From a virus (lineage: Duplodnaviria; Caudoviricetes), in IMG/VR virus record IMGVR_UViG_3300020375_000001, positions 128,001 through 192,000 of that record: a stretch of 64,000 nucleotides of DNA; one strand, given 5' to 3'. This document shows, piece by piece, positions 1-64,000 of this stretch (position 1 is the stretch's first letter; each line of letters opens with the position of its first letter). The translations under genes were made by a program, and so were the position numbers. A model generated the notes under the pieces. That model was not told where the DNA came from and did not search any database. It worked only from the letters and a program-made list of their open reading frames with translations.

Positions 1-14
1 CTCGATATACCCAT

Positions 15-2186
15 CTAACCGTAGATAACCTCAGCATCAGGGTGAGCTTTTAGGAACTTATCGGTTGCCGTTTGCTTCTGATAGTTGGGTTTCTGGTTAG
101 ACCGAGCTTCCTCAGCTTCTTTAACTAACTCGTCGTAGGTTAAAGGAACGCCGCCGTCTTCCTGACTGATAGCCACAAGGTAACGCAACGTTTGTTCTAA
201 GCGCACTCGTGAGAATGCATCCTTAGTCTCCGCCATTTTATCCTTGACTCTATCAATCTCATCCCGTAGTGCTTTCTGTTCTTGCTGGATAACGACTTGT
301 TCTTCAGTAAGTTTGTTTCCATCCTTACCAGCCAAACGCATACAGTCACGTGGGTCAATTCCATAGTGCTGTAAGTTCTTAGCTTTCATAACAAACCAGC
401 CAGCCAGCAGCCATGAAATAACCATATCGTCATGCCCAGATGCAGTATGGTCAATACGACCATTTTTAACAACCAGAGACCTAATTTGGTCAGACAGCAC
501 CTTACAACAAACGGAGCCACCCGCACGCTTAGCCAATTCAGGGAGAATGTTAACGTACAGCTCTTTACGAGAATCGGCAGTTGTAACGAAACCAAACTTA
601 GTCTTGATAGATTCGTAGAAGAAGCCATTGCGTGATGTCAATGGCGTGTTAAGCATAGCCTGTAGTTTCTTATCACTTGCAGCATCGTTCACTACCGTGT
701 TGTAAATACGGGTGAATGGGTCAATGCCGTGTTTCGGTAATTCGATTAGCAACGTCTCAAGGAATGTGATACCCGATGACTTACGCTCGATGTTGATAGT
801 GATGTTGCGGTATTTAACCATTAGCTCCACCACATACAAGGCAAGGGTTAGGATATACGATTCGTTTACACAAGCCGTACCAACTACAGACATATCCGTG
901 ATGTCAACCAAGACCATACCGGTATCGTCTCGACCAACCAATTCGGATGTATCCATGCCCAATACGAATTTACCATTGTGCATTCTTTCCTCAATCTCGT
1001 CTTCTGGGATTAACCAGTTAAAGATGTAGCCTTCTTTAGAGAACGAGTTATGCTCGTATTCCCTTTCAGAGTCTTTAATTAAGTCATTCAGTTTTGGAGA
1101 TAGTGGTGAACGCAATGTACCAGACGTCCAGACGTTAAAGAAGTCACGGTCGGCTTCATCACCTACGGCATTGGTGTTAGCCAATACCTCACGTAGCCAA
1201 TTGTCGTCTTTACCCACCTGACGGTGAGAGAACGTACCATTGATAAGAGGCTTCTTACCTTTGGAGTTCTTCTTAACAACAAAGTGTAGTTCCGCCTTGT
1301 CTTTCAGGTCAAAGTATTTCTCAGACCAGATAGCCCCACCATGAATTAGGTCGTACATGTACTTACCGTCACGGTCATCCTTTTTACCAGCTGTTGTAGT
1401 AAAGATGTTACCGTAGGGTTGACTGTTACGCTCTGCTTCTTCACGGGCCGCTGTAGTCGATGCAAGCATCGCAGGGATGATGGTGCCGATGAATTTAATA
1501 AATGGACCTTCGTCAATATGGATGATTGGAGAAGTCAGTCCACGACCAACGTTAAGTGCCGCAGCTTCTGATGACTGGGCAACTGACGTTAGGTATTTGT
1601 TACCACGTTCGTTGTACGTGATGATTTGTTGGTTATCTGCATCGTTACGGTGAACACGCAGGTAATCCGGTAACAGATTGATGATGTTCTTAATACGCTC
1701 AACGTTAGCTACACGTAGGCCATTATCTTTAGTTAACATGTTAATCTTTGAGTTCCATAACTGGAAGAGCTCCAGCCACACAATCAACAAGTCAGTACCT
1801 AGTGACTTACCTAACTGACGAGGCATGATTAACGCAAAGTCAACACTGTTAAAGAAACAGAAGTACAGTGCAACGTTAGCACGATTCATTCTGTACTGGT
1901 TTGGTTTCATACCCGCCTGTGCAGGTACGCGTGCAACTTCCCTGAAGAAATACCATGGGTTATGCTCAATCTCCTGAGCAATCATGATTTTCTGTTGTTC
2001 GGTTAGAGTCTTTGAATACGGGTCAACGCCCTGTAATTCAGGTTGTAATAACACCAACGGGAAATAGCAATTTTTAACCCCCATCGCGCGATAGAGACCA
2101 ACCAGATTCAGTGCAGACTGGTTTGTGGTCTTCGTATCGATAATCGCATTGGGGTAGTAACGGTAGTGGTCTTGAAATAAAATCAT
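15..2186 (-). CDS. terL: Terminase large subunit (phiKZ gp25-like)
   Basis: Walker A MPRQLGKS, Walker B IIHIDE, RNase H-type nuclease acidic motifs LGMDTSE and HDDMVISW. N-terminus MILFQDHYRYYPNAIIDTKTTN is typical of phiKZ-like terminases. Start moved to ATG 2186 (SD-like AAAGGCGGA); the longer ORF-track start lies next to a terminator. Confidence 0.95.
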   Translation of the reverse strand: MILFQDHYRYYPNAIIDTKTTNQSALNLVGLYRAMGVKNCYFPLVLLQPELQGVDPYSKTLTEQQKIMIAQEIEHNPWYFFREVARVPAQAGMKPNQYRMNRANVALYFCFFNSVDFALIMPRQLGKSLGTDLLIVWLELFQLWNSKINMLTKDNGLRVANVERIKNIINLLPDYLRVHRNDADNQQIITYNERGNKYLTSVAQSSEAAALNVGRGLTSPIIHIDEGPFIKFIGTIIPAMLASTTAAREEAERNSQPYGNIFTTTAGKKDDRDGKYMYDLIHGGAIWSEKYFDLKDKAELHFVVKKNSKGKKPLINGTFSHRQVGKDDNWLREVLANTNAVGDEADRDFFNVWTSGTLRSPLSPKLNDLIKDSEREYEHNSFSKEGYIFNWLIPEDEIEERMHNGKFVLGMDTSELVGRDDTGMVLVDITDMSVVGTACVNESYILTLALYVVELMVKYRNITINIERKSSGITFLETLLIELPKHGIDPFTRIYNTVVNDAASDKKLQAMLNTPLTSRNGFFYESIKTKFGFVTTADSRKELYVNILPELAKRAGGSVCCKVLSDQIRSLVVKNGRIDHTASGHDDMVISWLLAGWFVMKAKNLQHYGIDPRDCMRLAGKDGNKLTEEQVVIQQEQKALRDEIDRVKDKMAETKDAFSRVRLEQTLRYLVAISQEDGGVPLTYDELVKEAEEARSNQKPNYQKQTATDKFLKAHPDAEVIYG

Positions 2187-2248
2187 GAGTCCGCCTTTAT
2201 TGTCCCCGCCAAAAAATGGATACAGTTCATATAAAGACAAAAAAATAA

Positions 2249-2266
2249 AAGGGACTTTCGTCCCTT
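2249..2266 (-). terminator. Rho-independent terminator
   Basis: Hairpin AAGGGAC-TTTC-GTCCCTT followed on the minus strand by a T-run, just after the stop of 2274..2876. Confidence 0.8.
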
Positions 2267-2273
2267 CTACTAT

Positions 2274-2876
2274 TTATTGCGTAGCTGCATCGCCGACGTA
2301 ATCAAACGATACCACCATACCAAACTCACGTACCATCTGTGGCTGCTGTTTAATCCTGCAAATACCACGGATACCAAATGATGGTGTTTCTACACCAGCT
2401 AAGGCGTTACCCGCATCAGAGTCAAGAAGACGAACGTAGATGTACACCTGCCCGTCCTTGTTCTCTATATCTAGAATCTCGTGGGAGACGCGAGACATTT
2501 CAACTTGCATATAGCGGCGACTTACTGCTATATTATCCAAGTCGTTCTGTGGGTCACTAGGTGAACCATATTCACCATAAAGATTACCTTTTGCCAGACG
2601 GTCCTTAACGGCCACTAACAGCGTTTGGTCGTATACATAGCCGTTAGCATTAGGTTCGTTTAAATTGCCCATGTAGACCGGTATGATGTTTGCTGCGTTG
2701 TAATGTAGCTTAGCATCGTCCAGTCTTGGGATATCTACCAACAAATCTCCGTAATTAACAGTAAGACTGTTGATGACTGCTGTTTCCAATTGCAAAGGAT
2801 GGATGATATCCATGACTTCTTTGCGAGCAGTTTCCGGTAGACCCCAAAACGATACTACCTTTTTAGTTGAATCCAT
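2274..2876 (-). CDS. Prohead-protease (gp175/T4 gp21 family) paralog lacking catalytic His and Ser
   Basis: Motif-by-motif match to 17801..18559: GNLYGEYGSP vs GQQRGECGHP, SFGIRG vs SFSVRS, SFDYV vs TWDYV. Strong SD GGAGGT. Confidence 0.75.
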   Translation of the reverse strand: MDSTKKVVSFWGLPETARKEVMDIIHPLQLETAVINSLTVNYGDLLVDIPRLDDAKLHYNAANIIPVYMGNLNEPNANGYVYDQTLLVAVKDRLAKGNLYGEYGSPSDPQNDLDNIAVSRRYMQVEMSRVSHEILDIENKDGQVYIYVRLLDSDAGNALAGVETPSFGIRGICRIKQQPQMVREFGMVVSFDYVGDAATQ

Positions 2877-2897
2877 TGTAACCTCCTGCGGTTAATT

Positions 2898-3788
2898 TTA
2901 ATCGGGGTAGTACGATGCGCCATTAAACTGGTCATGGTGTTCCAAGGCCCAACGACCCGCAGTTACTTCCAACGAAACATCGTGAATGTACCAATCGTTG
3001 GCGGTGGCCAGACGACGAAATAACTCAGGATGGAAATTATGGTCAATAACCGGAGTTCCCACTTCAAGACCGGGGACATCCAATTTACTAATGCCCAAAT
3101 CCCCTAAACCCTTCACTGACCCATCCGGGAACAGTACATACAAATCGTACCACTTACCATAGTTTTCAGCAGTAAGGATAGGTTTGTCGGATGTACTTTG
3201 ACAAAGAAGATTTTTACCCCGCTCACTTCGGTACACCGAAACAGGAGAGGGTAACTCCTCATTACCACGGCGGTTGTTACGCATCAATTTAACTACGTCA
3301 TCTTCTATATAAGCCATGTAAGACGTGATGTATAGTGATAACGTAACCAATGGCTTTACTGCCGCAATGATATCTTCTCGTCGCTGTAAATCAAACTCGT
3401 TATGGACGGTATCTATGGATACAATATAATTATCGTTTCGTTTACAGGTTACAGTTATCCGCTTAAGTATTTCTTGAGTCATTTTGATTGACTTTAGACC
3501 CTCATCAAACACCGCAGTGGAAAAACCTTCACTTTGTTCGGCTGAAGGATGAGAGAAACCATGGCCCGACTGAAGCATGTGTGGAATGGCTATTTTAAGT
3601 CCATTACCTGAATCAACCATTGCCAATACGGTTTCATAATCCTTAACGCTAGTTAGCGGGTCGAGTATTTTAAATCCATGAGCAGTCAACTCGTCAGTAT
3701 GGAAGTTCTTTTTGTTTTCATGACAAATCAGTTGATGTAAACCGGCTTTGCTATCGAAGATGTCTCGTATATATTGCTTTGTTCCCAT
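2898..3788 (-). CDS. Hypothetical protein (296 aa)
   Basis: Long ORF with an SD, in a tightly packed minus-strand run; no recognisable motif. Confidence 0.8.
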   Translation of the reverse strand: MGTKQYIRDIFDSKAGLHQLICHENKKNFHTDELTAHGFKILDPLTSVKDYETVLAMVDSGNGLKIAIPHMLQSGHGFSHPSAEQSEGFSTAVFDEGLKSIKMTQEILKRITVTCKRNDNYIVSIDTVHNEFDLQRREDIIAAVKPLVTLSLYITSYMAYIEDDVVKLMRNNRRGNEELPSPVSVYRSERGKNLLCQSTSDKPILTAENYGKWYDLYVLFPDGSVKGLGDLGISKLDVPGLEVGTPVIDHNFHPELFRRLATANDWYIHDVSLEVTAGRWALEHHDQFNGASYYPD

Positions 3789-3809
3789 CGTACTTTGTTC
3801 CTGTTATTA

Positions 3810-4004
3810 CTAAGAGTCAATTTCTACAAACAGTAGAGTGATAGCCGCAATAACTATCACCCACCTTCTTATTAGTGACCACGGGGTACTGCTTTTATTT
3901 TCCCTTGGTCGATAGTGGCGACGTCCGTCGCACACGTGTGCCATACTAGATACACATCCGTATTTCTTATTCCAGTCTGCGCATGTAAGGCAAGTTTTCT
4001 TCAT
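3810..4004 (-). CDS. Small Cys-rich protein with C-terminal hydrophobic helix
   Basis: CxxC...C...C N-terminus and WVIVIAAITLLFV segment. ATGA overlap with the upstream ORF. Confidence 0.6.
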   Translation of the reverse strand: MKKTCLTCADWNKKYGCVSSMAHVCDGRRHYRPRENKSSTPWSLIRRWVIVIAAITLLFVEIDS

Positions 4005-4744
4005 TTGTTACTCTTTTCCCAAATTCTTAATAATCGTGCCCCATCTTCTTTTAACATTAAATCACTGACTTTGAGCTGTTCGGTTGCCCACTGGTCTGGA
4101 GTAAACAACTCTTTGTCAAAGCGTTCTGACACCTCACCTTTTAGGTTTACAACACACCAAGGATTATTTTGAATGAGGTCGTTATATTTAGCAACTGTCT
4201 CACTGTCCATATCCAGCTTAATTAGCGATGTGTGTTTAGCATCTGTCAGGGATGGATACTTGCGAATTACGATATCCCACGTGTAGCCCGATACCAGTAA
4301 ATCACATACGTTGTTGTCAAATTCCACCAGCCAACAGTACTTCAGTTTCACCGGCTTATTCTTCACTGAGTTATCCCAGATTTGCTCCAACCGCATGTAC
4401 GTGTAAATGATGCTGTGGAAATATCCCGGAAACACTTTAGGATATTGCCCCTCTAAACGAGCATTGAGTTCGTTTACTTCCACACACAAATCGACGATGG
4501 CATGGGTCATTGCCTTATGCTTTTCGTCTTTCTCAAAGCAGACCTCAATTGAATTTGCTTCCAATAAAGGATTGGTGGTGAAGTACTTATCGATAAGCAG
4601 TACAAAGAGGTTTTTCTTTGCCCCAAAGTCAGCCACCAGATGTGTTAATATTGCTTTACGTACAAAAGCGTTGATATACATTTGAAACTGCGTTTTGTAC
4701 ATATAGTTCATGTTACCCATTACCATATTGCATCCCCACTCCAA
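4001..4744 (-). CDS. Hypothetical protein
   Basis: 247 aa ORF in operon context; start uncertain. Confidence 0.75.
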   Translation of the reverse strand: MEWGCNMVMGNMNYMYKTQFQMYINAFVRKAILTHLVADFGAKKNLFVLLIDKYFTTNPLLEANSIEVCFEKDEKHKAMTHAIVDLCVEVNELNARLEGQYPKVFPGYFHSIIYTYMRLEQIWDNSVKNKPVKLKYCWLVEFDNNVCDLLVSGYTWDIVIRKYPSLTDAKHTSLIKLDMDSETVAKYNDLIQNNPWCVVNLKGEVSERFDKELFTPDQWATEQLKVSDLMLKEDGARLLRIWEKSNK

Positions 4745-4866
4745 TTAAAACGACCCCATATACAACGGTCACGATAGCGCCACCAAATATAAGAGCACTT
4801 AACCATGGTTGTTTGTGTGCAAAATTGGCAGCTTTAATTATAAACTTTTCCACTAATACTTTTCCA

Positions 4867-5154
4867 TTAATGACCATAGTTGAAACCAATCCAGAAACTG
4901 TTACCCGTCTTAGCGTTGGTTACTTTCTCATCCGTAGAACCACAGCACCCAGCCTCTTGCACTCGACGATACTTGTCGGTCATTCCGCCAGTTTCATCAG
5001 CAAGGCACACCCGAGCATTATCTACGCATCCACCCTTTTCAATTTTTCGATACAACTTACCCATTTGATTACATAGCCACAAGTAGTCCTTTGTGTTATC
5101 AACTACCTGTCTAACCATGTGTCCGTATATTTTAGTATTAAACGTTTGTGGCAT
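4867..5154 (-). CDS. Hypothetical protein (95 aa, GCCG motif)
   Basis: Leader TTAAATAAAAGGAA with SD, downstream of a candidate early promoter. Confidence 0.7.
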   Translation of the reverse strand: MPQTFNTKIYGHMVRQVVDNTKDYLWLCNQMGKLYRKIEKGGCVDNARVCLADETGGMTDKYRRVQEAGCCGSTDEKVTNAKTGNSFWIGFNYGH

Positions 5155-5297
5155 TTCCCCTTCCTTTTATTTAAGAGATAACGGTACCCATCAATAAGAT
5201 AATCGGACTCAATAATTTTTGCCCTATCACAACTTCTACATTAAGTATCTGTCCACTTGGATAATATAGGGCTGTAATATTCTGGTCTACGGCATAA

Positions 5298-5317
5298 GTG
5301 GACGGTTTCCCGTCCAC
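5298..5317 (-). terminator. Terminator hairpin with adjacent TATGCCG motif
   Basis: GTGGACGG-TTTC-CCGTCCAC directly after the stop of 5326..6969. Confidence 0.7.
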
Positions 5318-5325
5318 CCATTTAG

Positions 5326-6969
5326 CTACACGGCACGTACCATGAAACCAGACACGCCCAAGTAAAGGTCTTCGTGTTCGGCCTCAATAATCCATACCAC
5401 GCCTACCAATGCACCCGTATCTAACTTCACACCAAAGTTCAGTGTTTGATTCCACGATGAGATTGGATAGCGTTTACGCTCTTCACCTACCACCACATCA
5501 AAGTGGGTTGGTACAGGCGCAGACGATTCAATGGCTTTATCGTACAGCGGTAGCGTTGGACGGAAGGTCTTAGTTAACCACTCGTCCACGGAGTTCGCAT
5601 CTACATCTAACTTAAATGCGTAATCCGATACCGTTACCAGACGCTGTTCCGCGTAGATACCTTCACCATAGGCTTGGCCACCATGGTCTTCGTAATGCAC
5701 TAACCAGCTTACCGTATTCGAGATACGTGGCGGACCAAAGACCACCAGCTTAATGCTTTGTACATGACGATATGGTGCGTACGATGCATCTACTTCGTTC
5801 AGACGGATAGATACAGTAAACGTTTGTTCCACACCCCACAAGGTAGGGTTAAACGTACCCAAAGAACCTTCACCGTACGTAACCAAGTTAGTCACTTCCA
5901 GAATTTCTGAACGAGACAGGTTAGCCAAGAAGTAGCGCGGCTTCCACATACTACCGTCCCAATCAGGGTACACAAACAACTTAAGGTTGTATTCGTGTTG
6001 AGCAGGTAGCGTATGAATGCTGTACTCTTTGGTAATGTGGTTGCTTCCTGTAGCAGATTGCTTCGTTGAGATTTCATTAGCATCCATGCGGTAGCTTAGT
6101 ACCAGAGGATGATTGTAATCAGGCGAAGACGCTACGTAGTTATCCAAACCGTAAACACTAAAACGAGTGCCATCAACTGGATGTGTGACACGGTCACCGT
6201 TATTGTAGATAACCTCTGCCATAAGACCTAACGAGGACACAGGCAGGTTTACAGGAACTTCTAAGACGTTTGAATCAGTACGCATCCATGGGGACTTAAG
6301 ACTGATGCCGCTGACATAGCGAGCACTGTTCAATCCCTTGTTGGACAACGCCGTTTCTACCACGACCATTTCCGTAGTAGAAATCCGACCACCCTGTTCA
6401 TTGAAGATAACGGCGGTAACGATATCGCCGCCGGTCAATGTATGGGTAGTATGGGATTGCTCTGGTGTAAATGCAGTATGAATACCTGGCTCACCCTGCT
6501 GGATAGGCTCAAGACCCACACGGTCATTTAGGTAATTACCAGTGCCGTCGTAGTTCTTCGAAATGACTTCGTCAACTTGTTCGTCATTGTACCCAAGGTA
6601 ATACTTAACATGGTCTGCGTCCTTACGGTACAGACGCAACTTAGCGTCTGCCGTAATAGTAGCTGGAACAACTGAGTTGTCCACATGTAAGACGTAATAC
6701 TCGCGAGGAGTATGACCACCATTACCGAGGAGAACGTCCAAGCCAGACGCATCGATGTTTTGATTAGGAGCCTGCCACGGTTCTACGATAGAAATCCCCG
6801 TGTCAACATTCAGGCTAATGCATCGCATTGGCCCATGGACCCAGCTCCAAATCATGTCATCAACGTTAGGACATACCTGACCAGTCCCGTTCGGGCCGGT
6901 ATAGATGTCCTTTTCAGAATGGACAGTAAAACTTCTGTCCAACTGAATGATAGGTCTTTTAATAGACAT
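5326..6969 (-). CDS. Virion structural/baseplate protein (phiKZ gp26-like)
   Basis: Size (547 aa) and position in the conserved terL-gp26-gp27-gp28 / sheath-tube block. Confidence 0.75.
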   Translation of the reverse strand: MSIKRPIIQLDRSFTVHSEKDIYTGPNGTGQVCPNVDDMIWSWVHGPMRCISLNVDTGISIVEPWQAPNQNIDASGLDVLLGNGGHTPREYYVLHVDNSVVPATITADAKLRLYRKDADHVKYYLGYNDEQVDEVISKNYDGTGNYLNDRVGLEPIQQGEPGIHTAFTPEQSHTTHTLTGGDIVTAVIFNEQGGRISTTEMVVVETALSNKGLNSARYVSGISLKSPWMRTDSNVLEVPVNLPVSSLGLMAEVIYNNGDRVTHPVDGTRFSVYGLDNYVASSPDYNHPLVLSYRMDANEISTKQSATGSNHITKEYSIHTLPAQHEYNLKLFVYPDWDGSMWKPRYFLANLSRSEILEVTNLVTYGEGSLGTFNPTLWGVEQTFTVSIRLNEVDASYAPYRHVQSIKLVVFGPPRISNTVSWLVHYEDHGGQAYGEGIYAEQRLVTVSDYAFKLDVDANSVDEWLTKTFRPTLPLYDKAIESSAPVPTHFDVVVGEERKRYPISSWNQTLNFGVKLDTGALVGVVWIIEAEHEDLYLGVSGFMVRAV

Positions 6970-6974
6970 TGTTG

Positions 6975-9503
6975 CTATTCCCCATTATCAGTTTTAATAG
7001 TCAAGTGACCGGTCATGTCAACTCGACCATTTAGATAAAGTAGTGATACCCTATCCATAAACGAGTAAACTTTTTGCGGTACTTCAATTAAGGTACCACT
7101 GGCATGTGGACGAGCCGAAACTAATCCTGACTCCACCGCACCATCAAGTCCAGTTTTAGCAATATCGAACTTCAATAAGTATTCGTACTGCTTTACCATG
7201 GTTTTGATTTTACTATCCAGGATACGGTAATCCGGAATATGCAGTACCCCAGTAATCGCATCGTCCAAAATACGCGCACAGAAGATACTGTACATTTGGT
7301 GGCGATAGGGAATTGGGGATACATTTGTAAATGGTGGTATCGGTGCATGTAGCGTTAGATAGTCACGGACAATCTTGTCGCGGCTCAGTGCGTCAGAGCG
7401 AAGAGACTTTTCTGCACTGGGTGGGATACCAATTGCCTGTAGACGAGGCCTAACCATGGAGATAGAATAAGGTGCACCGTTACGTAGTGACCCATTTACT
7501 CCACGATACTCCTCATGTCTTTCCACATAACTACGTTGCAGATGTTTGTTATCTACATTAGCACGATACAATAACCCACTGTGTAGGTCATACCCGTTCC
7601 CTACATTAATCATGCCGTGGTCAACCCAACCTACGTGTTCAGGTCTACCCCAGTCAACGTATCCTTCACCACCGTCATCGGGGAAGTCGTAAGCTACAAT
7701 AAAGACTTCGTTGTCCCCTTCCGCCTTTAAGTGGGTTGTAGAACTAATCCAGATTGATTGACGATTAATCTCGTAATCAATTCCCTGTACCAATTCTTTC
7801 CCGTTGAGGCGAACGATGATTCTACGGAATGGAAGCTCCATTGTACCGTTGGCATCTACCAGACTAACTTCACCTACACCCTGACGCAGCGGTAGCACAA
7901 ATGTTTTACTCCATGCCCAACCTGAGTGACGAACCACCCATTCATGATTAGGACTAGAATAGTTGTGACGTAGGAAGCCGTCTTTCTGGTCGGTAAAAGA
8001 TACAGACTTGGTAATGTCTACCCAATCCTGCGTCCCATTGAGGCGATGGTACAAACGATACTCGCGGTGACCAGAAGGAACCAATTCCGTATTGTAATAA
8101 TCCGGACAGTCTTCTACAAATTCATCCTCGAAGAATTCAACTAGGGCAGTCTCCCGTTCGGAGTAACCTAAGCCATCGTCTCGAATGCGTTTTATGGCCA
8201 GTACGTTATCGTCTTTATCATACTCCACCATTGTCCCTTTGCGGTATGCCTCAGGTGCTACAATACGCTGAATGCCACCCGTATTAAAAACAGGTTGTTG
8301 GTTATCGGCGCTGTAGTACGCAATGGAGTTGTAACCGTAACAGCGATACAGGTCAATAGTTACCGCACTATCAATCTTAGGTAGCCGCATGACTTTAGGA
8401 TAGGCTGAGCGTTCCAAAGAAGTAATGTCCCACAAACTACAAGAGGTTACTTTACCAGTAATGATATTGTAGCGTTGTTCTTCCGGTAACTTATTTAACT
8501 CGTGTAGACGGTTGTTTTCGAAAATCAGTGGACGTTTGTACCCTGACTCTCTGACAGTGAGGCGAATAAAGGCTTCACCTAACTCCAACTCCTGACGAAT
8601 ATATTCGACCTGGTCGACGTTGACTGAATATGTGGCAGACGCAAGCATCCGCACGTTCTCCGGCTTGTTACGGTTTAACAACAAACCTTTAGTCACCAAC
8701 CCATCCGCATTCTTTTTACAGATACGAATTTCGATGTCATCGTGATACCGAATAGTTTCAGCAACCCCAAGGTCAACCACATACTTACGTGCATTGTCCA
8801 AATTGGAGTAAGCGTAATAAAGGCTGTCCAGAGAGATGTCAATGACTTCTTCAATAGAATCGTCTACACGCACTTCTAGCGTGTCCCCTACCAAAATGTT
8901 AGCAGGTGGCAAACTTTCTACTAAAACACCGTTGTGGATTAACTGAGGCTTCTTACCGTACAGTTTTGCAGCGTGCCACTTATTGTACAAAGTTAGAACC
9001 GCCTGCTCGTTGGAACTAATGCGAGTAATGCCCTCTACCCAAAAATCCAATTCCTCAGATGAGCGCTGCGATGCCCAGTAAGCGTTAGTATAATGATGGA
9101 AGTAAATGTCCTCATTTACCATGTCCACATATTTACTTTCGCGGATTGCCAATAGTACTGTTTTATTATCCAACTGAATGATGAATACTTCATGCAGAGG
9201 AAGGAGCAGACCCTTGGTATTATAAATGTTTATCGTACACTTACTCTCCGAAGATAACCCCGCCAAAGGTAACCAAGTGTTAGTTACCCCTTTAAGGCCA
9301 AACAGTGCTGGAGGATAGTGTCCGATTTGATAGACAATATAGTTGTCTCTGGTTGGTGTTTGCAATTCGTCCCAACCAAGAACGATACGTTCGTATACGC
9401 CACGAACTTTACCGTAACGGACTGGCTTTAAAATTGCCTGACGGTCTTGTTCTGGGGTACACCAAACATTTCGAATGGCATGTTGTTGTAAAAACGCGGA
9501 CAC
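6975..9503 (-). CDS. Virion structural/baseplate protein (phiKZ gp27-like)
   Basis: N-terminal HAIRNVWCTPEQDRQ motif characteristic of the family; synteny. Confidence 0.8.
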   Translation of the reverse strand: MSAFLQQHAIRNVWCTPEQDRQAILKPVRYGKVRGVYERIVLGWDELQTPTRDNYIVYQIGHYPPALFGLKGVTNTWLPLAGLSSESKCTINIYNTKGLLLPLHEVFIIQLDNKTVLLAIRESKYVDMVNEDIYFHHYTNAYWASQRSSEELDFWVEGITRISSNEQAVLTLYNKWHAAKLYGKKPQLIHNGVLVESLPPANILVGDTLEVRVDDSIEEVIDISLDSLYYAYSNLDNARKYVVDLGVAETIRYHDDIEIRICKKNADGLVTKGLLLNRNKPENVRMLASATYSVNVDQVEYIRQELELGEAFIRLTVRESGYKRPLIFENNRLHELNKLPEEQRYNIITGKVTSCSLWDITSLERSAYPKVMRLPKIDSAVTIDLYRCYGYNSIAYYSADNQQPVFNTGGIQRIVAPEAYRKGTMVEYDKDDNVLAIKRIRDDGLGYSERETALVEFFEDEFVEDCPDYYNTELVPSGHREYRLYHRLNGTQDWVDITKSVSFTDQKDGFLRHNYSSPNHEWVVRHSGWAWSKTFVLPLRQGVGEVSLVDANGTMELPFRRIIVRLNGKELVQGIDYEINRQSIWISSTTHLKAEGDNEVFIVAYDFPDDGGEGYVDWGRPEHVGWVDHGMINVGNGYDLHSGLLYRANVDNKHLQRSYVERHEEYRGVNGSLRNGAPYSISMVRPRLQAIGIPPSAEKSLRSDALSRDKIVRDYLTLHAPIPPFTNVSPIPYRHQMYSIFCARILDDAITGVLHIPDYRILDSKIKTMVKQYEYLLKFDIAKTGLDGAVESGLVSARPHASGTLIEVPQKVYSFMDRVSLLYLNGRVDMTGHLTIKTDNGE

Positions 9504-9517
9504 GACCTACTCCTTTA

Positions 9518-10399
9518 TTAGCGTAAAAGACTCAGGATGGCACGTTGGTATTGTGCAGGGTCTGCCTTAGTGCGTTGCAGTAGGCGACCAATGTTTGAAT
9601 TGCGTAACGCTCTGTCACCCACAGCATGGTAAACACACGCCATCCATGTTACTGGCATTTCCAGTGCTACGCCCATGACTTCAGGTCCATGGTGCGTAAA
9701 CCACCCCGGCGTTAGAATGCTGAACAGTAGCCCCACATTCATTTTACCCAAACGAGGATTATCCATCTCGTTAGCCATGTACATAGCCAGTTCGTCCAGA
9801 GATTGGAAACTAATTGGGTCAGGGAACATTTGCGTTAGGCGTCCCGCAGGGATACGAGTAACGCGGGCTACAATAGCGACGTTACGTTGCCACACCCGGT
9901 CATTCATTTCTTTTTCTACACAGCTGAGGTAGAAGAACCCCGCTACACCAGCTAAGATAGCTTGTGTTTCTGCATCCAAACCAAGACGACGAGTAATGTT
10001 CTCAGAGAACCACTTACAATATAGTTCTAAAGGTAAGTCAGAAATAGAAGTAAGTTGGTCACGGTAGTCTTCACTTTCCGCCCAACGTAATTCCATGGCG
10101 GCACGCAGTACACGGAAGTTATACTCTGCTCTTTCCTTAACACGATAATCACCATGTTGACTTACCACAGAAATCAGGGGACGGACATCAACATACACAT
10201 CCCCACCATCAACAATGGGATGTGCGAAGAACGGTAAATCACTGTGTTTATCTACCACAGTAAGGACATGGCCAAACCCTTCGGTTTCGGCACCCGCCAA
10301 TTGGCGGTCAGCTTTTGCTAACCGTAGACCACTGATGATTTTATCAACAGCGTATGAACGAAGGGCAATAGCTTCGTACGAATTTTGATAAGGATACAT
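9518..10399 (-). CDS. Conserved virion protein (phiKZ gp28-like)
   Basis: FAHPIV...VYVDVRP and ALEMPVTW motifs; divergent from the tail sheath as in phiKZ. Confidence 0.7.
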   Translation of the reverse strand: MYPYQNSYEAIALRSYAVDKIISGLRLAKADRQLAGAETEGFGHVLTVVDKHSDLPFFAHPIVDGGDVYVDVRPLISVVSQHGDYRVKERAEYNFRVLRAAMELRWAESEDYRDQLTSISDLPLELYCKWFSENITRRLGLDAETQAILAGVAGFFYLSCVEKEMNDRVWQRNVAIVARVTRIPAGRLTQMFPDPISFQSLDELAMYMANEMDNPRLGKMNVGLLFSILTPGWFTHHGPEVMGVALEMPVTWMACVYHAVGDRALRNSNIGRLLQRTKADPAQYQRAILSLLR

Positions 10400-10562
10400 T
10401 TTGTCTCCGCTCCCTTTATTAATAATAGCGTCATAAGAAAGTCAGCAATTTATTATTTATCAGTGATTAAGGTACTATACTTATGACGGTCTATGGCAGC
10501 TAGCGGCATATAGCACCTGATTTACCCATTTCAATTTTTTTGCAAAAAAATGGAGTTCGATA

Positions 10563-12623
10563 ATGAATGTATTAAGTGGCGCGCCCACCATACAGTTAGC
10601 AGGTATCCAAGACCTGTCTATCCGTATTCCTTTACCTGAGGGTGAAGCTTTGCCGATGCATTTGCCTTTCTGTGTACTCAACACTGAGCGTGGACCTGAA
10701 TCCACTCAGTTAGTTGGTGGCGCAGATGCAGCGCGAATGTTCGGTGTAAATTCGTTCGACGCATCCAAACAATACGCTAACCATGCTACGATGATGTTTA
10801 ACACCATCAATGCTCGTGGTAACGTACAAATGGTTCGTCGTTATATTTCTGAATCACACGCAAAGGCCAGTGTCCGTCTTGCACTTGAAGTAAGTGCTGG
10901 CGAAGTTCCTGTTTGGGAACGTGACGAAGCTGGTGGTCTGGTTTACGGTGCTGACGGCAAAGCTATCCAAACGGAAGCTGACGGCGTACCTGTAACTACT
11001 TCAGGCTACAATGCTCGTTGGGTAATCATCCCAATCGACGAAACTGCTCCTTTTGGTGCCGGTCAGAAAACTGTAGGTAGCTTTGGCGGTGAGTCTACTA
11101 TCTATCCTTGGATGGATTTTGAAGTATCACACCACGGTTCTTACGGTGACAACATTGGTTTCGCGCTGAGCTGTCCTACTACCGAGACTTTAAGCGGTCC
11201 GGTAAAAGAAGACGTTGTATACGAAAACATGGCGATGATGTATCGTCTGCAGTTCGTAGAGCGTCCTGACAAGCAGTCAAGTCCGAACATCACTCAAACT
11301 CTTATGGGCGGTCAGTACACTGAATTCTGCTTTAAGAAGGGTGCTGTTGATAAGAGCACAGACCGTAACCTGCACATCGACAAAGTACTGCCAAAAGCAT
11401 ACCGCGATGTAGACAGCAAAGGTTTTGCACCTATCTACGGTCCAATGGACAACTACCACGTTTACGAAGCTAACATGCTCGAAGCGTTAGGTATGTTAGC
11501 TGCTGCTGAAGAAGCATCGCCTGAATACATGGGTGAACCCATGGAACCACACATGTTCAATGCCGTTAGCGGTGTTGATGTAAGCGGTGTTCGTTACCAC
11601 ACTTTCAACCTTCAGGGTCCGGAAGCCGGTGGCATCCTTCTTGGTGAAGGCATCTACCATTACGCCAAAGGCGGTTCTGATGGTGACCAAAGCCCTGAAG
11701 CATTTGATGCGTTCGTTAAGAACCTGTTCGATACTTTCGAATTCAACAATGTTGATGAGTTCATGGATTCTGCTGAATTCCCATTCAGTGTTATCTACGA
11801 TTCTGGTTTCTCTATCGAAACTAAGAAAGCGATGTTGGCTCCAATTGGTCTGCGTAAAGACTTGTATGTTGTTCTGTCTACTCAGGACGTAAACAAGCCT
11901 CAGAACACTGCCGACGAAGAACTGTCAATTGCGATTGCATTGCGTGCCCGTGCTCGCCTGTATCCAGAATCAACTCACTACGGTACGTCTACTTGTCGTG
12001 CTATCATCGTGGGTCACTCTGGTAAACTGCTGAACAGCAACTACGACGGCTTACTGCCTCTGACGTTGGACTTCGCAGACAAGTGTGCGGCTTACATGGG
12101 TGCATCCCACGGTTCAATGAAAGAAGAATTCTCTATGGATACTTCTCCTCTGAACAACGTGACGATGTTCCGTGACATCAACTGCGTGTACAAGTCTCCA
12201 CGTGTACGTCAGAAAGACTGGGCTGCTGGTCTGGTTTGGGTACAACGTAAAGACCGCAACGACTTCTTCTATCCTGCGTATCAGACTGTGTACGACAACG
12301 ACACGTCTGTAATCAACTCAGCCATCAACATGATGATTGCTGTTGAGCTTGAGAAGGTCTGTGAGCGTACTTGGCGTAACCTTACTGGTGACACTAAGTT
12401 GACTGATGCCCAGTTCTTCGAGAAGTCTGACAAGATGATTTCTAGCTACACTGCTGGACGTTTCGATGGTCGTGTTACGGTTATCCCTGAAACGTACAAA
12501 ACTGAAGCTGACGAATTACGTGGTTACAGCTGGTCTTGTAAGCTACACATGTATGCTAACAACATGCGTACTGTTGGTACTTACACTGTTACCGCTAATC
12601 GCGCATCTGACTTACAAGCATAA
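10563..12623 (+). CDS. Contractile tail sheath protein (phiKZ gp29-like)
   Basis: GAPTIQLAGIQDLS N-terminus, IYDSGFSIETK and YPAYQTVYDNDTSVINS motifs; 686 aa; strongly biased codon usage. Confidence 0.93.
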   Translation: MNVLSGAPTIQLAGIQDLSIRIPLPEGEALPMHLPFCVLNTERGPESTQLVGGADAARMFGVNSFDASKQYANHATMMFNTINARGNVQMVRRYISESHAKASVRLALEVSAGEVPVWERDEAGGLVYGADGKAIQTEADGVPVTTSGYNARWVIIPIDETAPFGAGQKTVGSFGGESTIYPWMDFEVSHHGSYGDNIGFALSCPTTETLSGPVKEDVVYENMAMMYRLQFVERPDKQSSPNITQTLMGGQYTEFCFKKGAVDKSTDRNLHIDKVLPKAYRDVDSKGFAPIYGPMDNYHVYEANMLEALGMLAAAEEASPEYMGEPMEPHMFNAVSGVDVSGVRYHTFNLQGPEAGGILLGEGIYHYAKGGSDGDQSPEAFDAFVKNLFDTFEFNNVDEFMDSAEFPFSVIYDSGFSIETKKAMLAPIGLRKDLYVVLSTQDVNKPQNTADEELSIAIALRARARLYPESTHYGTSTCRAIIVGHSGKLLNSNYDGLLPLTLDFADKCAAYMGASHGSMKEEFSMDTSPLNNVTMFRDINCVYKSPRVRQKDWAAGLVWVQRKDRNDFFYPAYQTVYDNDTSVINSAINMMIAVELEKVCERTWRNLTGDTKLTDAQFFEKSDKMISSYTAGRFDGRVTVIPETYKTEADELRGYSWSCKLHMYANNMRTVGTYTVTANRASDLQA

Positions 12624-12639
12624 AGGGGAGTATTAAGAC

Positions 12640-13515
12640 ATGGCTCGTTTATCAAACAAAACGCTGGTTAATAAACCAGACGATACCAGTGCTCTGTTCG
12701 GCGGAGCTACTGGTGGAGCCGTGACTGACCTGCGTTACAGCGGTCAGAGCGGTTTTGCTACTAACCCTAAGTCTCTGGTTAGCAATGCTAACTACGTTAA
12801 GCGTAACGTTATTGCAATCCTGTTGGAATCTCCAACTGGGTTCAACGACCTGCCTAACTCAGAGTTACTTCACGGTACTCTGAAGGCATTGGTTGAGCGT
12901 CACGCTAAACAAATCACCGGCTTGACTTCTACTCTTACAGTAGAATACGTAGCACAGCCTGTGGGCGGTGCGGGTGAAGAGCAAGAAGACGTTTCTAACG
13001 TTACTCGTGCTCGTTCTAACCCAGCGTTCGTATGGCCTGAGAAAGAAGGGATGCCAGTTCAGAAGTTCATCGACTACTGGATTCTTAACCTTCTTGGTGA
13101 CCCTGAGACTAAGGTTCCGCGCGTTGTTCAATACATGGATGGTGAGGTAGGTGACTTACTGCCTGACTACCGTGGCATGACAGTGCTGTTCTTTGAACCA
13201 GACTCAACCCACACGAAAGTTGAAAAGGCGTGGTTGACCACTGCCATGATGCCTCGTGTAGGTGGAACGGTTGAAGGTTCTCGTGACCTGTCTGCTCCGG
13301 GTGAAGGCCTTGAGCATTCAATTGAGTTCACTGGTGTGACTCAAGTAGGTGAAGGTGTTAAACAAACTGCCCAGAAGTTCTTGGACGAAATGGGTCTGAC
13401 GTCTGTTAACACTAACCTGCGTCCTGCTATTGTAGAAGCAGTTTCAGCTGACGTTGAAGCAGCCGAGCAAGGCAATGCGCAGATGATTGATGAAGCAGCG
13501 AAAGAATACGTTTAA
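12640..13515 (+). CDS. Tail tube protein (phiKZ gp30-like)
   Basis: Follows the sheath; NANYVKRNVIAILLESP and LKALVERHAKQITGL motifs; 291 aa. Confidence 0.9.
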   Translation: MARLSNKTLVNKPDDTSALFGGATGGAVTDLRYSGQSGFATNPKSLVSNANYVKRNVIAILLESPTGFNDLPNSELLHGTLKALVERHAKQITGLTSTLTVEYVAQPVGGAGEEQEDVSNVTRARSNPAFVWPEKEGMPVQKFIDYWILNLLGDPETKVPRVVQYMDGEVGDLLPDYRGMTVLFFEPDSTHTKVEKAWLTTAMMPRVGGTVEGSRDLSAPGEGLEHSIEFTGVTQVGEGVKQTAQKFLDEMGLTSVNTNLRPAIVEAVSADVEAAEQGNAQMIDEAAKEYV

Positions 13516-13541
13516 TCGCTGATTGATTGAATCACATTTCT

Positions 13542-13563
13542 GGGGAGTCCGAAAGGGCTCCCT
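13542..13563 (+). terminator. Terminator after tail tube
   Basis: GGGGAGTCC-GAAA-GGGCTCCCT hairpin followed by TTATGCCG. A second hairpin at about 13592-13611 serves the convergent gene. Confidence 0.75.
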
Positions 13564-13622
13564 AGTTATGCCGTCTAGACAAAAAAAAATAAAGGGGCAC
13601 TTGCCCCTCTACTTAGTAAATA

Positions 13623-14114
13623 TTATTCAGAATCGCTATCTGAATCGTCACCGTCATCCATCTCACCGTACTCTTCGGCATTGTGCTCACGGTCAAGGAT
13701 ATAAAACTTGACAGCAATGTTGTACAAGCCCATGTCCTTAATGAGTCCCTTAGAATGCGTGTGAGGCGGTTCTTTGCTAACTTCCACACCGCTAGTACCG
13801 GCCGATGGTTGTATGTTGATGATAAGTACGTTGTCACCTTGGGCAATTTTCACATCGCCGTTGCTGAAGTTGGTGTTCCACGTTTTCTCATCAAAGTCAA
13901 TGACTGCCTCAATCATCTCTTCGTACATCTCAGTCAGAGAATCCATTTCCAGTAGGTCAGCCCACATGTCATCGAGGTTATCAGCATCAGCGTCAGTTAC
14001 GAAGTCATAGAGCGCAGGGGTAATAGGTAGCAACGTATCTTTGTTGTTAGCGAATTCTTCACCATTGTAGAAATCTAAGATAAACGTCGCAAGTTTACTT
14101 TGTTCAGTTGACAT
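13623..14114 (-). CDS. Acidic hypothetical protein
   Basis: 163 aa, very D/E-rich, flanked by terminators. Confidence 0.75.
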   Translation of the reverse strand: MSTEQSKLATFILDFYNGEEFANNKDTLLPITPALYDFVTDADADNLDDMWADLLEMDSLTEMYEEMIEAVIDFDEKTWNTNFSNGDVKIAQGDNVLIINIQPSAGTSGVEVSKEPPHTHSKGLIKDMGLYNIAVKFYILDREHNAEEYGEMDDGDDSDSDSE

Positions 14115-14196
14115 AACTCTTTATCCTGTTATTCGGTTATGAGAAAAAATAAAGGAGGGCCGAAGCCCCCCAATACTCTTGCAGATGGTAGGCTAA

Positions 14197-14667
14197 TTAC
14201 TTAGCCATGCTCGCGAAGTGAGCTTTAACTTTGCTCAGTGCACCGGACGGGCTGGTGCTTTGAGTTTTGTGTTTGACAACCAGGTAGTTTGCACGCTCTT
14301 CTTTAGTAGCAGGTGCGCCGTTACGACCAGGAATTGTAACTTCACGTGAGCGGTCCATTGAGGCCGCCATTTTGTCACCGAAGAACTTAATGGTGCTGGA
14401 GACCGATTGAACGTCTTTGGTTTCACCGAACACGTCTTGTGCGATTTCGCCAGTTGCGTAACCAAGTGCTGCCAGGGTAACCTTTTCTTGTTCTTTGAAC
14501 GACTTCGCCATTTTCGCGTCCATGCCTTCAGGCAGGTTTGCTTCGATGACTGCTTGGATACCTTTAGCATCAGTATCGATGATACCTTCACCAGCATGGG
14601 TCATGTGCTTTTTGAATTCTTCGGCACGGGTTACAACAGCTGCTGGTACTTGATTTTCGTTTGACAT
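14197..14667 (-). CDS. Hypothetical protein, probably highly expressed
   Basis: Own promoter motif, SD AAGGA, strongly biased codons. Confidence 0.8.
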   Translation of the reverse strand: MSNENQVPAAVVTRAEEFKKHMTHAGEGIIDTDAKGIQAVIEANLPEGMDAKMAKSFKEQEKVTLAALGYATGEIAQDVFGETKDVQSVSSTIKFFGDKMAASMDRSREVTIPGRNGAPATKEERANYLVVKHKTQSTSPSGALSKVKAHFASMAK

Positions 14668-14746
14668 AGTATTGTCCTTTTATATCATTTGTTTTGAATT
14701 AACAGTTATACATTCGAATGTATAGAGTAAGTTCTCTATGCACCAT

Positions 14747-14758
14747 GATGATATATGT
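14747..14758 (-). promoter_or_regulatory. Candidate early (virion RNAP) promoter ACATATATCATC
   Basis: Identical 12-mer at 17733-17744; variants at 5260, 41085 and 60834. All are intergenic and upstream of minus-strand accessory genes. Resembles the phiKZ early TATATTAC element. Confidence 0.6.
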
Positions 14759-14830
14759 ATCAAATTATCTTAAATACGTTATATCATTGTTTCTCATACA
14801 AGGTGAAGTGTGTGTATTTTTTCACCTTGC

Positions 14831-15223
14831 TTAGCTCAGGGCTAATTTCTCACTAGCTACCCAATCGTTCTGGTATTCACGTTGGTAATCCTGCTCACCG
14901 GCAAAGTCCGTAGTGAAAGATGCCATGCGTGGGCGAACGACGTCATCCAGCCCAAGTTGAGTAGCAGTTTTCATGTTATACTTAAAGTATATTTCAGAAA
15001 ACAACAATTCATCGTGGTTGGTAACTACTACGTTTGTACGATGCTTTAGGAAGCTTTTCTTCCATGCATCAAATGAATTTTTCACACCACAGATACGTCC
15101 ACTGAATGACACCACCCAGCAAAGCATTGAGAAGTCTTTTTGAACGTTACCACTTGGTTGAGTGCGCACTGCTTTTCCGTACCAAGACCGGAATTCTTCG
15201 GTTTGATGTAATTCTTGCATCAT
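14831..15223 (-). CDS. Hypothetical protein
   Basis: 130 aa; ATGA overlap with the upstream gene. Confidence 0.7.
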   Translation of the reverse strand: MMQELHQTEEFRSWYGKAVRTQPSGNVQKDFSMLCWVVSFSGRICGVKNSFDAWKKSFLKHRTNVVVTNHDELLFSEIYFKYNMKTATQLGLDDVVRPRMASFTTDFAGEQDYQREYQNDWVASEKLALS

Positions 15224-15579
15224 AGTTCCCCTAAATAAGTAAAAGGTATTCCTTTGGCTTCTGCGACCTTTTGGAATATATCTCTAAGTAAGTACCGATG
15301 GCAAAACTCTCCGGAAGGACAGTAACAACCAATGGCAAGAGTTTCATGAGACAATAGCCTGTCCCACTCATCGGGATGGTTTCTCAGACTGTCTCGCATT
15401 AAAGCATAGAAGCTTTCCGTGTACTCCTCTTCCGTTATTAGCTTACTTTTATATTTCGCTAACAGTGGCCATGTAGGAGCAAACAGTTTGTTTCCCGATT
15501 TAACCGTGACGTCTTCAAACGGAATGTCTAGTTCCTTTGCTCGTCTCCAGCTCTGTACCCGTATTGTGTATAGTTTCAT
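15220..15579 (-). CDS. DUF488/YeaO-like protein
   Basis: LFAPTWPLL, EYTESFYALM and LGCYC...CHRYLL-type motif (CYCPSGEFCHR). Confidence 0.7.
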   Translation of the reverse strand: MKLYTIRVQSWRRAKELDIPFEDVTVKSGNKLFAPTWPLLAKYKSKLITEEEYTESFYALMRDSLRNHPDEWDRLLSHETLAIGCYCPSGEFCHRYLLRDIFQKVAEAKGIPFTYLGEL

Positions 15580-15655
15580 GAAATACCTCCACTACGTCAT
15601 AAGAGAGGCGTCCTCTCGAACACCCCTCAAGAACACAACGTATAGGACATTTTAT

Positions 15656-16375
15656 TTAACCACAGTTACTGCGTTGAACGATGAATGTTCGTGTAGGTTC
15701 GAATACCTGCCCGACCCAACCAACACCGTCCCTGTAGTATATATTACCTAAAACTAGACCTTGTTCCATATTGGTATCTATTGAATATAGCATACCGTTA
15801 AGAAACTCCTCAGCCTCATTATCTTTAAGGATTACGCTACGACGTTCGCGCTCCTCATCAATGTAGTCAGAGTCACGGTCAGTTTGGTAATACCTCTCAG
15901 GGTCTTGTAAAGCTGGTTCTCGAGCAGAAATACAATCGTACAGTCTGTCCACATCAAAGCAATCGGCAACCCTGGATTTATCGAGTCGGTATCGTTTACG
16001 TATCCGTTTTACATGGGGATAGGTAAAGATGAACTCTTGTTTAAGTGTCCAGAATTTATCTTTTACAATCATAGTGGCAGCGTTTTTTGTAATGGACGGG
16101 TATTCGTGTTCACGTAACGCGAAACCAGTTCCTGCTCGTAGGTCATCCAAAGTAATTAAATCCGACATCTTTTTTGTCTCACCATTACTAAACGTTTCGT
16201 ACGTGGTGAGTACTTCATAGTTGTCGATTAATATTTGGGTTATTGTGTCAAACTCAGAATCGGTTATGAAGCTATCTAAGTCTGGTCTTAAGTAATAGAT
16301 GTACGATGCCATCAACCATATACGTATTGCGTGCGGAACGTTCGCATCTGATATGGTGAATCTATCATGTATCAT
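15656..16375 (-). CDS. Protein with N-terminal Nlig-Ia (NAD-ligase domain Ia-like) module
   Basis: ASYIYY...SFITDSEFDTITQIL resembles LigA domain Ia (YY-D-P-ISDAEYD-L); no adenylation domain follows. Confidence 0.55.
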   Translation of the reverse strand: MIHDRFTISDANVPHAIRIWLMASYIYYLRPDLDSFITDSEFDTITQILIDNYEVLTTYETFSNGETKKMSDLITLDDLRAGTGFALREHEYPSITKNAATMIVKDKFWTLKQEFIFTYPHVKRIRKRYRLDKSRVADCFDVDRLYDCISAREPALQDPERYYQTDRDSDYIDEERERRSVILKDNEAEEFLNGMLYSIDTNMEQGLVLGNIYYRDGVGWVGQVFEPTRTFIVQRSNCG

Positions 16376-16376
16376 A

Positions 16377-16997
16377 CTACGCCTGCTCTTTCTCTTCCAA
16401 TTCCTTTAACGCCTCTTCGGCGGCAAAGACATCGAAAGCAGCAATAGCAGCAAGACGGTTACGCATGTGCTCGGCCTCAAAGAAGTCAGTGTCAATCATC
16501 CACTGGCCAATATTGGTGATGTACTCTATCTCATCGTAGGTGTCGGGTAACACCGCTGGGATAGCCATCCATACTTGACCTAAACGCGACATAACGGGTT
16601 CGTTACGGAATTCTTTTGCCATGGTGTAGTTTGCTACAGTGGCCATACCATCTGCATCTGCACCATGAATCACCATAGAGTCAGCCTCAATTACAAAGCT
16701 GTCCTCACCTTGCTCATGAATGAATCCGTAGATAACAGTCCAATCACGGGGAACCTGATTAAGACATTCAGAGATTGCTTCTGCAAGTAACACTCTGTTT
16801 TTCTGGTTCGGTTCTGCGCGAAGTAAATCTTGCATACCCATATTGGCAGTGCTGTCAATTGCAGTGCCGCCAACAAACCGTAACTTAGAGCCACGGCGAT
16901 TTAGTATACTTTGTGCTTTTCTAGCAAAGCGCTTTGCTAAAGCCTCGTTATTTCTTGCCATTTTCAGTACCTCGTTTATTTTACTTGTAATGGTCAA
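16377..16997 (-). CDS. Hypothetical protein
   Basis: 206 aa ORF in the run of minus-strand genes. Confidence 0.75.
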   Translation of the reverse strand: MTITSKINEVLKMARNNEALAKRFARKAQSILNRRGSKLRFVGGTAIDSTANMGMQDLLRAEPNQKNRVLLAEAISECLNQVPRDWTVIYGFIHEQGEDSFVIEADSMVIHGADADGMATVANYTMAKEFRNEPVMSRLGQVWMAIPAVLPDTYDEIEYITNIGQWMIDTDFFEAEHMRNRLAAIAAFDVFAAEEALKELEEKEQA

Positions 16998-17038
16998 TTG
17001 AACAGGGAATGCTGTATTTTTTTATTGTTAGTTTTCTT

Positions 17039-17323
17039 CTAACTTTTCTTACCAAACCCACCTACGATATTCATGAAGCCAGTTTTAATACCTCTGAACT
17101 TACCTATAGGAGCCCGTGACGTTCTGGTTTCATATTCTGCAATAACATCATCAAATGAAATTGCAGGGTCTAAATCATGGATGTTCTTACCGGTAAGTTC
17201 TGGTATAGTAACCTCTCTGCCATCTTTATATACCGCAATAACGTTTTGGGACATTACTACGATATCGTACAGACTTACAGTTGTTACTTGGCCGTATCTG
17301 AGTAAATCTACTTTATCAGACAT
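17039..17323 (-). CDS. Hypothetical protein
   Basis: 94 aa; SD AAAGGA. Confidence 0.65.
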   Translation of the reverse strand: MSDKVDLLRYGQVTTVSLYDIVVMSQNVIAVYKDGREVTIPELTGKNIHDLDPAISFDDVIAEYETRTSRAPIGKFRGIKTGFMNIVGGFGKKS

Positions 17324-17337
17324 ACGTTGGTTTCCTT

Positions 17338-17688
17338 TTATTGGGGCTTACGTCGCGTCGTTCTTTTAATGGGCGGGGCGTAAGGTTTACTTATTTCGAT
17401 ACCCAGCTTTTCAAGGTTATCAAGCTGGTCGTCTGGTACGGCCTGCATGATTTCGCCGTATACATCATTCAATGTATCATCTCTGTATTTTTCACACGCC
17501 GCTATAATAGCACTTAGGATTTCTGCCGTTAGCGTACTAACCGTTTGCGTCACATCGAGGACGAGCATTGTCTGACCTTTCACTTCGATTGAAAACGAGT
17601 CACCGGAACCAGCTATTAACACGATGTCTTTACTTAGGGTTATGGATTCACCTTTCTTCAAGGCTTTGATTTCTTGCAATAATGACAT
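17338..17688 (-). CDS. Hypothetical protein
   Basis: 116 aa; SD AAGGAG; first gene after a candidate early promoter. Confidence 0.7.
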   Translation of the reverse strand: MSLLQEIKALKKGESITLSKDIVLIAGSGDSFSIEVKGQTMLVLDVTQTVSTLTAEILSAIIAACEKYRDDTLNDVYGEIMQAVPDDQLDNLEKLGIEISKPYAPPIKRTTRRKPQ

Positions 17689-17732
17689 ACTTTTCTCCTT
17701 TTATTTGTTTAAGTTTATCATCAACTCACTAG

Positions 17733-17744
17733 GATGATATATGT
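17733..17744 (-). promoter_or_regulatory. Candidate early promoter ACATATATCATC
   Basis: Exact copy of the 14747 motif, with an AT-rich upstream tract. Confidence 0.6.
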
Positions 17745-17770
17745 CTATAAAAAAATTAATGCGGCATAGG

Positions 17771-17788
17771 TAGCGGGTTTCCCCGCTA
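17771..17788 (-). terminator. Terminator after prohead protease
   Basis: TAGCGGG-TTTC-CCCGCTA with TATGCCG on the downstream side. Confidence 0.7.
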
Positions 17789-17800
17789 ACCTAATAACAC

Positions 17801-18559
17801 TTACCAGTTTGCTAAAGCACTCAAGTTAGCAACCTTACGCTTGAATCCCTGTTGGTCAATGACAGTCAGGATGTCCAGTCCCGATTCCATAGAGACCCCA
17901 GAAGTTTCTTGCTCACCTTTGGCGTTGTTAAAATCTTCCATACCCAACGATACAGAATCATCTAAGCTTTCCAGAGATGGGTTATGGTACTTGGTGGCGA
18001 TAGAGATACCCGGCTCGTTAACGTAATCCCACGTAACCAATGTGGTCATGTGTTTGTACTTCTGTCCGGCAATACGTGTGTCACGTGTCAATGAGCGTAC
18101 AGAGAACGATACGTTTTCATTTGGGTTATCCAACGCTTCTTTCAATGCAGGTCCCATTGGACCAGAAGGTTTGATTTTACCCATAACCGCAGTAACCGCA
18201 CGGCCGTTTGGACCCTTAACCGTTTCCTTATCTATCCACACTTCTTTGATGTGGAAAGCGACTTTGGTCTCTTCGATAGTACAGATACGGGTAATGAACT
18301 GCGTTTTAGTCATCCCTGGCTCGAGTTTAGGATGACCACATTCACCACGTTGTTGGCCGGTGGTAATACGACGCAACAAAGCACCTGAAGCATCAAACAG
18401 CTTTTTAGCAGATTGCCATGGGTAGATATCACCCGTTGAGTTAGGGAAATCAAATGCACCTAGGATAACGGTATAATAACCATCTGCATCCGGCGCTAAT
18501 ACCCCTGCTTTGTTTGTACCGGCCAGCGCAGTACAGTTGTAAAAGACTTTATCCGACAT
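17801..18559 (-). CDS. Prohead (head maturation) serine protease, phiKZ gp175-like
   Basis: GECGHP (catalytic His), FSVRS (catalytic Ser), WDYVNEPG. C-terminal SLE/SME self-cleavage motifs. Start at ATG 18559 with GGAG SD; alternative start 18574. Confidence 0.93.
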   Translation of the reverse strand: MSDKVFYNCTALAGTNKAGVLAPDADGYYTVILGAFDFPNSTGDIYPWQSAKKLFDASGALLRRITTGQQRGECGHPKLEPGMTKTQFITRICTIEETKVAFHIKEVWIDKETVKGPNGRAVTAVMGKIKPSGPMGPALKEALDNPNENVSFSVRSLTRDTRIAGQKYKHMTTLVTWDYVNEPGISIATKYHNPSLESLDDSVSLGMEDFNNAKGEQETSGVSMESGLDILTVIDQQGFKRKVANLSALANW

Positions 18560-18608
18560 TAGATTCAACTCCATCTAAAAGTAGTTATAAGCAGCAGCTC
18601 TCACAGTA

Positions 18609-19349
18609 TTAACGTCGTAAGAGCTCTTCTACGCCTTCCAGACGGTCTGACTTAGTTACCAAGGCCGATGACAAGCCATCATTGAAATAGTTCCCCATAA
18701 GCTTTGCTGTAGTGTTTGTAGCACCCAGTTCGATGTTCTTCAGTGAGATATAACTCACACCACCGTTGCCAAGGATTTCAGGATGTTCAAAGTCTGCCTG
18801 TGAACGCAGTGCATGGCGTAAATACTTTGTACGGTCTTTTACCTGACGAGAAAGACTGGCCGCAATTGCCTCAAGGATTGCCGGGTCAACGTTCAAGTCT
18901 GTACCAGCGTGTTTAATGGCAGTGTCAAATAACTCAGACAAATCGTTGTAATTGATAAACCACGGTACGTCCCCTTTCGAATAGAAATGGTCAGAAATGT
19001 AATATACCAAAATTGCCGATTGTACCAAGTTTAAGGATTTGATGATAACAGCGCCTGCCTCAAAGAACAGTTCAATGTATTCCTCACCCTCAATAATCAC
19101 ACTGCGAGTACTGGTTGGTAGTAGGTCTACGTTAGCACATACCTTCATTACCGAGTAGTGATTACCCACCACGATAGGGAAGATGCCGATTACACGGGTA
19201 GTGTTACCAAACGATGCCAAAGAACGAGCACGGTATTTTAGTGGGACATAAATCCGGGTTTCTTTTTTAGCAACCAGACTACCGTCTTTTGCTTTAGTCA
19301 AATGTGGTAATACCGCATCTGGCTTTCTAATGAGTTTTGAGATATCCAT
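18609..19349 (-). CDS. phiKZ gp176-like protein (putative fifth virion RNAP subunit)
   Basis: Position between gp177-like and the protease; C-terminal GATNTTAKLMGNYFNDGL motif. Start MDISKL with GGGG SD. Confidence 0.7.
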   Translation of the reverse strand: MDISKLIRKPDAVLPHLTKAKDGSLVAKKETRIYVPLKYRARSLASFGNTTRVIGIFPIVVGNHYSVMKVCANVDLLPTSTRSVIIEGEEYIELFFEAGAVIIKSLNLVQSAILVYYISDHFYSKGDVPWFINYNDLSELFDTAIKHAGTDLNVDPAILEAIAASLSRQVKDRTKYLRHALRSQADFEHPEILGNGGVSYISLKNIELGATNTTAKLMGNYFNDGLSSALVTKSDRLEGVEELLRR

Positions 19350-19397
19350 AGATACATCCCCATAAAGTGGGGGACCGAAGTCCCCCGACATTTAACA

Positions 19398-20771
19398 CTA
19401 TGCTTGTTCAGTGATTAGCTGGTCTGCCAGCCATTCGCCTACCAAGTCAATGGTAACCATTGTTGCTGCTTCACGGTTAGTCAGCGTTTCATCAGCTGCC
19501 ATGTATTCCATGATACCGGACAATACCGGATATGCATTGTAACGTGGGAAGATGATTCCACACACTGCACGCAGTACATAGTTGTCCAGGTCAAACTTCT
19601 TACGGAAAGGATTGGCTGTTAACCATTCACGTGCACCACGAGTGGTGGGACGGTCCAAATCTTCAGGGAAGTTGTCTTCAGCAATCAATGTAGAAACCAC
19701 ATCGATAACCGCCGCATGAACGTTGGCTTCGTATTCCGCTTTGATACGGTTTTGGATAGCGCGTTCATTTACCTGTACAGCTTTAGCACCACCGTAGGCA
19801 TCTTCCAGTAAGTCAGCGTATACCGGACGAGAGATACCGCGCAGACACGCACCGATGATTGCTTCCGGTGTACCACCTTCTTTCAAGTAACGGCGATAGA
19901 CGCTGGCATTAACACGAATCTCAGCACCAGCAAAGTCAGCAGGCGGCATGTAATCGATAATGTCATTCTGACGTTCGATACGTTCCTGACGACGCAATGC
20001 TTGGAATACACGACGGCCAAACTCAGCAATGAAGAATGCAGTACGCTCACGGTAGAACGCCAACTCTTCATTTACACCTTCAGGTACATTCATGTTAAGG
20101 TTGCGAGCCAAAACAAATGCAACTACGATTTCGCTGTAGCGAGAACCTTCAACGGCGTCTTGGCTAAGTTTGCCCAAGAAGTATTCATCGTAGACACGGC
20201 TAACAATACCTGGAGATGCTTCAATCATCGACTTCAGTTTTTCGTCAATGCGTGACATGCCAGTTTTACAACGCTCAATCAAATCTTCAGCAGACAACTC
20301 CGGCATGATGTTGCCCAGAGGAGTCAGTTCCAACTGTGGTTGAGTTTTGAAGCGGTCAACCATATCGCTCAGGCCACTTTCCAGATATACTTCAGGCAGC
20401 TGTACTTCAACGATAGAGTTACGCAGCGTAGATACCGGAACCTGGTCCAAATGGGCAGTTACCTTTTCAAATGCATCCGTTACAACAGGGCGTACAATTT
20501 CACGCGCAAACTTAAGTTGACGCTGTACGGCACCGGCAGCAATATCTACCATTTCATCAATGGCGACAGCGTAGGCTTTCTCACCAGCAACGTCTTTACG
20601 TTCTGATGCACCAATGACCGATTCTTCGACTGACTCACCCAACGTGAATTCACCAAGTGCATCACCCAGTACTGCAAGTGGGGTGGTGGCTTGTGGAAGG
20701 ATGATGAGGCCGTTTTGTTCAGCTACCTGAGCCAATGAATAAATAGAGGTTACAGATTGACGAGTAATCAT
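19398..20771 (-). CDS. phiKZ gp177-like head/ejection protein
   Basis: 457 aa; synteny between vRNAP beta and gp176-like. Confidence 0.65.
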   Translation of the reverse strand: MITRQSVTSIYSLAQVAEQNGLIILPQATTPLAVLGDALGEFTLGESVEESVIGASERKDVAGEKAYAVAIDEMVDIAAGAVQRQLKFAREIVRPVVTDAFEKVTAHLDQVPVSTLRNSIVEVQLPEVYLESGLSDMVDRFKTQPQLELTPLGNIMPELSAEDLIERCKTGMSRIDEKLKSMIEASPGIVSRVYDEYFLGKLSQDAVEGSRYSEIVVAFVLARNLNMNVPEGVNEELAFYRERTAFFIAEFGRRVFQALRRQERIERQNDIIDYMPPADFAGAEIRVNASVYRRYLKEGGTPEAIIGACLRGISRPVYADLLEDAYGGAKAVQVNERAIQNRIKAEYEANVHAAVIDVVSTLIAEDNFPEDLDRPTTRGAREWLTANPFRKKFDLDNYVLRAVCGIIFPRYNAYPVLSGIMEYMAADETLTNREAATMVTIDLVGEWLADQLITEQA

Positions 20772-20962
20772 TACTTAGCGCCCCCATTCAACATTAACTT
20801 TTTAGAGATACGTGCAGACAAGGTATCCTTTACGGTTTCCTTAATTTGCACACCACCGACTTGGTCAGACGCTTCGTTACCTGCAACTTTCTGCACAACG
20901 CGAGCGCCAAGCTCTACGGCATTTGCCAGACTGGCATACGTGATATGTCTTCTATCTTTCAT
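20771..20962 (-). CDS. Small hypothetical protein
   Basis: 63 aa; TAATG coupling to the downstream gene. Confidence 0.6.
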   Translation of the reverse strand: MKDRRHITYASLANAVELGARVVQKVAGNEASDQVGGVQIKETVKDTLSARISKKLMLNGGAK

Positions 20963-21000
20963 TATCAGTCAGGGGAGCGTTTAACTCCCCTCTCCTTTAT

Positions 21001-23562
21001 TTACAAATTTGCAAAGTATTCGTCCGCTACCTTTTTGGAGAGAACTTCTAAAACCCGATTGGTAGTGCCCATGATATCGGGACTTAGTACGATACGGTTA
21101 GCAATCGACTGACGCCCAAAGATTACATCAATCGGTTCCCCGCTCTCGGTTTCGTTAGTACCAGTCATTACCCGCCCGATAATGGTCTTCAGCTGATTAC
21201 CCAATACCGCCTTATCACCGACCCCTGCAGGGAGTGACTTAGTGATATAAATCTTAATAACCGCTTGGTCCATTACAAGTCGACGTCCCTCAACGTTGAT
21301 AGGTTCGTTTACTTGTCCGGTGGTGGCATCTTCCAGAGAAAGACTTTTGACTCGTTCAGCCCGTTCTTTATCAGCTCGGTTGACGATAGTCTTAAGTGAA
21401 CTAGACATGTCGGCTTTGTCACCGTTATAGAGAACTTCGATTTTCTCTACCACACCTTTGTTCTTTGCCTTAGGGTTTAACTGACCCAACGCCTTTAGAG
21501 ATTCCGCACTTTCACTATCAATAAGCGAGTTATTGGCCGTTAGTTGGTCCTCTAGCGTACATAGGATAGTTTCTAAATCTACTTCATCTCCGACTTTTAC
21601 AAGATTTAAAATACCCTGTTCGAAGTCAATTACGATGTTTCGCACCGCTGTGATTTCAGTAGAAAGACCCGCACCCAGTTTTTCCGATACCGCACAGGAG
21701 TCCTCAAGTGTATCTACTGACTCCATCAATGCCACGTTAACAAGCGCACCTGCTTTCCAGTTGACCTGAGTATTATCATCATAGTCACGTTCAAAGAAAC
21801 CAGTGTTCCAAGACAGGATATGTCCCGCCTTAAACTTCTGGCCTTTAATCAAGTCAGACTCAATGCGCTGGGGTACGTGAGTACCGTTAACTGTACCGTA
21901 AACCGTTCCCAGTTCAATCTTCACAGAGCTGCCGTCTTTGTACTCAACTGTCAGGTGCGTTTCCCCAACATCCGTTACCTTCCCTTCTTGCTCCGCTGCA
22001 ACAGCGAACATTGGGTCGACACGGTGAGCCAATACTTGTTCGTATCCAGTGGATAATGGCATGACCTTGTAGTTCTCAGCGGCAACGCCATGAGAATGCT
22101 GAATACTAATGAAGTTTGTCCGCTTAGGGTCATCACTGGTTGCACCCGGTGACAGAATAGCAGACGTTGACAACAGTTTGGTAGCTGACTTCTCTTTACT
22201 ATCCACTCGCTTAGTTGTACCACGAATTGAATCAAAGTTCGGGTCCGCAGTTAAGTAAGTGTTAATAGCTACTGAGCCAGAGTCCACCGTTGCTTCTGAA
22301 ATAACACCCATGTCGTTCTTGTGGTATACACGCGAACTCGCTACCATGGAACGAGAGGAACGACCGCCATCACCAGAGTAAGTCACCAGTTCTTTCTCTT
22401 TCAGGTTATGGACAGGGTTCAACTCTTCTACCGTTTTAGTAGTAGCATCTTTTAGGATGTTCATCCACACAGCTTTTGGATTCATCTCAATGCGAGACTG
22501 AGAGCTCATGGGCTGTGCTTGTTGTTTACGAATAGAAGCAATCAGCTCTTTGTAGATAAAGCCAGGCATACGCTCGTAGCCTTTGATGCGCATATATTCC
22601 GTATCAGTCTCATCAGGAGTTCGGTCGTCTTTTAGCAGTTCAACTGCTTTGACTACCAGCCCTTCAAAAGACCGTGGCTCTTTACGACGCTCTAAGATAC
22701 CATCGGTAATGGGGTCGATAAATAAAGGTTGCAGTAAATCCATCTCACGAATGAAACGAAGTCCCACACCACGAGATTCCAACACTGGTTGGTATACCGT
22801 CTTCTTATCAAACTCTTCGCGGTTGAATTGTTTGATTGCCGAACGATACTCGTAGAACCCATTTAGCAACATGGTGATTTCTGGGTCATCCGTTGGGTAA
22901 ATAAGCGTTTCATCTTTAAAGACGATACTGGCTTCCCCATCCTCTAACTCTACCCGCTGCCCCTTACGTACCGAACGAGTCTTTACTTTAATAATGCGTA
23001 GCAACTTGGTTAAACCAAGCATGTAGCCCAGTACTACGCCCGCCGGTATAGCCGTCGAGAATATCTTAACTTCGGCCATGTCGTTGGGTTCTTTACCCAA
23101 ATCAGTGCCGAGCAGACTAGCCAGACTACCAATAGTGTCAACATTGCCATCAACGTCGCTGTAATGATACAGGCCAGCGTTATCCAAGGTAATGAACTTG
23201 TTACCTTTCCCTTTACCGCAGACCACGTGTCCACGACGTTCAAGTTTCTTAAGTACGTCCGCACCATAAAGAACTTCTCGTTTATCGTACTCATACGACA
23301 TGTCACCAGCAGCACACTTAAAACTAAGAATGCCTTTAGCCATTCCACTATAGGTTGGTGGAACTTTCGCTGACTTACTGACCGCATTACCCTGACGAAC
23401 GGAAGTGATAATTGTGTTTTCATCATCCACTCCAAGCGTAATAATCTTTTTACGCTGCCATGCCGAACGGTCATAGACCGCCTTCGAGCTTCGAGTTACG
23501 AACAGCTTACCGTAATAACTGGTTAGCGCTACGGTATCTGCCTTGGTTTTACGGATGGGAAG
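21001..23562 (-). CDS. rpoB: Virion RNA polymerase beta subunit (phiKZ gp178-like), exon 2
   Basis: Begins LPIRK after the intron terminal G. RpoB motifs SDDPKRTNFISIQHSH, GDKAVLGNQLKT and DVIFGRQS. Confidence 0.9.
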   Translation of the reverse strand, partial: LPIRKTKADTVALTSYYGKLFVTRSSKAVYDRSAWQRKKIITLGVDDENTIITSVRQGNAVSKSAKVPPTYSGMAKGILSFKCAAGDMSYEYDKREVLYGADVLKKLERRGHVVCGKGKGNKFITLDNAGLYHYSDVDGNVDTIGSLASLLGTDLGKEPNDMAEVKIFSTAIPAGVVLGYMLGLTKLLRIIKVKTRSVRKGQRVELEDGEASIVFKDETLIYPTDDPEITMLLNGFYEYRSAIKQFNREEFDKKTVYQPVLESRGVGLRFIREMDLLQPLFIDPITDGILERRKEPRSFEGLVVKAVELLKDDRTPDETDTEYMRIKGYERMPGFIYKELIASIRKQQAQPMSSQSRIEMNPKAVWMNILKDATTKTVEELNPVHNLKEKELVTYSGDGGRSSRSMVASSRVYHKNDMGVISEATVDSGSVAINTYLTADPNFDSIRGTTKRVDSKEKSATKLLSTSAILSPGATSDDPKRTNFISIQHSHGVAAENYKVMPLSTGYEQVLAHRVDPMFAVAAEQEGKVTDVGETHLTVEYKDGSSVKIELGTVYGTVNGTHVPQRIESDLIKGQKFKAGHILSWNTGFFERDYDDNTQVNWKAGALVNVALMESVDTLEDSCAVSEKLGAGLSTEITAVRNIVIDFEQGILNLVKVGDEVDLETILCTLEDQLTANNSLIDSESAESLKALGQLNPKAKNKGVVEKIEVLYNGDKADMSSSLKTIVNRADKERAERVKSLSLEDATTGQVNEPINVEGRRLVMDQAVIKIYITKSLPAGVGDKAVLGNQLKTIIGRVMTGTNETESGEPIDVIFGRQSIANRIVLSPDIMGTTNRVLEVLSKKVADEYFANL

Positions 23563-25103
23563 CACCCCCATCCAAAGTGGACCATATCTTCATCCTCAAT
23601 TGAGGAGCCTACCGTTTGGGGTTTCCCCTACTCTACTCACTTCAATCACTTGTGTGACCAACCGATTATTACACCACGGTCGTCATTAGTCCGTACTATG
23701 TACGAATGTAGTTTTCGATGGCCTCTGAACACATCCCGTATCTAACGACTTAGGGACTTCGCTGCGTCGGTTATGTCTCCATTAAACGTTTTTACCCTGC
23801 CACCCTCTTCCATTACTGGGGATGGTATTGTGGCGTGTTTCCACCCACAAGTGGTAGTTTAATAGATTATAGACATTTTCCCGCAATTAGGTAGGTTTGT
23901 CTTAGTCGTATTACTACGACTGGGAGACCCTATGTTAATTGGTTTTAAATTATCGAGATATTAAGTTTAGCTAACTCGAGTGAAAGCATCTTCCTAAGTC
24001 TTCTTCTATCCAAATCAAGATAGTTCAATACTACTAGCGGAATCTGTTTACTATTAGCTAACTTTACTTTATCCCAATCCCGCATCTTGGTTTCCTCTAA
24101 AGCTTCGTAACCACCGAACCGTTCTACTGGCTCATAGTGTTGGATACCGTGAAACTCAATGAGTACTTCAAATTTGGGTAGAAAGAAATCGTATCTAAAT
24201 AACGACCCGTCGAATTTATATTCTCTTTTAAACTCAATCCCGTTTACTTCCAAGATATGTGCTATCTGACGCTCACCTAAAGATTCCCTACATCTAGGGC
24301 AACCCTGTTTCTGGGAAACGTGTCGGTTAGGATTAGTTTTAAAAGGACCATGTCCTTTACAGACCACCGTTATAGGTGTCTTGTTATTGACATACTCGAC
24401 TCTGTCGTAATTGTAGATATGACCATGTACCTGTTGTGCCTCAGCTATAAAATCTTCTAAAGTCTTTTTAGTCGACTCACGATAGCAGGCTGGACACCCA
24501 GAACCATTTAGGTGTACCCTAGCCTTTTGATGGAATGTCCCATGTTTGAAACACCCAATCTTTACGGTTTCGGTATAACCCCTGAAATCAAGGTTTTGGT
24601 AACAGTACTTGTTGCCATGTACTAACTTAGCTTTTTCTAGGAACTTCCCTTTATCCATTATGGCTTCCGAAGTCGCACACGTTGGACAATTGGTCCCCAA
24701 CTTGTAATGATTATAGGGCTTTACTTTAAAATCCCCATGCTCCCTACAGGTAACGATAATAGGTGTATCGGTGTTACTAAACACCACCTTATCGTAGAGG
24801 TAGCGGTCACCGTGTTGTTCTTTAGCCAATTTAATAAAATCATCTTTAGTAAATTTACCGGAACAAGCCAAACAACCTTTAGAGCCTCTAACTAAGTAAC
24901 ACGGCTTGGTTATATATTCACCGTGTTCCATACAACGAACTTTAATAGGTTTCTTAGAACCTAAGTATTTTGACTCCGAAAAATCTAATGAGTCATTATA
25001 CATTTCTTTCATCTTGTCGTAGAATTCTTTCTCTCTACGTTTAAAACCTTTTAACATAATTCATATCTCATGGATATTATTCACATAAGATATGTTGCTT
25101 TTT
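23563..25103 (-). mobile_element. Group I self-splicing intron (1541 nt) carrying a homing endonuclease
   Basis: P AAUUGCGGGAAA, Q CGCAGC, R GUUCAGAGGCCA, S AAGAUAUGGUCC. P3 CCUACC/GGUAGG, P7 GGCCA/UGGUC, P8 UCCUC-AAUU-GAGGA. IGS GUCUCCC pairs with exon GGGAGAU (U.G at the splice site). Ends in G. Splicing gives in-frame KQRGD-LPIRK. Confidence 0.92.
23945..25057 (-). CDS. Intron-encoded homing endonuclease (DUF723-like Zn repeats plus EDxHD/Vsr-like nuclease)
   Basis: Four C-x2-H...G-x1-2-C-x2-C repeats. C-terminal GERQIAHIL...RYDFFLP...LIEFHGIQH. Confidence 0.88.
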   Translation of the reverse strand: MLKGFKRREKEFYDKMKEMYNDSLDFSESKYLGSKKPIKVRCMEHGEYITKPCYLVRGSKGCLACSGKFTKDDFIKLAKEQHGDRYLYDKVVFSNTDTPIIVTCREHGDFKVKPYNHYKLGTNCPTCATSEAIMDKGKFLEKAKLVHGNKYCYQNLDFRGYTETVKIGCFKHGTFHQKARVHLNGSGCPACYRESTKKTLEDFIAEAQQVHGHIYNYDRVEYVNNKTPITVVCKGHGPFKTNPNRHVSQKQGCPRCRESLGERQIAHILEVNGIEFKREYKFDGSLFRYDFFLPKFEVLIEFHGIQHYEPVERFGGYEALEETKMRDWDKVKLANSKQIPLVVLNYLDLDRRRLRKMLSLELAKLNISII

Positions 25104-26516
25104 ATCTCCCCGCTGTTTGGCCATATGGTACACAACGCCATTGGCTTTGAACTTGCCATCCTTTCCTACTTTAGGAAGTCTGACGTGAACAGTCGAGGGC
25201 TTACCACCTAACGGAGTTAACTGAATAGAATAGTGGTCGTATTTGTTCGCCGCATCCATTACAGTTTCACGTTTAAAACTGGTTACTGCCACACCGGTGT
25301 TCTGAACATTCAGAACCATTGCCGCTACGTCCTTCTCGAGGATTTTACTGATGTAGTGGGCATCCGCTGTTTTAAGCGATGACTTAAGCATGTTTTTATC
25401 AAGCACGCCATCTAAGTCAGGGGCAGACCATTCAGGAATCTCAAGGTCTTTCTCTTTTACAGTAGCCTGCTCTTCAAGAGACCCAGAGCCATCGGTGGCT
25501 TCGATGGTTTTATACGTGTTGGCCAGACGTACGGCACGTTTGTATTCCGGTAATGACATCTGACCGGCATCGCGCAATTCTCTAGCCTTACCTTCAACCG
25601 CAATAGTGCGGTCATTAGTATACACATTGGTAGACAGGTCAAGGTCTTCTTCGGTGAAGTCTTCTTCGGTTGCATTGGTAATCGTCTCCAATTCCTGCAC
25701 GCGAGTCAGGTAACGAACAAAGGCTTTGTCAAACTCACCATTAATTTGCTCTTCGTCATCGCTTAACTTTTCGACCTTCCATGCCTGTAACTCACCCAAG
25801 TTCAGAATACTGAATTTACCCCCACGCATAAATACCAAGTTAACATACTTGATATTCTCACCAAGAATAGTATCCAGTTCATGAGTACCTTGAGTACAGT
25901 ACTGCCACAGGTAATAGAAGTACAGGGATTCCACTTTCTTAAACGGTTCAAGCGATTCAAGCGTGGGTTTCTTATTTAACATACGCAGTTCTTCCAGCTC
26001 AGGAAATACTTCAGGTATCTCCATGTGGATAAACTGGTTACGTAGAGTTTCTGCCGTTAGTTTTGCCACGGTATCCCAAACAGTACGATTTAGGTTACTC
26101 CACTCGTACCAGCTTTGTAGTGCATTACGGCTATAGCGGTAAATGTGGGGTAGCATGGCATAGTTTACAACAACCAAATTGTTTTGGTCCCGTACACCCT
26201 GCTCAAACTTCCGTAGCTGGCGAATCTTTCTCATTCGCTTGTGGTATATCTTTAAACGCGAACGCAGCTCAGAGCTACGCTGACGCGGTCTACCAAGGTC
26301 TAAGGTTAATTCTTCAATGTGCCATGCATGGCAAGACTCACGTCCATTAAACAGTGGACTGTCCTGGTCTGGACCATTTTCAGTCTCTTCGGTCGGGATG
26401 TGGTGTAGTAGCGATTCCTTTGGAAGAATCAGAGAAGCCTGTTCAAAGAACATTGGCGACTTCAACTTCTCGTAGGTTCGCACACCATACTTCCGATAAA
26501 ATTCTGGATAAAGCAT
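25104..26516 (-). CDS. rpoB: Virion RNA polymerase beta subunit (phiKZ gp178-like), exon 1
   Basis: N-terminus MLYPEFYRKYGVR typical of the family. Ends DGKFKANGVVYHMAKQRGD, comparable to RpoB [19 protein letters not shown]. Spliced product is 471+853 = 1324 aa. Confidence 0.88.
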
Positions 26517-26529
26517 TTGCTATTTCCTA

Positions 26530-26781
26530 TTAAAAGATGGTGTAATTTAGTAGGAACTGTTCTTCGCTTAGTTGTTCATAAAAGCCGTGGTCGTTCCTAA
26601 TGATGATAAATCCCGAAGGGACGTACACGGTGGCGGTGCCATCTGGAATCCGCACACCGCCATCTGGACCTTTGGTAATTCTACCTTTACCCCAAGCGAT
26701 AATCTCTTCCTGCACTTCTGTATCGAACTCAACTTTACGGAACGATACAAGGTTAGCTTTTAAAGTAGCCTGCATTTTCAT
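26530..26781 (-). CDS. Small hypothetical protein
   Basis: 83 aa; TAATG overlap with the upstream gene. Confidence 0.65.
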   Translation of the reverse strand: MKMQATLKANLVSFRKVEFDTEVQEEIIAWGKGRITKGPDGGVRIPDGTATVYVPSGFIIIRNDHGFYEQLSEEQFLLNYTIF

Positions 26782-27188
26782 TATTTAAGCTCCCGGTTAA
26801 CATTCCAACCAAATTTAATCTGCTTAGCTGGTATATCTTTAGTATAACCAAATGTACCAAAGCGATTAATGGAGTCCAACCAATTCCCCTTACCGGAGTC
26901 TTCGTCAGCTACCGCAAATTCAGGTAGTAGCCCACTAACTTCGAAGACATCAAAGTCCCCGAACTTTTTAAGGAACTCATGGTGCAAATTAACGTTACCG
27001 CTATGGGCAAGGTAAATGGCTTTCTTCTCAGGTGCAGGACCGTACCCAGATGGGTCAGTATCTAAACTTAACCCGTCCTTAAGTATGGATTCTCGATTCT
27101 TTCTAGGGCTATAGTGGTAGAAGACATCTTTCTTAAACTGTCGTTCTTCCTTAATGGCCTCTAGACCTTCGGCTAGTATGGGTCTCAT
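26781..27188 (-). CDS. Putative ADP-ribosyltransferase-fold protein (Tpt1/KptA-like)
   Basis: FYHYS..NRESILKDGL, AIYLA and terminal DIPAKQI match the ART core strands. TAATG-coupled to vRNAP beta-prime. Confidence 0.55.
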   Translation of the reverse strand: MRPILAEGLEAIKEERQFKKDVFYHYSPRKNRESILKDGLSLDTDPSGYGPAPEKKAIYLAHSGNVNLHHEFLKKFGDFDVFEVSGLLPEFAVADEDSGKGNWLDSINRFGTFGYTKDIPAKQIKFGWNVNRELK

Positions 27189-28825
27189 TATTTCAATACC
27201 TTTTCTGAACCGAAAGTTAAACCACGTAACAACCAGTCGATAGTATCCGTACCAAACATCTGTAATCCACCACGAGGGTCGATGTAACCAGTAGGCTTAT
27301 CAAAATACTTGTGAATTTCACTTTCGGCATCATCTGACATCAGGAAGTTACAACTTACTGTATCACCATCGAAGTCAGCACCTAGACCTACGAGTCGGTT
27401 AGGGTTAACACCAATGGTATCGAAGAACGGAACATTGAAGCGCGGGAACTCGTAAGCAACGTGTTCATCGTCCATCGGTTCCCACTGGTCATCAAGTTCA
27501 CGTAAGATGTCACCTTCAACCGTAGTCTTTAAATAGACCGTCGAAGGATACGTTGAACCTAGGCCGGTAATTGGATATCGGGTAATGGTACACGTCAAAC
27601 GATTCCAGTGACGATACCCGGCGATGTACAGGAACTCAGCATACGTTACCGGGTGACACTTTTCTTTTTGGCTAGGTACCAATCGGTCAAACTCACCAGG
27701 GTTTAATAGACGGAAGTGTTGCTCGTCTTTAAAAATCAGAGCAAGATACTTACCTTCTACCAAGATAGGCTTATGGCGAATGGAAGCATTCCCGTAATAG
27801 TTGATGAACTTCTCGAGTCCTTCTACTGTGGTCCAGCGGTCCATGGTTTCCGTGGTAACATTAACCCAGACAGTTTTCTTTGTCTTGCGGTCTACCAATG
27901 GAACATTCGTACCGCCAGTAAATATTTTCGAGAGGTGTCCTTTAGATAACCATGAAGTAGTTAAAGGTAGAACCCCTTTCGCCGTTTGGTATAAACCCAC
28001 TACGGTGTCAGTGGAGTCGATACTACGTGGACTGTCCAAGTCGTCGGTACCAACATCCATGGAAGTGATTACGTTACGTGTACCGTTGAAGATACGACGT
28101 GAACCCCACTTAGCCTGAATGAAACCTTTCTTACCAGTGATAAACGTTTCAAGATGCTCGTAGATAGCATTGATGGCTAACTGGAGCGAGTAGCGCGAAC
28201 GGTCATAGACCGGGTCGTTATTGTTATTAACGTTCACGGCTATCGTATTGGCAACGGAGAGTACTTTACGATACATGTCGTTAATCTCATCTTCTTGGGT
28301 ATACCCGTCTTCTGAGACTTGTACTTCACGTAACCCAGCAGGCAACACTAACCATTTATTGGTGGTGGCCGTGTCACGATATTTTTCAATTACGCTAATC
28401 CGTAGATTACGCTGGTCAGACTCCGTCTTCTTAAAACGCAGGTCTTTAAAATGGGACATGAAGAAAGCGTAACCAGTTTCCCCCTCTACTTCGCTAGATG
28501 CAACGAAGTCTTTCTCACCAGCAACCCATTTGGCATATTTCTTACCGGCAAGGATTTCACCATACAGTCCTTTAATACGAACAAGGTGGCGATGGATTAA
28601 AGGGTGGAGTACTTGTACTTTCAAGTCGATGAAACTAAAACGGTTACTTCTTTCCGTGGTACCAGACGCACCGAAGATAGAAACAGAGTAGAGTCCATCT
28701 TCATGGAAGTTTGTAGTGCCGCCATCGTATATATCTGAAACCCTAACAGGTTTCATGGATGCAGTATTCTGACCCGTCAAGTTTAACAGTTGAACATTGA
28801 ACGGCATCTTGCCTATTGCTGTCAT
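27188..28825 (-). CDS. rpoC: Virion RNA polymerase beta-prime subunit (phiKZ gp180-like)
   Basis: Catalytic GADFDGD, ITRYP, GLYSVSIFG and RNVIT motifs. Confidence 0.95.
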   Translation of the reverse strand: MTAIGKMPFNVQLLNLTGQNTASMKPVRVSDIYDGGTTNFHEDGLYSVSIFGASGTTERSNRFSFIDLKVQVLHPLIHRHLVRIKGLYGEILAGKKYAKWVAGEKDFVASSEVEGETGYAFFMSHFKDLRFKKTESDQRNLRISVIEKYRDTATTNKWLVLPAGLREVQVSEDGYTQEDEINDMYRKVLSVANTIAVNVNNNNDPVYDRSRYSLQLAINAIYEHLETFITGKKGFIQAKWGSRRIFNGTRNVITSMDVGTDDLDSPRSIDSTDTVVGLYQTAKGVLPLTTSWLSKGHLSKIFTGGTNVPLVDRKTKKTVWVNVTTETMDRWTTVEGLEKFINYYGNASIRHKPILVEGKYLALIFKDEQHFRLLNPGEFDRLVPSQKEKCHPVTYAEFLYIAGYRHWNRLTCTITRYPITGLGSTYPSTVYLKTTVEGDILRELDDQWEPMDDEHVAYEFPRFNVPFFDTIGVNPNRLVGLGADFDGDTVSCNFLMSDDAESEIHKYFDKPTGYIDPRGGLQMFGTDTIDWLLRGLTFGSEKVLK

Positions 28826-28899
28826 ATTGCTGTTCCTATGATTAGGTGGTCTTATTATAGGCGACCACAGTATTTTTTAAATTAGAAAAGGAGTCCGTT

Positions 28900-31800
28900 A
28901 TGTCCGACGATATAGACATCGATGATGACGGCTTTGATAGCTTTGATGATTTCGATGCTCCTGATTTCGACGGTGATGTCGGGGGCGGTAATGAATCCCG
29001 CACGCCGATTACGGCTGCAGCCAGTAGCTTCACTGAAGCGGCAACTAACGACTTAATGAGCGTTAATGCGGCTAAGCAGATAGCTCGTAAGGGATTACCC
29101 GAAGGCTATGGCGAGGCCATGGACCTCGTTGATGAGACTGCAGGCCGGGCTTCTGACCTATACGATAAAGCCGAGAAAAGGTTAGAACCTGCTATCAAAT
29201 CCACGAAACAGGCAACCCGTGGATTGCTTCCTAAGGCAGAGGGTATTCTTCCTAAAAAACTATACGAACGTATGGCTAAATGGTCGGAGGATGATGATAA
29301 CAGTGGTCCTCGAGTCAATGCCGATGAGGAATCTATTTCCACTGCACTAAGTAGTATCTTCACTACGCAGTTAGAACAACAGGAAGCCGACAAGCAAGAA
29401 CAAACCGTCCGTGACACATTAAAAGGTGAAGTGGAAGGGGAGCGACACGAGCAGAACATTGACAAGTTGAGTCTGATTCAAAAGTCGATGTCGCGCTTGG
29501 TTGGCTATCAAGATTCTGTTACTGCAGCGTACCAAAAGAAATCATTGGACCTACAGTTTCGTCATTACTTCGCAGCGCGTGATTTACTTAAATTACAAAC
29601 CGCAAGTAATGCTGATGTTATCACAGCCTTAAATGACATCAAAACAAACACAGGTTTACCTGACTGGATTAAAACCCAGACTAACGAAAACTTTAATGCA
29701 ATGCTCTCTCAACGGTTGATGGGTGGTACCGTTGATACTGTTAGTGACTACATGGGCAATTTCCGTGAGAACCTTTTTAAGGGTATTGAGACGAAAGTCA
29801 TGGGTACTGTGGGAGAGGTTGCTGACGGTATTCAGGAAATTACTGGCGGTATCAGTCAGATGAATGAAGCCCAAGCAATGATGGCGGATTTCGATGATGG
29901 ACCAACTAAAAGCGGGGCGGTGCAAGCTGCCGAGATGGCTGGTGGCATTGGTGGTAGTACGGTTGCTAATAAAATTATTAACTTTATTGGTAGGCGGATG
30001 CGTAAGGAAACTGGCGCAACTAAAGCCATTGCTGAAAAGGGTATTGAAGCATCTAACTTTGTCAGAGGCTTCGACGGTAGATTGAAGGAGTTTATAGATA
30101 CTGCGGATAGTCGCGATGGAATGCTAGGTGTAGCTGGACGCTTCTTACAGGACGTTGCACCTACAATGAATACTACGCCAAGTGTACTGCAAAATCTTTC
30201 TAAGGATGCTACAGCTTCGGTTGAGTGGGATTTATTGTCTCGCCGTACTTTGGTGGAAATCATTCCTGAGTATTTAGCACGCATTACTCAAAACACCGAA
30301 TCTATGGCAACGGGTAAAGCTGCTGAGAAGATGGTGTACAGTAAGCAATCTGAATCTTTCATGACAGAATCGGATGCTATTGCTGAAGCTACTGATAAGT
30401 TTGTGCGTCGTGATGAGATTACGGAATACCGTAGTCGTTCTGATGAGTTACTGAATAGACTGTTTAGTGGTGCACGTATTTCACCTGAAGCCCGTATGGC
30501 AATGTCTGAACAGTTACACACCGACCTGAGTCGTGGTTGGAACTTTGATGTACGTCGCTATGTAAACGCCGATGCCTTTGAATCACACCTAGACCCTGAT
30601 GCTGTTGCTGAACTACGTGACTTTTTCCGCGATAAGTTTAAAGCGAAAGAGAAGGTCGTTGACGGTAAGAGTAGTTGGGATTTTGAGTACGGTGAGCAAA
30701 CCGGTAAGTTACTTGGTAGCTTGCAGAATCAGGGTAAGAATCTTCAAAATCGAATCCCTGAAATGCAAAGTAGTATCAATGAGTTCGTTGCCACTGGCGA
30801 TAAAGATTTGTTGCGCGCTACGGGGTGGATTGACTCTACCTCAGGTAGAGACCAGTTTAACTTACAGCGCATGAATAACCTGATGACCGGTCGTCTTGAA
30901 TTAGATGACTTACAGTCGGAATGGGAACGTGACCGCTTGAAAGAGGAACGGGGTGCTGAGAAAACCAAGTGGCAAGAGCGCGACCGTGGACAATGGGTAG
31001 TTGACGATAACAGTACTGTGGAACCTGTTAAGAGCGAGCGGGCTGAGAAATCTAACCTACCACCTGTCATGAGCAGTGAAGACCGTAGTATTATCTCTGG
31101 TCTGAATGCAATGATGGGGCAGTTAAGTACTACCAGTAAAGCAAGCCTTGACCGTTTAGCGGAAATGGCTACTAACAATGTAGAAGCTTCTGAATTCAAC
31201 AGTCAACAGGTACAAATCCTGACTGAGATTCGTGACCTACTGATTGCACAGCAGATGACTGGCTTGTCCAGTGAAGACGCAGCAATGGGTGCGGAGCTAT
31301 TGAAGAAGTTTACTGCGGCGGCTAACTGGGAACAACCTAAATGGTACAATACCCTTACTAGTGGCATTGTCGATGGTGCTAAAGCTGGCGCGGGGATGTT
31401 AAGTAGTTACTACGGTGCACTTGGTAATGCTGCGTCATCCACTGTCGGTTTCTTGAAAGAGAAGGGTACTGCAGCTTGGGGTAAAATCCAAGAAAAAGGT
31501 GCCGCACTGTCAGATGTCTACATAAACGGTATGCAAATGCCTGCACTGCGTGCACAGCTTATAAAGGCTGGTCGCTATGTGGACTCGCAGACGGGGAAGG
31601 TAATTACTAGCTTAGACGATATCAGTGGCGAGGTCATTGATAAAGTAACCGGCAATGTAGTTATCTCAGCTGAGGATTATCGTGGGGGTCTATTTGATAA
31701 CCGTGGCAATACCCTGTTCGCTAAACTAGGTGCAGGAGCTCAGAAGTTAATCTCTGGCGGAATGGAAGCTCTGGGTAGCTACTATGGCTTTTTAGGTAAC

Positions 31801-34800
31801 ACTGCTGGTAATGTACTCACATGGGGCAAGGAGAAGATTACGGACCTTGACCGTAAACTAAGAACTGAGAGTGACGTATACGTTAAGAACCGTATGGGCG
31901 ATGGTCCTGCATTATTACGTACTAAGTTGTTGCGTGGTGCATACTTCGATATTGAAGGTAATCCTATCTTCTCTGTCGGGGACATTACGGGACCAGTCTT
32001 TGATGAAGACGGTAACCAGTTGATTAGTGACGAGGATATCTCTGCTGGCTTAGTTGACCCTCAAGGGGATGACATTAAGACTGCGGGTATTCTAGGCAAC
32101 GGGTTAGGGATAGTTGGTGCTGGCATCGGCCTTGCTAAGAAAGGTGCGAGTAAAGCATTCAGTGCTTTGAAAACTTACTATTCTGGTCTGGGTCAAATCT
32201 CAGGTAGTCTACTTGACAAGCTAAAGCATGGCTTTTCTGGGTTTGGTGGTTCGGAAGTTGCAGAGACAATGAATGTCACGGCGACCAACGTATACCTTAA
32301 TGGTAACATCATTCGGGAAGGTGAACCTTCGGTAGCTGAAAAGGCTGGTACCACTGTAAGCTCTGCTGTATCTACGGTACGTGAAAAGACCGGAGAGATG
32401 AGCGAGCAGTTGAAGGCCGCTACTGCATCCGTAAAAGAGAGGGCATCTGCTGAACTAAACACCGCCACAGCGAAAGCTTCAGAACTTACTGGGGCAGCAA
32501 AGGCCAAAGCGAAGGAAACCAAAGACAGTCTACTTGGTCGTGAGATTGGGGAAGACACGACACTGGTTGCTGACGCTAACGGTAATGTAAGCCTTAAGAC
32601 TGAAGAAGGGGTTATTCCTGCTGGGGATGGTTCTACCAAAGGTTACATGGCTGCATTACTTGCTTACTTCCATCGTCAGAGTCAACAAGATTCAGCCGAT
32701 GGTGATGGCGATGGTCTACGTGATGGTGGTTGGCGCTCCAAACTCTTTGGTCGTAAGAAAACCGAAGACGACTCCACTGAGGACAAACCTAAAGAAGGGA
32801 ACCGGAAAGCTGGTAAGGGTATGTTAGCTGGAATGGCTGGCTTACTTGGACTTGGCGGAGGGTCTGATGAAGATAGTGGGGATGGCGACAGTTTCGCAGG
32901 TGACGTTGCTGCTGAAGTTGCAGGGGAGTACGCTGCAGATAAACTAGGTGGTAAAGGTGGTGACAGTGATAGTGGTGGTAGAAGACGTACCCGTACGCCG
33001 AAAGGTAAGGGGAATCTAGCATCGCGAGCGTGGGGTGCAATTAAAGGTGCTGGTAGTAGCGTTAAGGAAATGGCTACCAATGCTAAAGGTCGTAGTATAA
33101 TGGGGAATGCGAAAGCGTTAACCACAGGTACGGCTGGATTAGTTGCAGGCCTTGGTAAAGGCATTAAGTCATTCGGTGGTAAACTTACCTCTGGTCCTGG
33201 TTCTAGCCTGCTTAAAAAAGCAGGGCTATTTGGGGCAAGGGCTGGCCTAGGTTTACTGGGTGGTACCTTAGCGGCGGTAGGTGGGGTGGCGGCTGCCCCT
33301 ATAGTAGCAAGTGCATTGGCTATAGCGGGTACTGCATGGACAGCCTACGAAGTGGCAAGTGGTGTGGGTGGATTCCTGTTCCGACGTTCTGAGGCAGAAC
33401 CTATTGAGCGTTATCGTTTCTTACAGTACGGTTTAAATCCGGATAACAAAGAGCATCGTGTGTTCCTGCGTATCTTGGAAGCTGGCGCTGCTGATAACGT
33501 TGAGTACATGGGACAGGATGGTACTAATAACCGTATCCTACTAGGTGACGACCCTGAGTGGTTGTACGAGGCTATGGATTACATTGGTATCGATGCACAT
33601 ACGGAATACGAGGAAGACCCTGAAAATGGTGAGCGTTTTGGCAAGTGTTACAAATGGTTCAAGAATCGTTTTGAGCCTGTGTTCTTATTACACCATGGCC
33701 ATGCTCGTCAGTTGGATGAAGACGTAGACCTACTTGACATTGACGATGAAATGGACGATGAACTGAAACATAGGTTTGTTGACCGTTCGTATTATCCCAA
33801 TAACGGTGAGAGTCAATCGCCATACTTTGTGGATACGCCATTCATCGAAGGGTATACCATCGGCTACGATGACATCGATGCGCAACGTGACGCTCTATTA
33901 GCTGAATATAAAGCGTATCAAGAAGGGGACAAGGAAGAGTCGGGTATTGGTTCTAAAATCAAGTCGGCGTTAATGATGGCTACTCCGGTAGGCATGGCAA
34001 TGAAAGCCGCTGAAACATTAACGAGTAAAGATGCTGGTACTGGTACTAAGGATGAGGAATCATCTGGAAGTATTAGTAAGATTCTTAAGGGTGGCCTTAT
34101 GGCTGTTCCTGGGGTAGGCATTGGAGCAATGTTGTACAACATGTTCTCCGACGACGATGAGGAAGTGAAGGTGAAGGTGCCACAGTTTAAAACTGAAGAC
34201 GGCAGTGACATCTCTCACTTGGATGCTATACGCTTCTACCAATACGGTGTGGGTAAACTTACTGATAGAACCGCTGCATTACTCTACCGTTTAGAGCGTG
34301 CAGTCTCTGCTGACCTTGCATACGCAGGGGATACAGTAGAGTGGTCTGGTAATCTGAAACGTATCTGGCACGATATGGCAACCGCCCTTGGCTACTCTAG
34401 AAGGGATGGTGCTGCTAGAGGGGAGTGGAACAAATGGTTTACCATTACCTTCCTACCAGTGTTTTCAGCTTACGCCGCTGCATTAAGAAGTAAGTCCGTT
34501 AACGAAATTCACAGTCCTAAGCTGTCGAAGAAGGATATGTGGGAAGTGGCGAAAGTCATTGTTCTTGACATAGCCCCTCGCTTTGCGGGTATGTTGAGAC
34601 GTGGACATGAAGCGGTGGCTAACGACGACATGGTTACTAAACTATTGTTAGCGTTAGAAGAACAGGCTAAGGTGAAAGAGAAAGAGTTTGAGCTAACTAC
34701 CCCTAACACTAAAGGCCCTGTGGTCGATGGTGTTGCTCCGGTAATGAAGTTGACTAGTACTGTTACTAGCGCAGCGTCTAAAGGGGATACGGAAGCGAAG

Positions 34801-35979
34801 ACATCTACTCCTACATCTACTCCGACAACAGTCAAGCGGAAACTGGAGACTACCAAAACTGCTACAGGCGGTGACGGGTTCGTTGTACCTGCGGATGGAA
34901 ACATTAGTTCCCCGTATGGTAACCGAGTCCACCCAATTGACGGTACAAAGAAATTCCATGCTGGCATTGATATCGCCGGACCGGAAGGTACTCCTATCGT
35001 GGCCAGTGCAAGTGGCGTTATCAGTCGTCGTGATTACTCACGTGACTATGGTAATGTTATCTACATTGAAAACGATGATGGTACACATAGCCGTTACGCA
35101 CACATGTATCGCTTTGAACCTGGCTATCGTGTTGGGGACAGAGTAGAGCAAGGTGCTAAAATTGGTGAGATGGGGTCGACAGGTGCGTCTACTGGTTCAC
35201 ACCTACACTTCGAAGTACGTAAAGATACGTATGATAAAAACTCAGCCCTAAACCCTCTGGACCTGTTTAACGGGGACAAGGCTACAAAGGCAAGAGAAGA
35301 AGTGGCCAAGGCAGTGAAAGCTGCTGAGGATGAGAAGAGTGGTAAGATAGATACAAGCCTTGAAGGTGAGAATACTATTGCATCCACTGTGAAAGGTGAA
35401 GCGACTAACCACGATGCTAAACGAGAAGCTACGGCTAGGGTGAATACTCCTCTGGTGAAACCTGCTAACATGGTACCATCTACTCCGGTAATGGAAACTG
35501 TTAAGGTAGGCTACACTGAGGATGAGGTGGCTACATTAGCACCGACTCAACCTGTTACGGCTAAGAAGTTACCAACAATTAACCATGCCCCGGTTACACC
35601 GGTACGGAAACCTAAGCAGGCAGTTGAAGGTGAGCTAATCGTTGAAGCTGAGGTGTTACAGCAAAAACGTGCACAACTTGGTCAAGAAGTTGCAAATGCG
35701 AAAAGTGAGCAACAGCTCGAGTTAATCGGGATGATACTGCATCGTCAGTTAGAGTCTAACTATCGCATGGAAGAACTAATGGCTAAGGTGGTTGATAACA
35801 CAATGGCTACAGCCGAAAGGGTAACGCCTGTTACACAACAAGCACAGAAAGACACCGGTAGCGTAAAGCCTAAACCAGATGCAAAAGCTGCTACTGGTAA
35901 AGAGCTAAACGCACTCTTCGCTAGTCGAGAGAAAACTAAGCCACTTTCGCACCCTCTACTTATGGGTCGAAACAAGTAA
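28900..35979 (+). CDS. Tail tape measure protein (gp181-like) with C-terminal M23 peptidase
   Basis: 2359 aa, divergent from gp180-like. YQKKSLDLQFRHY motif. M23 motifs HAGID, YAHM and STGSHLHFE at about 34880-35270. Confidence 0.9.
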   Translation: MSDDIDIDDDGFDSFDDFDAPDFDGDVGGGNESRTPITAAASSFTEAATNDLMSVNAAKQIARKGLPEGYGEAMDLVDETAGRASDLYDKAEKRLEPAIKSTKQATRGLLPKAEGILPKKLYERMAKWSEDDDNSGPRVNADEESISTALSSIFTTQLEQQEADKQEQTVRDTLKGEVEGERHEQNIDKLSLIQKSMSRLVGYQDSVTAAYQKKSLDLQFRHYFAARDLLKLQTASNADVITALNDIKTNTGLPDWIKTQTNENFNAMLSQRLMGGTVDTVSDYMGNFRENLFKGIETKVMGTVGEVADGIQEITGGISQMNEAQAMMADFDDGPTKSGAVQAAEMAGGIGGSTVANKIINFIGRRMRKETGATKAIAEKGIEASNFVRGFDGRLKEFIDTADSRDGMLGVAGRFLQDVAPTMNTTPSVLQNLSKDATASVEWDLLSRRTLVEIIPEYLARITQNTESMATGKAAEKMVYSKQSESFMTESDAIAEATDKFVRRDEITEYRSRSDELLNRLFSGARISPEARMAMSEQLHTDLSRGWNFDVRRYVNADAFESHLDPDAVAELRDFFRDKFKAKEKVVDGKSSWDFEYGEQTGKLLGSLQNQGKNLQNRIPEMQSSINEFVATGDKDLLRATGWIDSTSGRDQFNLQRMNNLMTGRLELDDLQSEWERDRLKEERGAEKTKWQERDRGQWVVDDNSTVEPVKSERAEKSNLPPVMSSEDRSIISGLNAMMGQLSTTSKASLDRLAEMATNNVEASEFNSQQVQILTEIRDLLIAQQMTGLSSEDAAMGAELLKKFTAAANWEQPKWYNTLTSGIVDGAKAGAGMLSSYYGALGNAASSTVGFLKEKGTAAWGKIQEKGAALSDVYINGMQMPALRAQLIKAGRYVDSQTGKVITSLDDISGEVIDKVTGNVVISAEDYRGGLFDNRGNTLFAKLGAGAQKLISGGMEALGSYYGFLGNTAGNVLTWGKEKITDLDRKLRTESDVYVKNRMGDGPALLRTKLLRGAYFDIEGNPIFSVGDITGPVFDEDGNQLISDEDISAGLVDPQGDDIKTAGILGNGLGIVGAGIGLAKKGASKAFSALKTYYSGLGQISGSLLDKLKHGFSGFGGSEVAETMNVTATNVYLNGNIIREGEPSVAEKAGTTVSSAVSTVREKTGEMSEQLKAATASVKERASAELNTATAKASELTGAAKAKAKETKDSLLGREIGEDTTLVADANGNVSLKTEEGVIPAGDGSTKGYMAALLAYFHRQSQQDSADGDGDGLRDGGWRSKLFGRKKTEDDSTEDKPKEGNRKAGKGMLAGMAGLLGLGGGSDEDSGDGDSFAGDVAAEVAGEYAADKLGGKGGDSDSGGRRRTRTPKGKGNLASRAWGAIKGAGSSVKEMATNAKGRSIMGNAKALTTGTAGLVAGLGKGIKSFGGKLTSGPGSSLLKKAGLFGARAGLGLLGGTLAAVGGVAAAPIVASALAIAGTAWTAYEVASGVGGFLFRRSEAEPIERYRFLQYGLNPDNKEHRVFLRILEAGAADNVEYMGQDGTNNRILLGDDPEWLYEAMDYIGIDAHTEYEEDPENGERFGKCYKWFKNRFEPVFLLHHGHARQLDEDVDLLDIDDEMDDELKHRFVDRSYYPNNGESQSPYFVDTPFIEGYTIGYDDIDAQRDALLAEYKAYQEGDKEESGIGSKIKSALMMATPVGMAMKAAETLTSKDAGTGTKDEESSGSISKILKGGLMAVPGVGIGAMLYNMFSDDDEEVKVKVPQFKTEDGSDISHLDAIRFYQYGVGKLTDRTAALLYRLERAVSADLAYAGDTVEWSGNLKRIWHDMATALGYSRRDGAARGEWNKWFTITFLPVFSAYAAALRSKSVNEIHSPKLSKKDMWEVAKVIVLDIAPRFAGMLRRGHEAVANDDMVTKLLLALEEQAKVKEKEFELTTPNTKGPVVDGVAPVMKLTSTVTSAASKGDTEAKTSTPTSTPTTVKRKLETTKTATGGDGFVVPADGNISSPYGNRVHPIDGTKKFHAGIDIAGPEGTPIVASASGVISRRDYSRDYGNVIYIENDDGTHSRYAHMYRFEPGYRVGDRVEQGAKIGEMGSTGASTGSHLHFEVRKDTYDKNSALNPLDLFNGDKATKAREEVAKAVKAAEDEKSGKIDTSLEGENTIASTVKGEATNHDAKREATARVNTPLVKPANMVPSTPVMETVKVGYTEDEVATLAPTQPVTAKKLPTINHAPVTPVRKPKQAVEGELIVEAEVLQQKRAQLGQEVANAKSEQQLELIGMILHRQLESNYRMEELMAKVVDNTMATAERVTPVTQQAQKDTGSVKPKPDAKAATGKELNALFASREKTKPLSHPLLMGRNK

Positions 35980-35985
35980 CAATTC

Positions 35986-36014
35986 GGGAGGCCTAGCGCC
36001 TCCCTTATTTTTTT
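35986..36014 (+). terminator. Terminator after tape measure
   Basis: GGGAGGC...GCCTCCC followed by a T-run. Confidence 0.75.
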
Positions 36015-36035
36015 CTTTTAATAAGGAGTGGTTAT

Positions 36036-37994
36036 ATGGCTGCTGAAAAAGACGCCACTACGTTTAACGATTCCTCTTGGCTACGTCAAGCTTTTATTCT
36101 ACCGAATACAGAAAAAGCTATTACGGCTAAAGACAATTTCAATCGAACGTATTCTGGGTCGTTTAACAAGTTCACAGATACCACTCCGGGTGGTAACTTT
36201 ACAATAAACAATCCACCACAAGCTTGCCGCTTTGCTGACCGTAAGAATCATAACTTGCGAGACTACTTACAGCGAAACAACATTAAGGCTTCGAACAGTA
36301 AAGGGATGGGACGCTTTTACAGTGAAGCGTATGACGATAACTCAGTAAAGGTACACTTGAGTTTTGGGGTTCCAGAGTTTAATAGTGTTACACGCTTCTT
36401 CTCAAACTTCTATGACCCAGAGATGGGTGCTTTAGCAAGAACAGGTGAAACAGCTGGACTGAGCTATTCGTTAGGCAAGGCAGTAGGTTGGCTAGTCTCT
36501 GCTCCACTGATTCCTTTCGTTATGGCTGGGTCATTGATTCGCTATTTAAGTGGGAAGCCTAGTAGTAAATATTACTACGTTAAACCTACCATGGGACCTT
36601 ACTGGAATGCTGTGAATATCATGGCCAATAAACTGGCAGTAAACATTGGTATTCAGCCTGGGGTATTCAGTGAGGGCACTGCTGAAGAATCGGTTGACTT
36701 TGGTGGTAAGAACGGTTCGGTAAAAAGGGCAGATTACTCAGGGGACTCCCCTGGGGCTTCTTGGGAAGAGTATACAAAAATATTACCGCAGATATTTCGT
36801 CGTGAAGGTGGTATAGATGTATACGCCATGGCTACCCGTGCTCAACGTATTTACGATGCCCAGCTAAACGCACAAATCAAAGCTATCCAATCCGCAGCTA
36901 CTGAAGAGGAGCTGGAGAAGAAGTTGGCTGCGGTTGCCGGTGGTAACTTTGACAGTAACGTGAATAACAAAACCATTCGCGAGTATACAGAGAACTACCG
37001 CGAGTCAAGTCTAGCAAAGGCAAAAGAGCAAGATGCCGCTGCAGCAGCTGCTTCTGGGGACGATACGACATTTAAGTCTGACGACTCTAGCTTCACGGAT
37101 TATATTCAGGCAGAACTTCGTGACGGTTCTAATTGGGTTGCCTTCCGTTTAGATGAAGTGGGTAGTATTGGTGAGAGTTTCAACAACTCTACTAAAGAGC
37201 CAGGTATTGCCGCTACCATTAACGGTATCTCCTCACAAGCCAAAGACTTTGGTACTAACACCATGAACTTCAATCTTGGTGGGGGTGTGGTAGGTGATGT
37301 ACTTGGTGCATTTGCGGATAGCCTTAAACAGTTCTCTTTGGGTGCTTTGGATGGAGTTGGCCTAAGTGGTCTTGCTGTATTAGGTGGCGGTGCATTTGCG
37401 GATATCCAGAATGTATGGGATAACTCCTCTGCGCAGTTACCGTCTGAGTCATTTACTATCCAGTTGCGTACACCGTACGGTAATAAGGTAAGTATCTTCC
37501 AGAACCTGTACATGCCTTTGGCTATGTTACTTGCTGGTGCACTACCTTTATCTACCGGTCCTAGTTCATACACCTCACCGTTTATGTGTCAGTGTTTCGT
37601 TCCGGGACGTATGCAAACTCGTTGCGGTATGATTACCGACTTATCCATTACTCGCGGTACATCAAATGCGGGTTGGAGTGTTGATGGTTTACCATTAGGC
37701 ATTGACGTAACCTTTACCGTTACCGACATGTCTTCGGTTATTCATGTCCCCCTAGATGAGCGAGCAGGTATCTTAGACGATGATAATGCGTTTAATGATT
37801 ACATGGCTATCTTAGGTGCCTTGGGTGTAGCGGAACAGTTCTACCCGACGGCAAAGCTTAAGCGTGCTATGGTTACCAAGTTTAGACAGTTTGAAAGTAT
37901 GTTCTCTACTGCACATACTGCTCAGTGGGCTGCCGGTACAATGCCCGGTCGATTACTATCAGCTTTCTATCGTGGTGCCCAAGGTATCAGTTAA
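36036..37994 (+). CDS. Tail/baseplate protein (phiKZ gp182-like)
   Basis: WLRQAF, DTTPGGNFTINNPPQ, LRTPYGN and GMITDLSITRG motifs; synteny. Confidence 0.85.
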   Translation: MAAEKDATTFNDSSWLRQAFILPNTEKAITAKDNFNRTYSGSFNKFTDTTPGGNFTINNPPQACRFADRKNHNLRDYLQRNNIKASNSKGMGRFYSEAYDDNSVKVHLSFGVPEFNSVTRFFSNFYDPEMGALARTGETAGLSYSLGKAVGWLVSAPLIPFVMAGSLIRYLSGKPSSKYYYVKPTMGPYWNAVNIMANKLAVNIGIQPGVFSEGTAEESVDFGGKNGSVKRADYSGDSPGASWEEYTKILPQIFRREGGIDVYAMATRAQRIYDAQLNAQIKAIQSAATEEELEKKLAAVAGGNFDSNVNNKTIREYTENYRESSLAKAKEQDAAAAAASGDDTTFKSDDSSFTDYIQAELRDGSNWVAFRLDEVGSIGESFNNSTKEPGIAATINGISSQAKDFGTNTMNFNLGGGVVGDVLGAFADSLKQFSLGALDGVGLSGLAVLGGGAFADIQNVWDNSSAQLPSESFTIQLRTPYGNKVSIFQNLYMPLAMLLAGALPLSTGPSSYTSPFMCQCFVPGRMQTRCGMITDLSITRGTSNAGWSVDGLPLGIDVTFTVTDMSSVIHVPLDERAGILDDDNAFNDYMAILGALGVAEQFYPTAKLKRAMVTKFRQFESMFSTAHTAQWAAGTMPGRLLSAFYRGAQGIS

Positions 37995-38006
37995 ACAAAA
38001 AAAATA

Positions 38007-38026
38007 AGGGGAGCGCAAGCTCCCCT
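38007..38026. terminator. Bidirectional terminator
   Basis: AGGGGAGC-GCAA-GCTCCCCT between convergent genes, with A/T runs on both sides. Confidence 0.8.
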
Positions 38027-38045
38027 ATTTATTCCGTCGCGGCGA

Positions 38046-39182
38046 TTAACCTTCCGGCAATAACACCCCATTGACCATACGGTGCGAATACCCTTTCTTG
38101 GGGTAGCGTCCTGCCATGGCAATATTACGAGCGTGTGTCATGTCGTAAGATAATATATGTAGTGCTTCATCGGTAGCCTTGTAATAGTATTCTAGGTTAC
38201 TGATGGTTTTACCGCCACGTTGCATTGTATACCAGTTAGGGTCAATGTCATTGAGTGAAGAGGTCAATTCATTGTACGCGTTTTCCCACGTGGTATCGTA
38301 GGAGTCGGTAAAGCCCCATGGATATTTATTTAAGATATCCGGGATAAGCTGAGGGTTGTAGCGAGCAAGACGTTCGGTAGCAGGTGCCCCTTCGTCTTCG
38401 TTCATCTTCTTCACTGCCTTCCTAACAAAGCGAACCTGCTTGTCACTTTGGAAGTCACTCAGCGTGGTCTCCATAAAGCTATCGGATTGGTCACGTAGCC
38501 CGCGTCCCATTTCCTCAAGCATCCCATCATACGCTGGGTCGGTTAACCACTTAGCTCCGCATCGTAATGCTGCTAATAAACTTGTGTCCTTAGCTGCACG
38601 GGTACCCTTACCGTCACTGTTGTCCCCAAACGTAATGTTAGGAAAGAGTGCACTGAGTCCGGAGAACAAAGCCCGCATGGATTTGTCACAGGCAGTCGTA
38701 CTCCAATCATACTCCTTAAGTAGTTTCAACTTAAGTTTGTTGTTGTACGTTTTCTCATCGTAATCTGGTGTTATTTCTTTTAACCGCTTTTCTAAGCCAG
38801 TTGCTGTCACCAGTTTATTGATGGCTTGACCATTCCCCTCTAAGGAATCTAGTTGTCCTTTTTCTTTCAGTTCTTTGACTGTTGCATTTGCCGCATCTTC
38901 ATCTTTCATGTCGATGTTATTAACGGCTGCTAAAGTCTCTGCCCCCGCACTACTTGAGTTAACCTCAGAAGCTGAGCTACTGGCAGATTGACCTGCTGGT
39001 GATTTTAATGCTTCTTGTTTCTCAGGTGGGGTTGTTTCTGGAATTGCATTTTCAAATGTAGACAGACTAGCCCCTGCATTAGAGGCGGCCTCTTCGGCGG
39101 CAACTATCTCTACCGTATCCCCGACAAGGACTTCGTCGTCTGCCCCATTAATAAATATGGGGTCGGCAACTTTACCACTCAT
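38046..39182 (-). CDS. Hypothetical protein, possibly virion-associated
   Basis: Start MSGKVADP with AAGGAG SD. Low-complexity A/S/E N-terminus. Confidence 0.7.
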   Translation of the reverse strand: MSGKVADPIFINGADDEVLVGDTVEIVAAEEAASNAGASLSTFENAIPETTPPEKQEALKSPAGQSASSSASEVNSSSAGAETLAAVNNIDMKDEDAANATVKELKEKGQLDSLEGNGQAINKLVTATGLEKRLKEITPDYDEKTYNNKLKLKLLKEYDWSTTACDKSMRALFSGLSALFPNITFGDNSDGKGTRAAKDTSLLAALRCGAKWLTDPAYDGMLEEMGRGLRDQSDSFMETTLSDFQSDKQVRFVRKAVKKMNEDEGAPATERLARYNPQLIPDILNKYPWGFTDSYDTTWENAYNELTSSLNDIDPNWYTMQRGGKTISNLEYYYKATDEALHILSYDMTHARNIAMAGRYPKKGYSHRMVNGVLLPEG

Positions 39183-39230
39183 GTCAAGAGCTCCTTTTAA
39201 TTGAACGTCATAGGAAAGACAAAAAAAAAG

Positions 39231-39256
39231 AAGAGGGTGCTGCCACACACCCTCTT
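39231..39256 (-). terminator. Terminator
   Basis: AAGAGGGTG...CACCCTCTT with a minus-strand T9 run. Confidence 0.75.
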
Positions 39257-39311
39257 TCTTTATACGAATGGAATAAACATAATACTAGACTCTATAGATA
39301 TAGGGTTATGT

Positions 39312-40091
39312 TTACTGCTGTTCCTCAGTAGATTTTACGATTGGCTGTCGTAACTTCTCTAGACGCTCTTTACGTTGTTTAACAACTTCTTCAAAGCGCT
39401 TTCGGAAACTCACTCGATTGCATACATTTCGAATAAGGATTCGATGACTGGTTTCTTCTCCATCGCGAAAGCAGATTACTTTAAGTGCCATTTCATGTAC
39501 ACCCAAGAACCGCATTCCTCGAAGGAACATCTTCCACGTCATTGTGTCCGTACCCAAATCTTTCTCAACTTTGGATTTAACGGCACTTCGTTCACCCCCT
39601 CTGTCAGGTAACCCCAACTCAGGTGCTTTCAGGAAAGTGTCCATTAATAGTATCCAGTTATCTGGACCTATACCCAAATCAAGTCGTATGCGTTTGAATA
39701 TCAGCGCAAGGATTTCACCAGCATCCTTGTTACGGTTAATACCGTCGTAGGAATGTATGGATACTTCATCCAAGCGTTTAAGTTCAATTTCAAGAACGAC
39801 TCTGTCCATCCCCAACACTAAGAAGGTTTTACAAAATACCTTCCAGGCAATTTCATCCTTGGAAAATTCTTTTGTTATATTCCCTTTAAGTGTAGAGCGC
39901 GAACTCCCGGATTGGTTTTCTTTTTCAACGGTATCGAGATACTTATTGACCCTTCGTTCCCATTCCATTGGCGTGACTTCTAAGTCCGCCAGAACAGTTC
40001 TGAATAAACCAGCTAAGGCATCTTTTACCCGTCCTCTACCATAGTCGCTTAACTTAAGCAATTGAACCATGCTGTTTTTGCCTCTGGCCAT
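39312..40091 (-). CDS. Protein of two tandem copies of a helical domain
   Basis: Repeat A LAGLFR..LADL..TP.EW...RS..K....K....WKVF...FLVLG; repeat B LALIFK.IRLDL.IGP.NW...RS..K....K....WKMF...MRFLG. Confidence 0.75.
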   Translation of the reverse strand: MARGKNSMVQLLKLSDYGRGRVKDALAGLFRTVLADLEVTPMEWERRVNKYLDTVEKENQSGSSRSTLKGNITKEFSKDEIAWKVFCKTFLVLGMDRVVLEIELKRLDEVSIHSYDGINRNKDAGEILALIFKRIRLDLGIGPDNWILLMDTFLKAPELGLPDRGGERSAVKSKVEKDLGTDTMTWKMFLRGMRFLGVHEMALKVICFRDGEETSHRILIRNVCNRVSFRKRFEEVVKQRKERLEKLRQPIVKSTEEQQ

Positions 40092-40109
40092 GGTTAATCC
40101 TTTTATTCG

Positions 40110-40589
40110 TTAAGTTATATTATTGACTAACACTCGAAAGTCAATTGCTTCGGTGACGTAGGACTTTATTTTTCTACAATAGTAGCTGTGCTTAGTTTCG
40201 CTTGTATCGCGTACTCTCACCAACGACGTTGAGAGTTCATCTAAGACACTTCTAAGGTCTCTGTCTACTTTAGCAATTGGGTATGGGTACCCGTCTTTGT
40301 TTGTCAAATAGTTTGTTAATGTTATTTCTCCTTTATCTACGCTTACGTGTTTAATGGGTGGTATGTCCTCTAACATGGCTACGGCTTCACGTAACCTAGT
40401 TAAAGAGTCTACCAGCTTTTCTGCTGAAGCACACTTGGACATAATCGACATTTTGTCTAACTGTTTAGAAGAGGGCTCTTCTTTACTGTACGATTCGATG
40501 TAAATCTGATTATGTAAGCGGTACTCCCATGCATCTTTGTCGGAGTTAAATTTACTGAGCTTCCGCTTAGTTAGCCACTTCTTTAACAT
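40110..40589 (-). CDS. Hypothetical protein
   Basis: 159 aa; coupled to the upstream gene. Confidence 0.7.
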   Translation of the reverse strand: MLKKWLTKRKLSKFNSDKDAWEYRLHNQIYIESYSKEEPSSKQLDKMSIMSKCASAEKLVDSLTRLREAVAMLEDIPPIKHVSVDKGEITLTNYLTNKDGYPYPIAKVDRDLRSVLDELSTSLVRVRDTSETKHSYYCRKIKSYVTEAIDFRVLVNNIT

Positions 40590-41017
40590 TAATGGTCCTT
40601 TTCGTTATCACCTATTTCGGGACACTTGCCAAAGAATGAAATTTTGCCTTGAGTTAAATCGCCATCTTCGAACATCAGCCGACAAACATCGGATACACTA
40701 GCGCTGGTACCCAGTGCAAAGTATTTGTTAAATATCGCCCAATCTTCGTCGGTAGCCTCGCCCCTACTAGTTGCCACATACGCTTTAACAAAAGCGGTGT
40801 CCTCAAGCTCTATCCGGTAATACTTGGATATATAGTCCACCTTACCACACAGTTTGATTATGACGGCAGTGTCATCAGTAATTTCCATGCCATCAAGTAG
40901 CCACTTTTTGTATACCTCATTTGACAATACAAGTTTCATGAACCCATACTTCAGTGGATTCCATACACCGTAGAAAGCGTTACCGACTTTAATTAGAAAA
41001 TTTGTACACTTTACCAT
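40589..41017 (-). CDS. Hypothetical protein
   Basis: 142 aa; SD GGGAGG. Confidence 0.7.
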   Translation of the reverse strand: MVKCTNFLIKVGNAFYGVWNPLKYGFMKLVLSNEVYKKWLLDGMEITDDTAVIIKLCGKVDYISKYYRIELEDTAFVKAYVATSRGEATDEDWAIFNKYFALGTSASVSDVCRLMFEDGDLTQGKISFFGKCPEIGDNEKDH

Positions 41018-41084
41018 AATAGTCCTCCCTTTTAATTAGTAACTTATTTGGTATTTGTTTATTTTCCTATGATACATGCCCTTA

Positions 41085-41096
41085 GATAATATGTGC
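41085..41096 (-). promoter_or_regulatory. Candidate early promoter variant GCACATATTATC
   Basis: Matches the 14747/17733/60834 motif family; upstream of 41017. Confidence 0.45.
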
Positions 41097-41121
41097 TTAT
41101 AATTTTTTTCCGGAGTTAATT

Positions 41122-41562
41122 ATGACCCATGAAGAGTTGATGAAGCTCGCCCAGACTGGAGAGCTCAACGAGGATATCATCCTCAAACTAACGCAAGAAA
41201 CACGTCGGTCGATGTTGGTTAACACACTAGCAGAAGGAATTCCTTCTGGTAAAGATATGTACCGCACGATGAAACTTCTTGAAGACATGGATGCAACTGC
41301 ACTCAATGTTAAGAAGCTGGAGTCAGATGATGCAAACCAAGATGCTGACCGTAGAGCCGCAATGATTATTGCCTCTATGAATAAACAACTTGGTGGAGAT
41401 AATCCTTTCCGTGTTCAAGACCCAGGTGCACCGATGAAAGACATCACACCAGATGCATCTGAAATCCCCACCATCGAACCTAAGCACGAAGAAGATGCTA
41501 TTGGGGTGTCTGCTTTAACTTACGATGAGTTTGTCAAAGAAGCCCCTGCTGACGAAGACTAG
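41122..41562 (+). CDS. Hypothetical protein
   Basis: 146 aa; GGAG SD; isolated plus-strand gene. Confidence 0.75.
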   Translation: MTHEELMKLAQTGELNEDIILKLTQETRRSMLVNTLAEGIPSGKDMYRTMKLLEDMDATALNVKKLESDDANQDADRRAAMIIASMNKQLGGDNPFRVQDPGAPMKDITPDASEIPTIEPKHEEDAIGVSALTYDEFVKEAPADED

Positions 41563-42248
41563 ATGACGATAGATACTTCTTGTGGAGTTATCCATTCGAC
41601 ACCTAGAAATTCAACAAGTGCTCCGGAAACCGCTACGGTCGGGTCAATGTCCATGTCCTCATCCAACGGCTTCTTAAGAAGTCTAGGTGCAACACAGACT
41701 ACCGATGGAATAGGGGTGTCCAATAAAGCCTCACGATGAAGTTCGAACCATTCGTCAAAGTTGTAAACGCTAAAGCTACACCATTTACCGCGTATAGTCT
41801 TGGGGGTTAAGCTCCCAGGACTTGCGCGCACTATGCCGACTTTAATGTCGCCTAGGTATTCCCGCATTACGGACTTAAGTGCTTCTTTCTCGTCTTCGGC
41901 GAAGTTGTATGGCCAGATATTGATGTCCAGCGTTATCTCCCCCGCCAACGGATGGTTCTCCGATTGTGCCCTCAAGATTTTCACATCAGCTATTAAACGT
42001 GACATGTATCCTGTCATCAGCGCGTTCGTATGGATATCCCCATCTCGACCACGGTACCAATAGTGAGTATTGAAAAGGTCTTGGTCAAAACCATCAATCC
42101 ATTTGGAATAGAAGTCGCCACTACGGTCCTTCCATCCATTTTCCAGTACAATTTGGGGATACTGCATATTCATCTTAGCCAGAGTAGCGAGACGTGTATC
42201 CAGTAATACATCCAAACTAACTAGTAGGTTTTGATTCACCTTCTTCAT
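41559..42248 (-). CDS. Conserved phiKZ-like hypothetical protein
   Basis: LLVSLDVLLDTRLATL and INIWPY motifs, downstream of vRNAP beta C-terminal gene. Confidence 0.7.
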   Translation of the reverse strand: MKKVNQNLLVSLDVLLDTRLATLAKMNMQYPQIVLENGWKDRSGDFYSKWIDGFDQDLFNTHYWYRGRDGDIHTNALMTGYMSRLIADVKILRAQSENHPLAGEITLDINIWPYNFAEDEKEALKSVMREYLGDIKVGIVRASPGSLTPKTIRGKWCSFSVYNFDEWFELHREALLDTPIPSVVCVAPRLLKKPLDEDMDIDPTVAVSGALVEFLGVEWITPQEVSIVI

Positions 42249-42726
42249 TTATCACACCTTCAAAATCAATGGAGTACAACGCAAGAAGAACAATAGGCCA
42301 GCGATGTGTCTGTAAGACTTGTAATGCCGCATCACTATCCAGTATAATACGGTCACCCAAATCTTTATCACCGTACAACGTAACAATGTCACCGAAGAAC
42401 AGGCTTTCAACGTACAGTTCTTGTATGGCCGTGTAGATACCCTTTGTACCACAAACAGAGACCGCCATGCGATACGTATCCATAATCCAATGAACTATGT
42501 CTTGGTCGGTGTTACGGGCTGTCTCCCAGATGGTTTCCAGGGTTTCGTCGTTTAGGACAGTATGTGGCATTTTCTGCAACATACGCAGAAAGAAGTTTTG
42601 TGTCTTACTCCCTGCCGCTTGTAGCTGGTGGATAACCACATTTTCAAACTTAGCCAAAGCAGAAGTAATTCCCTCTGCTACTTCAAAGTCGTCTTTGTTT
42701 AATTGTACTCGAGTTGGGTTTCCCAC
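42217..42726 (-). CDS. Conserved hypothetical protein
   Basis: GTG start with AAGGA SD; operon with gp149-like. Confidence 0.7.
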   Translation of the reverse strand: MGNPTRVQLNKDDFEVAEGITSALAKFENVVIHQLQAAGSKTQNFFLRMLQKMPHTVLNDETLETIWETARNTDQDIVHWIMDTYRMAVSVCGTKGIYTAIQELYVESLFFGDIVTLYGDKDLGDRIILDSDAALQVLQTHRWPIVLLALYSIDFEGVINEEGESKPTS

Positions 42727-42737
42727 AATTGCATCCT

Positions 42738-43418
42738 TTATAAGTTATTATTCAGGTGCATCGCCTTCAGTAACGTAGCAAGGGTTTCGGTAGATTTAAC
42801 TTTACCGCCAGCCTTAGCCACTTGGTCTAAAGAGAAGCCGCCTGTTTCGTGAGCGAATTTATTCATGGCTGTGTATGCTGCTGCATCACCACCACGAACT
42901 TTCAGTAGTTCCTCAATTGTTTTATCCAAGCCAAGCGCATACAGTACTTGCATCTCAGGGTTAGATAAAGAAGAACCTTTTGATTTACCGGTAGGTTGAC
43001 CAGTCAAATCATCGCGGGATTCGTTATCCGCAGGAACAGACATCTTCTTAACCAAGTGTTGTGCCTGTCGGCGAAACGGTAAAGAAAGAATTAAATACTT
43101 CTCCGGCGTTGTGTACTGTTGTCCCGTTGCAGGGTCTTTCAGTCGTAGTCGCTGGAAGAAATCGTAACCTAATTCCTTACCAATTTTAATGTTACGCGCC
43201 ACATTTAACTTAGCGTCTGCTAGGTTAGGGGCTTTAATACGGATGGTTACGTTACCATCGCGTAAGTCTGTCATGTAAGTAGCAAACTGCTTGTCGGACA
43301 TTTTCTCCAGACGTTCTTTTAGCTTTTCACTATTACCTGACTTTGGCGAAATCTTTTCAACATACGCTACCGCCATTTCGGTAGCAAGCTTACGTGCCTT
43401 AGACATGGTAGTCTCCAA
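42738..43418 (-). CDS. Virion RNAP beta C-terminal subunit (phiKZ gp149-like)
   Basis: LTGQPTGKSKGSSLSNPEMQVL...EELLKVRGGD corresponds to RpoB C-terminal QQP-GK...GEME...E-L-KSDD. Confidence 0.9.
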   Translation of the reverse strand: METTMSKARKLATEMAVAYVEKISPKSGNSEKLKERLEKMSDKQFATYMTDLRDGNVTIRIKAPNLADAKLNVARNIKIGKELGYDFFQRLRLKDPATGQQYTTPEKYLILSLPFRRQAQHLVKKMSVPADNESRDDLTGQPTGKSKGSSLSNPEMQVLYALGLDKTIEELLKVRGGDAAAYTAMNKFAHETGGFSLDQVAKAGGKVKSTETLATLLKAMHLNNNL

Positions 43419-43445
43419 TAAACCTTATCAACTCAAAAGATTTGG

Positions 43446-43949
43446 CTAAGCTGCCACTTCAAACTCTTTTGGTAGTAAGGGTATTAATTCACCCCATCCT
43501 TTCTTAGAGAGGTCGTCCGACATTCTACGATTTTCGTAATGGGTAATTGGACACACTTCTTCAGTCTGCATGTTCTTATCCAAACGAACTACTACCAGAC
43601 GCTTACGTTTCTTAATAGCGTAGTCGATAGCATGTTTGGTCCCCTTACTCTGCCCATCCCAGAAAGCAACGACCATATCCCCTGCATTAATCATTTCAAT
43701 GTTTCTTAGGATACCGGCACGTTTACCAAATTTATCCCAATCAGCATGGAAACGTTCATGGCGAACCTTGCGCATAATAGCGTAAGTTCTAGCTAAGCGG
43801 TCTATGCCCCTTGCCCCACCTTCAAACAGGCGAATGTAGGATTTAGTACGATACGTTTTTAATACCTCATCTAAAGCTGTAGCAAATTTATCGAACTCCG
43901 TGAATTCACGGGAGCCTGAGATTACAACATTAAAAGTATCGTCCCACAT
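43446..43949 (-). CDS. SLOG-superfamily (DUF2493/YspA-like) protein
   Basis: VVISGSREF, EGGARGIDRLA, ADWDKFGKRAG..RN.EM and FWDGQSKGTKH motifs. Confidence 0.85.
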   Translation of the reverse strand: MWDDTFNVVISGSREFTEFDKFATALDEVLKTYRTKSYIRLFEGGARGIDRLARTYAIMRKVRHERFHADWDKFGKRAGILRNIEMINAGDMVVAFWDGQSKGTKHAIDYAIKKRKRLVVVRLDKNMQTEEVCPITHYENRRMSDDLSKKGWGELIPLLPKEFEVAA

Positions 43950-43950
43950 A

Positions 43951-44256
43951 TCATGCCCTGTATGTACGTGCGTCCTCAAGGAACGGGAATACTTTACTGG
44001 TCAAGTTCATGTACCAGTATTCGATGTTGTCATGGTCATCCAAGTAGATACGGATAGCAATGGTGTCACACGGAAGTCCACTAAGTATTCCACGGAAGTG
44101 ACGGTTAATTTGTTTACGAAATTCATCAATGTTTGCGGTGTACACCGCAATGCTATTGATGTCGTTACCGAAGTCCGCTGCCAACGTAGGGTGACTAGCG
44201 GTTAGAAACCCAATCAGTTGTTGGCTGAAACCCACAACGGTTGTTTGTTCAGACAT
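43951..44256 (-). CDS. Conserved hypothetical protein
   Basis: Start MSEQTT with AAGGA SD; lies between gp149-like and uvsX. Confidence 0.7.
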   Translation of the reverse strand: MSEQTTVVGFSQQLIGFLTASHPTLAADFGNDINSIAVYTANIDEFRKQINRHFRGILSGLPCDTIAIRIYLDDHDNIEYWYMNLTSKVFPFLEDARTYRA

Positions 44257-44330
44257 TTGAAAATTCCTTGCACTGAAACAGTTAAACTCTGCACTATACA
44301 AATAAATCGTTCAGTAAATTATAGTTATTA

Positions 44331-44765
44331 TCAGGAAGCCTTTTTGACGTCGTACACATTGTCTTTCAAAACCAACGTGTAATACTTTTCATGCAACATC
44401 ATTTCACGAGTCATCATGAGAAGCTTGTAGCAGTCAAACTTACCCGTCATCCCCAAAGGGTAGGCACTAGATAATAGGTTCCGTTCTTTATCCCCCAACC
44501 CGTTTATAAAAGGCATGTATAAACAGCGACACATTGAGTTGATATGTGGGTACTCTTTTTCCATTGTATCGCTAAAGAAGCTATTGGGTAAGTCAGTGCC
44601 AGAAGTGAAGGGTAGGGCACATATTTCAATTAACTGATGTTTCCATTCTTCCACTCGTTCGATGTTATCACACTTAGCCCCCTTCATGATATTGCTGAAG
44701 CTAGCCAATAAAGGTGCAAACTTTTCAAATAGGTCATTTAGGGTAGGCCCTGAACTCTTAAACAT
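44331..44765 (-). CDS. Hypothetical protein
   Basis: 144 aa; GAGG SD. Confidence 0.7.
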   Translation of the reverse strand: MFKSSGPTLNDLFEKFAPLLASFSNIMKGAKCDNIERVEEWKHQLIEICALPFTSGTDLPNSFFSDTMEKEYPHINSMCRCLYMPFINGLGDKERNLLSSAYPLGMTGKFDCYKLLMMTREMMLHEKYYTLVLKDNVYDVKKAS

Positions 44766-44824
44766 GGCAGTGTTACCTCTAGATAAAAAATAAAGGAGTC
44801 GTTAGACTCCCCTATTTAGTTTAA

Positions 44825-46273
44825 TTACTTCTTCAATGGTTCCATCCAATACGGATGATATACATCTACGTCGTCAGCAGGTAATGCCATTTTCAGAAGG
44901 TCCATAGTGGATAGGAAGTTTAATGGGTCTGTAGAGCCCTCAAACACCCAGTAGCCGCGAGTATTCAATAACACCGACCAATCATAGCCTTTCTCTTTAA
45001 GGCGCGTGTAGAGCTCCTCAGGAGTTATACGGTACTTGTCCGCTAACTTGTCACCCTTCCAGATTAACTGCATCTGACACATCTCAGCAGTAATCTCCAT
45101 TGCGCGCTGCAACAGATAGTCTTCATCCGCAATACCACGAACAGTAGTACGGGATAATTTAACATCCGGATAAATATCCAAGAAATAGCCACGGTCATTA
45201 CCACCGACACCGAAGCCCATTGGGTAGTTAGTGTTAGACACTTTCTTGTTGTTACGTAAGTACGTCAACTCAGTCAGTGTAGGTAGTAGACCTTCCGTTT
45301 GCGAAACGACAATCTGAAATGGAATACCAGACGGACCTGATTTAGCACGCAGGTTTTGCACCTGAATGATTTGTAGGTCTTGGTCTCCAGGGTTACGGTC
45401 GTGTTCACTTTTTGGGAAGTAAGGTGTTTTGTCCGCTTGGTTGTGGTGCGCCTTTGCACCAGAGCAATAATACAAGTTGTTGGTTAGGAACGTGAAATTC
45501 TCAGGTACCTTCTTAAACTTGATTTTCTGTTTCATGGTCGCCAGCTTTTTCTGCGGCGGAGCCATGGGGTCAAGTGCTAAGTCATCCCCCATATGCGCAA
45601 CTACAGTACAGTAGATAGAACCCTTAGAAGCAACGCTTGGCATCTGACCCAACATACGTGATTTGATAAGGTTATCACGCAGAGCGATGGTGTTCTGGTC
45701 TTTGGAGTCAACCACCGCTTTATCGTTAATGGTTTCAGTAGCATCAAACTGCATCTGTGACATCGAGTCCAGTAACAACAAGCTAGGTGCGATGATAGAA
45801 ATTTGTTTACCGTCTACAAAGAACGGGGTAGCCAGTTTAGCTTTATCACCCATTTTTGCTTTCTTATCAGCAAAGTTACGTACCATTTCCCAGTAGTCAT
45901 TTGCCATAGTTGTGCCGTCGGAAAGGATACAACGATTTTCAGCAAACAGGTCCAATCCACCGATGTTGTGCATTCTTGATGCCAGTGAGTTTAAGCGTGC
46001 AGGAGTTTTGGAGTACTCTGAGTCATACGCCATCTCGTTGACTTGTTCGTAACGGTTCACTACCGTCAAGTTAAGGTGGTCCGACAGGGTAGACTTATAC
46101 GAGTTACCGCGACCACATGTACCGGTTACTTGTTGTAACCCGCCATTTAAAATTGACTCACCGTGTTTCCCGGTGTAATACGTACCAATTGGAATATCGA
46201 ACAGACAACCGACGTTCATCGCTGGTCGCAAACTTGGTACTTGTGGGAATAATTCTTCAGCTCCGAAATTCAT
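44825..46273 (-). CDS. uvsX: UvsX/RecA-like recombinase (phiKZ gp152-like)
   Basis: RPAMNVGCLFDIP, Walker A GRGNSYKST, Walker B LLLLDS, LRAKSGPSG. Confidence 0.9.
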   Translation of the reverse strand: MNFGAEELFPQVPSLRPAMNVGCLFDIPIGTYYTGKHGESILNGGLQQVTGTCGRGNSYKSTLSDHLNLTVVNRYEQVNEMAYDSEYSKTPARLNSLASRMHNIGGLDLFAENRCILSDGTTMANDYWEMVRNFADKKAKMGDKAKLATPFFVDGKQISIIAPSLLLLDSMSQMQFDATETINDKAVVDSKDQNTIALRDNLIKSRMLGQMPSVASKGSIYCTVVAHMGDDLALDPMAPPQKKLATMKQKIKFKKVPENFTFLTNNLYYCSGAKAHHNQADKTPYFPKSEHDRNPGDQDLQIIQVQNLRAKSGPSGIPFQIVVSQTEGLLPTLTELTYLRNNKKVSNTNYPMGFGVGGNDRGYFLDIYPDVKLSRTTVRGIADEDYLLQRAMEITAEMCQMQLIWKGDKLADKYRITPEELYTRLKEKGYDWSVLLNTRGYWVFEGSTDPLNFLSTMDLLKMALPADDVDVYHPYWMEPLKK

Positions 46274-46394
46274 CCGCTGTTCCTTTTTTAAACGAAAATA
46301 ATGTTAAGGCTATTAGACATAAGTAAGGCTCTTTGCGTATTTTTTAATAATGGTATGTCTAGACACCCATTCACTTGTACCATAGGAGCTCAAA

Positions 46395-47204
46395 GTGGAC
46401 CACTTAACAAAATTATATCAGCGTGCTTCGCTAGAGGCCCGCACCGATGCTACCGACCAGACTGTATTTGGTGTACAGTTTGTTCGCTTTATCGAAGGAA
46501 TCAAAGACTTTACTAACGGCATGGTTGGTAATGGCGTATTTGGTTTTACCGGTCAGGTGGAACGTGTACGTAGTAAAGAGGATTATATGGCAGTGAGGAA
46601 CACTACCGTATATCGTCCTCTGCACCTTGCTGCACGTACTACAATGCTACAGCTAGCTGAGGTCATCGAAGAGAACTTCAAGCTACAGAAGGACATTGAG
46701 AGCCGCGTCTTCGCCCCTTGGCGTGCGGTGCTGGCTAACTTTTTAACTAACCCATCTGAACTGAAGAAGTTGTACGATGTGGATGAGTTAAAGAAAGGTA
46801 AGCTTATTGACTTTGTGGACATTGCCGATATTCATAAAGACGTAAAGAAGGTTTACTCGCCAAGTAATTCACAGGCCACCGACACCTTTGGTAACCTGTA
46901 CCGCAATTACAAAGAGTGGGAAGAAACCTGTAAGATAGTTGCCAAGTTGAATGAAGAAGCCATTCGCTTGAACTTTGAAGGTATAGTACGTCAAGCTGAG
47001 GAACTGAATGAAATGGCTGGTCGTCTGGCTGACCATATCAGTGAAAGTCCTGAAGAATACGAGATTTCTAAATCCGCTCAACAGTTACTGGCTGAAGCCA
47101 GCTACATGGTAGGACGTGAATTAGAATACCTTGGTTCTACTGGTGCCATGTTAGACTCAATTTCCGGTGCAATTGCTTCCACCGCCGACATACTTAAAAA
47201 GTAA
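46395..47204 (+). CDS. Virion head protein (phiKZ gp153-like), probably protease-processed
   Basis: Synteny with uvsX and RNase H; N-terminal ASLE/A motif. Confidence 0.65.
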   Translation: MDHLTKLYQRASLEARTDATDQTVFGVQFVRFIEGIKDFTNGMVGNGVFGFTGQVERVRSKEDYMAVRNTTVYRPLHLAARTTMLQLAEVIEENFKLQKDIESRVFAPWRAVLANFLTNPSELKKLYDVDELKKGKLIDFVDIADIHKDVKKVYSPSNSQATDTFGNLYRNYKEWEETCKIVAKLNEEAIRLNFEGIVRQAEELNEMAGRLADHISESPEEYEISKSAQQLLAEASYMVGRELEYLGSTGAMLDSISGAIASTADILKK

Positions 47205-47218
47205 CGACGGCATAAGTC

Positions 47219-47238
47219 AGGGCGGGTCACCCCGCCCT
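47219..47238. terminator. Terminator between convergent genes
   Basis: AGGGCGGG-TCAC-CCCGCCCT with a T-run on the right and CGGCATA on the left. Confidence 0.8.
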
Positions 47239-47254
47239 TACTTTTTTTGCTTGC

Positions 47255-47632
47255 CTAACTAAGTGCAAACTCAACAGCCCCTTGAACATCTTTCTGCATG
47301 TCGCTAATGCGACCGTAACGAAGCCAGGGTGGTATGTTATCCAAAATCTTCGTAACGATGGAATCGTGTCCACCATGCAAGTCGATATTGTCAAGTTCAC
47401 TACCCTTCCATAAGTTACTCCCTACAGCTGCAGGGAAATCGAGCGCATGTACGTTATGTGACAACCTGCACTTATCGTTCAAGTCTTTTAACTTGCACTC
47501 GCCACTCCGGTTTAGGGTGTGTAAGTAAGTAGCGGTTGATACGACAACAATCATCCGTCGCATTTTAGGATTTAAACACAGTCCTAATAAGCCGCCTCCT
47601 ACCGCTTTTCCAAGTTTACTTATTTTGCCCAT
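47255..47632 (-). CDS. Conserved hypothetical protein
   Basis: 125 aa, downstream of RNase H. Confidence 0.7.
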   Translation of the reverse strand: MGKISKLGKAVGGGLLGLCLNPKMRRMIVVVSTATYLHTLNRSGECKLKDLNDKCRLSHNVHALDFPAAVGSNLWKGSELDNIDLHGGHDSIVTKILDNIPPWLRYGRISDMQKDVQGAVEFALS

Positions 47633-47646
47633 AGATTAATCCTCGA

Positions 47647-49131
47647 TTAAACTAGACACAAGTTAGAATAAGCCGAAGCATACAGACCTACATCGTCCTC
47701 AGTTTCGACCACCACTGCGTAGCGGATAGTTTGTTTGGATTCGGGCCAAGTAATAACCTTAATGGTTGGTGATTCCTTAGACATGGCATTTAACATGTTT
47801 TTGGTTGGTGCATCCATACCGATGGTTAATACAACGTCCTTAGTACCAGAACGCTTACCAGACTTCCAGTCGACTGCAACGGTTAAAAACTTTGCGTTAT
47901 CTACGATGTCTTTACTTGGGACAAGTTTCACCTTGCCTTTAGAATCCGTATCCGACACATAGAATTTGTCTGTTACATCAGTAACAACCATTTGCGAGCC
48001 AGCTTTACTGGTATTGGTCTTAGGGTCAATGTACTCTTCAAGACGTTGACGCAAGTGGTCTAGAACCTCTAAACCGATAAACGCTAGGCCAGTAGGTCGA
48101 GCAGGCTCAGTCAAGATTTGCTCCGTTACTGTACCCAGCGTTGGTGTACGTAAACCAACCTGAAGGTAGTCACAACCGTTGTGGTATATCTCAGGATAAA
48201 TCTTTGCCCCACGGATGGTATCAAACTTACCGTAGATAGGTACGATATATTCATCGCTAACCTCATCCTGCTTGGCACGCAGTGATTCCAGTACCTTGTC
48301 TTCTTCCTTTAAAAAGACGACAGAGTTAGAGGCATCGGATACACGTTTACCATACAGTTCATTATCACTGTGGATACCAAACATATAAACGTTACGGCCA
48401 TCGGTAGATGTCTGCTTACCTGTGTTAGTGGTGAAGTACCATTTAGAATGCATGAGTAGACGGTTGTAAGGTGGAGTCTTTGGCTTCTTAGGCTTGACGA
48501 CCTTTTCCTTACCTTTGCTGTCTTCCTGCACTTCCATGATTAGTTCATGTACTGGCTCGTAGTTTCCAGCTCCGGCAAGTGCCCCACCTTTCTTAGCACA
48601 CTCATCTGCTAAGTCATTTCCCACATTACCAGAATGACCTTTTACCCAAGTCCACTTAATGTTCAGGTCCCCAGCATTGGTCAGTGCATTATCTAACATC
48701 TCCCACTGGTTCTGATAAGGGACATCACCCCCATTAGCTTTCTTCCAACCCCGAGCTTTCCACTTAGGCATCCAATCTTGAGCACCATTTAGTGCTAACT
48801 TAGAATCTGAACGTATTTCCAGATTAGTGATGGAGTTGTCAATTGCGAAGTTAATTGCGTTGGTGACGGCATAAATCTCACCTTCGTTATTATCGCATCG
48901 CCCTTTAAGTCCGCCCCAAGATTGCCATTCCATAATCTTTACTGGCTCTGCCGGTTTTCCGTCAGTCCCCTTAACTACTTCAGTGGTAACCTTCAACCCT
49001 TTGGTATCTTTAGGTTTGTCGTACGTTACTGTTTCGGTATAGGTGTAACCATAGTTACCCCAGCCACTCATTGGACCTGGGTTAGGGCGAGCCGAGCCAT
49101 CCGTATAAATCGTGGCATGTAATTTAGTCAT
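47647..49131 (-). CDS. rnhA: Ribonuclease HI with long C-terminal extension (phiKZ gp155-like)
   Basis: IYTDGSARPNPG, NNEGE, SDSKL and WVKGHSGNVGNDLAD motifs. Confidence 0.95.
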   Translation of the reverse strand: MTKLHATIYTDGSARPNPGPMSGWGNYGYTYTETVTYDKPKDTKGLKVTTEVVKGTDGKPAEPVKIMEWQSWGGLKGRCDNNEGEIYAVTNAINFAIDNSITNLEIRSDSKLALNGAQDWMPKWKARGWKKANGGDVPYQNQWEMLDNALTNAGDLNIKWTWVKGHSGNVGNDLADECAKKGGALAGAGNYEPVHELIMEVQEDSKGKEKVVKPKKPKTPPYNRLLMHSKWYFTTNTGKQTSTDGRNVYMFGIHSDNELYGKRVSDASNSVVFLKEEDKVLESLRAKQDEVSDEYIVPIYGKFDTIRGAKIYPEIYHNGCDYLQVGLRTPTLGTVTEQILTEPARPTGLAFIGLEVLDHLRQRLEEYIDPKTNTSKAGSQMVVTDVTDKFYVSDTDSKGKVKLVPSKDIVDNAKFLTVAVDWKSGKRSGTKDVVLTIGMDAPTKNMLNAMSKESPTIKVITWPESKQTIRYAVVVETEDDVGLYASAYSNLCLV

Positions 49132-49226
49132 TGTTATCTGGCTCCGTTATTCAATACTACTACACAATAGTACCATTAAATATTTTTTCTTTAGGGTCAT
49201 AGAGGCGGGAAGACCCCGCCCACTAT

Positions 49227-49826
49227 TTAAGGTTTAAGCACTTTATTTTCAAGCGACCGTACTTTCTCTCGAAGTAAGGCATTGCTTCGCTCAAGTTCTT
49301 GTGTCTTAGCGTAGTCTGATGTACGTTGAGTAACTGCAACTTCACGGCCTGCTTCAATGGCCGGTACGTCACCTGACGACTTCCGACCTAGCAATGGAAT
49401 GCTGTGTAACTCAACTTCTGGTTCCCCGCCTGCAATATCGCTGGCGAGGTTACGCATTTGTTCAATCAGATAATCAGGACTCCAGTGACTACTGATGACA
49501 CCGATATCCACTGAGATAATCAGACGCTGTGGTACGGCTTCCCCCAAGTTAGGGTAAGACGCAATATAGCTGTCTGGTATGTACAGTGTGGGTTGCCCCT
49601 CAGTCATCAAAGCGATGATGTTAATACCGGCTGCTTCATCGGTAAGGTACTTGTCACGACCAATCCCGTTCGCCTCGTACACCTCTTTAAAGACGTCCAT
49701 ACCGCGTTGCTGACATTCTTTAAAGGTTCTAACCGCATGGCACGTATAGTCAACCCCGTCAACCAATGTGAAGGGGTCTCGTACCTGATAGCGACCTGTG
49801 GCGTAGATGGTAGGCGTTAACTGCAT
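49227..49826 (-). CDS. Virion structural protein (gp156-like)
   Basis: TPTIYATGRY..RDPF and LYIPDSYIASYP motifs; synteny. Confidence 0.7.
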   Translation of the reverse strand: MQLTPTIYATGRYQVRDPFTLVDGVDYTCHAVRTFKECQQRGMDVFKEVYEANGIGRDKYLTDEAAGINIIALMTEGQPTLYIPDSYIASYPNLGEAVPQRLIISVDIGVISSHWSPDYLIEQMRNLASDIAGGEPEVELHSIPLLGRKSSGDVPAIEAGREVAVTQRTSDYAKTQELERSNALLREKVRSLENKVLKP

Positions 49827-49836
49827 CGTCTACTCC

Positions 49837-51153
49837 TTACTGTGCTGGCTGAGAAAGCGCTTCGCACGAACGTTTAGTAAGTGCGTGGTACAAGTAGCCA
49901 TCGTAACTAACCGTAATGAATTCTTTACCGGCCCTTTCAGTACGGCTGTAGTCTTCCGGCAGTACAGTGTAATCGTTGTACGTTTCAGCGTGCTTTAACA
50001 GGTTAAAGATAATAGACACCACATCACGGGTACTGACGTTCATACGGTGGAAATCCGTATCCGTTGTCTTAGCCAAAATGTAGTCTGGATACATCTCAGT
50101 AAATGTTGGACTTGGGTCATCGTTAGCGGGTTCATGTGGAACCGCCGACATCACAATACCGCGCCACAGAGTTGGCACCAACACTACCTTGTCCTGGATA
50201 TGTCCAGGAGAGAAATTAGGAGTATAGTCTAAGGCCATCTGTACGATAGCATTCGGTCTAACACTCGATTGATATATATCGTCTTCCAGAGGGTCGTATG
50301 ATTCCAGTGGTGAGTTCCAGTATGGAATAAAGACCATCTCGTTAGGGCTAAAAAGTTCAGGGAGTACCTTAGCCCATGCAGACCGGTCATAGTTACTAAC
50401 CGCAAGAATGTCTTTAACGATTGCTTCACGAATAACATCGATGTTATCGCCCGCACGACCGTAAATTACAATTGCAAAGCTGATAGGTAATGTGATAGTG
50501 GTGTCCGATTGGTCATGCCACGTATAATCCTGACCTTTATTAATTGTAGCCGGTGCATCGCGCTCTATCTGCATTATCTTGGATAACATCTTAGTAGACG
50601 TTGACCCACGCAGTAGCTCACTGACATCGCTGTAGTTACGATGCAGGTCATCAATGTTATCAATTGGGAAAACCGTTTTGATTTGGTATTCATCATATTG
50701 AACACGAAACTCTGCATCGGAGAACCACAGTCTCCAGACACGTCCCGCTGTAGCATAGCGCACTGACGAAGCAAAGTACCCGCCACGGTATTCCACTAGA
50801 TTCCCAATGGAAAATTCTCCCGTCATCCCAATAAAGTGACCTGTAATAGAATCAATGTATGAGGGGAGGTCCGACGGTGCCAGTTTTAAATCGCCGCGAT
50901 TAATAACCCACTCCGCAACCATTTGCATCTCCGCAAGGTCATCTTCTGAGGGGGGTAGGTATACTTCTGGGGCAGCAACATCGTAGCCAGAAAACATATT
51001 CAGTAAAATCTCAGGCGACTCTGCATTAGGGTAGACTTTATTGTCTTGGCTAAAAGAGCGACTGATTTTGCTAAGCTCCCCTACGGGTGCCGTCGCATCG
51101 TTTTCATTGTTGGCGTACGTTGTTACTGAAACGAAAGCCTTATATTCTATCAT
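49837..51153 (-). CDS. Virion structural protein (gp157-like)
   Basis: APVGELSKISRSFS, WFSDAEFRVQYDEY and IYGRAG motifs; synteny. Confidence 0.75.
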   Translation of the reverse strand: MIEYKAFVSVTTYANNENDATAPVGELSKISRSFSQDNKVYPNAESPEILLNMFSGYDVAAPEVYLPPSEDDLAEMQMVAEWVINRGDLKLAPSDLPSYIDSITGHFIGMTGEFSIGNLVEYRGGYFASSVRYATAGRVWRLWFSDAEFRVQYDEYQIKTVFPIDNIDDLHRNYSDVSELLRGSTSTKMLSKIMQIERDAPATINKGQDYTWHDQSDTTITLPISFAIVIYGRAGDNIDVIREAIVKDILAVSNYDRSAWAKVLPELFSPNEMVFIPYWNSPLESYDPLEDDIYQSSVRPNAIVQMALDYTPNFSPGHIQDKVVLVPTLWRGIVMSAVPHEPANDDPSPTFTEMYPDYILAKTTDTDFHRMNVSTRDVVSIIFNLLKHAETYNDYTVLPEDYSRTERAGKEFITVSYDGYLYHALTKRSCEALSQPAQ

Positions 51154-51195
51154 GGACTTAGCTCCAAGCTGGTTAAAATTAAGGGAGGTTTAGCT

Positions 51196-51729
51196 TTGTT
51201 TTCCATACTCGAAAAGCTGCTAGTATTCATACTAGAAGGCGCAAAACCCATGCCTCCTGGGGAGGAAGAGGTTAGCACCCACCAGCAGTCTGCTAAAAAA
51301 AGAACCATGGTGGTTTCTATCGTGGGGATTGTCATCTTTGGCATTGGTTATACTTGGTACGAAGGTTACGTCAAAGGTGACGCAAAAATTGCCAAGATAA
51401 AAGAGTCCCAAAGTAAACAAGTAATCTTTGAACTGAGGCAAGCCAATCAGCGCATCAAAGAAGAACGTATTATTCTAAGTGCTGAAGCTAAAAAGCTCAC
51501 GGATAAAAACACGGAACTTCTACGAGAACGCGATAAACTACGCCTTGAACTTTCAACCGCACTAGCCAATAACCTAGAATCAGAAGAATCCAATCGACGG
51601 TTAATAGAGACACAACGTACTCTTGAACATGAGATTGAGAAACTGCGCCTTCAAATCGATAGCTATGTTAAGGACAATCGCCTTATCTGGGATGAGATTG
51701 TGACGCTAGGTAAAGAGGAGGGTACGTAG
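51196..51729 (+). CDS. Candidate i-spanin (single TM plus coiled coil)
   Basis: TTG start with GGGAGG SD. One TM helix (VVSIVGIVIFGIGYTWY), then a long heptad-rich helix. Confidence 0.6.
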   Translation: MFSILEKLLVFILEGAKPMPPGEEEVSTHQQSAKKRTMVVSIVGIVIFGIGYTWYEGYVKGDAKIAKIKESQSKQVIFELRQANQRIKEERIILSAEAKKLTDKNTELLRERDKLRLELSTALANNLESEESNRRLIETQRTLEHEIEKLRLQIDSYVKDNRLIWDEIVTLGKEEGT

Positions 51730-52286
51730 TGCAACAAATTATAATAATTATAATGCTTACTTTGTTAACCGCATGTGTAAGTATGCCTGATGAAGCAACA
51801 GGTACCATTAATACTAAGGACGGGGAACTGGGTCAGGAATCTTACATTCCTTATCATTACGTTCACACTAATCCACCAAACCCTTTGCTTCCACCCCCAA
51901 CCTTTATTCATTCTAAGAATGGTGAGTATACTTACTACGATGCGAATGAGTTAGAGGCATACGCCGATGCGTTGGTCGCTTACCATAGATACTTGGAGCG
52001 TTACATCGGTTCTATGGAAGGGAGTGATGGTAAACCTATTGTTACCATCGGTGCAGGTAAGTGTCTAGTAGAGTTAGGTAAGATTACTTTACTCAAGCCA
52101 CCACCTAAACGACCAGTACCACCTTCTTTTAGCAGCGTGGAAAAATCGAAAGGTAGCAGTCTAATGGTTAAGCATCTTAATGAAATTGACCGTTGGATTG
52201 AAGATTTAGAAGGTCACCACACCGATACCGTTAGCGAATTCAACCTTCGCTTAAAACGCATAAGGGCAGTGTGTGGGCTAGACTAA
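51729..52286 (+). CDS. Candidate o-spanin lipoprotein
   Basis: Lipobox LLTA-C, Pro-rich tracts, 1-nt overlap with the candidate i-spanin. Confidence 0.65.
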   Translation: MQQIIIIIMLTLLTACVSMPDEATGTINTKDGELGQESYIPYHYVHTNPPNPLLPPPTFIHSKNGEYTYYDANELEAYADALVAYHRYLERYIGSMEGSDGKPIVTIGAGKCLVELGKITLLKPPPKRPVPPSFSSVEKSKGSSLMVKHLNEIDRWIEDLEGHHTDTVSEFNLRLKRIRAVCGLD

Positions 52287-52296
52287 GCGGCATATC

Positions 52297-52316
52297 GAGG
52301 AGGCTTCGGCCTCCTC
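52297..52316. terminator. Bidirectional terminator flanked by inverted TATGCCG motifs
   Basis: GAGGAGGC-TTCG-GCCTCCTC, with CGGCATA (52288) and TATGCCG (52322). Confidence 0.85.
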
Positions 52317-52329
52317 TACTTTATGCCGT

Positions 52330-52662
52330 TTAACCGACGTGTTCGTCAACGAACTCGTTTAACTGGGCTTGTGTTACAGCGCCAATTTTACTACCTACCA
52401 ATTCACCGCCTTTAAACAGTAACATGGCAGGGATACCACGAACGCCGTACTGAGGATGAATTTCTTTGTGTTCATCTACGTTAAGCTTACACACTTTAAC
52501 GTCGTCTCTGTTCTCGGCCATGATGGCAAGGTACGGGGCTACGGCTTTACAAGGACCACACCAAGGTGCCCAAAAGTCAACCAGTACTAATTTATCAGAC
52601 CCTTTAACTTCTTCGTCAAAGTTTGCCTGTGTCCCTGTTAACGTGACAATTTTATCACTCAC
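52330..52662 (-). CDS. trxA: Thioredoxin
   Basis: VLVDFWAPWCGPC and YGVRGIP motifs. Confidence 0.97.
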   Translation of the reverse strand: MSDKIVTLTGTQANFDEEVKGSDKLVLVDFWAPWCGPCKAVAPYLAIMAENRDDVKVCKLNVDEHKEIHPQYGVRGIPAMLLFKGGELVGSKIGAVTQAQLNEFVDEHVG

Positions 52663-52685
52663 TTATTTTTCTCCGGTTATCGTAG

Positions 52686-52976
52686 TTATCTTACTACGCC
52701 CTGCTTTATTTCTACACTACTACGGTAGGCAAGGTTATTGATAAAAGGAATAGCCGCTTCATACGACTCCCAAGTACTACCGATTGCATACGACTGTACC
52801 TTCTTATCGGGGTACATCGAGACATGGAGCTTACAGCGAGAACAACAGCGAGAAGACCCGCTTACATACTTCATGTTCTCCCATCCACCCCAACGGTGTC
52901 CCTTGTCGTGACACTCGGCAATCAAACGCTTATGCTCCCCGTCCATAAACTGGAGGGGAGTTTTAGTTTCGTCCAT
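52686..52976 (-). CDS. Hypothetical protein, possibly Zn-binding
   Basis: C...GH.W...CCSRC..H pattern; TAATG coupling to sbcC. Confidence 0.65.
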   Translation of the reverse strand: MDETKTPLQFMDGEHKRLIAECHDKGHRWGGWENMKYVSGSSRCCSRCKLHVSMYPDKKVQSYAIGSTWESYEAAIPFINNLAYRSSVEIKQGVVR

Positions 52977-55465
52977 TACCCAAACTCCACGTGCTCGTTA
53001 TACTTGCTAGGTACTGTAATGTTTGATTTGTCTACCACACACGTTTCACACGCACCTAGAGAGTTCTGAACTGCATACGCATGTGAGATAGTCCAAAGCT
53101 GACTACAGTGGCTACTATCGATTAAGAGTTTTAAGAACCGTTGTAGGTTCTCTCTATGCTCTTCATCAAAAGAAGACCCTAACTCGTCAGTGTAGAGTGG
53201 ATAATCTTCCATTCCCAAATAAGACATGGCAACCAAGATGAATGCAAAGTCGATGATATCGGCCTGTCCGGTGGAACACATTGCTATATCAGCTTGTGGG
53301 TCACCACCGTCAACGCGCAGTGGAAATTTATAATCCAAATTCTCGCCGTTACCCTTACAGGGCAATACCTCAAGGTCATGTGACCATACTTTGTCAATAA
53401 TCTTGTTTAGCGAATCTGAAAACTGATGGATAAAGCCAAGTAGCTGCTCAGCAATTAGACCAGAGGTGGGAGACAGGGCACTGCTGAGTAATTTCCATAA
53501 TTCCAAATCCTCTTCGAGTATTGCAGACTGTGCTTCCAAGTCACGTAAAATACCGCGCTGGGTTTCTTGTTCTTGGATAGTCTTTGTTACCGTCGCCAAC
53601 TTCTGCTGGTGCAAGGCAATGTCTTCTTGCAGACGAAGCTCCCTCATCGCTTCTAAGCGTTCATTGAACAATTCTTCATAGTCGGCTATCATTTTACTAA
53701 TAGCTTGCTCAGCACGCGTTACAAAGTCCGCACGCTTATGATTCGACTGTAGGTATGTTCTGGTCTTTTCTAATTCTTCCAATGCTTCCATAGCAGCATT
53801 GAGTTTATTGGTAAGACTTGATTCACGCTTGGCTATCGACTCAAGACGACTGTTTACCCCACTGGACTCACCTGCCTTAATAAGCTTTTTCTCTGCATCA
53901 AAAATTTGAGTTTCTAACTCAGAGATTCTACGCATGTTAAGCAGGTCTTGCTCAGCATCCCCTAAGTAGTGCAGTACGTTCATTGGGTCGTTGTATAATA
54001 CTTCGTCTCCAATTACTTCTTTCCACACACCACGAAACATCATGAAACCATTAATGATATTGCGGAAATCCCGCATATTGATTTCACACTGTTCGTAGTT
54101 CTTAGTTTCTTCCTCAAGTGTAGCAATGAGCTTTTCCGATTCCTCGAGGTACTTAACACCCTTCGCAATCTTTTCCTTGAGCTCTTCAGCTTCTTTCTCA
54201 CTGACACCGGGAATGAAGATGTACTTACACTTAGGACATTCCTCTTTCTTCGCCTCTTCGATATCCGAGACACGGTGACGCATTCTATCCAACGCACTCT
54301 CAGCACGAACATGTTGATGCTTCTGTTCAGTGAGCTCTAACACACGTTGGTCATAGGTAGCTCTGTCCATCTGTCCCTTAAAGTCAATAGATGTTTTACC
54401 ATCCAAAAACTTCATGAGTGTATCGCGGACTTCATCCAGTAGAGCGATGTATTCATTATCGAAGTTCATCCAAGAGAAGCGCTCAGACTTACTTTTAAGC
54501 TTCTCCAGTTCCAGCTCAGACTCTTCTTTAATCCTTGCCCACTTTACCGCATCAATGGATTCGTACTGACGTAGGTCTTCCAGCTCCTTTTGTAAGTCAT
54601 CTAACTCACCCATGATGATATCACGGTTAGTCATCAACCCACTACGGCTGCCGTTTAGCTCAGAAAGCTTGTCTTGGTAATCTGCCAAAGAGAAGATGTT
54701 GTGTTCTTCAATTGCCAGTGGTTTAAAAGCCATGTACTCGTCAAGATGTTTATCAACCAAGTTGTGCATTCTTGATGCGTGGTCTTGAAACTGCCTGTCT
54801 ACCTCAGAGAAGTTACGAACCGAAGAATTGGTATAGCCCATCAGTTGCGTTAGTGTAGAGGACAATCTATCCTGAATACCTTTCCACTGATTCCAGTCCT
54901 CTTCCTTCCAAACGTTAGCGGTCTCATTAACCAAGCGTTTATCCAGAACTTTCTTAGCCCCCATGACATCACGTCCCGCTGAGGCCACGCGTTTAAACAA
55001 CCCAATCGCGTACGTCAGGTCAAGTCCAGATATACGAGTCAACATCTCACGACGCTGGGTAGGGTTCATGCGAGTAAACCGTAGTTTACCTAAGAACAAA
55101 TCAACAATCTCTTGGTCTAGACCAAAGTGAATCTTAATCAGTTCTTTTTGCACTGCTCCAGTCTCACCCTCGTTGATGTTCTGACCATCAACAATGAATT
55201 CAAAGGTAGAATTCTTCTTGTGGAAATATTGGCGCGTCTCGTAAATGGAGCTATTGTGTTCTAACTTAACAATTTTCTTCCCACCCACTTTAAAGTCTTT
55301 ACGGTCCGCTACCCAACAGTTAATCTGCTCTTGTAGGCTAGACTTACCGGAACCATTTGTCCCGATGATTAACTGAATCAACTCGGACGCAGTAATCTTG
55401 ATGCTGTTTACTTTATTCAGCTTTAGGCGGTTATACCCTTCGAGGTATACTTCTAATATCTTCAT
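52976..55465 (-). CDS. sbcC: SbcC/Rad50-like SMC ATPase (phiKZ gp165-like)
   Basis: Walker A GTNGSGKS, coiled coil with CPKC Zn hook, signature CSTGQ, Walker B YTDELG, His switch ISH. Confidence 0.95.
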   Translation of the reverse strand: MKILEVYLEGYNRLKLNKVNSIKITASELIQLIIGTNGSGKSSLQEQINCWVADRKDFKVGGKKIVKLEHNSSIYETRQYFHKKNSTFEFIVDGQNINEGETGAVQKELIKIHFGLDQEIVDLFLGKLRFTRMNPTQRREMLTRISGLDLTYAIGLFKRVASAGRDVMGAKKVLDKRLVNETANVWKEEDWNQWKGIQDRLSSTLTQLMGYTNSSVRNFSEVDRQFQDHASRMHNLVDKHLDEYMAFKPLAIEEHNIFSLADYQDKLSELNGSRSGLMTNRDIIMGELDDLQKELEDLRQYESIDAVKWARIKEESELELEKLKSKSERFSWMNFDNEYIALLDEVRDTLMKFLDGKTSIDFKGQMDRATYDQRVLELTEQKHQHVRAESALDRMRHRVSDIEEAKKEECPKCKYIFIPGVSEKEAEELKEKIAKGVKYLEESEKLIATLEEETKNYEQCEINMRDFRNIINGFMMFRGVWKEVIGDEVLYNDPMNVLHYLGDAEQDLLNMRRISELETQIFDAEKKLIKAGESSGVNSRLESIAKRESSLTNKLNAAMEALEELEKTRTYLQSNHKRADFVTRAEQAISKMIADYEELFNERLEAMRELRLQEDIALHQQKLATVTKTIQEQETQRGILRDLEAQSAILEEDLELWKLLSSALSPTSGLIAEQLLGFIHQFSDSLNKIIDKVWSHDLEVLPCKGNGENLDYKFPLRVDGGDPQADIAMCSTGQADIIDFAFILVAMSYLGMEDYPLYTDELGSSFDEEHRENLQRFLKLLIDSSHCSQLWTISHAYAVQNSLGACETCVVDKSNITVPSKYNEHVEFG

Positions 55466-55555
55466 TTTTATAAAACCCTCAAGGCGTTCTATAGTAGAAG
55501 ACCTTGGAGTAATTTTTTAACGGCATAAGTGGACGGTTTCCCGCCCACCTAGAAC

Positions 55556-55795
55556 TTACGCTAACGCTAAAGCCATGTCTGACTCTACGTCGCCAATAAT
55601 ATCACTGTGGGTCATGTGACCTACCAGTCTCTGCAATCTCGCTTTAACGGAACTTTCAGCGGTATCCACCTGTTGAGAAACCAGTACTTGTAAAGTACCC
55701 GATTTATCTACGGCGTCTACCCTTGCGAATGTTTCCTCGCTAATCCAAGACACCGGAACGATATTAACTTCGGGTTGAGAGTTAGCTTTTCTCAC
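55556..55795 (-). CDS. Small hypothetical protein
   Basis: GTG start at 55795 with GGAG SD, overlapping the upstream stop. Confidence 0.5.
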   Translation of the reverse strand: MRKANSQPEVNIVPVSWISEETFARVDAVDKSGTLQVLVSQQVDTAESSVKARLQRLVGHMTHSDIIGDVESDMALALA

Positions 55796-56591
55796 CTTGG
55801 GTATCTCCAATAGTCTCTTGCGCCTTCTGCCTAGCCTCAGCCATTTTCTGTTTATAGAACTTGACAAGGTTTAAACCTTCTGGCGATTCATGTCTAATCA
55901 TGAAGAGTTTGAAAACCAACTCTTCTTCGGTGCGACGCCTGTACTCCAATGCCTCATCTGACATTTCCTTACGCTCCGCATCAGATTCGCGGAACACCAA
56001 GAATTCATCAGTGAACCAGTGAGGTTTCATATTCATACTTTTCCAATTCACCAAGTCTTGATTGATAAGGTGTTGGGAAGTAAACACTTGTTCAGGCTTG
56101 ATGTCTACTGCAGCAAAGCGCTCACGCTTATTAACCATGATACGGGAAAGTACCATGAGTCGCATTAATCCAGCGACGGGCTTTTCAATACTGAGCTCAT
56201 TAAGCTTTCTCTGCTCAGCTTTCCAAATCTCTTCGCGGCCTTTGAGAGGCATTTCTGCTAAAGCTTCAACGCGTAAGAAGAATGCAGTCACCTCATCTGG
56301 GGTTGGTGGTGCAGTGATATCTGGCTCGATACCGTTCATCAACTCTTTAGCAAAAACCCAACCGTTCATTTTTTCAGAGGCTGGCTGGTTTGCAGATTGT
56401 ACGCCGATGATTTCCAACATACGTAAACCTGCTTTGTAAGCTTGCTCGCGATTCTCTCCATCTGGCAGTAAAAGAGTATCCATGATAAGCTTGAAGAACC
56501 TTAGTCGTTGGACTAAAGTTTTGTCAACGTGGTGCGAACACGACTCACCATGAGCATGGTCGTGAGCATGATTGTGGTCATGTGTAGACAT
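55782..56591 (-). CDS. Hypothetical protein with His-rich N-terminus
   Basis: MSTHDHNHAHDHAHGESCSHH. Confidence 0.8.
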   Translation of the reverse strand: MSTHDHNHAHDHAHGESCSHHVDKTLVQRLRFFKLIMDTLLLPDGENREQAYKAGLRMLEIIGVQSANQPASEKMNGWVFAKELMNGIEPDITAPPTPDEVTAFFLRVEALAEMPLKGREEIWKAEQRKLNELSIEKPVAGLMRLMVLSRIMVNKRERFAAVDIKPEQVFTSQHLINQDLVNWKSMNMKPHWFTDEFLVFRESDAERKEMSDEALEYRRRTEEELVFKLFMIRHESPEGLNLVKFYKQKMAEARQKAQETIGDTQGEKS

Positions 56592-56676
56592 TATTAAATC
56601 CTAAATAATTCAGAACGGGTTAGTTTCGTCTATAGTATTATCTAGGCGTGTATTTTTTATAGGCCTATAGCCACCA

Positions 56677-56976
56677 TTAATTAACCTCCTGTCCTAAAAG
56701 CATCCGTAAGTCGTCCGACGACAATACGATATTAAATTCTGACGATGTCTGTTGCGGTGCTAGTACTGCTATCGTTTCCATTAGCTCCTGTTTCCACAGG
56801 CTGTACATATCCTCGACTGCCCTGTCAAAGTCACCAGCGAACACATCTGCGGCAATATCTAAATCTACGTATCCAGTGTCACCGACTACACGTAGCCTTG
56901 CCCGTGGTTCAAATACACTTGGGTCAAGGTTGATAATGCCTTGTACAATTTTAGAAAACTGATTATCTCTATCCAC
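56677..56976 (-). CDS. Hypothetical protein
   Basis: 99 aa; GTG start after GAGG. Confidence 0.55.
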   Translation of the reverse strand: MDRDNQFSKIVQGIINLDPSVFEPRARLRVVGDTGYVDLDIAADVFAGDFDRAVEDMYSLWKQELMETIAVLAPQQTSSEFNIVLSSDDLRMLLGQEVN

Positions 56977-56999
56977 AATAGATACCTCTGTTACATACT

Positions 57000-57600
57000 A
57001 CATTTTTTTAGAGTTATCTCTGGAGGCTCTTATTATTATCAAAAACTTTCCATAGGCCCTCATCCGATAAAGGTGGTAAACAAAAAATACTGGACTCTCT
57101 TAAAATTTGGGGAGGGGAGGAGATTATATAAAATCAATATTAAATCGAGTTATACGAGAGTTAATATTGAATCCTTATTCCTCTCTCTTTAGAGAGAGTA
57201 TTGGTTACAAATTAATCAAGTTAATACGCTATCTTAAGGATAGCTAATTACTAATATTTTTTTATCAATAATTTTACTATATATTATGTCTCACCGAAAA
57301 GAGAAGACACAGAGAGTTCCTATGGTAACTAAGGAATATCGAATCGCCAATAGTCATCGTCCTGCTCTAGTATCCTTAGGGGTATTAGGGTAGGATGGAC
57401 TACCACAAGCATTAGCTCCTCTTGGCGTGGACGCAACCTAGTAAGAAACCCCCCAACAAGTAGTGGTGTTATAACTTACAACTGAGACTCCCTAAGAGTC
57501 TCGTTTGATAGTTAAATAACAAGTAATATTAAGAATTATATAAAAGAATTATATAAATTTTTAAAAAATTTTCGAAAATGTATATTTTTTAACCAAAAAA
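57000..57600. repeat. AT-rich non-coding region with clustered inverted and direct repeats
   Basis: IRs at 57134-57170, 57181-57198, 57228-57244 and 57484-57502. Tandem AAGAATTATATAA x2 at 57531-57556. Confidence 0.75.
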
Positions 57601-57606
57601 AAATAA

Positions 57607-57624
57607 GAGGAGCCGAAGCTCCTC
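57607..57624 (-). terminator. Terminator
   Basis: GAGGAGC-CGAA-GCTCCTC followed by a minus-strand T-run. Confidence 0.8.
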
Positions 57625-57637
57625 AGATTATGTCGTC

Positions 57638-58339
57638 TTACAGAATTTCTTTGGGTGACTGCTCAAGTACGGTGACATTAGATGTCTTAGCTTCTGCAGT
57701 AAAGAAATCCGGATTGATGTATTCCATGTGGTTCTCATGTGTAATGACTACACGTTCATTTTCATGGTTTACGATGGTAGCTTCACCTGGGGCTGGCCAT
57801 TGTTCATCTGACCAGCTTTCTCTGAGGCTCTCAGCAAGCTTGTCACGGCTTTCTTTCTTAAGGTCCATAAAGTCATAGGCTTCATGTGTTTCCCAGTGCA
57901 GGATGGTTGACAGTGGCCTTACTGCCTCACTACCAACCCACTGCTTGACTACTTTACCGCGTTTAAGTAAAGAATTACCCGCAACCAGATAATAGCCGTT
58001 ATCTCGGTTCCTCACCAGTTCCCACGTATACTTACAATGGGCTTCCAACGCAGGACTGAGGATAAGGGGCTCACGTATTGAGCTAGCAAGCCATTTACGG
58101 TTGTCCAGCTTTTCACCAAGCTCCTCAAGAGTGTATTTACCAATCTCAAGACGACCCATGACTTCAATGCTGAAGCCCACGCCTTTGGTGCAGACGTAGT
58201 AACAATTGAAGCGACGTTCCACGTCTGGTGTTCTGTTCAGCAGTTTTACCGAGTACAGTGCATCTGTTGGAATGGGTCCCAATAACGCATCTGCCTGACC
58301 TGGGGTTGATACCAGTTGATTCAGTGTAAATAATGACAT
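57638..58339 (-). CDS. Hypothetical protein
   Basis: 233 aa; AGGAG SD. Confidence 0.8.
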   Translation of the reverse strand: MSLFTLNQLVSTPGQADALLGPIPTDALYSVKLLNRTPDVERRFNCYYVCTKGVGFSIEVMGRLEIGKYTLEELGEKLDNRKWLASSIREPLILSPALEAHCKYTWELVRNRDNGYYLVAGNSLLKRGKVVKQWVGSEAVRPLSTILHWETHEAYDFMDLKKESRDKLAESLRESWSDEQWPAPGEATIVNHENERVVITHENHMEYINPDFFTAEAKTSNVTVLEQSPKEIL

Positions 58340-58404
58340 TTCATTTCTCCTGTTATTTAAGATGTCAATAAGAAAAGAAGGGATAGTAAATTACCCCTGT
58401 CCGA

Positions 58405-59052
58405 TTAAAGTTGTAGTTTATTCAAACGGTATCCAAGTATTGTGGGAAGAGACACTTTTATACCACCAAGCATGAAGTAAATCTCCGTGCCATCTACAGT
58501 GGCGTGGTATATATTAAAGTCCTCGTCTATCACAAAGCCTTTATGGATAAAGGTATAGGGCTTACCCTTACTAACAAACGTAGTTGCTTGGGTACGCAGC
58601 TCCGCTTGAAGGATGGGTAAATGGGGATAGGTGTCTTTAATGCAGTTAAAAACACGTTTATCCTTAGCCCCAATTGGCAGCCCGTCCCATGCCAATAGTT
58701 CGGTGAGTAACTCAGCGCTCCATTCTAGCACGTTATAACTACTCCACTTGTATATTAGCTCCACACAATGCTTATGCACTTTTACTAGTTTACCCGATGT
58801 ATCATCTTCTAGTTCAATGCGATAAGAGTCTTCTAAGGTATTCTTAAGCTTTTCACTTAACTCCACTCTTGTACCGTCATTACTTACAAAAATGCAGGAA
58901 TACGTTTTAAGTAAATAGTCAATTGGGTCCACGTTAGGTTTTACCATCACGCTAGCCTGACTGATTACCACCCCCAGTTTCCTACGCCCTACACGGACTG
59001 GCTGACAACGCCGGTCGTTACCCACCGTTGCAAAAGGTGGAGACGTTAACAT
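58405..59052 (-). CDS. Hypothetical protein
   Basis: 215 aa; overlaps the upstream stop. Confidence 0.7.
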   Translation of the reverse strand: MLTSPPFATVGNDRRCQPVRVGRRKLGVVISQASVMVKPNVDPIDYLLKTYSCIFVSNDGTRVELSEKLKNTLEDSYRIELEDDTSGKLVKVHKHCVELIYKWSSYNVLEWSAELLTELLAWDGLPIGAKDKRVFNCIKDTYPHLPILQAELRTQATTFVSKGKPYTFIHKGFVIDEDFNIYHATVDGTEIYFMLGGIKVSLPTILGYRLNKLQL

Positions 59053-59513
59053 GTCATGTCCTCCATTGTTAGTGGCCTTGTGTGCTTAGCTAACAGCAAT
59101 AAACTGCGGGTCCCCCACATATCCATCATGAGGGTTTTCTCCCCTTCGTTGTCCGGTATTTCCAAACGACGAGTATCGCGACCAATAACATTGAATAATT
59201 TTAAGTAAAATATTTCATCTGTACTGGTGTTAACGAATTTCATCTGGTACATATGCCAAAGTTGGTCTAAGTTATCAGCACGCTCCAGTAAGTGGTAGAT
59301 GATTTCATCTACACTGCTGTTATCCAGTGCTGAAGGATTAGGATGACACCCCTCTGGCTTCTGCTCGAATATGGCGAAAAAGTTATGATACTTCTCCTGC
59401 ATAGCCATTACTGTACCACATTCACTGTTATCTTTACGTGTCCACGGTATTGCTCCGTTACGTCTTGACGAGATGGTTATCTCTTCCATTTTCATTTTGT
59501 GTTCAACCAGCAT
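59046..59513 (-). CDS. Hypothetical protein
   Basis: 155 aa; AAGGAG SD. Confidence 0.75.
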   Translation of the reverse strand: MLVEHKMKMEEITISSRRNGAIPWTRKDNSECGTVMAMQEKYHNFFAIFEQKPEGCHPNPSALDNSSVDEIIYHLLERADNLDQLWHMYQMKFVNTSTDEIFYLKLFNVIGRDTRRLEIPDNEGEKTLMMDMWGTRSLLLLAKHTRPLTMEDMTC

Positions 59514-59584
59514 TGCATTTACTCCTTTTATTTAAAATGTTAAAGCGGCATAAGTTGGGGCCCCGTTAGGAACCCCTAATTAGT

Positions 59585-60766
59585 TTAACTTACGGAATAC
59601 CCATTAAGAATGTTTTCCCATTCTTTCCAAGTTAGTTCTACATCGCCAAAAGGTGCAGGAATAACAACATCCTCGCCTTCTTCTGGCCAATCTACAGTTG
59701 GTAAATAGTTTACCAAGTTCAATTCCAATTCCTGACGTTGCTCGTCAGTAAGTTCGATTAGTTTCATTTTACGAAACTCCTTCTCAGGCACGTCTTTGTG
59801 ACGGACAGGGTTGAACTTAAGAGATGGATATTTCCACTCCACAAATTCAATGTCCTTCACCTTACCCAGCAGCTCAGAAAAACGCCCCGTGGTTATCGGG
59901 TAGAATTTGCGAGCCAGTTTGAAATCTACCGCATCTTGCAGCATGGCAAAAGTGATGGGGCTCAGACCAGCATTGTCATAAACAGAACTCCACTTGTAAT
60001 TCAGCTTACGTAACATGGCCTCCATCAGTGCAGTGTCGTTGAAGTTAAATTCGTCACTAATGATTAGCAGCGCACTACAACCATTAACCCCGCCACTTAC
60101 AATGACACGCCAGCCATCTGGTCCAATTTTACCCAGCGGCTCTTTTACTTTACAAATGGTCAGTGCACCTTGCGACAGAGTTTCACGCGGCAAAGGGGAC
60201 AGTCGTCCACCACCCAAGGTCATCCATTCATCTGTACCATACGGCAACATCATCTCACGGTCGCTTGTGACGCCAACTAACATACCAGTGCGGTAAGTCA
60301 TGCCGCGACCTATAAAGATGCGGTGTGTGTCCACTACGGGCGTTATATCGACAGTCTCAGCGTCGATTACCAGACCACCATCGTCAAAGCCAGATACCGG
60401 TGTAGTTTTACTTGGTGGGAAACTGGTACCAATTGAATTACTGTATTCGGCAACTGTTAATGGCTCACCAATCTCTACCCAGTTCTTTTCCAAAGCCAAT
60501 TCATTAATCTGACGTTGCCAGTCTCCAGACAACCCTATGATTTGGTCACTGTCGAAAAATACGTTGGGTTTCATCCATATCAGGCAGTCCATATAACGGA
60601 CCGATGGGATGTCTTCTTTCAGTTCGGGTGAAAGAGAGTATCTGACGGCAAAGTCTAACTCGTCGATTTTGTCAAACAACTTGTGGTTATCGGGCAGGTC
60701 ACCCAATCCCACGAAACGAACGCGTCCACGTGCAATGTTTGTAGTTGCAGTATTTTCAGTTTGCAT
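59585..60766 (-). CDS. Hypothetical protein (393 aa)
   Basis: Long ORF behind a candidate early promoter. Confidence 0.8.
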   Translation of the reverse strand: MQTENTATTNIARGRVRFVGLGDLPDNHKLFDKIDELDFAVRYSLSPELKEDIPSVRYMDCLIWMKPNVFFDSDQIIGLSGDWQRQINELALEKNWVEIGEPLTVAEYSNSIGTSFPPSKTTPVSGFDDGGLVIDAETVDITPVVDTHRIFIGRGMTYRTGMLVGVTSDREMMLPYGTDEWMTLGGGRLSPLPRETLSQGALTICKVKEPLGKIGPDGWRVIVSGGVNGCSALLIISDEFNFNDTALMEAMLRKLNYKWSSVYDNAGLSPITFAMLQDAVDFKLARKFYPITTGRFSELLGKVKDIEFVEWKYPSLKFNPVRHKDVPEKEFRKMKLIELTDEQRQELELNLVNYLPTVDWPEEGEDVVIPAPFGDVELTWKEWENILNGYSVS

Positions 60767-60833
60767 TATATGCTTACCCTTTTATTTATTGAGTTTAGTT
60801 TGTCTCCGTAGCATAGATGTTAAACTACACTTA

Positions 60834-60845
60834 GATAATATATGC
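60834..60845 (-). promoter_or_regulatory. Candidate early promoter GCATATATTATC
   Basis: Motif family shared with 14747 and 17733; just downstream of the terminator at 60855-60874. Confidence 0.55.
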
Positions 60846-60893
60846 TTCAAAAAAGATAGGGCCGAAGCCCTATCCCTAAAACATGCTATTGTT

Positions 60894-61445
60894 TTATGGC
60901 GCTGGTTCTTCAGCTGCCGCTGCTTCTGCTGCAGCTACTGCTGCGTCATGGTCAGCCTTAGCTTGGTCAGCTTCTTCTTGTGTCCAGACGTACCAGTTCG
61001 AACACTGAAGGTCAAGACGGTTAGGGTGCCAATCTTGGAAAACTTCAAGTTCTTCCGTAGTCAGTTGGAACATTGGTGCATCGTACAGCATGGTAACTGC
61101 TGTAGGGTATTCTGTTAGCGTACCGTCGGCGATTTCTTCCAAAGGTGGCAGCGGTTGTTTAACCGTACCAAGCTCAACCCGCATGAAGAAAGTGTTCCAG
61201 TGATTACATGCCACACTATGACCTTGCTTCATCATATACAGCGCTTCTGTGAAGCTCATTGCGGTAGTAGGTTTGTAAGCAGCATCGAACACGTCTTTTG
61301 GTGACCATGAAACATACCCGTCCGGATAGGTTACTTCATAACCTTCTGTGCCTTCTGGATGACCGTCCATTGATGGATACTGCGGAGTAGCCGCAACAAC
61401 CATAGGAACTGCATCGACTTGTTTAATACCAACGTATTTAGACAT
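60894..61445 (-). CDS. DUF2829/Tad2-like domain fusion protein (putative anti-defence sponge)
   Basis: N-domain KYVGIK.VDA.PM...GYEV.YPDGYVSWSPK.VF.AY; C-domain MSFTEAL..MKQG..V....WN...W.PN..DL...NW. Confidence 0.65.
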   Translation of the reverse strand: MSKYVGIKQVDAVPMVVAATPQYPSMDGHPEGTEGYEVTYPDGYVSWSPKDVFDAAYKPTTAMSFTEALYMMKQGHSVACNHWNTFFMRVELGTVKQPLPPLEEIADGTLTEYPTAVTMLYDAPMFQLTTEELEVFQDWHPNRLDLQCSNWYVWTQEEADQAKADHDAAVAAAEAAAAEEPAP

Positions 61446-61496
61446 CGTTTGTCCTTTTGTTTTGATTAACTATAAATTGTACCGAGGGAGAGTATA

Positions 61497-62483
61497 ATGC
61501 TTTCAGGTCTTAAGATGATTAGCTTAGGTATCGTAGCCGAGCATAAAAAACCATCTCAAAAAACAGCAATGATACACCCTGCGGAAGTATTGACTGAGAT
61601 AGACGGGGAATTAAGAGCCTTACCTATCACACTATATGCCGCTGGGGTTGACGGTGAGAACCGTGAATACCAAGTGAATATAAAGGCAAATACCGCTTTA
61701 GAATGTGAGTGGCTATCGCTGTGTGAACATCGACAGACTGCCCCAGATATACGAAGAGGCGAACAAGTAATAATTTGGGAAGTCGAGGGTTCAACCGATG
61801 GCAGGTACTATTGGAGTACTTTAGGTAGGGATTCTAATCTTCGCCGTTTAGAAACTGTTCTCTGGGCGTTTAGTAATATATCTGACCCAGAAGAAAACGT
61901 AGAGGCGCTTAGTTATGAGAATGCCTACACGGTAGAAGTATCTACTCACCATAAGCAAATTACTATCCGTACCAACAAGTACGATGGGGAACCGTTTGCC
62001 TACGTAATACAGCTTAATACCAAAGACGGTACCTTTACTGTACAGGATGATGTGGGTAACTACATGCAGTTAGATTCGGCTGAGACGACAATTGACTTTA
62101 CTAATAAAGACAAGACTCATCTCAGACTGAAGAAAAAGGATATCTTCGGCTATGCACCAGATAGCATGTATCTTCATGCTGTGAACACCATGGAGCTAAA
62201 GTGTAAAGACTTTATCTTGGAAGCAGAGAACTCCATTACTACTAAGACAAAGACGGCCACCCATGAAGCTAAGACGATGTTACATAAAGCAGATAACATC
62301 ACTATGGAAGCAACGGCAGTTAAGATTGATGCCCCCAATACCGAATGTACGGGGTTGCTTAAGTGTGCAGAATTAGATGCTGGTAATGGGTCATTGACTG
62401 CGGACTCAAGCGGTATTAAAGCTAAAGCAGCGGAGTTTGAAGCTGCCCCTACTGCCCCTGGTGGTAAGTGGCACATGCCTTAA
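61497..62483 (+). CDS. Baseplate central spike/needle (phiKZ gp164-like)
   Basis: SLGIVAEHK, TAPDIRRGEQV..W and YYW motifs; C-terminal beta-helix-like repeats. Confidence 0.8.
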   Translation: MLSGLKMISLGIVAEHKKPSQKTAMIHPAEVLTEIDGELRALPITLYAAGVDGENREYQVNIKANTALECEWLSLCEHRQTAPDIRRGEQVIIWEVEGSTDGRYYWSTLGRDSNLRRLETVLWAFSNISDPEENVEALSYENAYTVEVSTHHKQITIRTNKYDGEPFAYVIQLNTKDGTFTVQDDVGNYMQLDSAETTIDFTNKDKTHLRLKKKDIFGYAPDSMYLHAVNTMELKCKDFILEAENSITTKTKTATHEAKTMLHKADNITMEATAVKIDAPNTECTGLLKCAELDAGNGSLTADSSGIKAKAAEFEAAPTAPGGKWHMP

Positions 62484-62495
62484 ACCAAAAAAAAT

Positions 62496-62518
62496 AGGAG
62501 GGGCATTGCGCCCCTCCT
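62496..62518. terminator. Bidirectional terminator
   Basis: AGGAGGGGC-ATTGC-GCCCCTCCT between convergent genes. Confidence 0.8.
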
Positions 62519-62535
62519 TTATGCGGTTAAACTAG

Positions 62536-62880
62536 TTAACCAATATCAACCTGCTCCATCTCAGTTCGACTGATGTGGTAACTAAGTTGATTGCTACGAG
62601 ATTTCGTAAGTCCGTGTTCCCTTAATAGCTGTGTCCAGTTGCCATGTTCAGAGTCTCCCTCCAAGTTAACAACCAACGCAGCCGTCCCCAGCTGCTTAGC
62701 AATATTAAAGACACGTCGGAAGTAATACTGGCAACGCATGAAGTTTTTATCAATACGCTGTAGTGTTACGGTAATCGCGCCTGCAATGGAGCCTTCCACC
62801 AAAAATCCTTCACTCAAAGAAGTTGGTTTCAGAGCCCCGTTATTAATTAATTGTTCTTGCAGTGTTGTTTCTTTTGGCAT
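62536..62880 (-). CDS. Hypothetical protein
   Basis: 114 aa; AAAGGT SD. Confidence 0.7.
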   Translation of the reverse strand: MPKETTLQEQLINNGALKPTSLSEGFLVEGSIAGAITVTLQRIDKNFMRCQYYFRRVFNIAKQLGTAALVVNLEGDSEHGNWTQLLREHGLTKSRSNQLSYHISRTEMEQVDIG

Positions 62881-62900
62881 TCGTATACCTTTTTCTATTT

Positions 62901-63191
62901 TTAGTTGTTAAAGTCTTCTTCAAAATCCGACAGGATAGTTTCGATGCAATCCACCAGTTCAAGGTCACAGTCTTGTGCGCGCCACAAGCGATACTTGATG
63001 TGGGTCTCTGAGTAACCGCGCTTCTCGAACTCTGCGTAAATCAGAGGGTAAAGCAGTTTGGTTGCTGACTTAACTGACACGTCAAAGTACGGGGTGTCGC
63101 GTTGTGGTACGTTGCGGTGCGTTTGCTCCCATTCGCAGGTGGTTACAAATTGTTCAATTACTGGATTTAGTTCTACGTTTGTATCTAACAT
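62901..63191 (-). CDS. Hypothetical protein
   Basis: 96 aa; shared TTAAATAA-AGGA leader. Confidence 0.7.
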   Translation of the reverse strand: MLDTNVELNPVIEQFVTTCEWEQTHRNVPQRDTPYFDVSVKSATKLLYPLIYAEFEKRGYSETHIKYRLWRAQDCDLELVDCIETILSDFEEDFNN

Positions 63192-63221
63192 TGTTATTCT
63201 CTTTCCTGTTATTTAAGAGTT

Positions 63222-63590
63222 TTAGTTGATGCTTCGTGGCGAAGCAAGTTTAGCTGCATGGTCAGTGTATTTCCATACAGGGGTTTTGAGGATAGGTAGG
63301 TTTACCATATCCTGCAACCGTTGGTCCACTAAAATTTCTTTAGCAACCGTTTGTATAGTTAATTTCTTATCTTTACAATTGAAGTCACCGATAATAGTTT
63401 CGCGGGTATCCGGGATGATTACTAAATCGTCCGCATCTTCACGACTAATACCTTGACCTTCTTTTAAGATTGTATACACAACGTAATTTATATCATCATT
63501 GTCATTTACCGACATACGCTGTTCAATATATACTTTTGGAGCACGTTGGGTGCGAGCGATAAAGTCAGTTATACATTCGTCACTGTACAT
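63222..63590 (-). CDS. Hypothetical protein
   Basis: 122 aa; shared leader. Confidence 0.7.
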   Translation of the reverse strand: MYSDECITDFIARTQRAPKVYIEQRMSVNDNDDINYVVYTILKEGQGISREDADDLVIIPDTRETIIGDFNCKDKKLTIQTVAKEILVDQRLQDMVNLPILKTPVWKYTDHAAKLASPRSIN

Positions 63591-63663
63591 TTCTCTTTCC
63601 TTTTATTTAAGAGAGGTGGGCTACCTAAGTAACACTTATGTTCACACGGTTCAATCTAACCTT

Positions 63664-63972
63664 TTAGAATCCACGTAGTTCATCAACCATTTCAGCAAGC
63701 TTATACTTAGTAGTACCTAAGTCTTCTGCCTTACCTTCATATTCGATTGGAACCATAGCGTCTACGTCAAGTGCTAATAAAGTTTTATGTTGCATTATTT
63801 TAGACACGCCGTTGTTGATAGTATTGCACACAGCCTCAACTACTTTGATTTCTAGGAAACCTTCTTCAATGCTTACGTTACAGTAATTGAACTTAGTACT
63901 CTTACGCACTAGTCCACGGATGGCTAAGTTAAACTGTTGAATTTTAGTTAACGATGATTCATTAGTATTCAT
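63664..63972 (-). CDS. Hypothetical protein
   Basis: 102 aa; shared leader. Confidence 0.7.
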   Translation of the reverse strand: MNTNESSLTKIQQFNLAIRGLVRKSTKFNYCNVSIEEGFLEIKVVEAVCNTINNGVSKIMQHKTLLALDVDAMVPIEYEGKAEDLGTTKYKLAEMVDELRGF

Positions 63973-64000
63973 TGTTTTCTCTTCCTTTTATTTAGAGATA

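Follow-up and report, generated by a model that had tools for sequence, protein, structure and literature searches.

Three introns of phage T4, those in td, nrdB and nrdD (sunY), belong to subgroup IA2 and reside in essential phage genes. They carry P7.1/P7.2 helices between P7 and the 3' strand of P3, as does the intron described here. A mobile endonuclease ORF is looped out of the core in P6 or P9, with RNA structure limiting its translation. The enzymes are of the GIY-YIG or HNH type, and the P9 domains are ordinary.

The system closest in host gene is that of PhiPA3 (gp211/gp210/gp209), where the virion RNA polymerase (RNAP) beta gene is interrupted by a group I intron that encodes an HNH endonuclease (Birkholz et al., Science 2024; PMC11620839; bioRxiv 10.1101/2023.09.30.560319). 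In phiKZ, introns were predicted around gp56, gp72 and gp179, the last of which lies between virion RNAP genes, but splicing was not seen (PMC10914365). With regard to the nuclease, the reference is I-Bth0305I, an EDxHD homing endonuclease from the recA group I intron of Bacillus phage 0305phi8-36 (PMC3239194; PDB 3R3P).

Here we analyze a 64,000-nucleotide stretch (the window) of the 207,748-bp genome of an uncultured marine phiKZ-like jumbo phage. Positions 23563-25103 very probably constitute a mobile self-splicing group I intron of the subgroup IA type in the orthologue of phiKZ gp178. The original prediction had supposed that a virion RNAP dependent on splicing would be new. This is incorrect, as the PhiPA3 gp210 intron was already published, and the concept of an intron in this gene is therefore known. 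What is new is the insertion site and the endonuclease family, the patchy spread over at least five lineages (including unannotated copies in the Vibrio phages pir03 and Yong), and, in the place of P9, a covarying hairpin of intron with exon sequence whose loop contains the 3' splice site.

The PhiPA3 gp210 intron resembles that of the window in its host gene (a gp178 orthologue), its group I identity (Rfam, 67.8 bits), an ORF upstream of the ribozyme core and a highly conserved motif as its target. The sites differ, however. In PhiPA3 the intron follows the DD motif (E. coli RpoB D675, about residue 948 of the window protein), ~480 codons downstream, and this position is empty in the window gene. 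The PhiPA3 enzyme is an HNH nickase, whereas that of the window is of the EDxHD type, and nhmmer detected no nucleotide similarity between the two ribozyme cores. Among nucleus-forming-type jumbo phages, the virion RNAP beta gene thus has two independent intron sites, each with a nuclease of its own family. PhiPA3 is therefore not a one-off, and the essential packaged polymerase is a recurrent target of homing elements.

Host gene and exon joint

The interrupted gene and its intron are laid out as follows.

25104 to 26516, minus strand: exon 1 of virion-type RNAP beta, 471 codons ending in KQRGD (ORF, tblastn, colinear with uninterrupted homologues)
23563 to 25103, minus strand: group I intron, 1541 nt (P1 U.G pair, terminal G, in-frame join, intron-less allele L008, metatranscriptome contigs)
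21001 to 23562, minus strand: exon 2 of RNAP beta, 853 codons beginning LPIRK

Protein searches with tblastn find phiKZ-gp178-type beta subunits in 288 phages at 30-36% identity. The allele of a sister phage matches Thermus beta in phmmer (E 8.6e-5), and hhalign returns a match to E. coli RpoB 650-822. The gene order, with an ORF at 28900-35979 on the plus strand, an ORF at 27188-28825 on the minus strand and then the split beta gene, matches gp181 (tail lysin)-gp180-gp178-gp177, an order shared by PhiPA3, Goslar, Eowyn, pVa-21 and a phiKZ-like phage. The source phage has only about 36% protein identity to cultured phages; a megablast search with the region matched none of 50,697 phage records, and Pfam gave no matches for both exon products and four full-length homologues even at E 10. 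According to the bioRxiv account (10.1101/2023.09.30.560319), phiKZ gp178 is packaged in the virion, and by orthology the beta protein of the window would be as well.

The Infernal-type covariance scan that the original prediction proposed gives a single match across the whole genome, to Rfam RF00028 at 23551-23946, covering the full model (1-253) with 55.4 bits against a cut-off of 50 (E 2.4e-11). The last base of exon 1 is U25104 and the last base of the intron is G23563. Joining 25104 to 23562 yields, as predicted, one 1324-aa frame with the junction KQRGD|LPIRK, which aligns without gaps to ten uninterrupted homologues. Intron-less alleles had also been suggested as a check, and a sister phage has one (L008; 1323 aa, 83% identical) that is likewise gap-free against the joined product. 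The Rfam alignment itself runs to 23551, taking the last hairpin as an internal P9 and placing the intron end at 23552. We rejected this boundary because it would preserve the frame only with a different end of exon 1, it breaks colinearity with the homologues, and the joint in RNA is at 23562.

The junction motif had been equated with a motif in RpoB. With hhalign restricted to residues 1-400 of E. coli RpoB, junction residues 447-473 do align to RpoB 127-153 as the best local match, but this part of the claim is weakly supported (E 0.017, probability 2.6%), and the N-terminal motif was not covered when the whole protein was compared with RpoB by hhalign.

The exact joint is present in RNA. 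In marine metatranscriptome contigs from three runs (two samples of one study), 25104 is followed directly by 23562, with precisely the 1541 nt of the intron missing. Identity among them is 99% or more; the joint is free of ambiguous bases, and zero differences separate the contigs from the window. All are assembled contigs, in which the shorter flank of the joint measures 30 letters. In run X1, a 12.9-kb contig passes the joint unbranched. In X1 and X2, contigs over the unspliced 5' junction are absent while one spans intron and exon 2, a pattern suggestive of a first-step intermediate that we do not count as evidence, because the contig cover has holes. Run X3, from a second study, has contigs over both unspliced junctions at a depth of 4-6 and lacks the joint, and is uninformative on splicing.

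In theory, the joined contigs could derive from a co-occurring strain that has the same flanks but lacks the intron, in which case the intron of the window would be inactive and decaying and would truncate beta. Related phages do carry intron-less alleles, such as L008, and the RNA evidence consists of contigs from one study, X3 being unspliced only. However, the nearest known intron-less allele is set apart from the window by many synonymous differences around the junction and the joint contigs by none, the X1 contig is unbranched across the joint, and the beta gene is essential in phages of the phiKZ type. Clear compensatory selection also acts on the core, P1 and P9.0, as described below. 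We therefore regard an inactive intron as very improbable.

Least probable of all is the absence of any intron, with a naturally split beta gene making two polypeptides around a free-standing endonuclease gene. In GenBank, the pieces are listed as separate genes for Vibrio phages pir03 and Yong XC31, and jumbo-phage RNAP subunits are often split (PMC7598289). Against this, the exon-1 frame enters the intron for just 8 codons and the sole in-frame ATG of exon 2 is within the ribozyme. The interruption is located within the locally best-conserved motif, and the two halves together neither lack nor add a residue there. An Rfam score above the cut-off, extensive covariation and guide pairing to the exon also argue for an intron, and the exon-exon joint in the RNA contigs already contradicts two separate genes.

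Ribozyme core and covariation

The core elements originally listed for the spliced intron (P3, P4, P5, P7, P8 and the extension) are each found on the minus strand where they had been placed. The complete set, all on the minus strand, is given here.

25104 to 25110, minus strand: exon strand of P1, GGGAGAU, 7 bp with the guide sequence; U25104 is in the U.G pair at the 5' splice site
23922 to 23928, minus strand: internal guide sequence GUCUCCC, the 3' strand of P1 (read from the sequence; covariation)
23904 to 23921, minus strand: P2 hairpin, compensatory changes in 7/7 pairs
23729 to 23895, minus strand: P3 5' strand, P4, extended branched P5 domain and P6 (Rfam alignment; covariation helices 2-10)
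23895-23890 with 23613-23608, minus strand: P3, CCUACC with GGUAGG
23885-23882 with 23766-23763, minus strand: P4, UGCG with CGCA
23875-23871 with 23778-23774, minus strand: P5, UGUCU with AGACA, plus a large branched extension
23723-23719 with 23584-23580, minus strand: P7, the guanosine-binding helix, GGCCA with UGGUC, forming the P3-P7 pseudoknot
23614 to 23718, minus strand: P7.1/P7.2-type extension, 105 nt between P7 and P3', a three-hairpin junction plus a GGGG/CCCC hairpin
23580 to 23613, minus strand: P3 3' strand GGUAGG, P8 hairpin, J8/7 and P7 3' strand UGGUC
23606 to 23593, minus strand: P8, UCCUC/GAGGA
23563 to 23578, minus strand: P9.0 (ACU 23578-23576 with GGU 23566-23564) and terminal G23563; 2/3 pairs compensatory

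The U.G pair at the 5' splice site is formed by U25104 and G23928. The guide sequence lies 1175 nt (1.17 kb) downstream of this site, and the endonuclease ORF (25057-23945) is thus within the P1 loop. A possible P10 of 3 bp, between AGG 23931-23929 and CUU of exon 2, is weak and amounts to 1-2 bp in relatives. P7 does not change among the nine relatives; GGCCA/UGGUC is a compensated variant, since the Vibrio-phage copies read GACUA/UAGUC. The helices between P7 and P3' place the intron in subgroup IA, and 17/24 of their pairs (helices 12-16) have compensatory changes. An internal P9 of the ordinary kind is absent from the intron.

The secondary structure is borne out by covariation across an alignment of nine homologous introns and 96 pairs. 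Paired cells make up 97.1%, compared with 32-39% when the partners are slid, and 58/96 pairs have changed on both sides, compared with 15-19. None of 500 shuffles reached the observed values, so that pairing and compensation are far above chance level. RNAalifold on the same nine introns supports the covariation; its pairs near columns 220-233 and 403-429 clash with P7, and the P7 pseudoknot was used instead. P1 and the guide vary jointly with the exon codon (Gly/Val/Ala), reading GGGAGAU/GUCUCCC in the window, AGUGGAU/GUCCACU in three relatives (L011, L014, L020) and UGGAGAU/GUCUCCA in another (L022). The predicted intron at 25104|23562 in the virion RNAP beta gene is thus supported by five independent lines: the Rfam covariance model, covariation, the joint variation of P1 and guide, gap-free colinearity together with an intron-less allele, and the RNA joint contigs.

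On this structure, the end of exon 1 (GGGAGAU) pairs in the pre-mRNA with the guide 1.17 kb downstream. Guanosine would attack after U25104, exon 1 would next attack after G23563, and the product is the single 1324-aa frame. Of this pathway, the RNA structure, both splice sites and the exact joining of the exons in RNA libraries are demonstrated.

A genuine intron might still need a protein cofactor to splice in cells, which could be a chaperone of phage or host origin or the endonuclease itself in a maturase role. Unaided folding could be inefficient because the P1 loop is 1.17 kb long (the guide is 1175 nt from the 5' splice site), P10 is only 1-3 bp and an internal P9 is missing. In addition, T4 introns in vivo need translation-coupled folding, as PMC10914365 cites from Sandegren and Sjoberg 2007, and a nucleus-forming phage could not supply coupling of the T4 type. 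However, the full catalytic core is conserved and covarying. The ORF-less relative L020 has the same core, which indicates that the endonuclease is not needed in cis, and EDxHD enzymes are not known to act as maturases. A cofactor requirement is therefore unlikely, though it deserves more weight than either alternative discussed above, and we favor self-splicing.

Hairpins at the two splice sites

Each splice site of the intron is accompanied by a hairpin outside the common core.

25062 to 25094, minus strand: conserved 11-bp hairpin lying between the 5' splice site and the endonuclease start (ViennaRNA, -13.5 kcal/mol)
23553 to 23573, minus strand: intron-exon hairpin, intron GGAUGGG (23573-23567) with exon 2 CCCAUCC (23559-23553; Pro-Ile-Arg codons)

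The 5' hairpin has the likely ribosome-binding site of the endonuclease under its 3' arm and the stop of the exon-1 frame (25079-25077) in its loop. An equivalent hairpin of other sequence is directly seen in seven relatives (L011, L020, L023, L021, L016, L017 and L022). By covering the ribosome-binding region, it probably limits translation of the endonuclease from the pre-mRNA.

The second hairpin spans the intron end and stands in the place of P9, with the 3' splice site in its loop; the 'P9' of the Rfam alignment is really this helix between intron 23573-23567 and exon 2 23559-23553. It folds in 9/9 relatives with six different stem sequences, and synonymous changes in the exon are matched by the intron arm. 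T4 introns have ordinary P9 domains, whereas here the 3' splice site is in an intron-exon hairpin, which may serve to present it. We tentatively suggest that in this intron family the ordinary P9 could have been replaced by a helix of the intron's last nucleotides with codons 2-4 of exon 2. If so, synonymous sites of the host gene would be part of the 3' splice-site architecture of the ribozyme, and the helix could act in 3' splice-site selection or as a gate to the second step. It might then also be an adaptation to folding in the phage nucleus, where no ribosome trails the polymerase. In any case, the covarying hairpin poses a neat testable question on 3' splice-site choice.

Endonuclease and distribution

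The ORF in the P1 loop encodes the predicted homing enzyme.

23945 to 25057, minus strand: homing endonuclease, 370 aa, in the P1 loop; four DUF723/CapR-like zinc modules and a C-terminal Vsr-like (EDxHD) nuclease

The family matches are Pfam DUF723 and PHROG 559/9084/7140; NCBIfam gave zero matches for the enzyme. The AF2 model has a pLDDT of 90, and its top Foldseek matches are Vsr (1cw0) and I-Bth0305I (3r3p), both with probability 1.0 and with target-normalized TM scores of 0.52 and 0.71. The E-values are modest (4e-3 to 1.5e-2) because the query was the whole four-domain model. Profile and fold searches were required, as phmmer against the PDB was unproductive, its one match, to a cytochrome, being spurious. 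The best PDB match of the endonuclease profile is also 3r3p, at a weak E of 0.39, and it is in this alignment that E262, D290, H307 and D327 fall on the 3r3p catalytic positions. The same four residues are kept in at least 90% of 40 homologues.

The modeled fold and these residues make the enzyme a Vsr-like EDxHD nuclease of the I-Bth0305I type without an HNH domain. We rejected the PHROG 559 label 'HNH endonuclease' because the HNH motif is absent and the fold is Vsr-like. The enzyme shares with I-Bth0305I the C-terminal Vsr-like fold, the E/D/H/D positions and its location in a phage intron. In contrast to the NUMOD/helix-turn-helix region of I-Bth0305I, which is absent here, the N-terminal 258 residues consist of the four zinc modules, and the architecture is thus a variant among EDxHD enzymes. 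The I-Bth0305I ORF sits in P5, whereas that of the window sits in the P1 loop, and the host genes differ. The zinc modules would recognize DNA and the nuclease would presumably cut intron-less alleles near KQRGD|LPIRK during co-infection, after which the intron would be copied in by recombination. For this cleavage, the junction region of L008 is a candidate substrate. Like PhiPA3 gp210, the enzyme may in addition damage competing phages.

At least five phage lineages carry an intron at the same site, which is empty in their sisters. On the tree, starred branches force at least four gains or losses (the Noxifer row, mis-trimmed with a branch length of 6, was disregarded). In the L020 copy, the endonuclease gene is reduced to a remnant. 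This patchy occupancy and the remnant are the usual pattern of a homing element.

Unannotated copies are present in the Vibrio phages vB_pir03 (MT811961) and vB_VmeM-Yong XC31 (MK308674). They share with the window the insertion site (QRVD|MPIRK), the ribozyme family (nhmmer E 1e-36 to 1e-53) and a related endonuclease (37% identity). They differ in having the canonical P7, a guide immediately before P3 and an internal hairpin as P9. At 43-45 bits these copies fall under the Rfam cut-off, and they have not been described as introns; with the pieces filed as separate genes, the beta subunits are mis-annotated as fragments. Such introns thus escape genome annotators. Both phages are cultured, and splicing, homing and competition between phages can be tested in them directly by experiment. 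The pir03 paper lists a homing endonuclease with an HHpred match to 3R3P (PMC7765460).

The interrupted gene and its splice junction

In the ORF listing, three consecutive long ORFs occupy the minus strand of window positions 21001-26516:

25077-26516, minus strand: 479-aa ORF containing exon 1
23945-25057, minus strand: 370-aa ORF, the intron-encoded endonuclease
21001-23571, minus strand: 856-aa ORF containing exon 2

In 288 phiKZ-like phages, exon 1 matches a gene labelled ‘RNA polymerase beta subunit’ with 30-36% identity (PhiPA3 gp211 and phiKZ-type gp178 are among these genes), and the gene order (tail lysin, gp180-like subunit, beta gene) is the same as in these phages. Sequence and profile comparison shows that the beta protein is homologous to cellular beta subunits. 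The gp178 protein of phiKZ is packaged in the virion and transcribes early genes (bioRxiv 10.1101/2023.09.30.560319); by orthology, the window's beta protein would likewise be packaged. Between the gp180-like gene and exon 1 lie two small ORFs of 135 and 83 aa (26530-27188, minus strand); in L008, an intron-less sister phage from IMG/VR, merely ~400 nt separate the two genes.

Exon 1 ends in GGGAGAU (25110-25104), and a perfect partner, the guide GUCUCCC, is found 1175 nt downstream at 23928-23922. Pairing yields a P1 of 7 bp whose cleavage site carries the canonical U.G pair. The guide lies just past the stop codon that ends the 370-aa ORF, which is thereby enclosed in the P1 loop. A 3-bp P9.0 precedes G23563, the last intron base. 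When 25104 is joined to 23562, the frame is kept and a 1324-aa protein results that reads KQRGD-LPIRK across the junction, as originally predicted, and three independent checks concur. First, the spliced product aligns without gaps across the junction with the uninterrupted beta genes of Goslar, RTH11, Eowyn (RQRGD-LPIRK), pVa-21 and one phiKZ-like phage, and also with PhiPA3 gp211; Noxifer, DT01 and FLC9, added later, agree. Second, the search for intron-less alleles proposed with the prediction found one in L008, whose uninterrupted 1323-aa beta gene is 83% identical to the spliced product, has identical residues flanking the insertion site and gave no match when scanned with Rfam. Third, the window sequence occurs in marine metatranscriptome assemblies, where contigs from three runs (two samples, one study), one of them 12.9 kb long, join 23562 to 25104 and omit exactly 1541 nt, with no mismatches or ambiguous letters at the joint.

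The sequences compared were assembled contigs from RNA libraries rather than reads, with a short side of 30 letters at the joint, so these contigs could in principle derive from a co-occurring intron-less strain with identical flanks. However, the nearest known intron-less allele carries many synonymous differences around the site, making such a strain a very improbable source compared with splicing. In two metatranscriptome runs, the intron also appears as a separate 1571-nt contig that begins precisely with intron base 1 (25103) and extends 30 nt into exon 2; within 22500-26300, no contig in these runs connects exon 1 to the intron. This contig would fit a first-step splicing intermediate, though contig ends are unreliable as RNA ends.

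The original prediction also placed the insertion at the RpoB motif ‘...[16 protein letters not shown]’. Local profile comparison does rank this motif first, but the E value of 0.017 is not significant by itself.

Ribozyme structure and hairpins at the splice sites

The reading of the element as a group I intron is correct, with both comparative and RNA support. In the Infernal-type check proposed earlier, here run over the full window with every Rfam model, Intron_gpI (RF00028) matches over its full model at 23551-23946 (minus strand) with 55.4 bits, above the curated cut-off of 50. It is the single above-cut-off Rfam match in the window and the single such RF00028 match in the 207,748-bp virus record. 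Every helix named in the prediction is present where it was placed.

Core elements from the Rfam alignment and raw sequence
P3: CCUACC/GGUAGG
P4: UGCG/CGCA
P5: UGUCU/AGACA, with a large branched extension
P6: present
P7: GGCCA/UGGUC
P7-P3' insertion: 105 nt
P8: UCCUC/GAGGA

The insertion, predicted to exceed 100 nt, forms co-varying P7.1/P7.2-type helices, a hallmark of subgroup IA. P7 is unchanged in all nine aligned copies; the Vibrio-phage copies have GACUA/UAGUC, the pairing of which the window's P7 had been proposed to be a compensated version.

Homologous introns were gathered from the contexts of endonuclease homologues, close and distant, on large phage contigs, and by two pattern scans of IMG/VR. 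They occur in many phage contigs at one codon position, QR[G/V/A]D-[L/Q/M]PIRK. For nine distinct copies, RNAalifold gave compensatory changes in 58 of 98 pairs; its structure was then curated to add the P3/P7 pseudoknot and P9.0, and recounted. None of 500 shuffles reached the values observed.

Pairing in the curated structure; with partners slid 1-3 columns
Cells paired: 97.1%; 32-39%
Pairs changed on both sides: 58; 15-19
Covariation score: 0.53; 0.08-0.09

P1 covariation is especially telling because the guide changes along with the exon codon.

P1 across copies (L numbers, loci on IMG/VR contigs)
Window and L009: exon GGGAGAU, guide GUCUCCC
L011, L014 and L020: exon AGUGGAU, guide GUCCACU
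L022: exon UGGAGAU, guide GUCUCCA
L021: exon GCGGAU, guide GUCCGC

P7' and the terminal G lie just 16 nt apart, and there is no internal P9. Instead, intron GGAUGGG (23573-23567) pairs with CCCAUCC of exon 2 (23559-23553, the Pro-Ile-Arg codons), so the 3' splice site lies in a hairpin loop. This hairpin forms in all nine copies with six distinct stems, and its intron arm follows synonymous exon changes:

L021: exon CCC to CCG, intron G to C
L017: exon CCC to CCA, intron G to U
L009 and L016: exon AUC to AUU, intron G to A

In the Vibrio-phage copies, by contrast, the equivalent hairpin is entirely intronic; in the window's intron family, exon sequence has therefore taken over as P9's 3' arm. 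The hairpin may serve in splice-site selection or second-step gating. The intron has another conserved hairpin, at 25094-25062, which follows the 5' splice site, precedes the endonuclease ORF and masks a purine-rich stretch upstream of the ATG. It probably restrains endonuclease translation from the pre-mRNA; in T4 introns, RNA structure limits endonuclease translation.

The intron-encoded endonuclease

The 370-aa protein has a Pfam match to DUF723, and PHROGs groups it with endonucleases that include ‘homing’ and ‘intron encoded’ families. Across 40 aligned homologues there are four repeats whose cysteine and histidine positions never vary, followed by a C-terminal domain with conserved E262, D290, E301, H307, D327 and K330. 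Zinc modules of the DUF723 and CapR types have been described as what phage homing endonucleases bind DNA with (PMC10448857). With a confident AlphaFold model (pLDDT 90) as query, the structures that match best are Vsr of E. coli and the I-Bth0305I catalytic domain, each with the highest match probability (TM 0.71 over the 97-residue chain of 3r3p). The top PDB match of the sequence profile is also 3r3p, with the catalytic positions in register. The protein is therefore predicted to be an EDxHD-family nuclease (PMC3239194) with an unusual zinc-module DNA-binding half. An HNH identity was rejected: the protein lacks an HNH motif, and its fold is Vsr-like.

Distribution and related introns

A group I intron with a homing endonuclease in a virion RNA polymerase beta gene is already published: PhiPA3 gp210, an HNH enzyme encoded between gp211 and gp209, nicks the intron-less phiKZ gene and gives PhiPA3 a competitive advantage (PMC11620839; bioRxiv 10.1101/2023.09.30.560319). 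The window's intron is thus an instance of a well-known kind. Its notable features are where it is inserted, a predicted EDxHD endonuclease with zinc modules encoded within the P1 loop, a 3' splice site held in a hairpin of intron and exon, and copies in cultured phages that had gone unannotated. A search of open-access text found no description of an intron at the KQRGD-LPIRK site. The PhiPA3 intron follows a conserved DD motif near window residue 948, where the window is empty. L017, L020 and L022 have introns at both sites (in L020, the one after the DD..KR motif is at 1394-1819, minus strand); insertion has therefore recurred at two or more sites of the beta gene.

Occupied alleles are intermixed with empty ones on a tree built from the first 470 exon 2 residues. 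The window and L009 cluster with empty L008; L011, L014 and L020 with empty pVa-21; L017 and L021 are sister to the empty phiKZ/PhiPA3 pair; and the Vibrio phages and L022 fall outside these groups. At least four gains or losses are needed to account for the branches that are well supported. One copy keeps the ribozyme with its endonuclease gene reduced to a remnant:

4259-4947, minus strand: ORF-less intron of L020 (IMGVR_UViG_3300008488_000003), 688 nt

Here 317 nt separate the 5' splice site from the guide, and the 5' hairpin and ~25 codons resembling the endonuclease N terminus are retained, so the homing endonuclease gene is decaying. Homing elements follow a familiar cycle of invasion, decay and loss, and the patchy occupancy and this remnant are what such a cycle would leave.

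Two cultured Vibrio phages are occupied at the window's site:

L045, Yong XC31 (MK308674), 3830-5317: same-site intron
L046, vB_pir03 (MT811961), 3829-5375: same-site intron

Their ribozymes score 43-45 bits with Rfam, under the cut-off of 50, and the records list each piece as a gene of its own, labelled ‘hypothetical protein’ or ‘RNA polymerase’, along with very small spurious ORFs that overlap the ribozyme.

No intron interrupts the gp180-like gene of the window (27188-28825). Goslar, L014, Yong XC31 and vB_pir03 have a further group I intron in this adjoining virion RNA polymerase gene, annotated in Goslar alone. Introns with an HNH endonuclease in the gp180-like gene are:

L014, 328-2007
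L045, 879-2204
L046, 958-2278
L002, 1846-3739

The core of the Yong XC31 intron in this gene is recognizably related to that of the window's intron (nhmmer, 72 bits).

Follow-up and report, generated by a model that had tools for sequence, protein, structure and literature searches.

ADP-ribosyltransferases (ARTs) borne by phages are proven tools of host takeover, as exemplified by T4 Alt and Mod, and of anti-defence, as exemplified by AcrIF11. T4 Alt, ModA and ModB belong to the R-S-E clade, with an Arg on strand beta1, S-T-S on beta2 and an E-x-E motif, while the H-Y-[D/E] branch of the superfamily comprises PARP, diphtheria toxin, DarT, Arr and AcrIF11. Phages of the phiKZ type are independent of host RNAP. 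In the H-Y-[D/E] branch, activity of Arr-ms needs H19, Y49 and D84 (PMC13246000), and AcrIF11 needs H20/Y46 plus an Asp-Glu pair, D146/E147 or D115/E116 (PMC12421852). [quoted passage not shown] ARTs of jumbo phages have already been catalogued; they are said to be commonest in groups without an RNAP of their own, and a few jumbo phages reportedly encode ones of the KptA type (PMC7824862). The vRNAP subunits of phiKZ, products of middle genes, assemble in the cytoplasm and are packaged at ~10 copies per virion (PMC10612078). Against this background, the small ART-fold protein described here, P0001, encoded within the vRNAP operon of a phiKZ-like phage, is mildly unusual as a mini-ART in an RNAP-encoding phage, and is of a kind already known.

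The window analysed, the whole 64-kb stretch, corresponds to bases 128001-192000 of a 207,748-bp record with direct terminal repeats. The phage is an uncultured marine phiKZ-like jumbo phage, present in metagenomes from at least eight studies. On the minus strand, the gene order runs from the beta-prime piece through P0001, P0002 and beta exon 1 to an endonuclease intron and exon 2 (Table 1).

Table 1. Features of the vRNAP operon around P0001 (window coordinates)
Feature	Position	Strand	Basis
vRNAP beta-prime N-terminal piece, 545 aa, GADFDGD metal-binding motif	27188..28825	-	phrog_2986, E 1.4e-191
TAATG overlap, beta-prime stop TAA / P0001 start ATG	27186..27190	-	read from sequence
P0001, 135-aa ART-fold protein	26781..27188	-	open frame and translation, homologues, model
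His25 codon, invariant, strand beta1, H-x-S/T motif; putative NAD-binding	27114..27116	-	alignments; aligned to HG[ST] His of KptA, PARP
Tyr59 codon, near-invariant, strand beta2 (A-[IV]-Y-L); putative nicotinamide-stacking	27012..27014	-	alignments, model
Asp95-Glu96-Asp97 codons, just after strand beta4; putative catalytic acid	26898..26906	-	alignments, model, Arr-ms/AcrIF11 comparison
TAATG overlap, P0001 stop / P0002 start	26779..26783	-	read from sequence
P0002, 83-aa protein, no assigned function	26530..26781	-	frame; homologues at same place in L014 and L015
Spacer, P0002 TAA to beta exon 1 ATG (26516), 13 nt, contains AGGAAA	26517-26529	-	
vRNAP beta exon 1, 479 aa	25077..26516	-	start of phrog_3148 matched
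Intron with homing endonuclease	23945-25057	-	between beta exons 1 and 2
Beta exon 2	21001-23571	-	

A first-pass annotation, made from the DNA alone, had described the P0001 gene as chained by TAATG stop-start overlaps to beta-prime and to the 83-aa frame within a vRNAP operon. Both overlaps can be read directly, and the profile matches on either side bear out the polymerase context. The annotation had also placed a gap of 14 nt before beta exon 1; a spacer is indeed present and is one nucleotide shorter. A Shine-Dalgarno-like AAAAGG stands ~10 nt upstream of the P0001 start, within the beta-prime coding sequence, and GGGAG stands 8 nt upstream of the P0001/P0002 overlap. This style of coupling is ordinary for the genome, since the same one-base stop/start overlaps occur elsewhere in the ORF list of the window (e.g. 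at 40589 and 51729). The composition of the P0001 frame (GC 0.43, GC3 0.41), compared with that of the neighbouring genes (0.44-0.46), bears no mark of recent foreign origin. Upstream of beta-prime, in a divergent intergenic region (window 28846-28868), a 6-bp inverted repeat (GTGGTC ... GACCAC) encloses a sigma-70-like TATAAT in its loop; promoters of the phiKZ type are unlike sigma-70 promoters.

Contigs from three metatranscriptome runs, belonging to two studies, cover the P0001 frame. One RNA-library contig of 12.9 kb carries the spliced beta joint (23562^25104) and then continues unbroken through exon 1, P0002 and P0001 into beta-prime. The joint shows that the contig is RNA-derived at that point; elsewhere such contigs may include DNA and cannot prove a single transcript. 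Co-expression of P0001 with the vRNAP genes, proposed at the outset, is therefore supported to the extent that RNA-library contigs allow.

Judged by its relatives, P0001 is a real gene, beyond chance because an exhaustive HMMER search over 1.84 billion representative proteins gives homologues down to E 3.6e-22. This search returned 16 matches, ~13 of which are true relatives (E 3.6e-22 to 9e-5; identity 29-50%; mostly 93-150 aa). Direct searches with P0001 gave no match in Pfam (E<=1), PHROG, NCBIfam, PADLOC or the sequences of the PDB, and no relative appeared by tblastn in 50,697 phage records, in a pattern scan of IMG/VR or in a word-indexed protein search; megablast of the locus against phage records was equally without a match. 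As delimited by these searches, the family is small and uncatalogued, comprising ~13 sequence clusters that occur on phage contigs only, several of which are phiKZ-like. Family alignments reveal seven invariant residues (H25, N31, I35, G39, G50, P53 and D95) and eight near-invariant ones (L40, S47, Y59, N65, E96, D97, S106 and G111); S/T27 occurs in 14/14 sequences and Y59 in 13/14. The four motifs quoted in the first-pass annotation are all found in the translation, namely YHYS (24-27), NRESILKDGL (31-40), AIYLA (57-61) and IPAKQI (119-124). The best PDB matches of the family profile are weak (KptA, E 0.018; PARP1, 0.14; DarT1, 0.2), and all three align on the same stretch, H-x-[ST]-x3-N-x3-I-L-x2-G-L. 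Likewise, two family members match Pfam PARP weakly, and one relative matches the DarT model PF14487 at E 0.017, below the cut-off.

Homologues in other phages occupy diverse loci. One is located close to the tail module in a different phiKZ-like contig, and another follows a homologue of the window gene 59585-60766. On one marine contig, two tandem overlap-coupled paralogues share 38% identity (L009:2299-3125). In L010:2929-4483, the family member is fused C-terminally to a GNAT acetyltransferase domain and directly follows a second GNAT gene. No conserved partner gene was found beside the homologues, and no neighbour is common to the loci examined.

A model of P0001 was built with a 14-sequence alignment; a single-sequence AlphaFold prediction (pLDDT 35) was set aside. 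The alignment-based model reaches pLDDT 87.9 and pTM 0.81, and consists of helix 4-20, strand 23-28, helix 29-38, strand 58-62, helix 68-76 and strands 79-84, 92-94, 112-115 and 124-130. In an exhaustive comparison with 48,161 PDB chains, the best 50 rows all belong to the ART superfamily, among them DarTG, PltA, TreX, scabin, pertussis toxin, mouse and yeast Tpt1, Arr, and PARP10, 13, 15, 16 and 1. Foldseek against the PDB gives KptA (5e-4) and DarT1 (8e-4). BFVD yields 24 viral matches below 1e-3; jumbo phages (PBS1, phage G, PaBG, phiRSL1) account for many of these, and some carry the annotation DarT, PARP or 2'-phosphotransferase. Neighbours in the ESM Atlas include DarT (TM 0.68), Tpt1, a GNAT-fused viral cluster and a Tad6 cluster (TM 0.60). 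Collectively, the predicted structure supports assignment of P0001 to the ART superfamily at fold level, with a split beta-sheet and an NAD+ cleft, as the first-pass annotation had supposed.

Within the superfamily, the pattern points to the H-Y-[E/D/Q] clade. His25 sits on the strand predicted at 23-28 in an H-x-[ST] motif, and Tyr59 on that predicted at 58-62. D95 and E96 stand just after strand 92-94, spaced in sequence like D84 of Arr, and would be the putative catalytic acid. The H25-Y59 and Y59-D95 spacings are 34 and 36 residues. Arr (PF12120; PDB 9iaf) is itself a minimal single-domain ART of ~140 aa, and the spacing of its H19/Y49/D84 resembles that of H25/Y59/D95; the Pfam search of P0001 gave no match to PF12120. 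Like P0001, AcrIF11 (PDB 6KYF, 8DWQ) is small and phage-borne; it is an ART found also on plasmids and serves as accessory anti-defence cargo. Unlike P0001, it has a helical insert; no sequence similarity between the two was found, AcrIF11 is not among the best 50 structural rows, a listing that leaves room for a lower-ranked match, and P0001 has no known link to CRISPR.

Three known groups do not accommodate P0001 on the features compared. Membership of DarT (PF14487; PDB 8baq, 7omu, 7omv, 7yk3) is supported by neither sequence model nor length, although DarT is the nearest structure: at ~208 aa, DarT exceeds P0001 by 70 residues, conserved basic residues that could serve in DNA binding are absent from the P0001 family, and no DarG-like partner gene is adjacent. 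Against the whole phage genome, neither PF14487 nor Pfam PARP gives anything at E<=10, and the same is true of PF01885 (PTS_2-RNA). The annotation had likened the motifs to a core of the Tpt1/KptA type (PF01885; PDB 9ld3, 6e3a, 7yw2), and this likeness does not hold beyond the NAD lobe, to which the KptA match is confined (chain 90-180). P0001 has a single helix (residues 4-20) before beta1 in place of the RNA lobe; three of the four tetrad residues sit in the missing lobe, no conserved Arg stands at the fourth position, no Arg is invariant in the family alignment, and P0001 has Tyr and Asp where the pattern of that family differs. Lacking the RNA lobe, the tetrad and a PF01885 match, P0001 was rejected as an RNA-repair enzyme of this type. 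The comparison with T4 Alt and Mod survives as functional analogy only, these being phage ARTs for host takeover, with Alt packaged and injected. It fails as to type: the T4 enzymes are much larger, and P0001 has His on beta1, A-I-Y-L on beta2 and D-E-D as its acid motif, with no Pfam ART model matched. P0001 represents a new sequence family of an already known enzyme kind.

Relatives of the phage were obtained via the beta-prime protein, and the junction was compared in L014, L015, L016, L017 and Proteus phage 10. In L014, the closest sister phage (beta-prime 85% identical), beta-prime has no stop codon, and its reading frame extends into an unrelated domain of 119 aa, followed by a P0002 homologue (38%), exon 1, the endonuclease and exon 2. 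In L015 (83%), an overlap-coupled 48-aa Cys/His-rich ORF precedes a homologue of P0002 (46%), after which comes beta, here unsplit. In the other three (L016, 66%; L017, 43%; Proteus phage 10, 46%), beta directly follows beta-prime. The position of the ART gene is not conserved: two relatives hold other cargo there and three hold nothing. No member of the ART family occurs anywhere in the records of four relatives, and in the same search the phage's own genome scores E 8e-47. DNA homology of the three closest phages ends exactly past the last beta-prime codons, and the AAAAGG within these codons is conserved, a putative ribosome-binding site for whatever comes next. On the evidence of these junctions, the slot at the beta-prime 3' end is hypervariable, and P0001 is accessory cargo rather than a conserved part of the polymerase operon, because its position varies among relatives and the loci of its homologues share no neighbour.

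Individual occupants of the slot deserve mention. The L014 frame (L014:3941-5989; IMGVR_UViG_3300002038_000006), in which beta-prime runs on at the site of the ART gene (about window 27190), comes from one metagenomic assembly and is either a natural fusion or an assembly error; its 119-aa cargo has no Pfam match and no usable Atlas match. The L015 ORF (L015:5637-5786; IMGVR_UViG_3300009508_000011) displays the motifs C-x2-C and H-C-x2-H, has an acidic tail and is overlap-coupled on both sides, in an operon whose beta gene has no intron. In L017, a distant relative (L017:8784-9130; IMGVR_UViG_3300027985_001318), the beta ORF ends at 8784 and homology to exon-2 residues 482-643 restarts at 9130, which suggests that an intron or some other insertion interrupts beta there, and does so elsewhere than in the window phage.

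P0002 behaves differently from the ART gene. As the three closest phages all retain it at this site, it is the more stable operon resident and, by this reckoning, the older there. No Pfam, PHROG, NCBIfam or PADLOC match was found for it, and in the word-indexed protein search its sole match was itself. Its Atlas fold neighbours include Sequestin, Tad2-like, DUF3310 and PGDYG clusters (TM 0.62-0.69, a likeness at fold level only). A sponge of the Tad2 or Sequestin type was considered for P0002 and rejected, since P0002 matches neither PF11195 nor PF21825 and BLAST reveals no resemblance between it and the Tad2-like protein that the phage itself encodes. The latter (window 60894-61445, minus strand; 183 aa) matches PF11195 above the cut-off (E 3.6e-9, window 60987-61259; the sole PF11195 match in the genome) and phrog_872, and is a candidate anti-Thoeris/CBASS signal sponge.

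The reading preferred here, with slightly better than even confidence, is that P0001 belongs to the H-Y-[D/E] branch as a minimal, NAD+-dependent mono-ADP-ribosyltransferase with one domain, carried as accessory cargo and made with the vRNAP subunits. By analogy with other members of the branch, His25 (H-x-S, beta1) and Tyr59 (beta2) would hold NAD+, and Asp95 with Glu96 would stabilise an oxocarbenium-like transition state, from which ADP-ribose would pass to the acceptor. The conservation of H25 and D95 without exception, and of Y59 and E96 nearly so, across 29-50% identity is the pattern that would be expected of a working active site. Inserted exactly at the beta-prime 3' end, the gene would inherit operon transcription and, via the TAATG overlap, a ready ribosome-binding site. 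P0001 would then be made together with the vRNAP subunits, presumably with middle-gene timing as in phiKZ. Outside the window, a 155-aa frame (G000:C1:101267-101590, minus strand; L012) gives a weak, near full-length match to Macro (E 7e-4, below the cut-off) and may encode an ADP-ribose eraser of the AdfM type.

As to the acceptor, a protein, be it from the phage or a host factor in defence, transcription or translation, appears on indirect grounds more likely than DNA or RNA, because the family contains no invariant basic residue, has pI values from 4.3 to 9.6 and places an acidic D-E-D cluster at the presumed active site. These features also weigh against the rival proposal that P0001 modifies nucleic acid, either DNA bases in the manner of DarT or the phosphate ends of DNA or RNA in the manner of capping by the Tpt1 NAD lobe, whether to attack the nucleic acid of the host or to take part in RNA repair. 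This proposal draws on the top structural neighbours (DarT1, DarTG, KptA/Tpt1), on KptA as the top profile match and on the KptA-type enzymes of a few jumbo phages; in addition to the features above, the missing RNA lobe and tetrad and the length deficit relative to DarT tell against it, and it is unlikely. Its variant in the first-pass annotation, an RNA-repair partner of the nearby intron, fares no better: a functional tie of the ART gene to the intron is unlikely because L014 keeps the same intron without an ART gene.

A second proposal takes the operon context at face value. P0001 would bind to the vRNAP subunits or to the capsid, be packaged and ejected with the polymerase, and would then ADP-ribosylate either a host target at the start of infection or the vRNAP itself, as an Alt-like effector. 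Its translational coupling inside the vRNAP operon, the packaging of vRNAP subunits in phiKZ (PMC10612078), the precedent of T4 Alt (PMC7824862) and the cargo of L014, which as an in-frame extension of the beta-prime C-terminus would travel with the polymerase, are all consistent with such delivery. Nevertheless, the location is unique to the window phage, with homologues in unrelated contexts; P0001 bears no recognisable packaging signal; its N-terminal helix (residues 1-22) is missing from several family members; and the L014 fusion is known from a single metagenomic assembly. On these grounds, virion delivery is improbable. Protease-site-like S/A/G-x-E tripeptides in the P0001 N-terminus were considered as a packaging signal and discarded as too short to be meaningful, and a complex prediction for the beta-prime piece with P0001 scored 0.00, which carries no weight for or against binding. 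Broader still, and quite unlikely, is the idea that the beta-prime 3' junction is a dedicated slot whose products travel with vRNAP, so that P0001 would be packaged, ejected into the early infection compartment and would modify a host defence or expression factor, or vRNAP, before phage expression.

P0001 might instead have kept the ART fold without catalysis, binding NAD+ or ADP-ribose or acting as a stoichiometric inhibitor, for example by plugging an NAD-using defence enzyme of the host. The Atlas neighbours include a viral cluster with Pfam Tad6, and Tad6 is described as a ThsB binder rather than an enzyme (PMC13728456). P0001 lacks the Gly that normally stands in H-G-[ST], and the Tad2-like gene indicates that anti-signalling cargo is present in the same genome. 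By contrast, the Tad6 match is at fold level only and spans about one-third of a 374-aa protein, and the conservation of the four presumed active-site residues argues for an enzyme, making this a distinctly improbable account. Finally, an Arr-like transferase inactivating an antibiotic-like or signalling compound is very improbable, as PF12120 is not matched, Arr ranks well below DarT and KptA, the GNAT fusions fit protein modification equally well and a phage has no known need of this kind.

For the preferred reading of P0001 as a mono-ADP-ribosyltransferase, the classical target of phage ARTs, host RNAP, is unlikely because phiKZ-like phages are independent of it. Current understanding is unchanged unless the target of P0001 is found. 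The uncatalogued mini-ART family has a clean H-Y-D/E signature, and its small size makes for easy biochemistry. If slot cargo does travel with vRNAP, it would amount to a strategy resembling that of Alt, used by a phiKZ-like phage for which host RNAP is dispensable. More generally, the hypervariable, translationally coupled slot in an essential polymerase operon is a place in which to seek accessory and counter-defence genes of marine jumbo phages.

What the first reader, a model, noticed from the sequence alone, without database searches (positions are those of the whole stretch)
60894..61445. Tad2/DUF2829-like sponge fused to a second small domain
The C-terminal half matches DUF2829 (F-EAL--K-G--V---WN...W-P---DL----W), the family of the anti-Thoeris sponge Tad2, which binds gcADPR and in some homologues cyclic dinucleotides (established). 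The N-terminal KYVG-K-V-A...GY-V-YPDGY-SWSPK-VF--AY domain is a separate module. It has its own terminator and strongly biased codons, as expected for a stoichiometric sponge. Inference: a two-pocket, broad-spectrum inhibitor of signalling-based immunity.
Basis: partly seen in the sequence, partly recalled or inferred. Interest (0 to 1): 0.7.

Follow-up and report, generated by a model that had tools for sequence, protein, structure and literature searches.

The report
Tad2 sponge with strand-swap N-module
This jumbo-phage gene encodes a divergent member of the Tad2 family of proteins that soak up bacterial immune alarm molecules. It is joined to a small front module that is not a known second sponge but a widespread, unnamed dimerising domain found on at least five, perhaps six, unrelated sponge families.

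Summary
The ORF at 60894-61445 (-) is real: 183 aa, a Shine-Dalgarno site, its own hairpin+U6 terminator, and codon adaptation in the top ~7% of the genome. Residues 63-153 are a Tad2-like domain (Pfam PF11195, 33.9 bits against a cut-off of 25), and the 24 best structural hits are all solved Tad2 proteins. The gcADPR-contact motif is altered: GWNG->HWNT and WLASQTD->WHPNRLD.

Residues 1-59 are a separate module, but not Acb4 (PF13876). They have no Pfam or NCBIfam model. A profile of the module finds 4,964 cluster representatives. In the best 150 it precedes Tad2 (51), Sequestin (21) or Acb4 (19), or stands alone (15). It is homologous to the N-terminal domain of 'RyR Tad' (Pectobacterium phage CB1 gp68; E 2e-14). 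That domain is a beta1-swapped dimer in the crystal and was inactive alone against type I Thoeris.

A four-copy model supports self-association through beta1 and the Tad2 pocket loops (0.61; best control 0.00).

Verdict: a Tad2-type sponge with a dimerising clamp. The 'two-pocket' reading is only partly supported. This is a new member of a known kind, and the scan has met the same module before on other DNA.

The parts
60894..61445 (-). Whole gene, 183 codons plus TAA stop (protein P0001)
   Evidence: Orthologues at 96%, 66% and 65% identity share the same start. Same position in a related 219-kb phage contig.
61452..61456 (-). Shine-Dalgarno-like AAGGA, 6 nt before the ATG
   Evidence: Read directly from the sequence. 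AAAAGGACAA is conserved upstream of the orthologue in L003.
61269..61445 (-). N-module, aa 1-59. Unnamed small beta/alpha module: beta1 2-9, beta 11-16, variable loop 17-33, beta 34-39, beta 45-49, helix 50-56. Homologous to the RyR Tad N-terminal domain.
   Evidence: Profile match 99.9 bits on the genome. 4,964 representatives. AF2 pLDDT 94.1. CB1 gp68 aa 5-67 match the profile at E 2e-14. No Pfam or NCBIfam model.
60987..61259 (-). Tad2-like (DUF2829) domain, aa 63-153: helix alpha1 65-73, W83-N84 motif, W139-x5-D145-x5-W151 motif
   Evidence: PF11195 at 33.9 bits, E 4.7e-8. Foldseek ranks 1-24 are all Tad2 structures, probability 0.92-1.00, TM by target 0.44-0.60.
61047..61169 (-). Long insertion within the Tad2 domain, aa 93-133. 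It sits where HgmTad2 carries its cyclic-dinucleotide-binding insertion. Conserved inside the clade, poorly modelled.
   Evidence: 91 residues span 72 profile positions. pLDDT 41-60. 56-68% identity to the two orthologues, like the rest of the protein. The HgmTad2 insertion is described in bioRxiv 10.1101/2023.11.15.567273.
60897..60983 (-). Ala/Glu/Asp-rich C-terminal tail, aa 155-183, predicted helix, clade-specific and poorly conserved
   Evidence: Helix 156-178 in the model. 31-34% identity to orthologues, which have shorter tails.
60849..60874 (-). Intrinsic terminator: 8-bp GC-rich stem, UUCG loop, U6 tail
   Evidence: (MFE -22.2 kcal/mol, z -4.3) and direct reading. Not listed by the pattern scan.

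Best explanation
The gene makes a Tad2-family sponge. The C-terminal domain (aa 63-153) assembles into a homo-oligomer, by analogy a tetramer. It sequesters a nucleotide-derived immune signal in pockets formed between protomers, so the host's effector (Thoeris-type or a related signalling defence) is never switched on. The N-terminal 59 residues are not a second sponge of a known family. [quoted passage not shown] In the model this clamp joins the same two protomers whose alpha1 helices and W139-D145 loops meet, so it would stabilise or pre-organise the ligand-binding pair. Shown: family membership by HMM and fold, homology of the N-module to the RyR Tad domain, and the module's recurrent fusion to unrelated sponges. 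Inferred: oligomer state, the clamp role, and the ligand. The pocket motif is altered here, so the ligand may not be 3'cADPR. I put about 0.7 on some immune signal and about 0.35 on type I Thoeris gcADPR specifically.
For: PF11195 scores above its cut-off. The 24 best PDB matches of the AF2 model are SPO1, Mod, Hgm and Spt Tad2. W83-N84 and W139...D145...W151 are kept; they correspond to HgmTad2 W21, N22, W87 and D93, which contact gcADPR. Every region except the tail is equally conserved among orthologues, and the gene keeps its place in a related 219-kb phage. The N-module is homologous to CB1 gp68 aa 5-67 (39.6 bits, E 2e-14). The paper reports that domain as a beta1-swapped dimer. Four-copy model: ipSAE 0.61 (median of 3 runs) against 0.00 for the best of 3 controls. 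That mark was reached by 20 of 30 proteins solved as pairs of one chain and by 1 of 23 solved as single chains. The runs agree in at least 50% of contacts, and partner pLDDT is at least 74. Confident contacts are aa 1-13, 52-60, 63-73, 124-126 and 138-147. Tad2 tetramers are solved, so part of this pass may reflect likeness to known complexes. Of the best 150 N-module proteins, 128 carry it at the very N-terminus. 51 have Tad2, 21 Sequestin and 19 Acb4. All of these sponges bind ligand at protomer interfaces. Own terminator, SD site and CAI in the 93rd-97th percentile fit high expression.
Against: The Tad2 match is weak: 33.9 bits against about 90 for canonical N-module-Tad2 proteins. Positions whose mutation abolished gcADPR binding in HgmTad2 are changed (S90->N142, T92->L144, G23->T85). 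About a quarter of tested sponge homologues inhibited none of seven systems. The clamp role does not explain stand-alone N-module ORFs (15 of 150; one is a complete ORF followed by convergent genes). It also does not explain why the most conserved motif (GY-V-YPDGY-SWSPK, aa 35-50) lies mostly outside the confidently predicted interface. Tad2, Acb4 and the RyR Tad C-domain oligomerise without the module. No experiment exists for this protein, and its host is unknown.
Confidence: 0.6

Rival explanations
1. The N-module is itself a ligand-binding or otherwise inhibitory unit, a further and still unrecognised sponge or anti-defence domain. The protein would then neutralise two different signals with two different domains.
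For: The 'guilt by fusion' argument that led to Sequestin applies even more strongly here. The module sits in front of Tad2, Acb4 and Sequestin, RyR Tad and Lockin (two sequences in Table S4 of Tal et al.). By automatic annotation it also precedes an Acb2/Tad1-hairpin family. It occurs alone as 75-100-aa ORFs and in tandem. The invariant aromatic and basic motif Y36, Y40, Y44, W47, K50 lies mostly outside the confident dimer contacts. The module was tested alone only against type I Thoeris.
Against: The only experiment on a homologue found no activity for the isolated domain, and full activity lay in the C-terminal domain. In the crystal it acts as a strand-swapped dimerisation element. A 59-residue domain needs most of its conserved aromatics for its core. 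The long loop that carries conserved R/Y/N/W in most family members is replaced in this clade. No ligand-binding fold was recognised.
Confidence: 0.22
2. The protein is not an immune-signal sponge in this phage. The Tad2-like domain has drifted to another role, for example a virion-associated or late function, or binding of a housekeeping nucleotide.
For: The gene lies back-to-back with a baseplate assembly gene (phrog_3216, E 1e-80), among structural and unknown genes rather than in a recognisable anti-defence island. Its codon adaptation resembles that of structural genes. The Pfam score is weak and pocket residues are altered. 19 of 84 tested sponge homologues had no activity.
Against: Every experimentally characterised DUF2829 protein in the papers read is a signal sponge. 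The fold match is specific to Tad2. W-N and W...D...W pocket anchors are kept. The N-module is found almost only with sponges. Gene order in phiKZ-like phages does not reflect timing in any simple way (own knowledge).
Confidence: 0.13
3. It is one of the published Acb4-Tad2 double sponges, as in Pasteurella phage Pm86, with the N-terminal part being Acb4.
For: tblastn hits of aa 1-57 fall on crAss-like genes annotated 'N4_gp49/Sf6_gp66 (pfam13876) family'. Acb4-Tad2 fusions are common and active against both Thoeris I and CBASS.
Against: PF13876 gives no hit on the protein, on aa 1-65 alone, or on the whole genome at E<=1. In proteins that have both, PF13876 covers aa 61-136 and the shared module is aa 1-54. 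There is no room for an 82-position Acb4 domain between aa 59 and the Tad2 domain that starts at aa 63.
Confidence: 0.02

Closest known systems
Tad2 (Thoeris anti-defence 2; Pfam PF11195/DUF2829): SPO1 gp34.65 (PDB 8SME/8SMF/8SMG, 8WJE), HgmTad2/AcrIIA7 (8KBI-8KBM), SptTad2 (8WJD), ModTad2 (8V3E, 9EIB)
   Same: HMM match above the cut-off. Same fold by Foldseek. N-terminal helix alpha1, W-N motif and W...D...W motif are kept. Predicted self-association runs through alpha1 and the pocket loops. A long insertion sits where HgmTad2 binds cyclic dinucleotides.
   Different: Weak score (33.9 bits). GWNG->HWNT and WLASQTD->WHPNRLD, so two of the three residues of the S90/T92/D93 triad are changed. 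It carries an extra N-terminal module and an Ala/Glu-rich C-terminal helix. No ligand or phenotype is known.
RyR Tad (Pectobacterium phage vB_PatP_CB1 gp68; bioRxiv 10.64898/2026.06.04.730250)
   Same: Homologous N-terminal module (E 2e-14), at the N-terminus of a gcADPR sponge. In the crystal it is a beta1-swapped dimer. Here beta1-beta1 and beta1-helix contacts are predicted with low error.
   Different: The C-terminal sponge domain is unrelated (RyR Repeat12-like helical domain, PF02026, against Tad2). The CB1 module has an insertion before the SWSP motif and lacks the Lys of SWSPK.
Canonical 'N-module + Tad2' phage proteins (PHROG 872; e.g. Escherichia phages IME10, PMBT57, VEc25; Pseudomonas phage Skulduggery)
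   Same: Same two-domain order and similar size. phrog_872 matches aa 1-153 at E 6e-21.
   Different: Only 26-30% identity. This clade replaces the conserved TRGxYNxxRGW loop of the module and the SQTD pocket motif. Its N-module is closer to those of crAss-like Acb4 proteins (up to 65% identity) than to those of most Tad2 fusions (46-47%).
Acb4-Tad2 and Acb4-Sequestin fusion sponges (Pasteurella phage Pm86; Pseudomonas phage Ab09 gp59)
   Same: Multi-module sponge proteins of phages. Many of them begin with the same N-module (Atlas clusters; P0018).
   Different: There is no Acb4 (PF13876) or Sequestin (PF21825) domain in this protein or anywhere in this genome.

Membership tests
Tad2 / DUF2829 (PF11195) | Match to the family HMM above the curated cut-off | tested here: met
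   33.9 bits against a cut-off of 25, E 4.7e-8, profile positions 1-72 of 73. 34.8 bits on the genome.
Tad2 / DUF2829 (PF11195) | Tad2 fold (alpha1 helix plus antiparallel sheet with extended loops) | tested here: met
   Foldseek ranks 1-24 are all Tad2 chains, probability 0.92-1.00, E 4.5e-3 to 9e-2, TM by target 0.44-0.60. The model has pLDDT of only 41-60 in the insertion.
Tad2 / DUF2829 (PF11195) | Homotetramer with ligand pockets between protomers | tested here: inconclusive
   The four-copy model supports self-association (0.61 against control 0.00; contacts include alpha1 and aa 138-147). It is a prediction, may lean on solved Tad2 tetramers, and does not fix the stoichiometry.
Tad2 / DUF2829 (PF11195) | gcADPR-contacting residues (HgmTad2 W21, N22, G23, W87, S90, T92, D93) | tested here: inconclusive
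   W83, N84, W139 and D145 are kept. G23->T85, S90->N142 and T92->L144. Other family members also vary at the S and T positions.
Tad2 / DUF2829 (PF11195) | Binding of an immune signal and inhibition of Thoeris, CBASS or Pycsar | not testable with these tools
   Needs binding assays and plaque assays.
Acb4 (PF13876, N4 gp49 / Sf6 gp66) | Match to the family HMM | tested here: not met
   No hit at E<=1 on the protein, on aa 1-65, or on the 207.7-kb genome. In P0009 PF13876 = aa 61-136, while the shared module = aa 1-54.
Sponge-associated N-module (= RyR Tad N-terminal domain; no database name) | Sequence-profile homology to the module of CB1 gp68 and of Acb4, Sequestin and Tad2 fusions | tested here: met
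   This protein scores 99.9 bits. CB1 gp68 aa 5-67 score 39.6 bits, E 2e-14, with the same profile. 4,964 representatives.
Sponge-associated N-module (= RyR Tad N-terminal domain; no database name) | Dimerisation through the first beta-strand | tested here: inconclusive
   Low-error contacts of aa 4-12 with aa 4-12 and 53-60 of a second copy. In the monomer model of the module aa 1-10 are not part of the sheet. Prediction only. The RyR Tad coordinates are not in the PDB copy searched.
Sponge-associated N-module (= RyR Tad N-terminal domain; no database name) | N-terminal position in front of a signal-sponge domain | tested here: met
   aa 1-59 precede Tad2. 128 of 150 best representatives have it at the N-terminus, and 91 of 150 domain hits are to Tad2, Sequestin or Acb4.

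The most novel reading that the evidence does not exclude
The ~60-residue N-module is an anti-defence part in its own right: a seventh sponge or an inhibitor that binds a signal or host protein not yet tested. Phages would bolt it onto Tad2, Acb4, Sequestin, RyR Tad, Lockin and possibly Acb2/Tad1-type domains, and also deploy it alone. Its 4,964 cluster representatives would then mark a large untapped set of anti-defence genes. The ~50 of 150 partners with no known family would be candidate new sponges. In this clade the altered Tad2 pocket would point to a signal outside the known gcADPR set.
Probability: 0.2. Interest if true: 0.75.

Novelty: new member of a known kind. Interest (0 to 1): 0.42.

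Why it matters
The gene itself is one more Tad2-family sponge, in an undescribed phiKZ-like jumbo phage. Two points are worth more. First, its pocket motif departs from the motif that the Tad2 literature describes as almost invariant, so this clade is a reasonable place to look for a new ligand specificity. Second, the front module has no Pfam or NCBIfam model. In the papers I read it appears only as 'additional extensions' or 'a fold with unknown function', yet it is a very specific flag for signal sponges. A census of what it is fused to would be a cheap way to find new sponge families. Testing whether it is only a clamp would settle why six kinds of self-sufficient oligomeric sponges keep acquiring it.

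Tried and rejected
- **Megablast of the locus against 50,697 phage records:** no match. The phage is only distantly related to known phiKZ-like phages (tail sheath 42% identity or less).
- **Acb4 reading of the N-terminus:** rejected.
- **Pfam and NCBIfam on the N-module and on stand-alone copies:** nothing.
- **Profile search of PDB sequences with the N-module:** only chance-level hits. The RyR Tad structure is therefore not in the copy searched.
- **Fold searches with the high-confidence N-module model:** no clear match.
  - Foldseek best E is 0.34.
  - VIA-align wide best is Z 3.9, rmsd 1.7 over 46 residues, to DUF1653 3be3_B. Chromo-, chromoshadow-, Tudor- and CarD-like small domains follow at Z about 3.
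  - These are below the level that means more than a common arrangement.
- **Promoter search:**
  - The sigma-70 scan gave fewer hits than shuffles.
  - The upstream 18-mer is unique in the window.
  - Alignment with the orthologous upstream region conserves only the SD region.
  - No timing class could be assigned.
- **Terminator scan:** it missed the hairpin, which folding confirmed.
- **Search for an N-module-bearing Tad2 among the proteins tested by Hadary et al.:** no 'SWSPK' string in the held supplements.
- **Other sponge domains or a second N-module in this genome:** none found.
- **Mapping of the HgmTad2 cyclic-dinucleotide pocket residues onto the insertion:** not attempted beyond anchors, because the alignment there is unreliable.

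Full report
**The gene.** The minus-strand ORF 60894-61445 encodes 183 residues. An AAGGA sits 6 nt before the ATG. Nineteen nucleotides after the stop lies an 8-bp GC-rich hairpin with a UUCG loop and six U; the wider fold is -22.2 kcal/mol with z -4.3. The simple pattern scanner missed this hairpin.

The window is part of a 207,748-bp IMG/VR virus record with direct terminal repeats. It is a jumbo myovirus with split multisubunit RNA-polymerase genes and a tail sheath at most 42% identical to phiKZ-like phages of Proteobacteria.

Against the codon usage of 215 ORFs of this genome the gene has CAI 0.836. That is the 93rd percentile, and the 97th among ORFs of similar size. ENC is 47.6.

The gene is divergent from a baseplate assembly gene (phrog_3216). 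It keeps exactly this position in a related 219-kb contig whose orthologue is 66% identical.

**The C-terminal domain.**
- Pfam PF11195 (Tad2-like, DUF2829) matches aa 63-153 at 33.9 bits (cut-off 25).
- An AlphaFold2 model (mean pLDDT 72) was searched against the PDB. Its 24 best matches were all Tad2 chains: SPO1 Tad2, ModTad2, HgmTad2/AcrIIA7 and SptTad2. Probabilities were 0.92-1.00 and TM by target 0.44-0.60.
- The domain is at the edge of the family, because canonical relatives score about 90 bits.
- In HgmTad2, gcADPR is held by W21, N22, G23 and by W87, L88, S90, T92, D93. The W21A/N22A and S90A/T92A/D93A mutants lose binding (bioRxiv 10.1101/2023.11.15.567273).
- Here the two motifs read H-W83-N84-T and W139-H-P-N-R-L-D145. 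The Trp/Asn and Trp/Asp anchors are kept, but the Gly, Ser and Thr are not.
- A bridging relative, P0119, reads WLPSHID, and other members also vary at these positions.
- The 41-residue insertion (aa 93-133) lies where HgmTad2 builds its separate cyclic-dinucleotide pocket. It is as conserved among the three orthologues as the core (56-68%) but poorly modelled.
- Tad2 homologues are now known to bind 3'cADPR, His-ADPR, N7-cADPR, cyclic dinucleotides or cUMP, in two kinds of pocket within the tetramer (bioRxiv 10.1101/2025.08.24.671296).
- About a quarter of tested sponge homologues hit none of seven systems.
- I therefore hold the family assignment firmly and the ligand loosely.

**The N-terminal module is not Acb4.** tblastn hits of aa 1-57 fall on crAss-like genes annotated as pfam13876. 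PF13876 is the Acb4 sponge family (bioRxiv 10.1101/2024.12.30.630793), and Acb4-Tad2 fusions are published and active against both Thoeris I and CBASS (bioRxiv 10.1101/2025.07.12.664507). That made 'Acb4-Tad2' the obvious reading, but it fails:
- PF13876 finds nothing in the protein, in aa 1-65, or in the genome.
- In proteins that carry both, PF13876 covers aa 61-136 while the shared KYVG...YPDGY-SWSPK stretch is aa 1-54.
- The stretch is thus a third, independent module. It has no Pfam or NCBIfam model.

**How widespread the module is.** A profile of 16 copies found 4,964 cluster representatives at E<=1e-3 in 1.84 billion proteins. The best 150 break down as follows:

| Feature among the best 150 | Count |
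|---|---|
| Module at the very N-terminus | 128 |
| Carry Tad2 | 51 |
| Carry Sequestin (PF21825) | 21 |
| Carry Acb4 | 19 |
| 100 aa or shorter (stand-alone) | 15 |
| Tandem copies | 3 |
| C-terminal part with no match to my partner-domain profiles | about 50 |

- One stand-alone copy is a complete ORF followed by convergent genes.
- Two Lockin homologues in Table S4 of Tal et al. begin with the module, and 94 'SWSPK' strings occur in their Sequestin table.
- ESM-Atlas shape neighbours of the module model are clusters annotated Sequestin, Tad2, Acb4, Acb4+Tad2 (711 members), Acb4+Sequestin, an Acb2/Tad1-hairpin family, and 75-95-aa hypothetical proteins.
- On a weakly resolved tree of the module, the partner changes 32 times against 44.1 +/- 1.8 for shuffled labels. 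The module is therefore shuffled freely among partners.
- This clade's module is closer to those of crAss-like Acb4 proteins (65%) than to most Tad2 fusions (46-47%).

**What the module does.** The best lead is a 2026 preprint (bioRxiv 10.64898/2026.06.04.730250). [quoted passage not shown] In the crystal this domain is domain-swapped: beta1 inserts into the other protomer to complete a five-stranded sheet. The fragment 1-86 alone did not inhibit type I Thoeris, while the C-terminal domain alone did.

I fetched gp68. Its aa 5-67 match my module profile at 39.6 bits, E 2e-14, so it is the same module.

- Folded alone with 94 relatives, the module has pLDDT 94.1. It shows three strands and a helix, and its first ten residues are left unpaired, as expected for a swapped strand.
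- No solved fold matches clearly.
- A four-copy model of the whole protein passed the controls. ipSAE was 0.61 against 0.00. That mark was reached by 20 of 30 proteins solved as pairs of one chain and by 1 of 23 solved as single chains. The runs agree in at least 50% of contacts, and pLDDT is at least 74.
- The confident interface joins aa 1-13 and 52-60 of the module, helix alpha1 (63-73), and aa 124-126 and 138-147 of two copies.
- In SPO1 Tad2, alpha1 interlocks the two dimers, and the pocket lies between non-dimeric protomers. The model therefore places the clamp on the pair that builds the pocket.
- Because Tad2 tetramers are solved, part of this pass may be memory of known complexes.

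**What remains open.** The clamp reading leaves three things unexplained. Tad2, Acb4 and the RyR Tad C-domain oligomerise without the module. The module is often encoded alone. Its most conserved motif (aa 35-50) lies mostly outside the confident contacts. An independent function, tested so far only against one defence system, is therefore a live rival. I give it about 0.2.

**Verdict.** This is a new, divergent member of a known architecture (PHROG 872). The scan has reported the same 'Tad2 plus unnamed module that recurs with several sponge families' on other DNA.

Noticed in passing
P0040, P0055, P0131 (representatives): Three N-module proteins of 188-200 aa share an unassigned C-terminal domain with a common ...FQ-G-x-KE-x-NG-x-x-EDL...RL-x-FQ motif and no Pfam hit. 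An ESM-Atlas cluster of 193-aa N-module proteins is annotated PF24729 Acb2_Tad1_hairpin, which may or may not be the same domain. About 50 of the 150 best N-module proteins have partners of no known family; they are candidate new sponges.
   Followed up: partly
P0020, P0139, P0141: Proteins with two N-modules in tandem and little else. This is hard to square with a pure 'clamp for a sponge domain' role.
   Followed up: no
window 62486-62518: A strong terminator-like hairpin on the minus strand (10-bp stem, 7 GC pairs, U8 tail) sits just after the end of the plus-strand baseplate gene and downstream of the minus-strand gene 62536-62880. The baseplate gene 61497-62483 is a lone plus-strand gene between minus-strand blocks.
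   Followed up: no
window 21001-28825: Split multisubunit RNA-polymerase beta-type genes (phrog_3148, phrog_2986), together with tail sheath 10563-12623 and a 2,359-aa ORF at 28900-35979. These mark an undescribed phiKZ-like jumbo phage (GC 44%, tail sheath at most 42% identical to known phages).
   Followed up: partly
window 59585-60766 (-): The 393-aa gene just downstream of the sponge gene has no Pfam or PHROG match, yet is conserved at the same place and size in the related 219-kb contig.
   Followed up: no
phage record PP889499.1 (hit H28): A Klebsiella N4-like phage gene carrying the N-module is annotated 'anti-CRISPR protein'. This is probably inherited from the AcrIIA7 label of DUF2829, which Li et al. 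could not reproduce.
   Followed up: no
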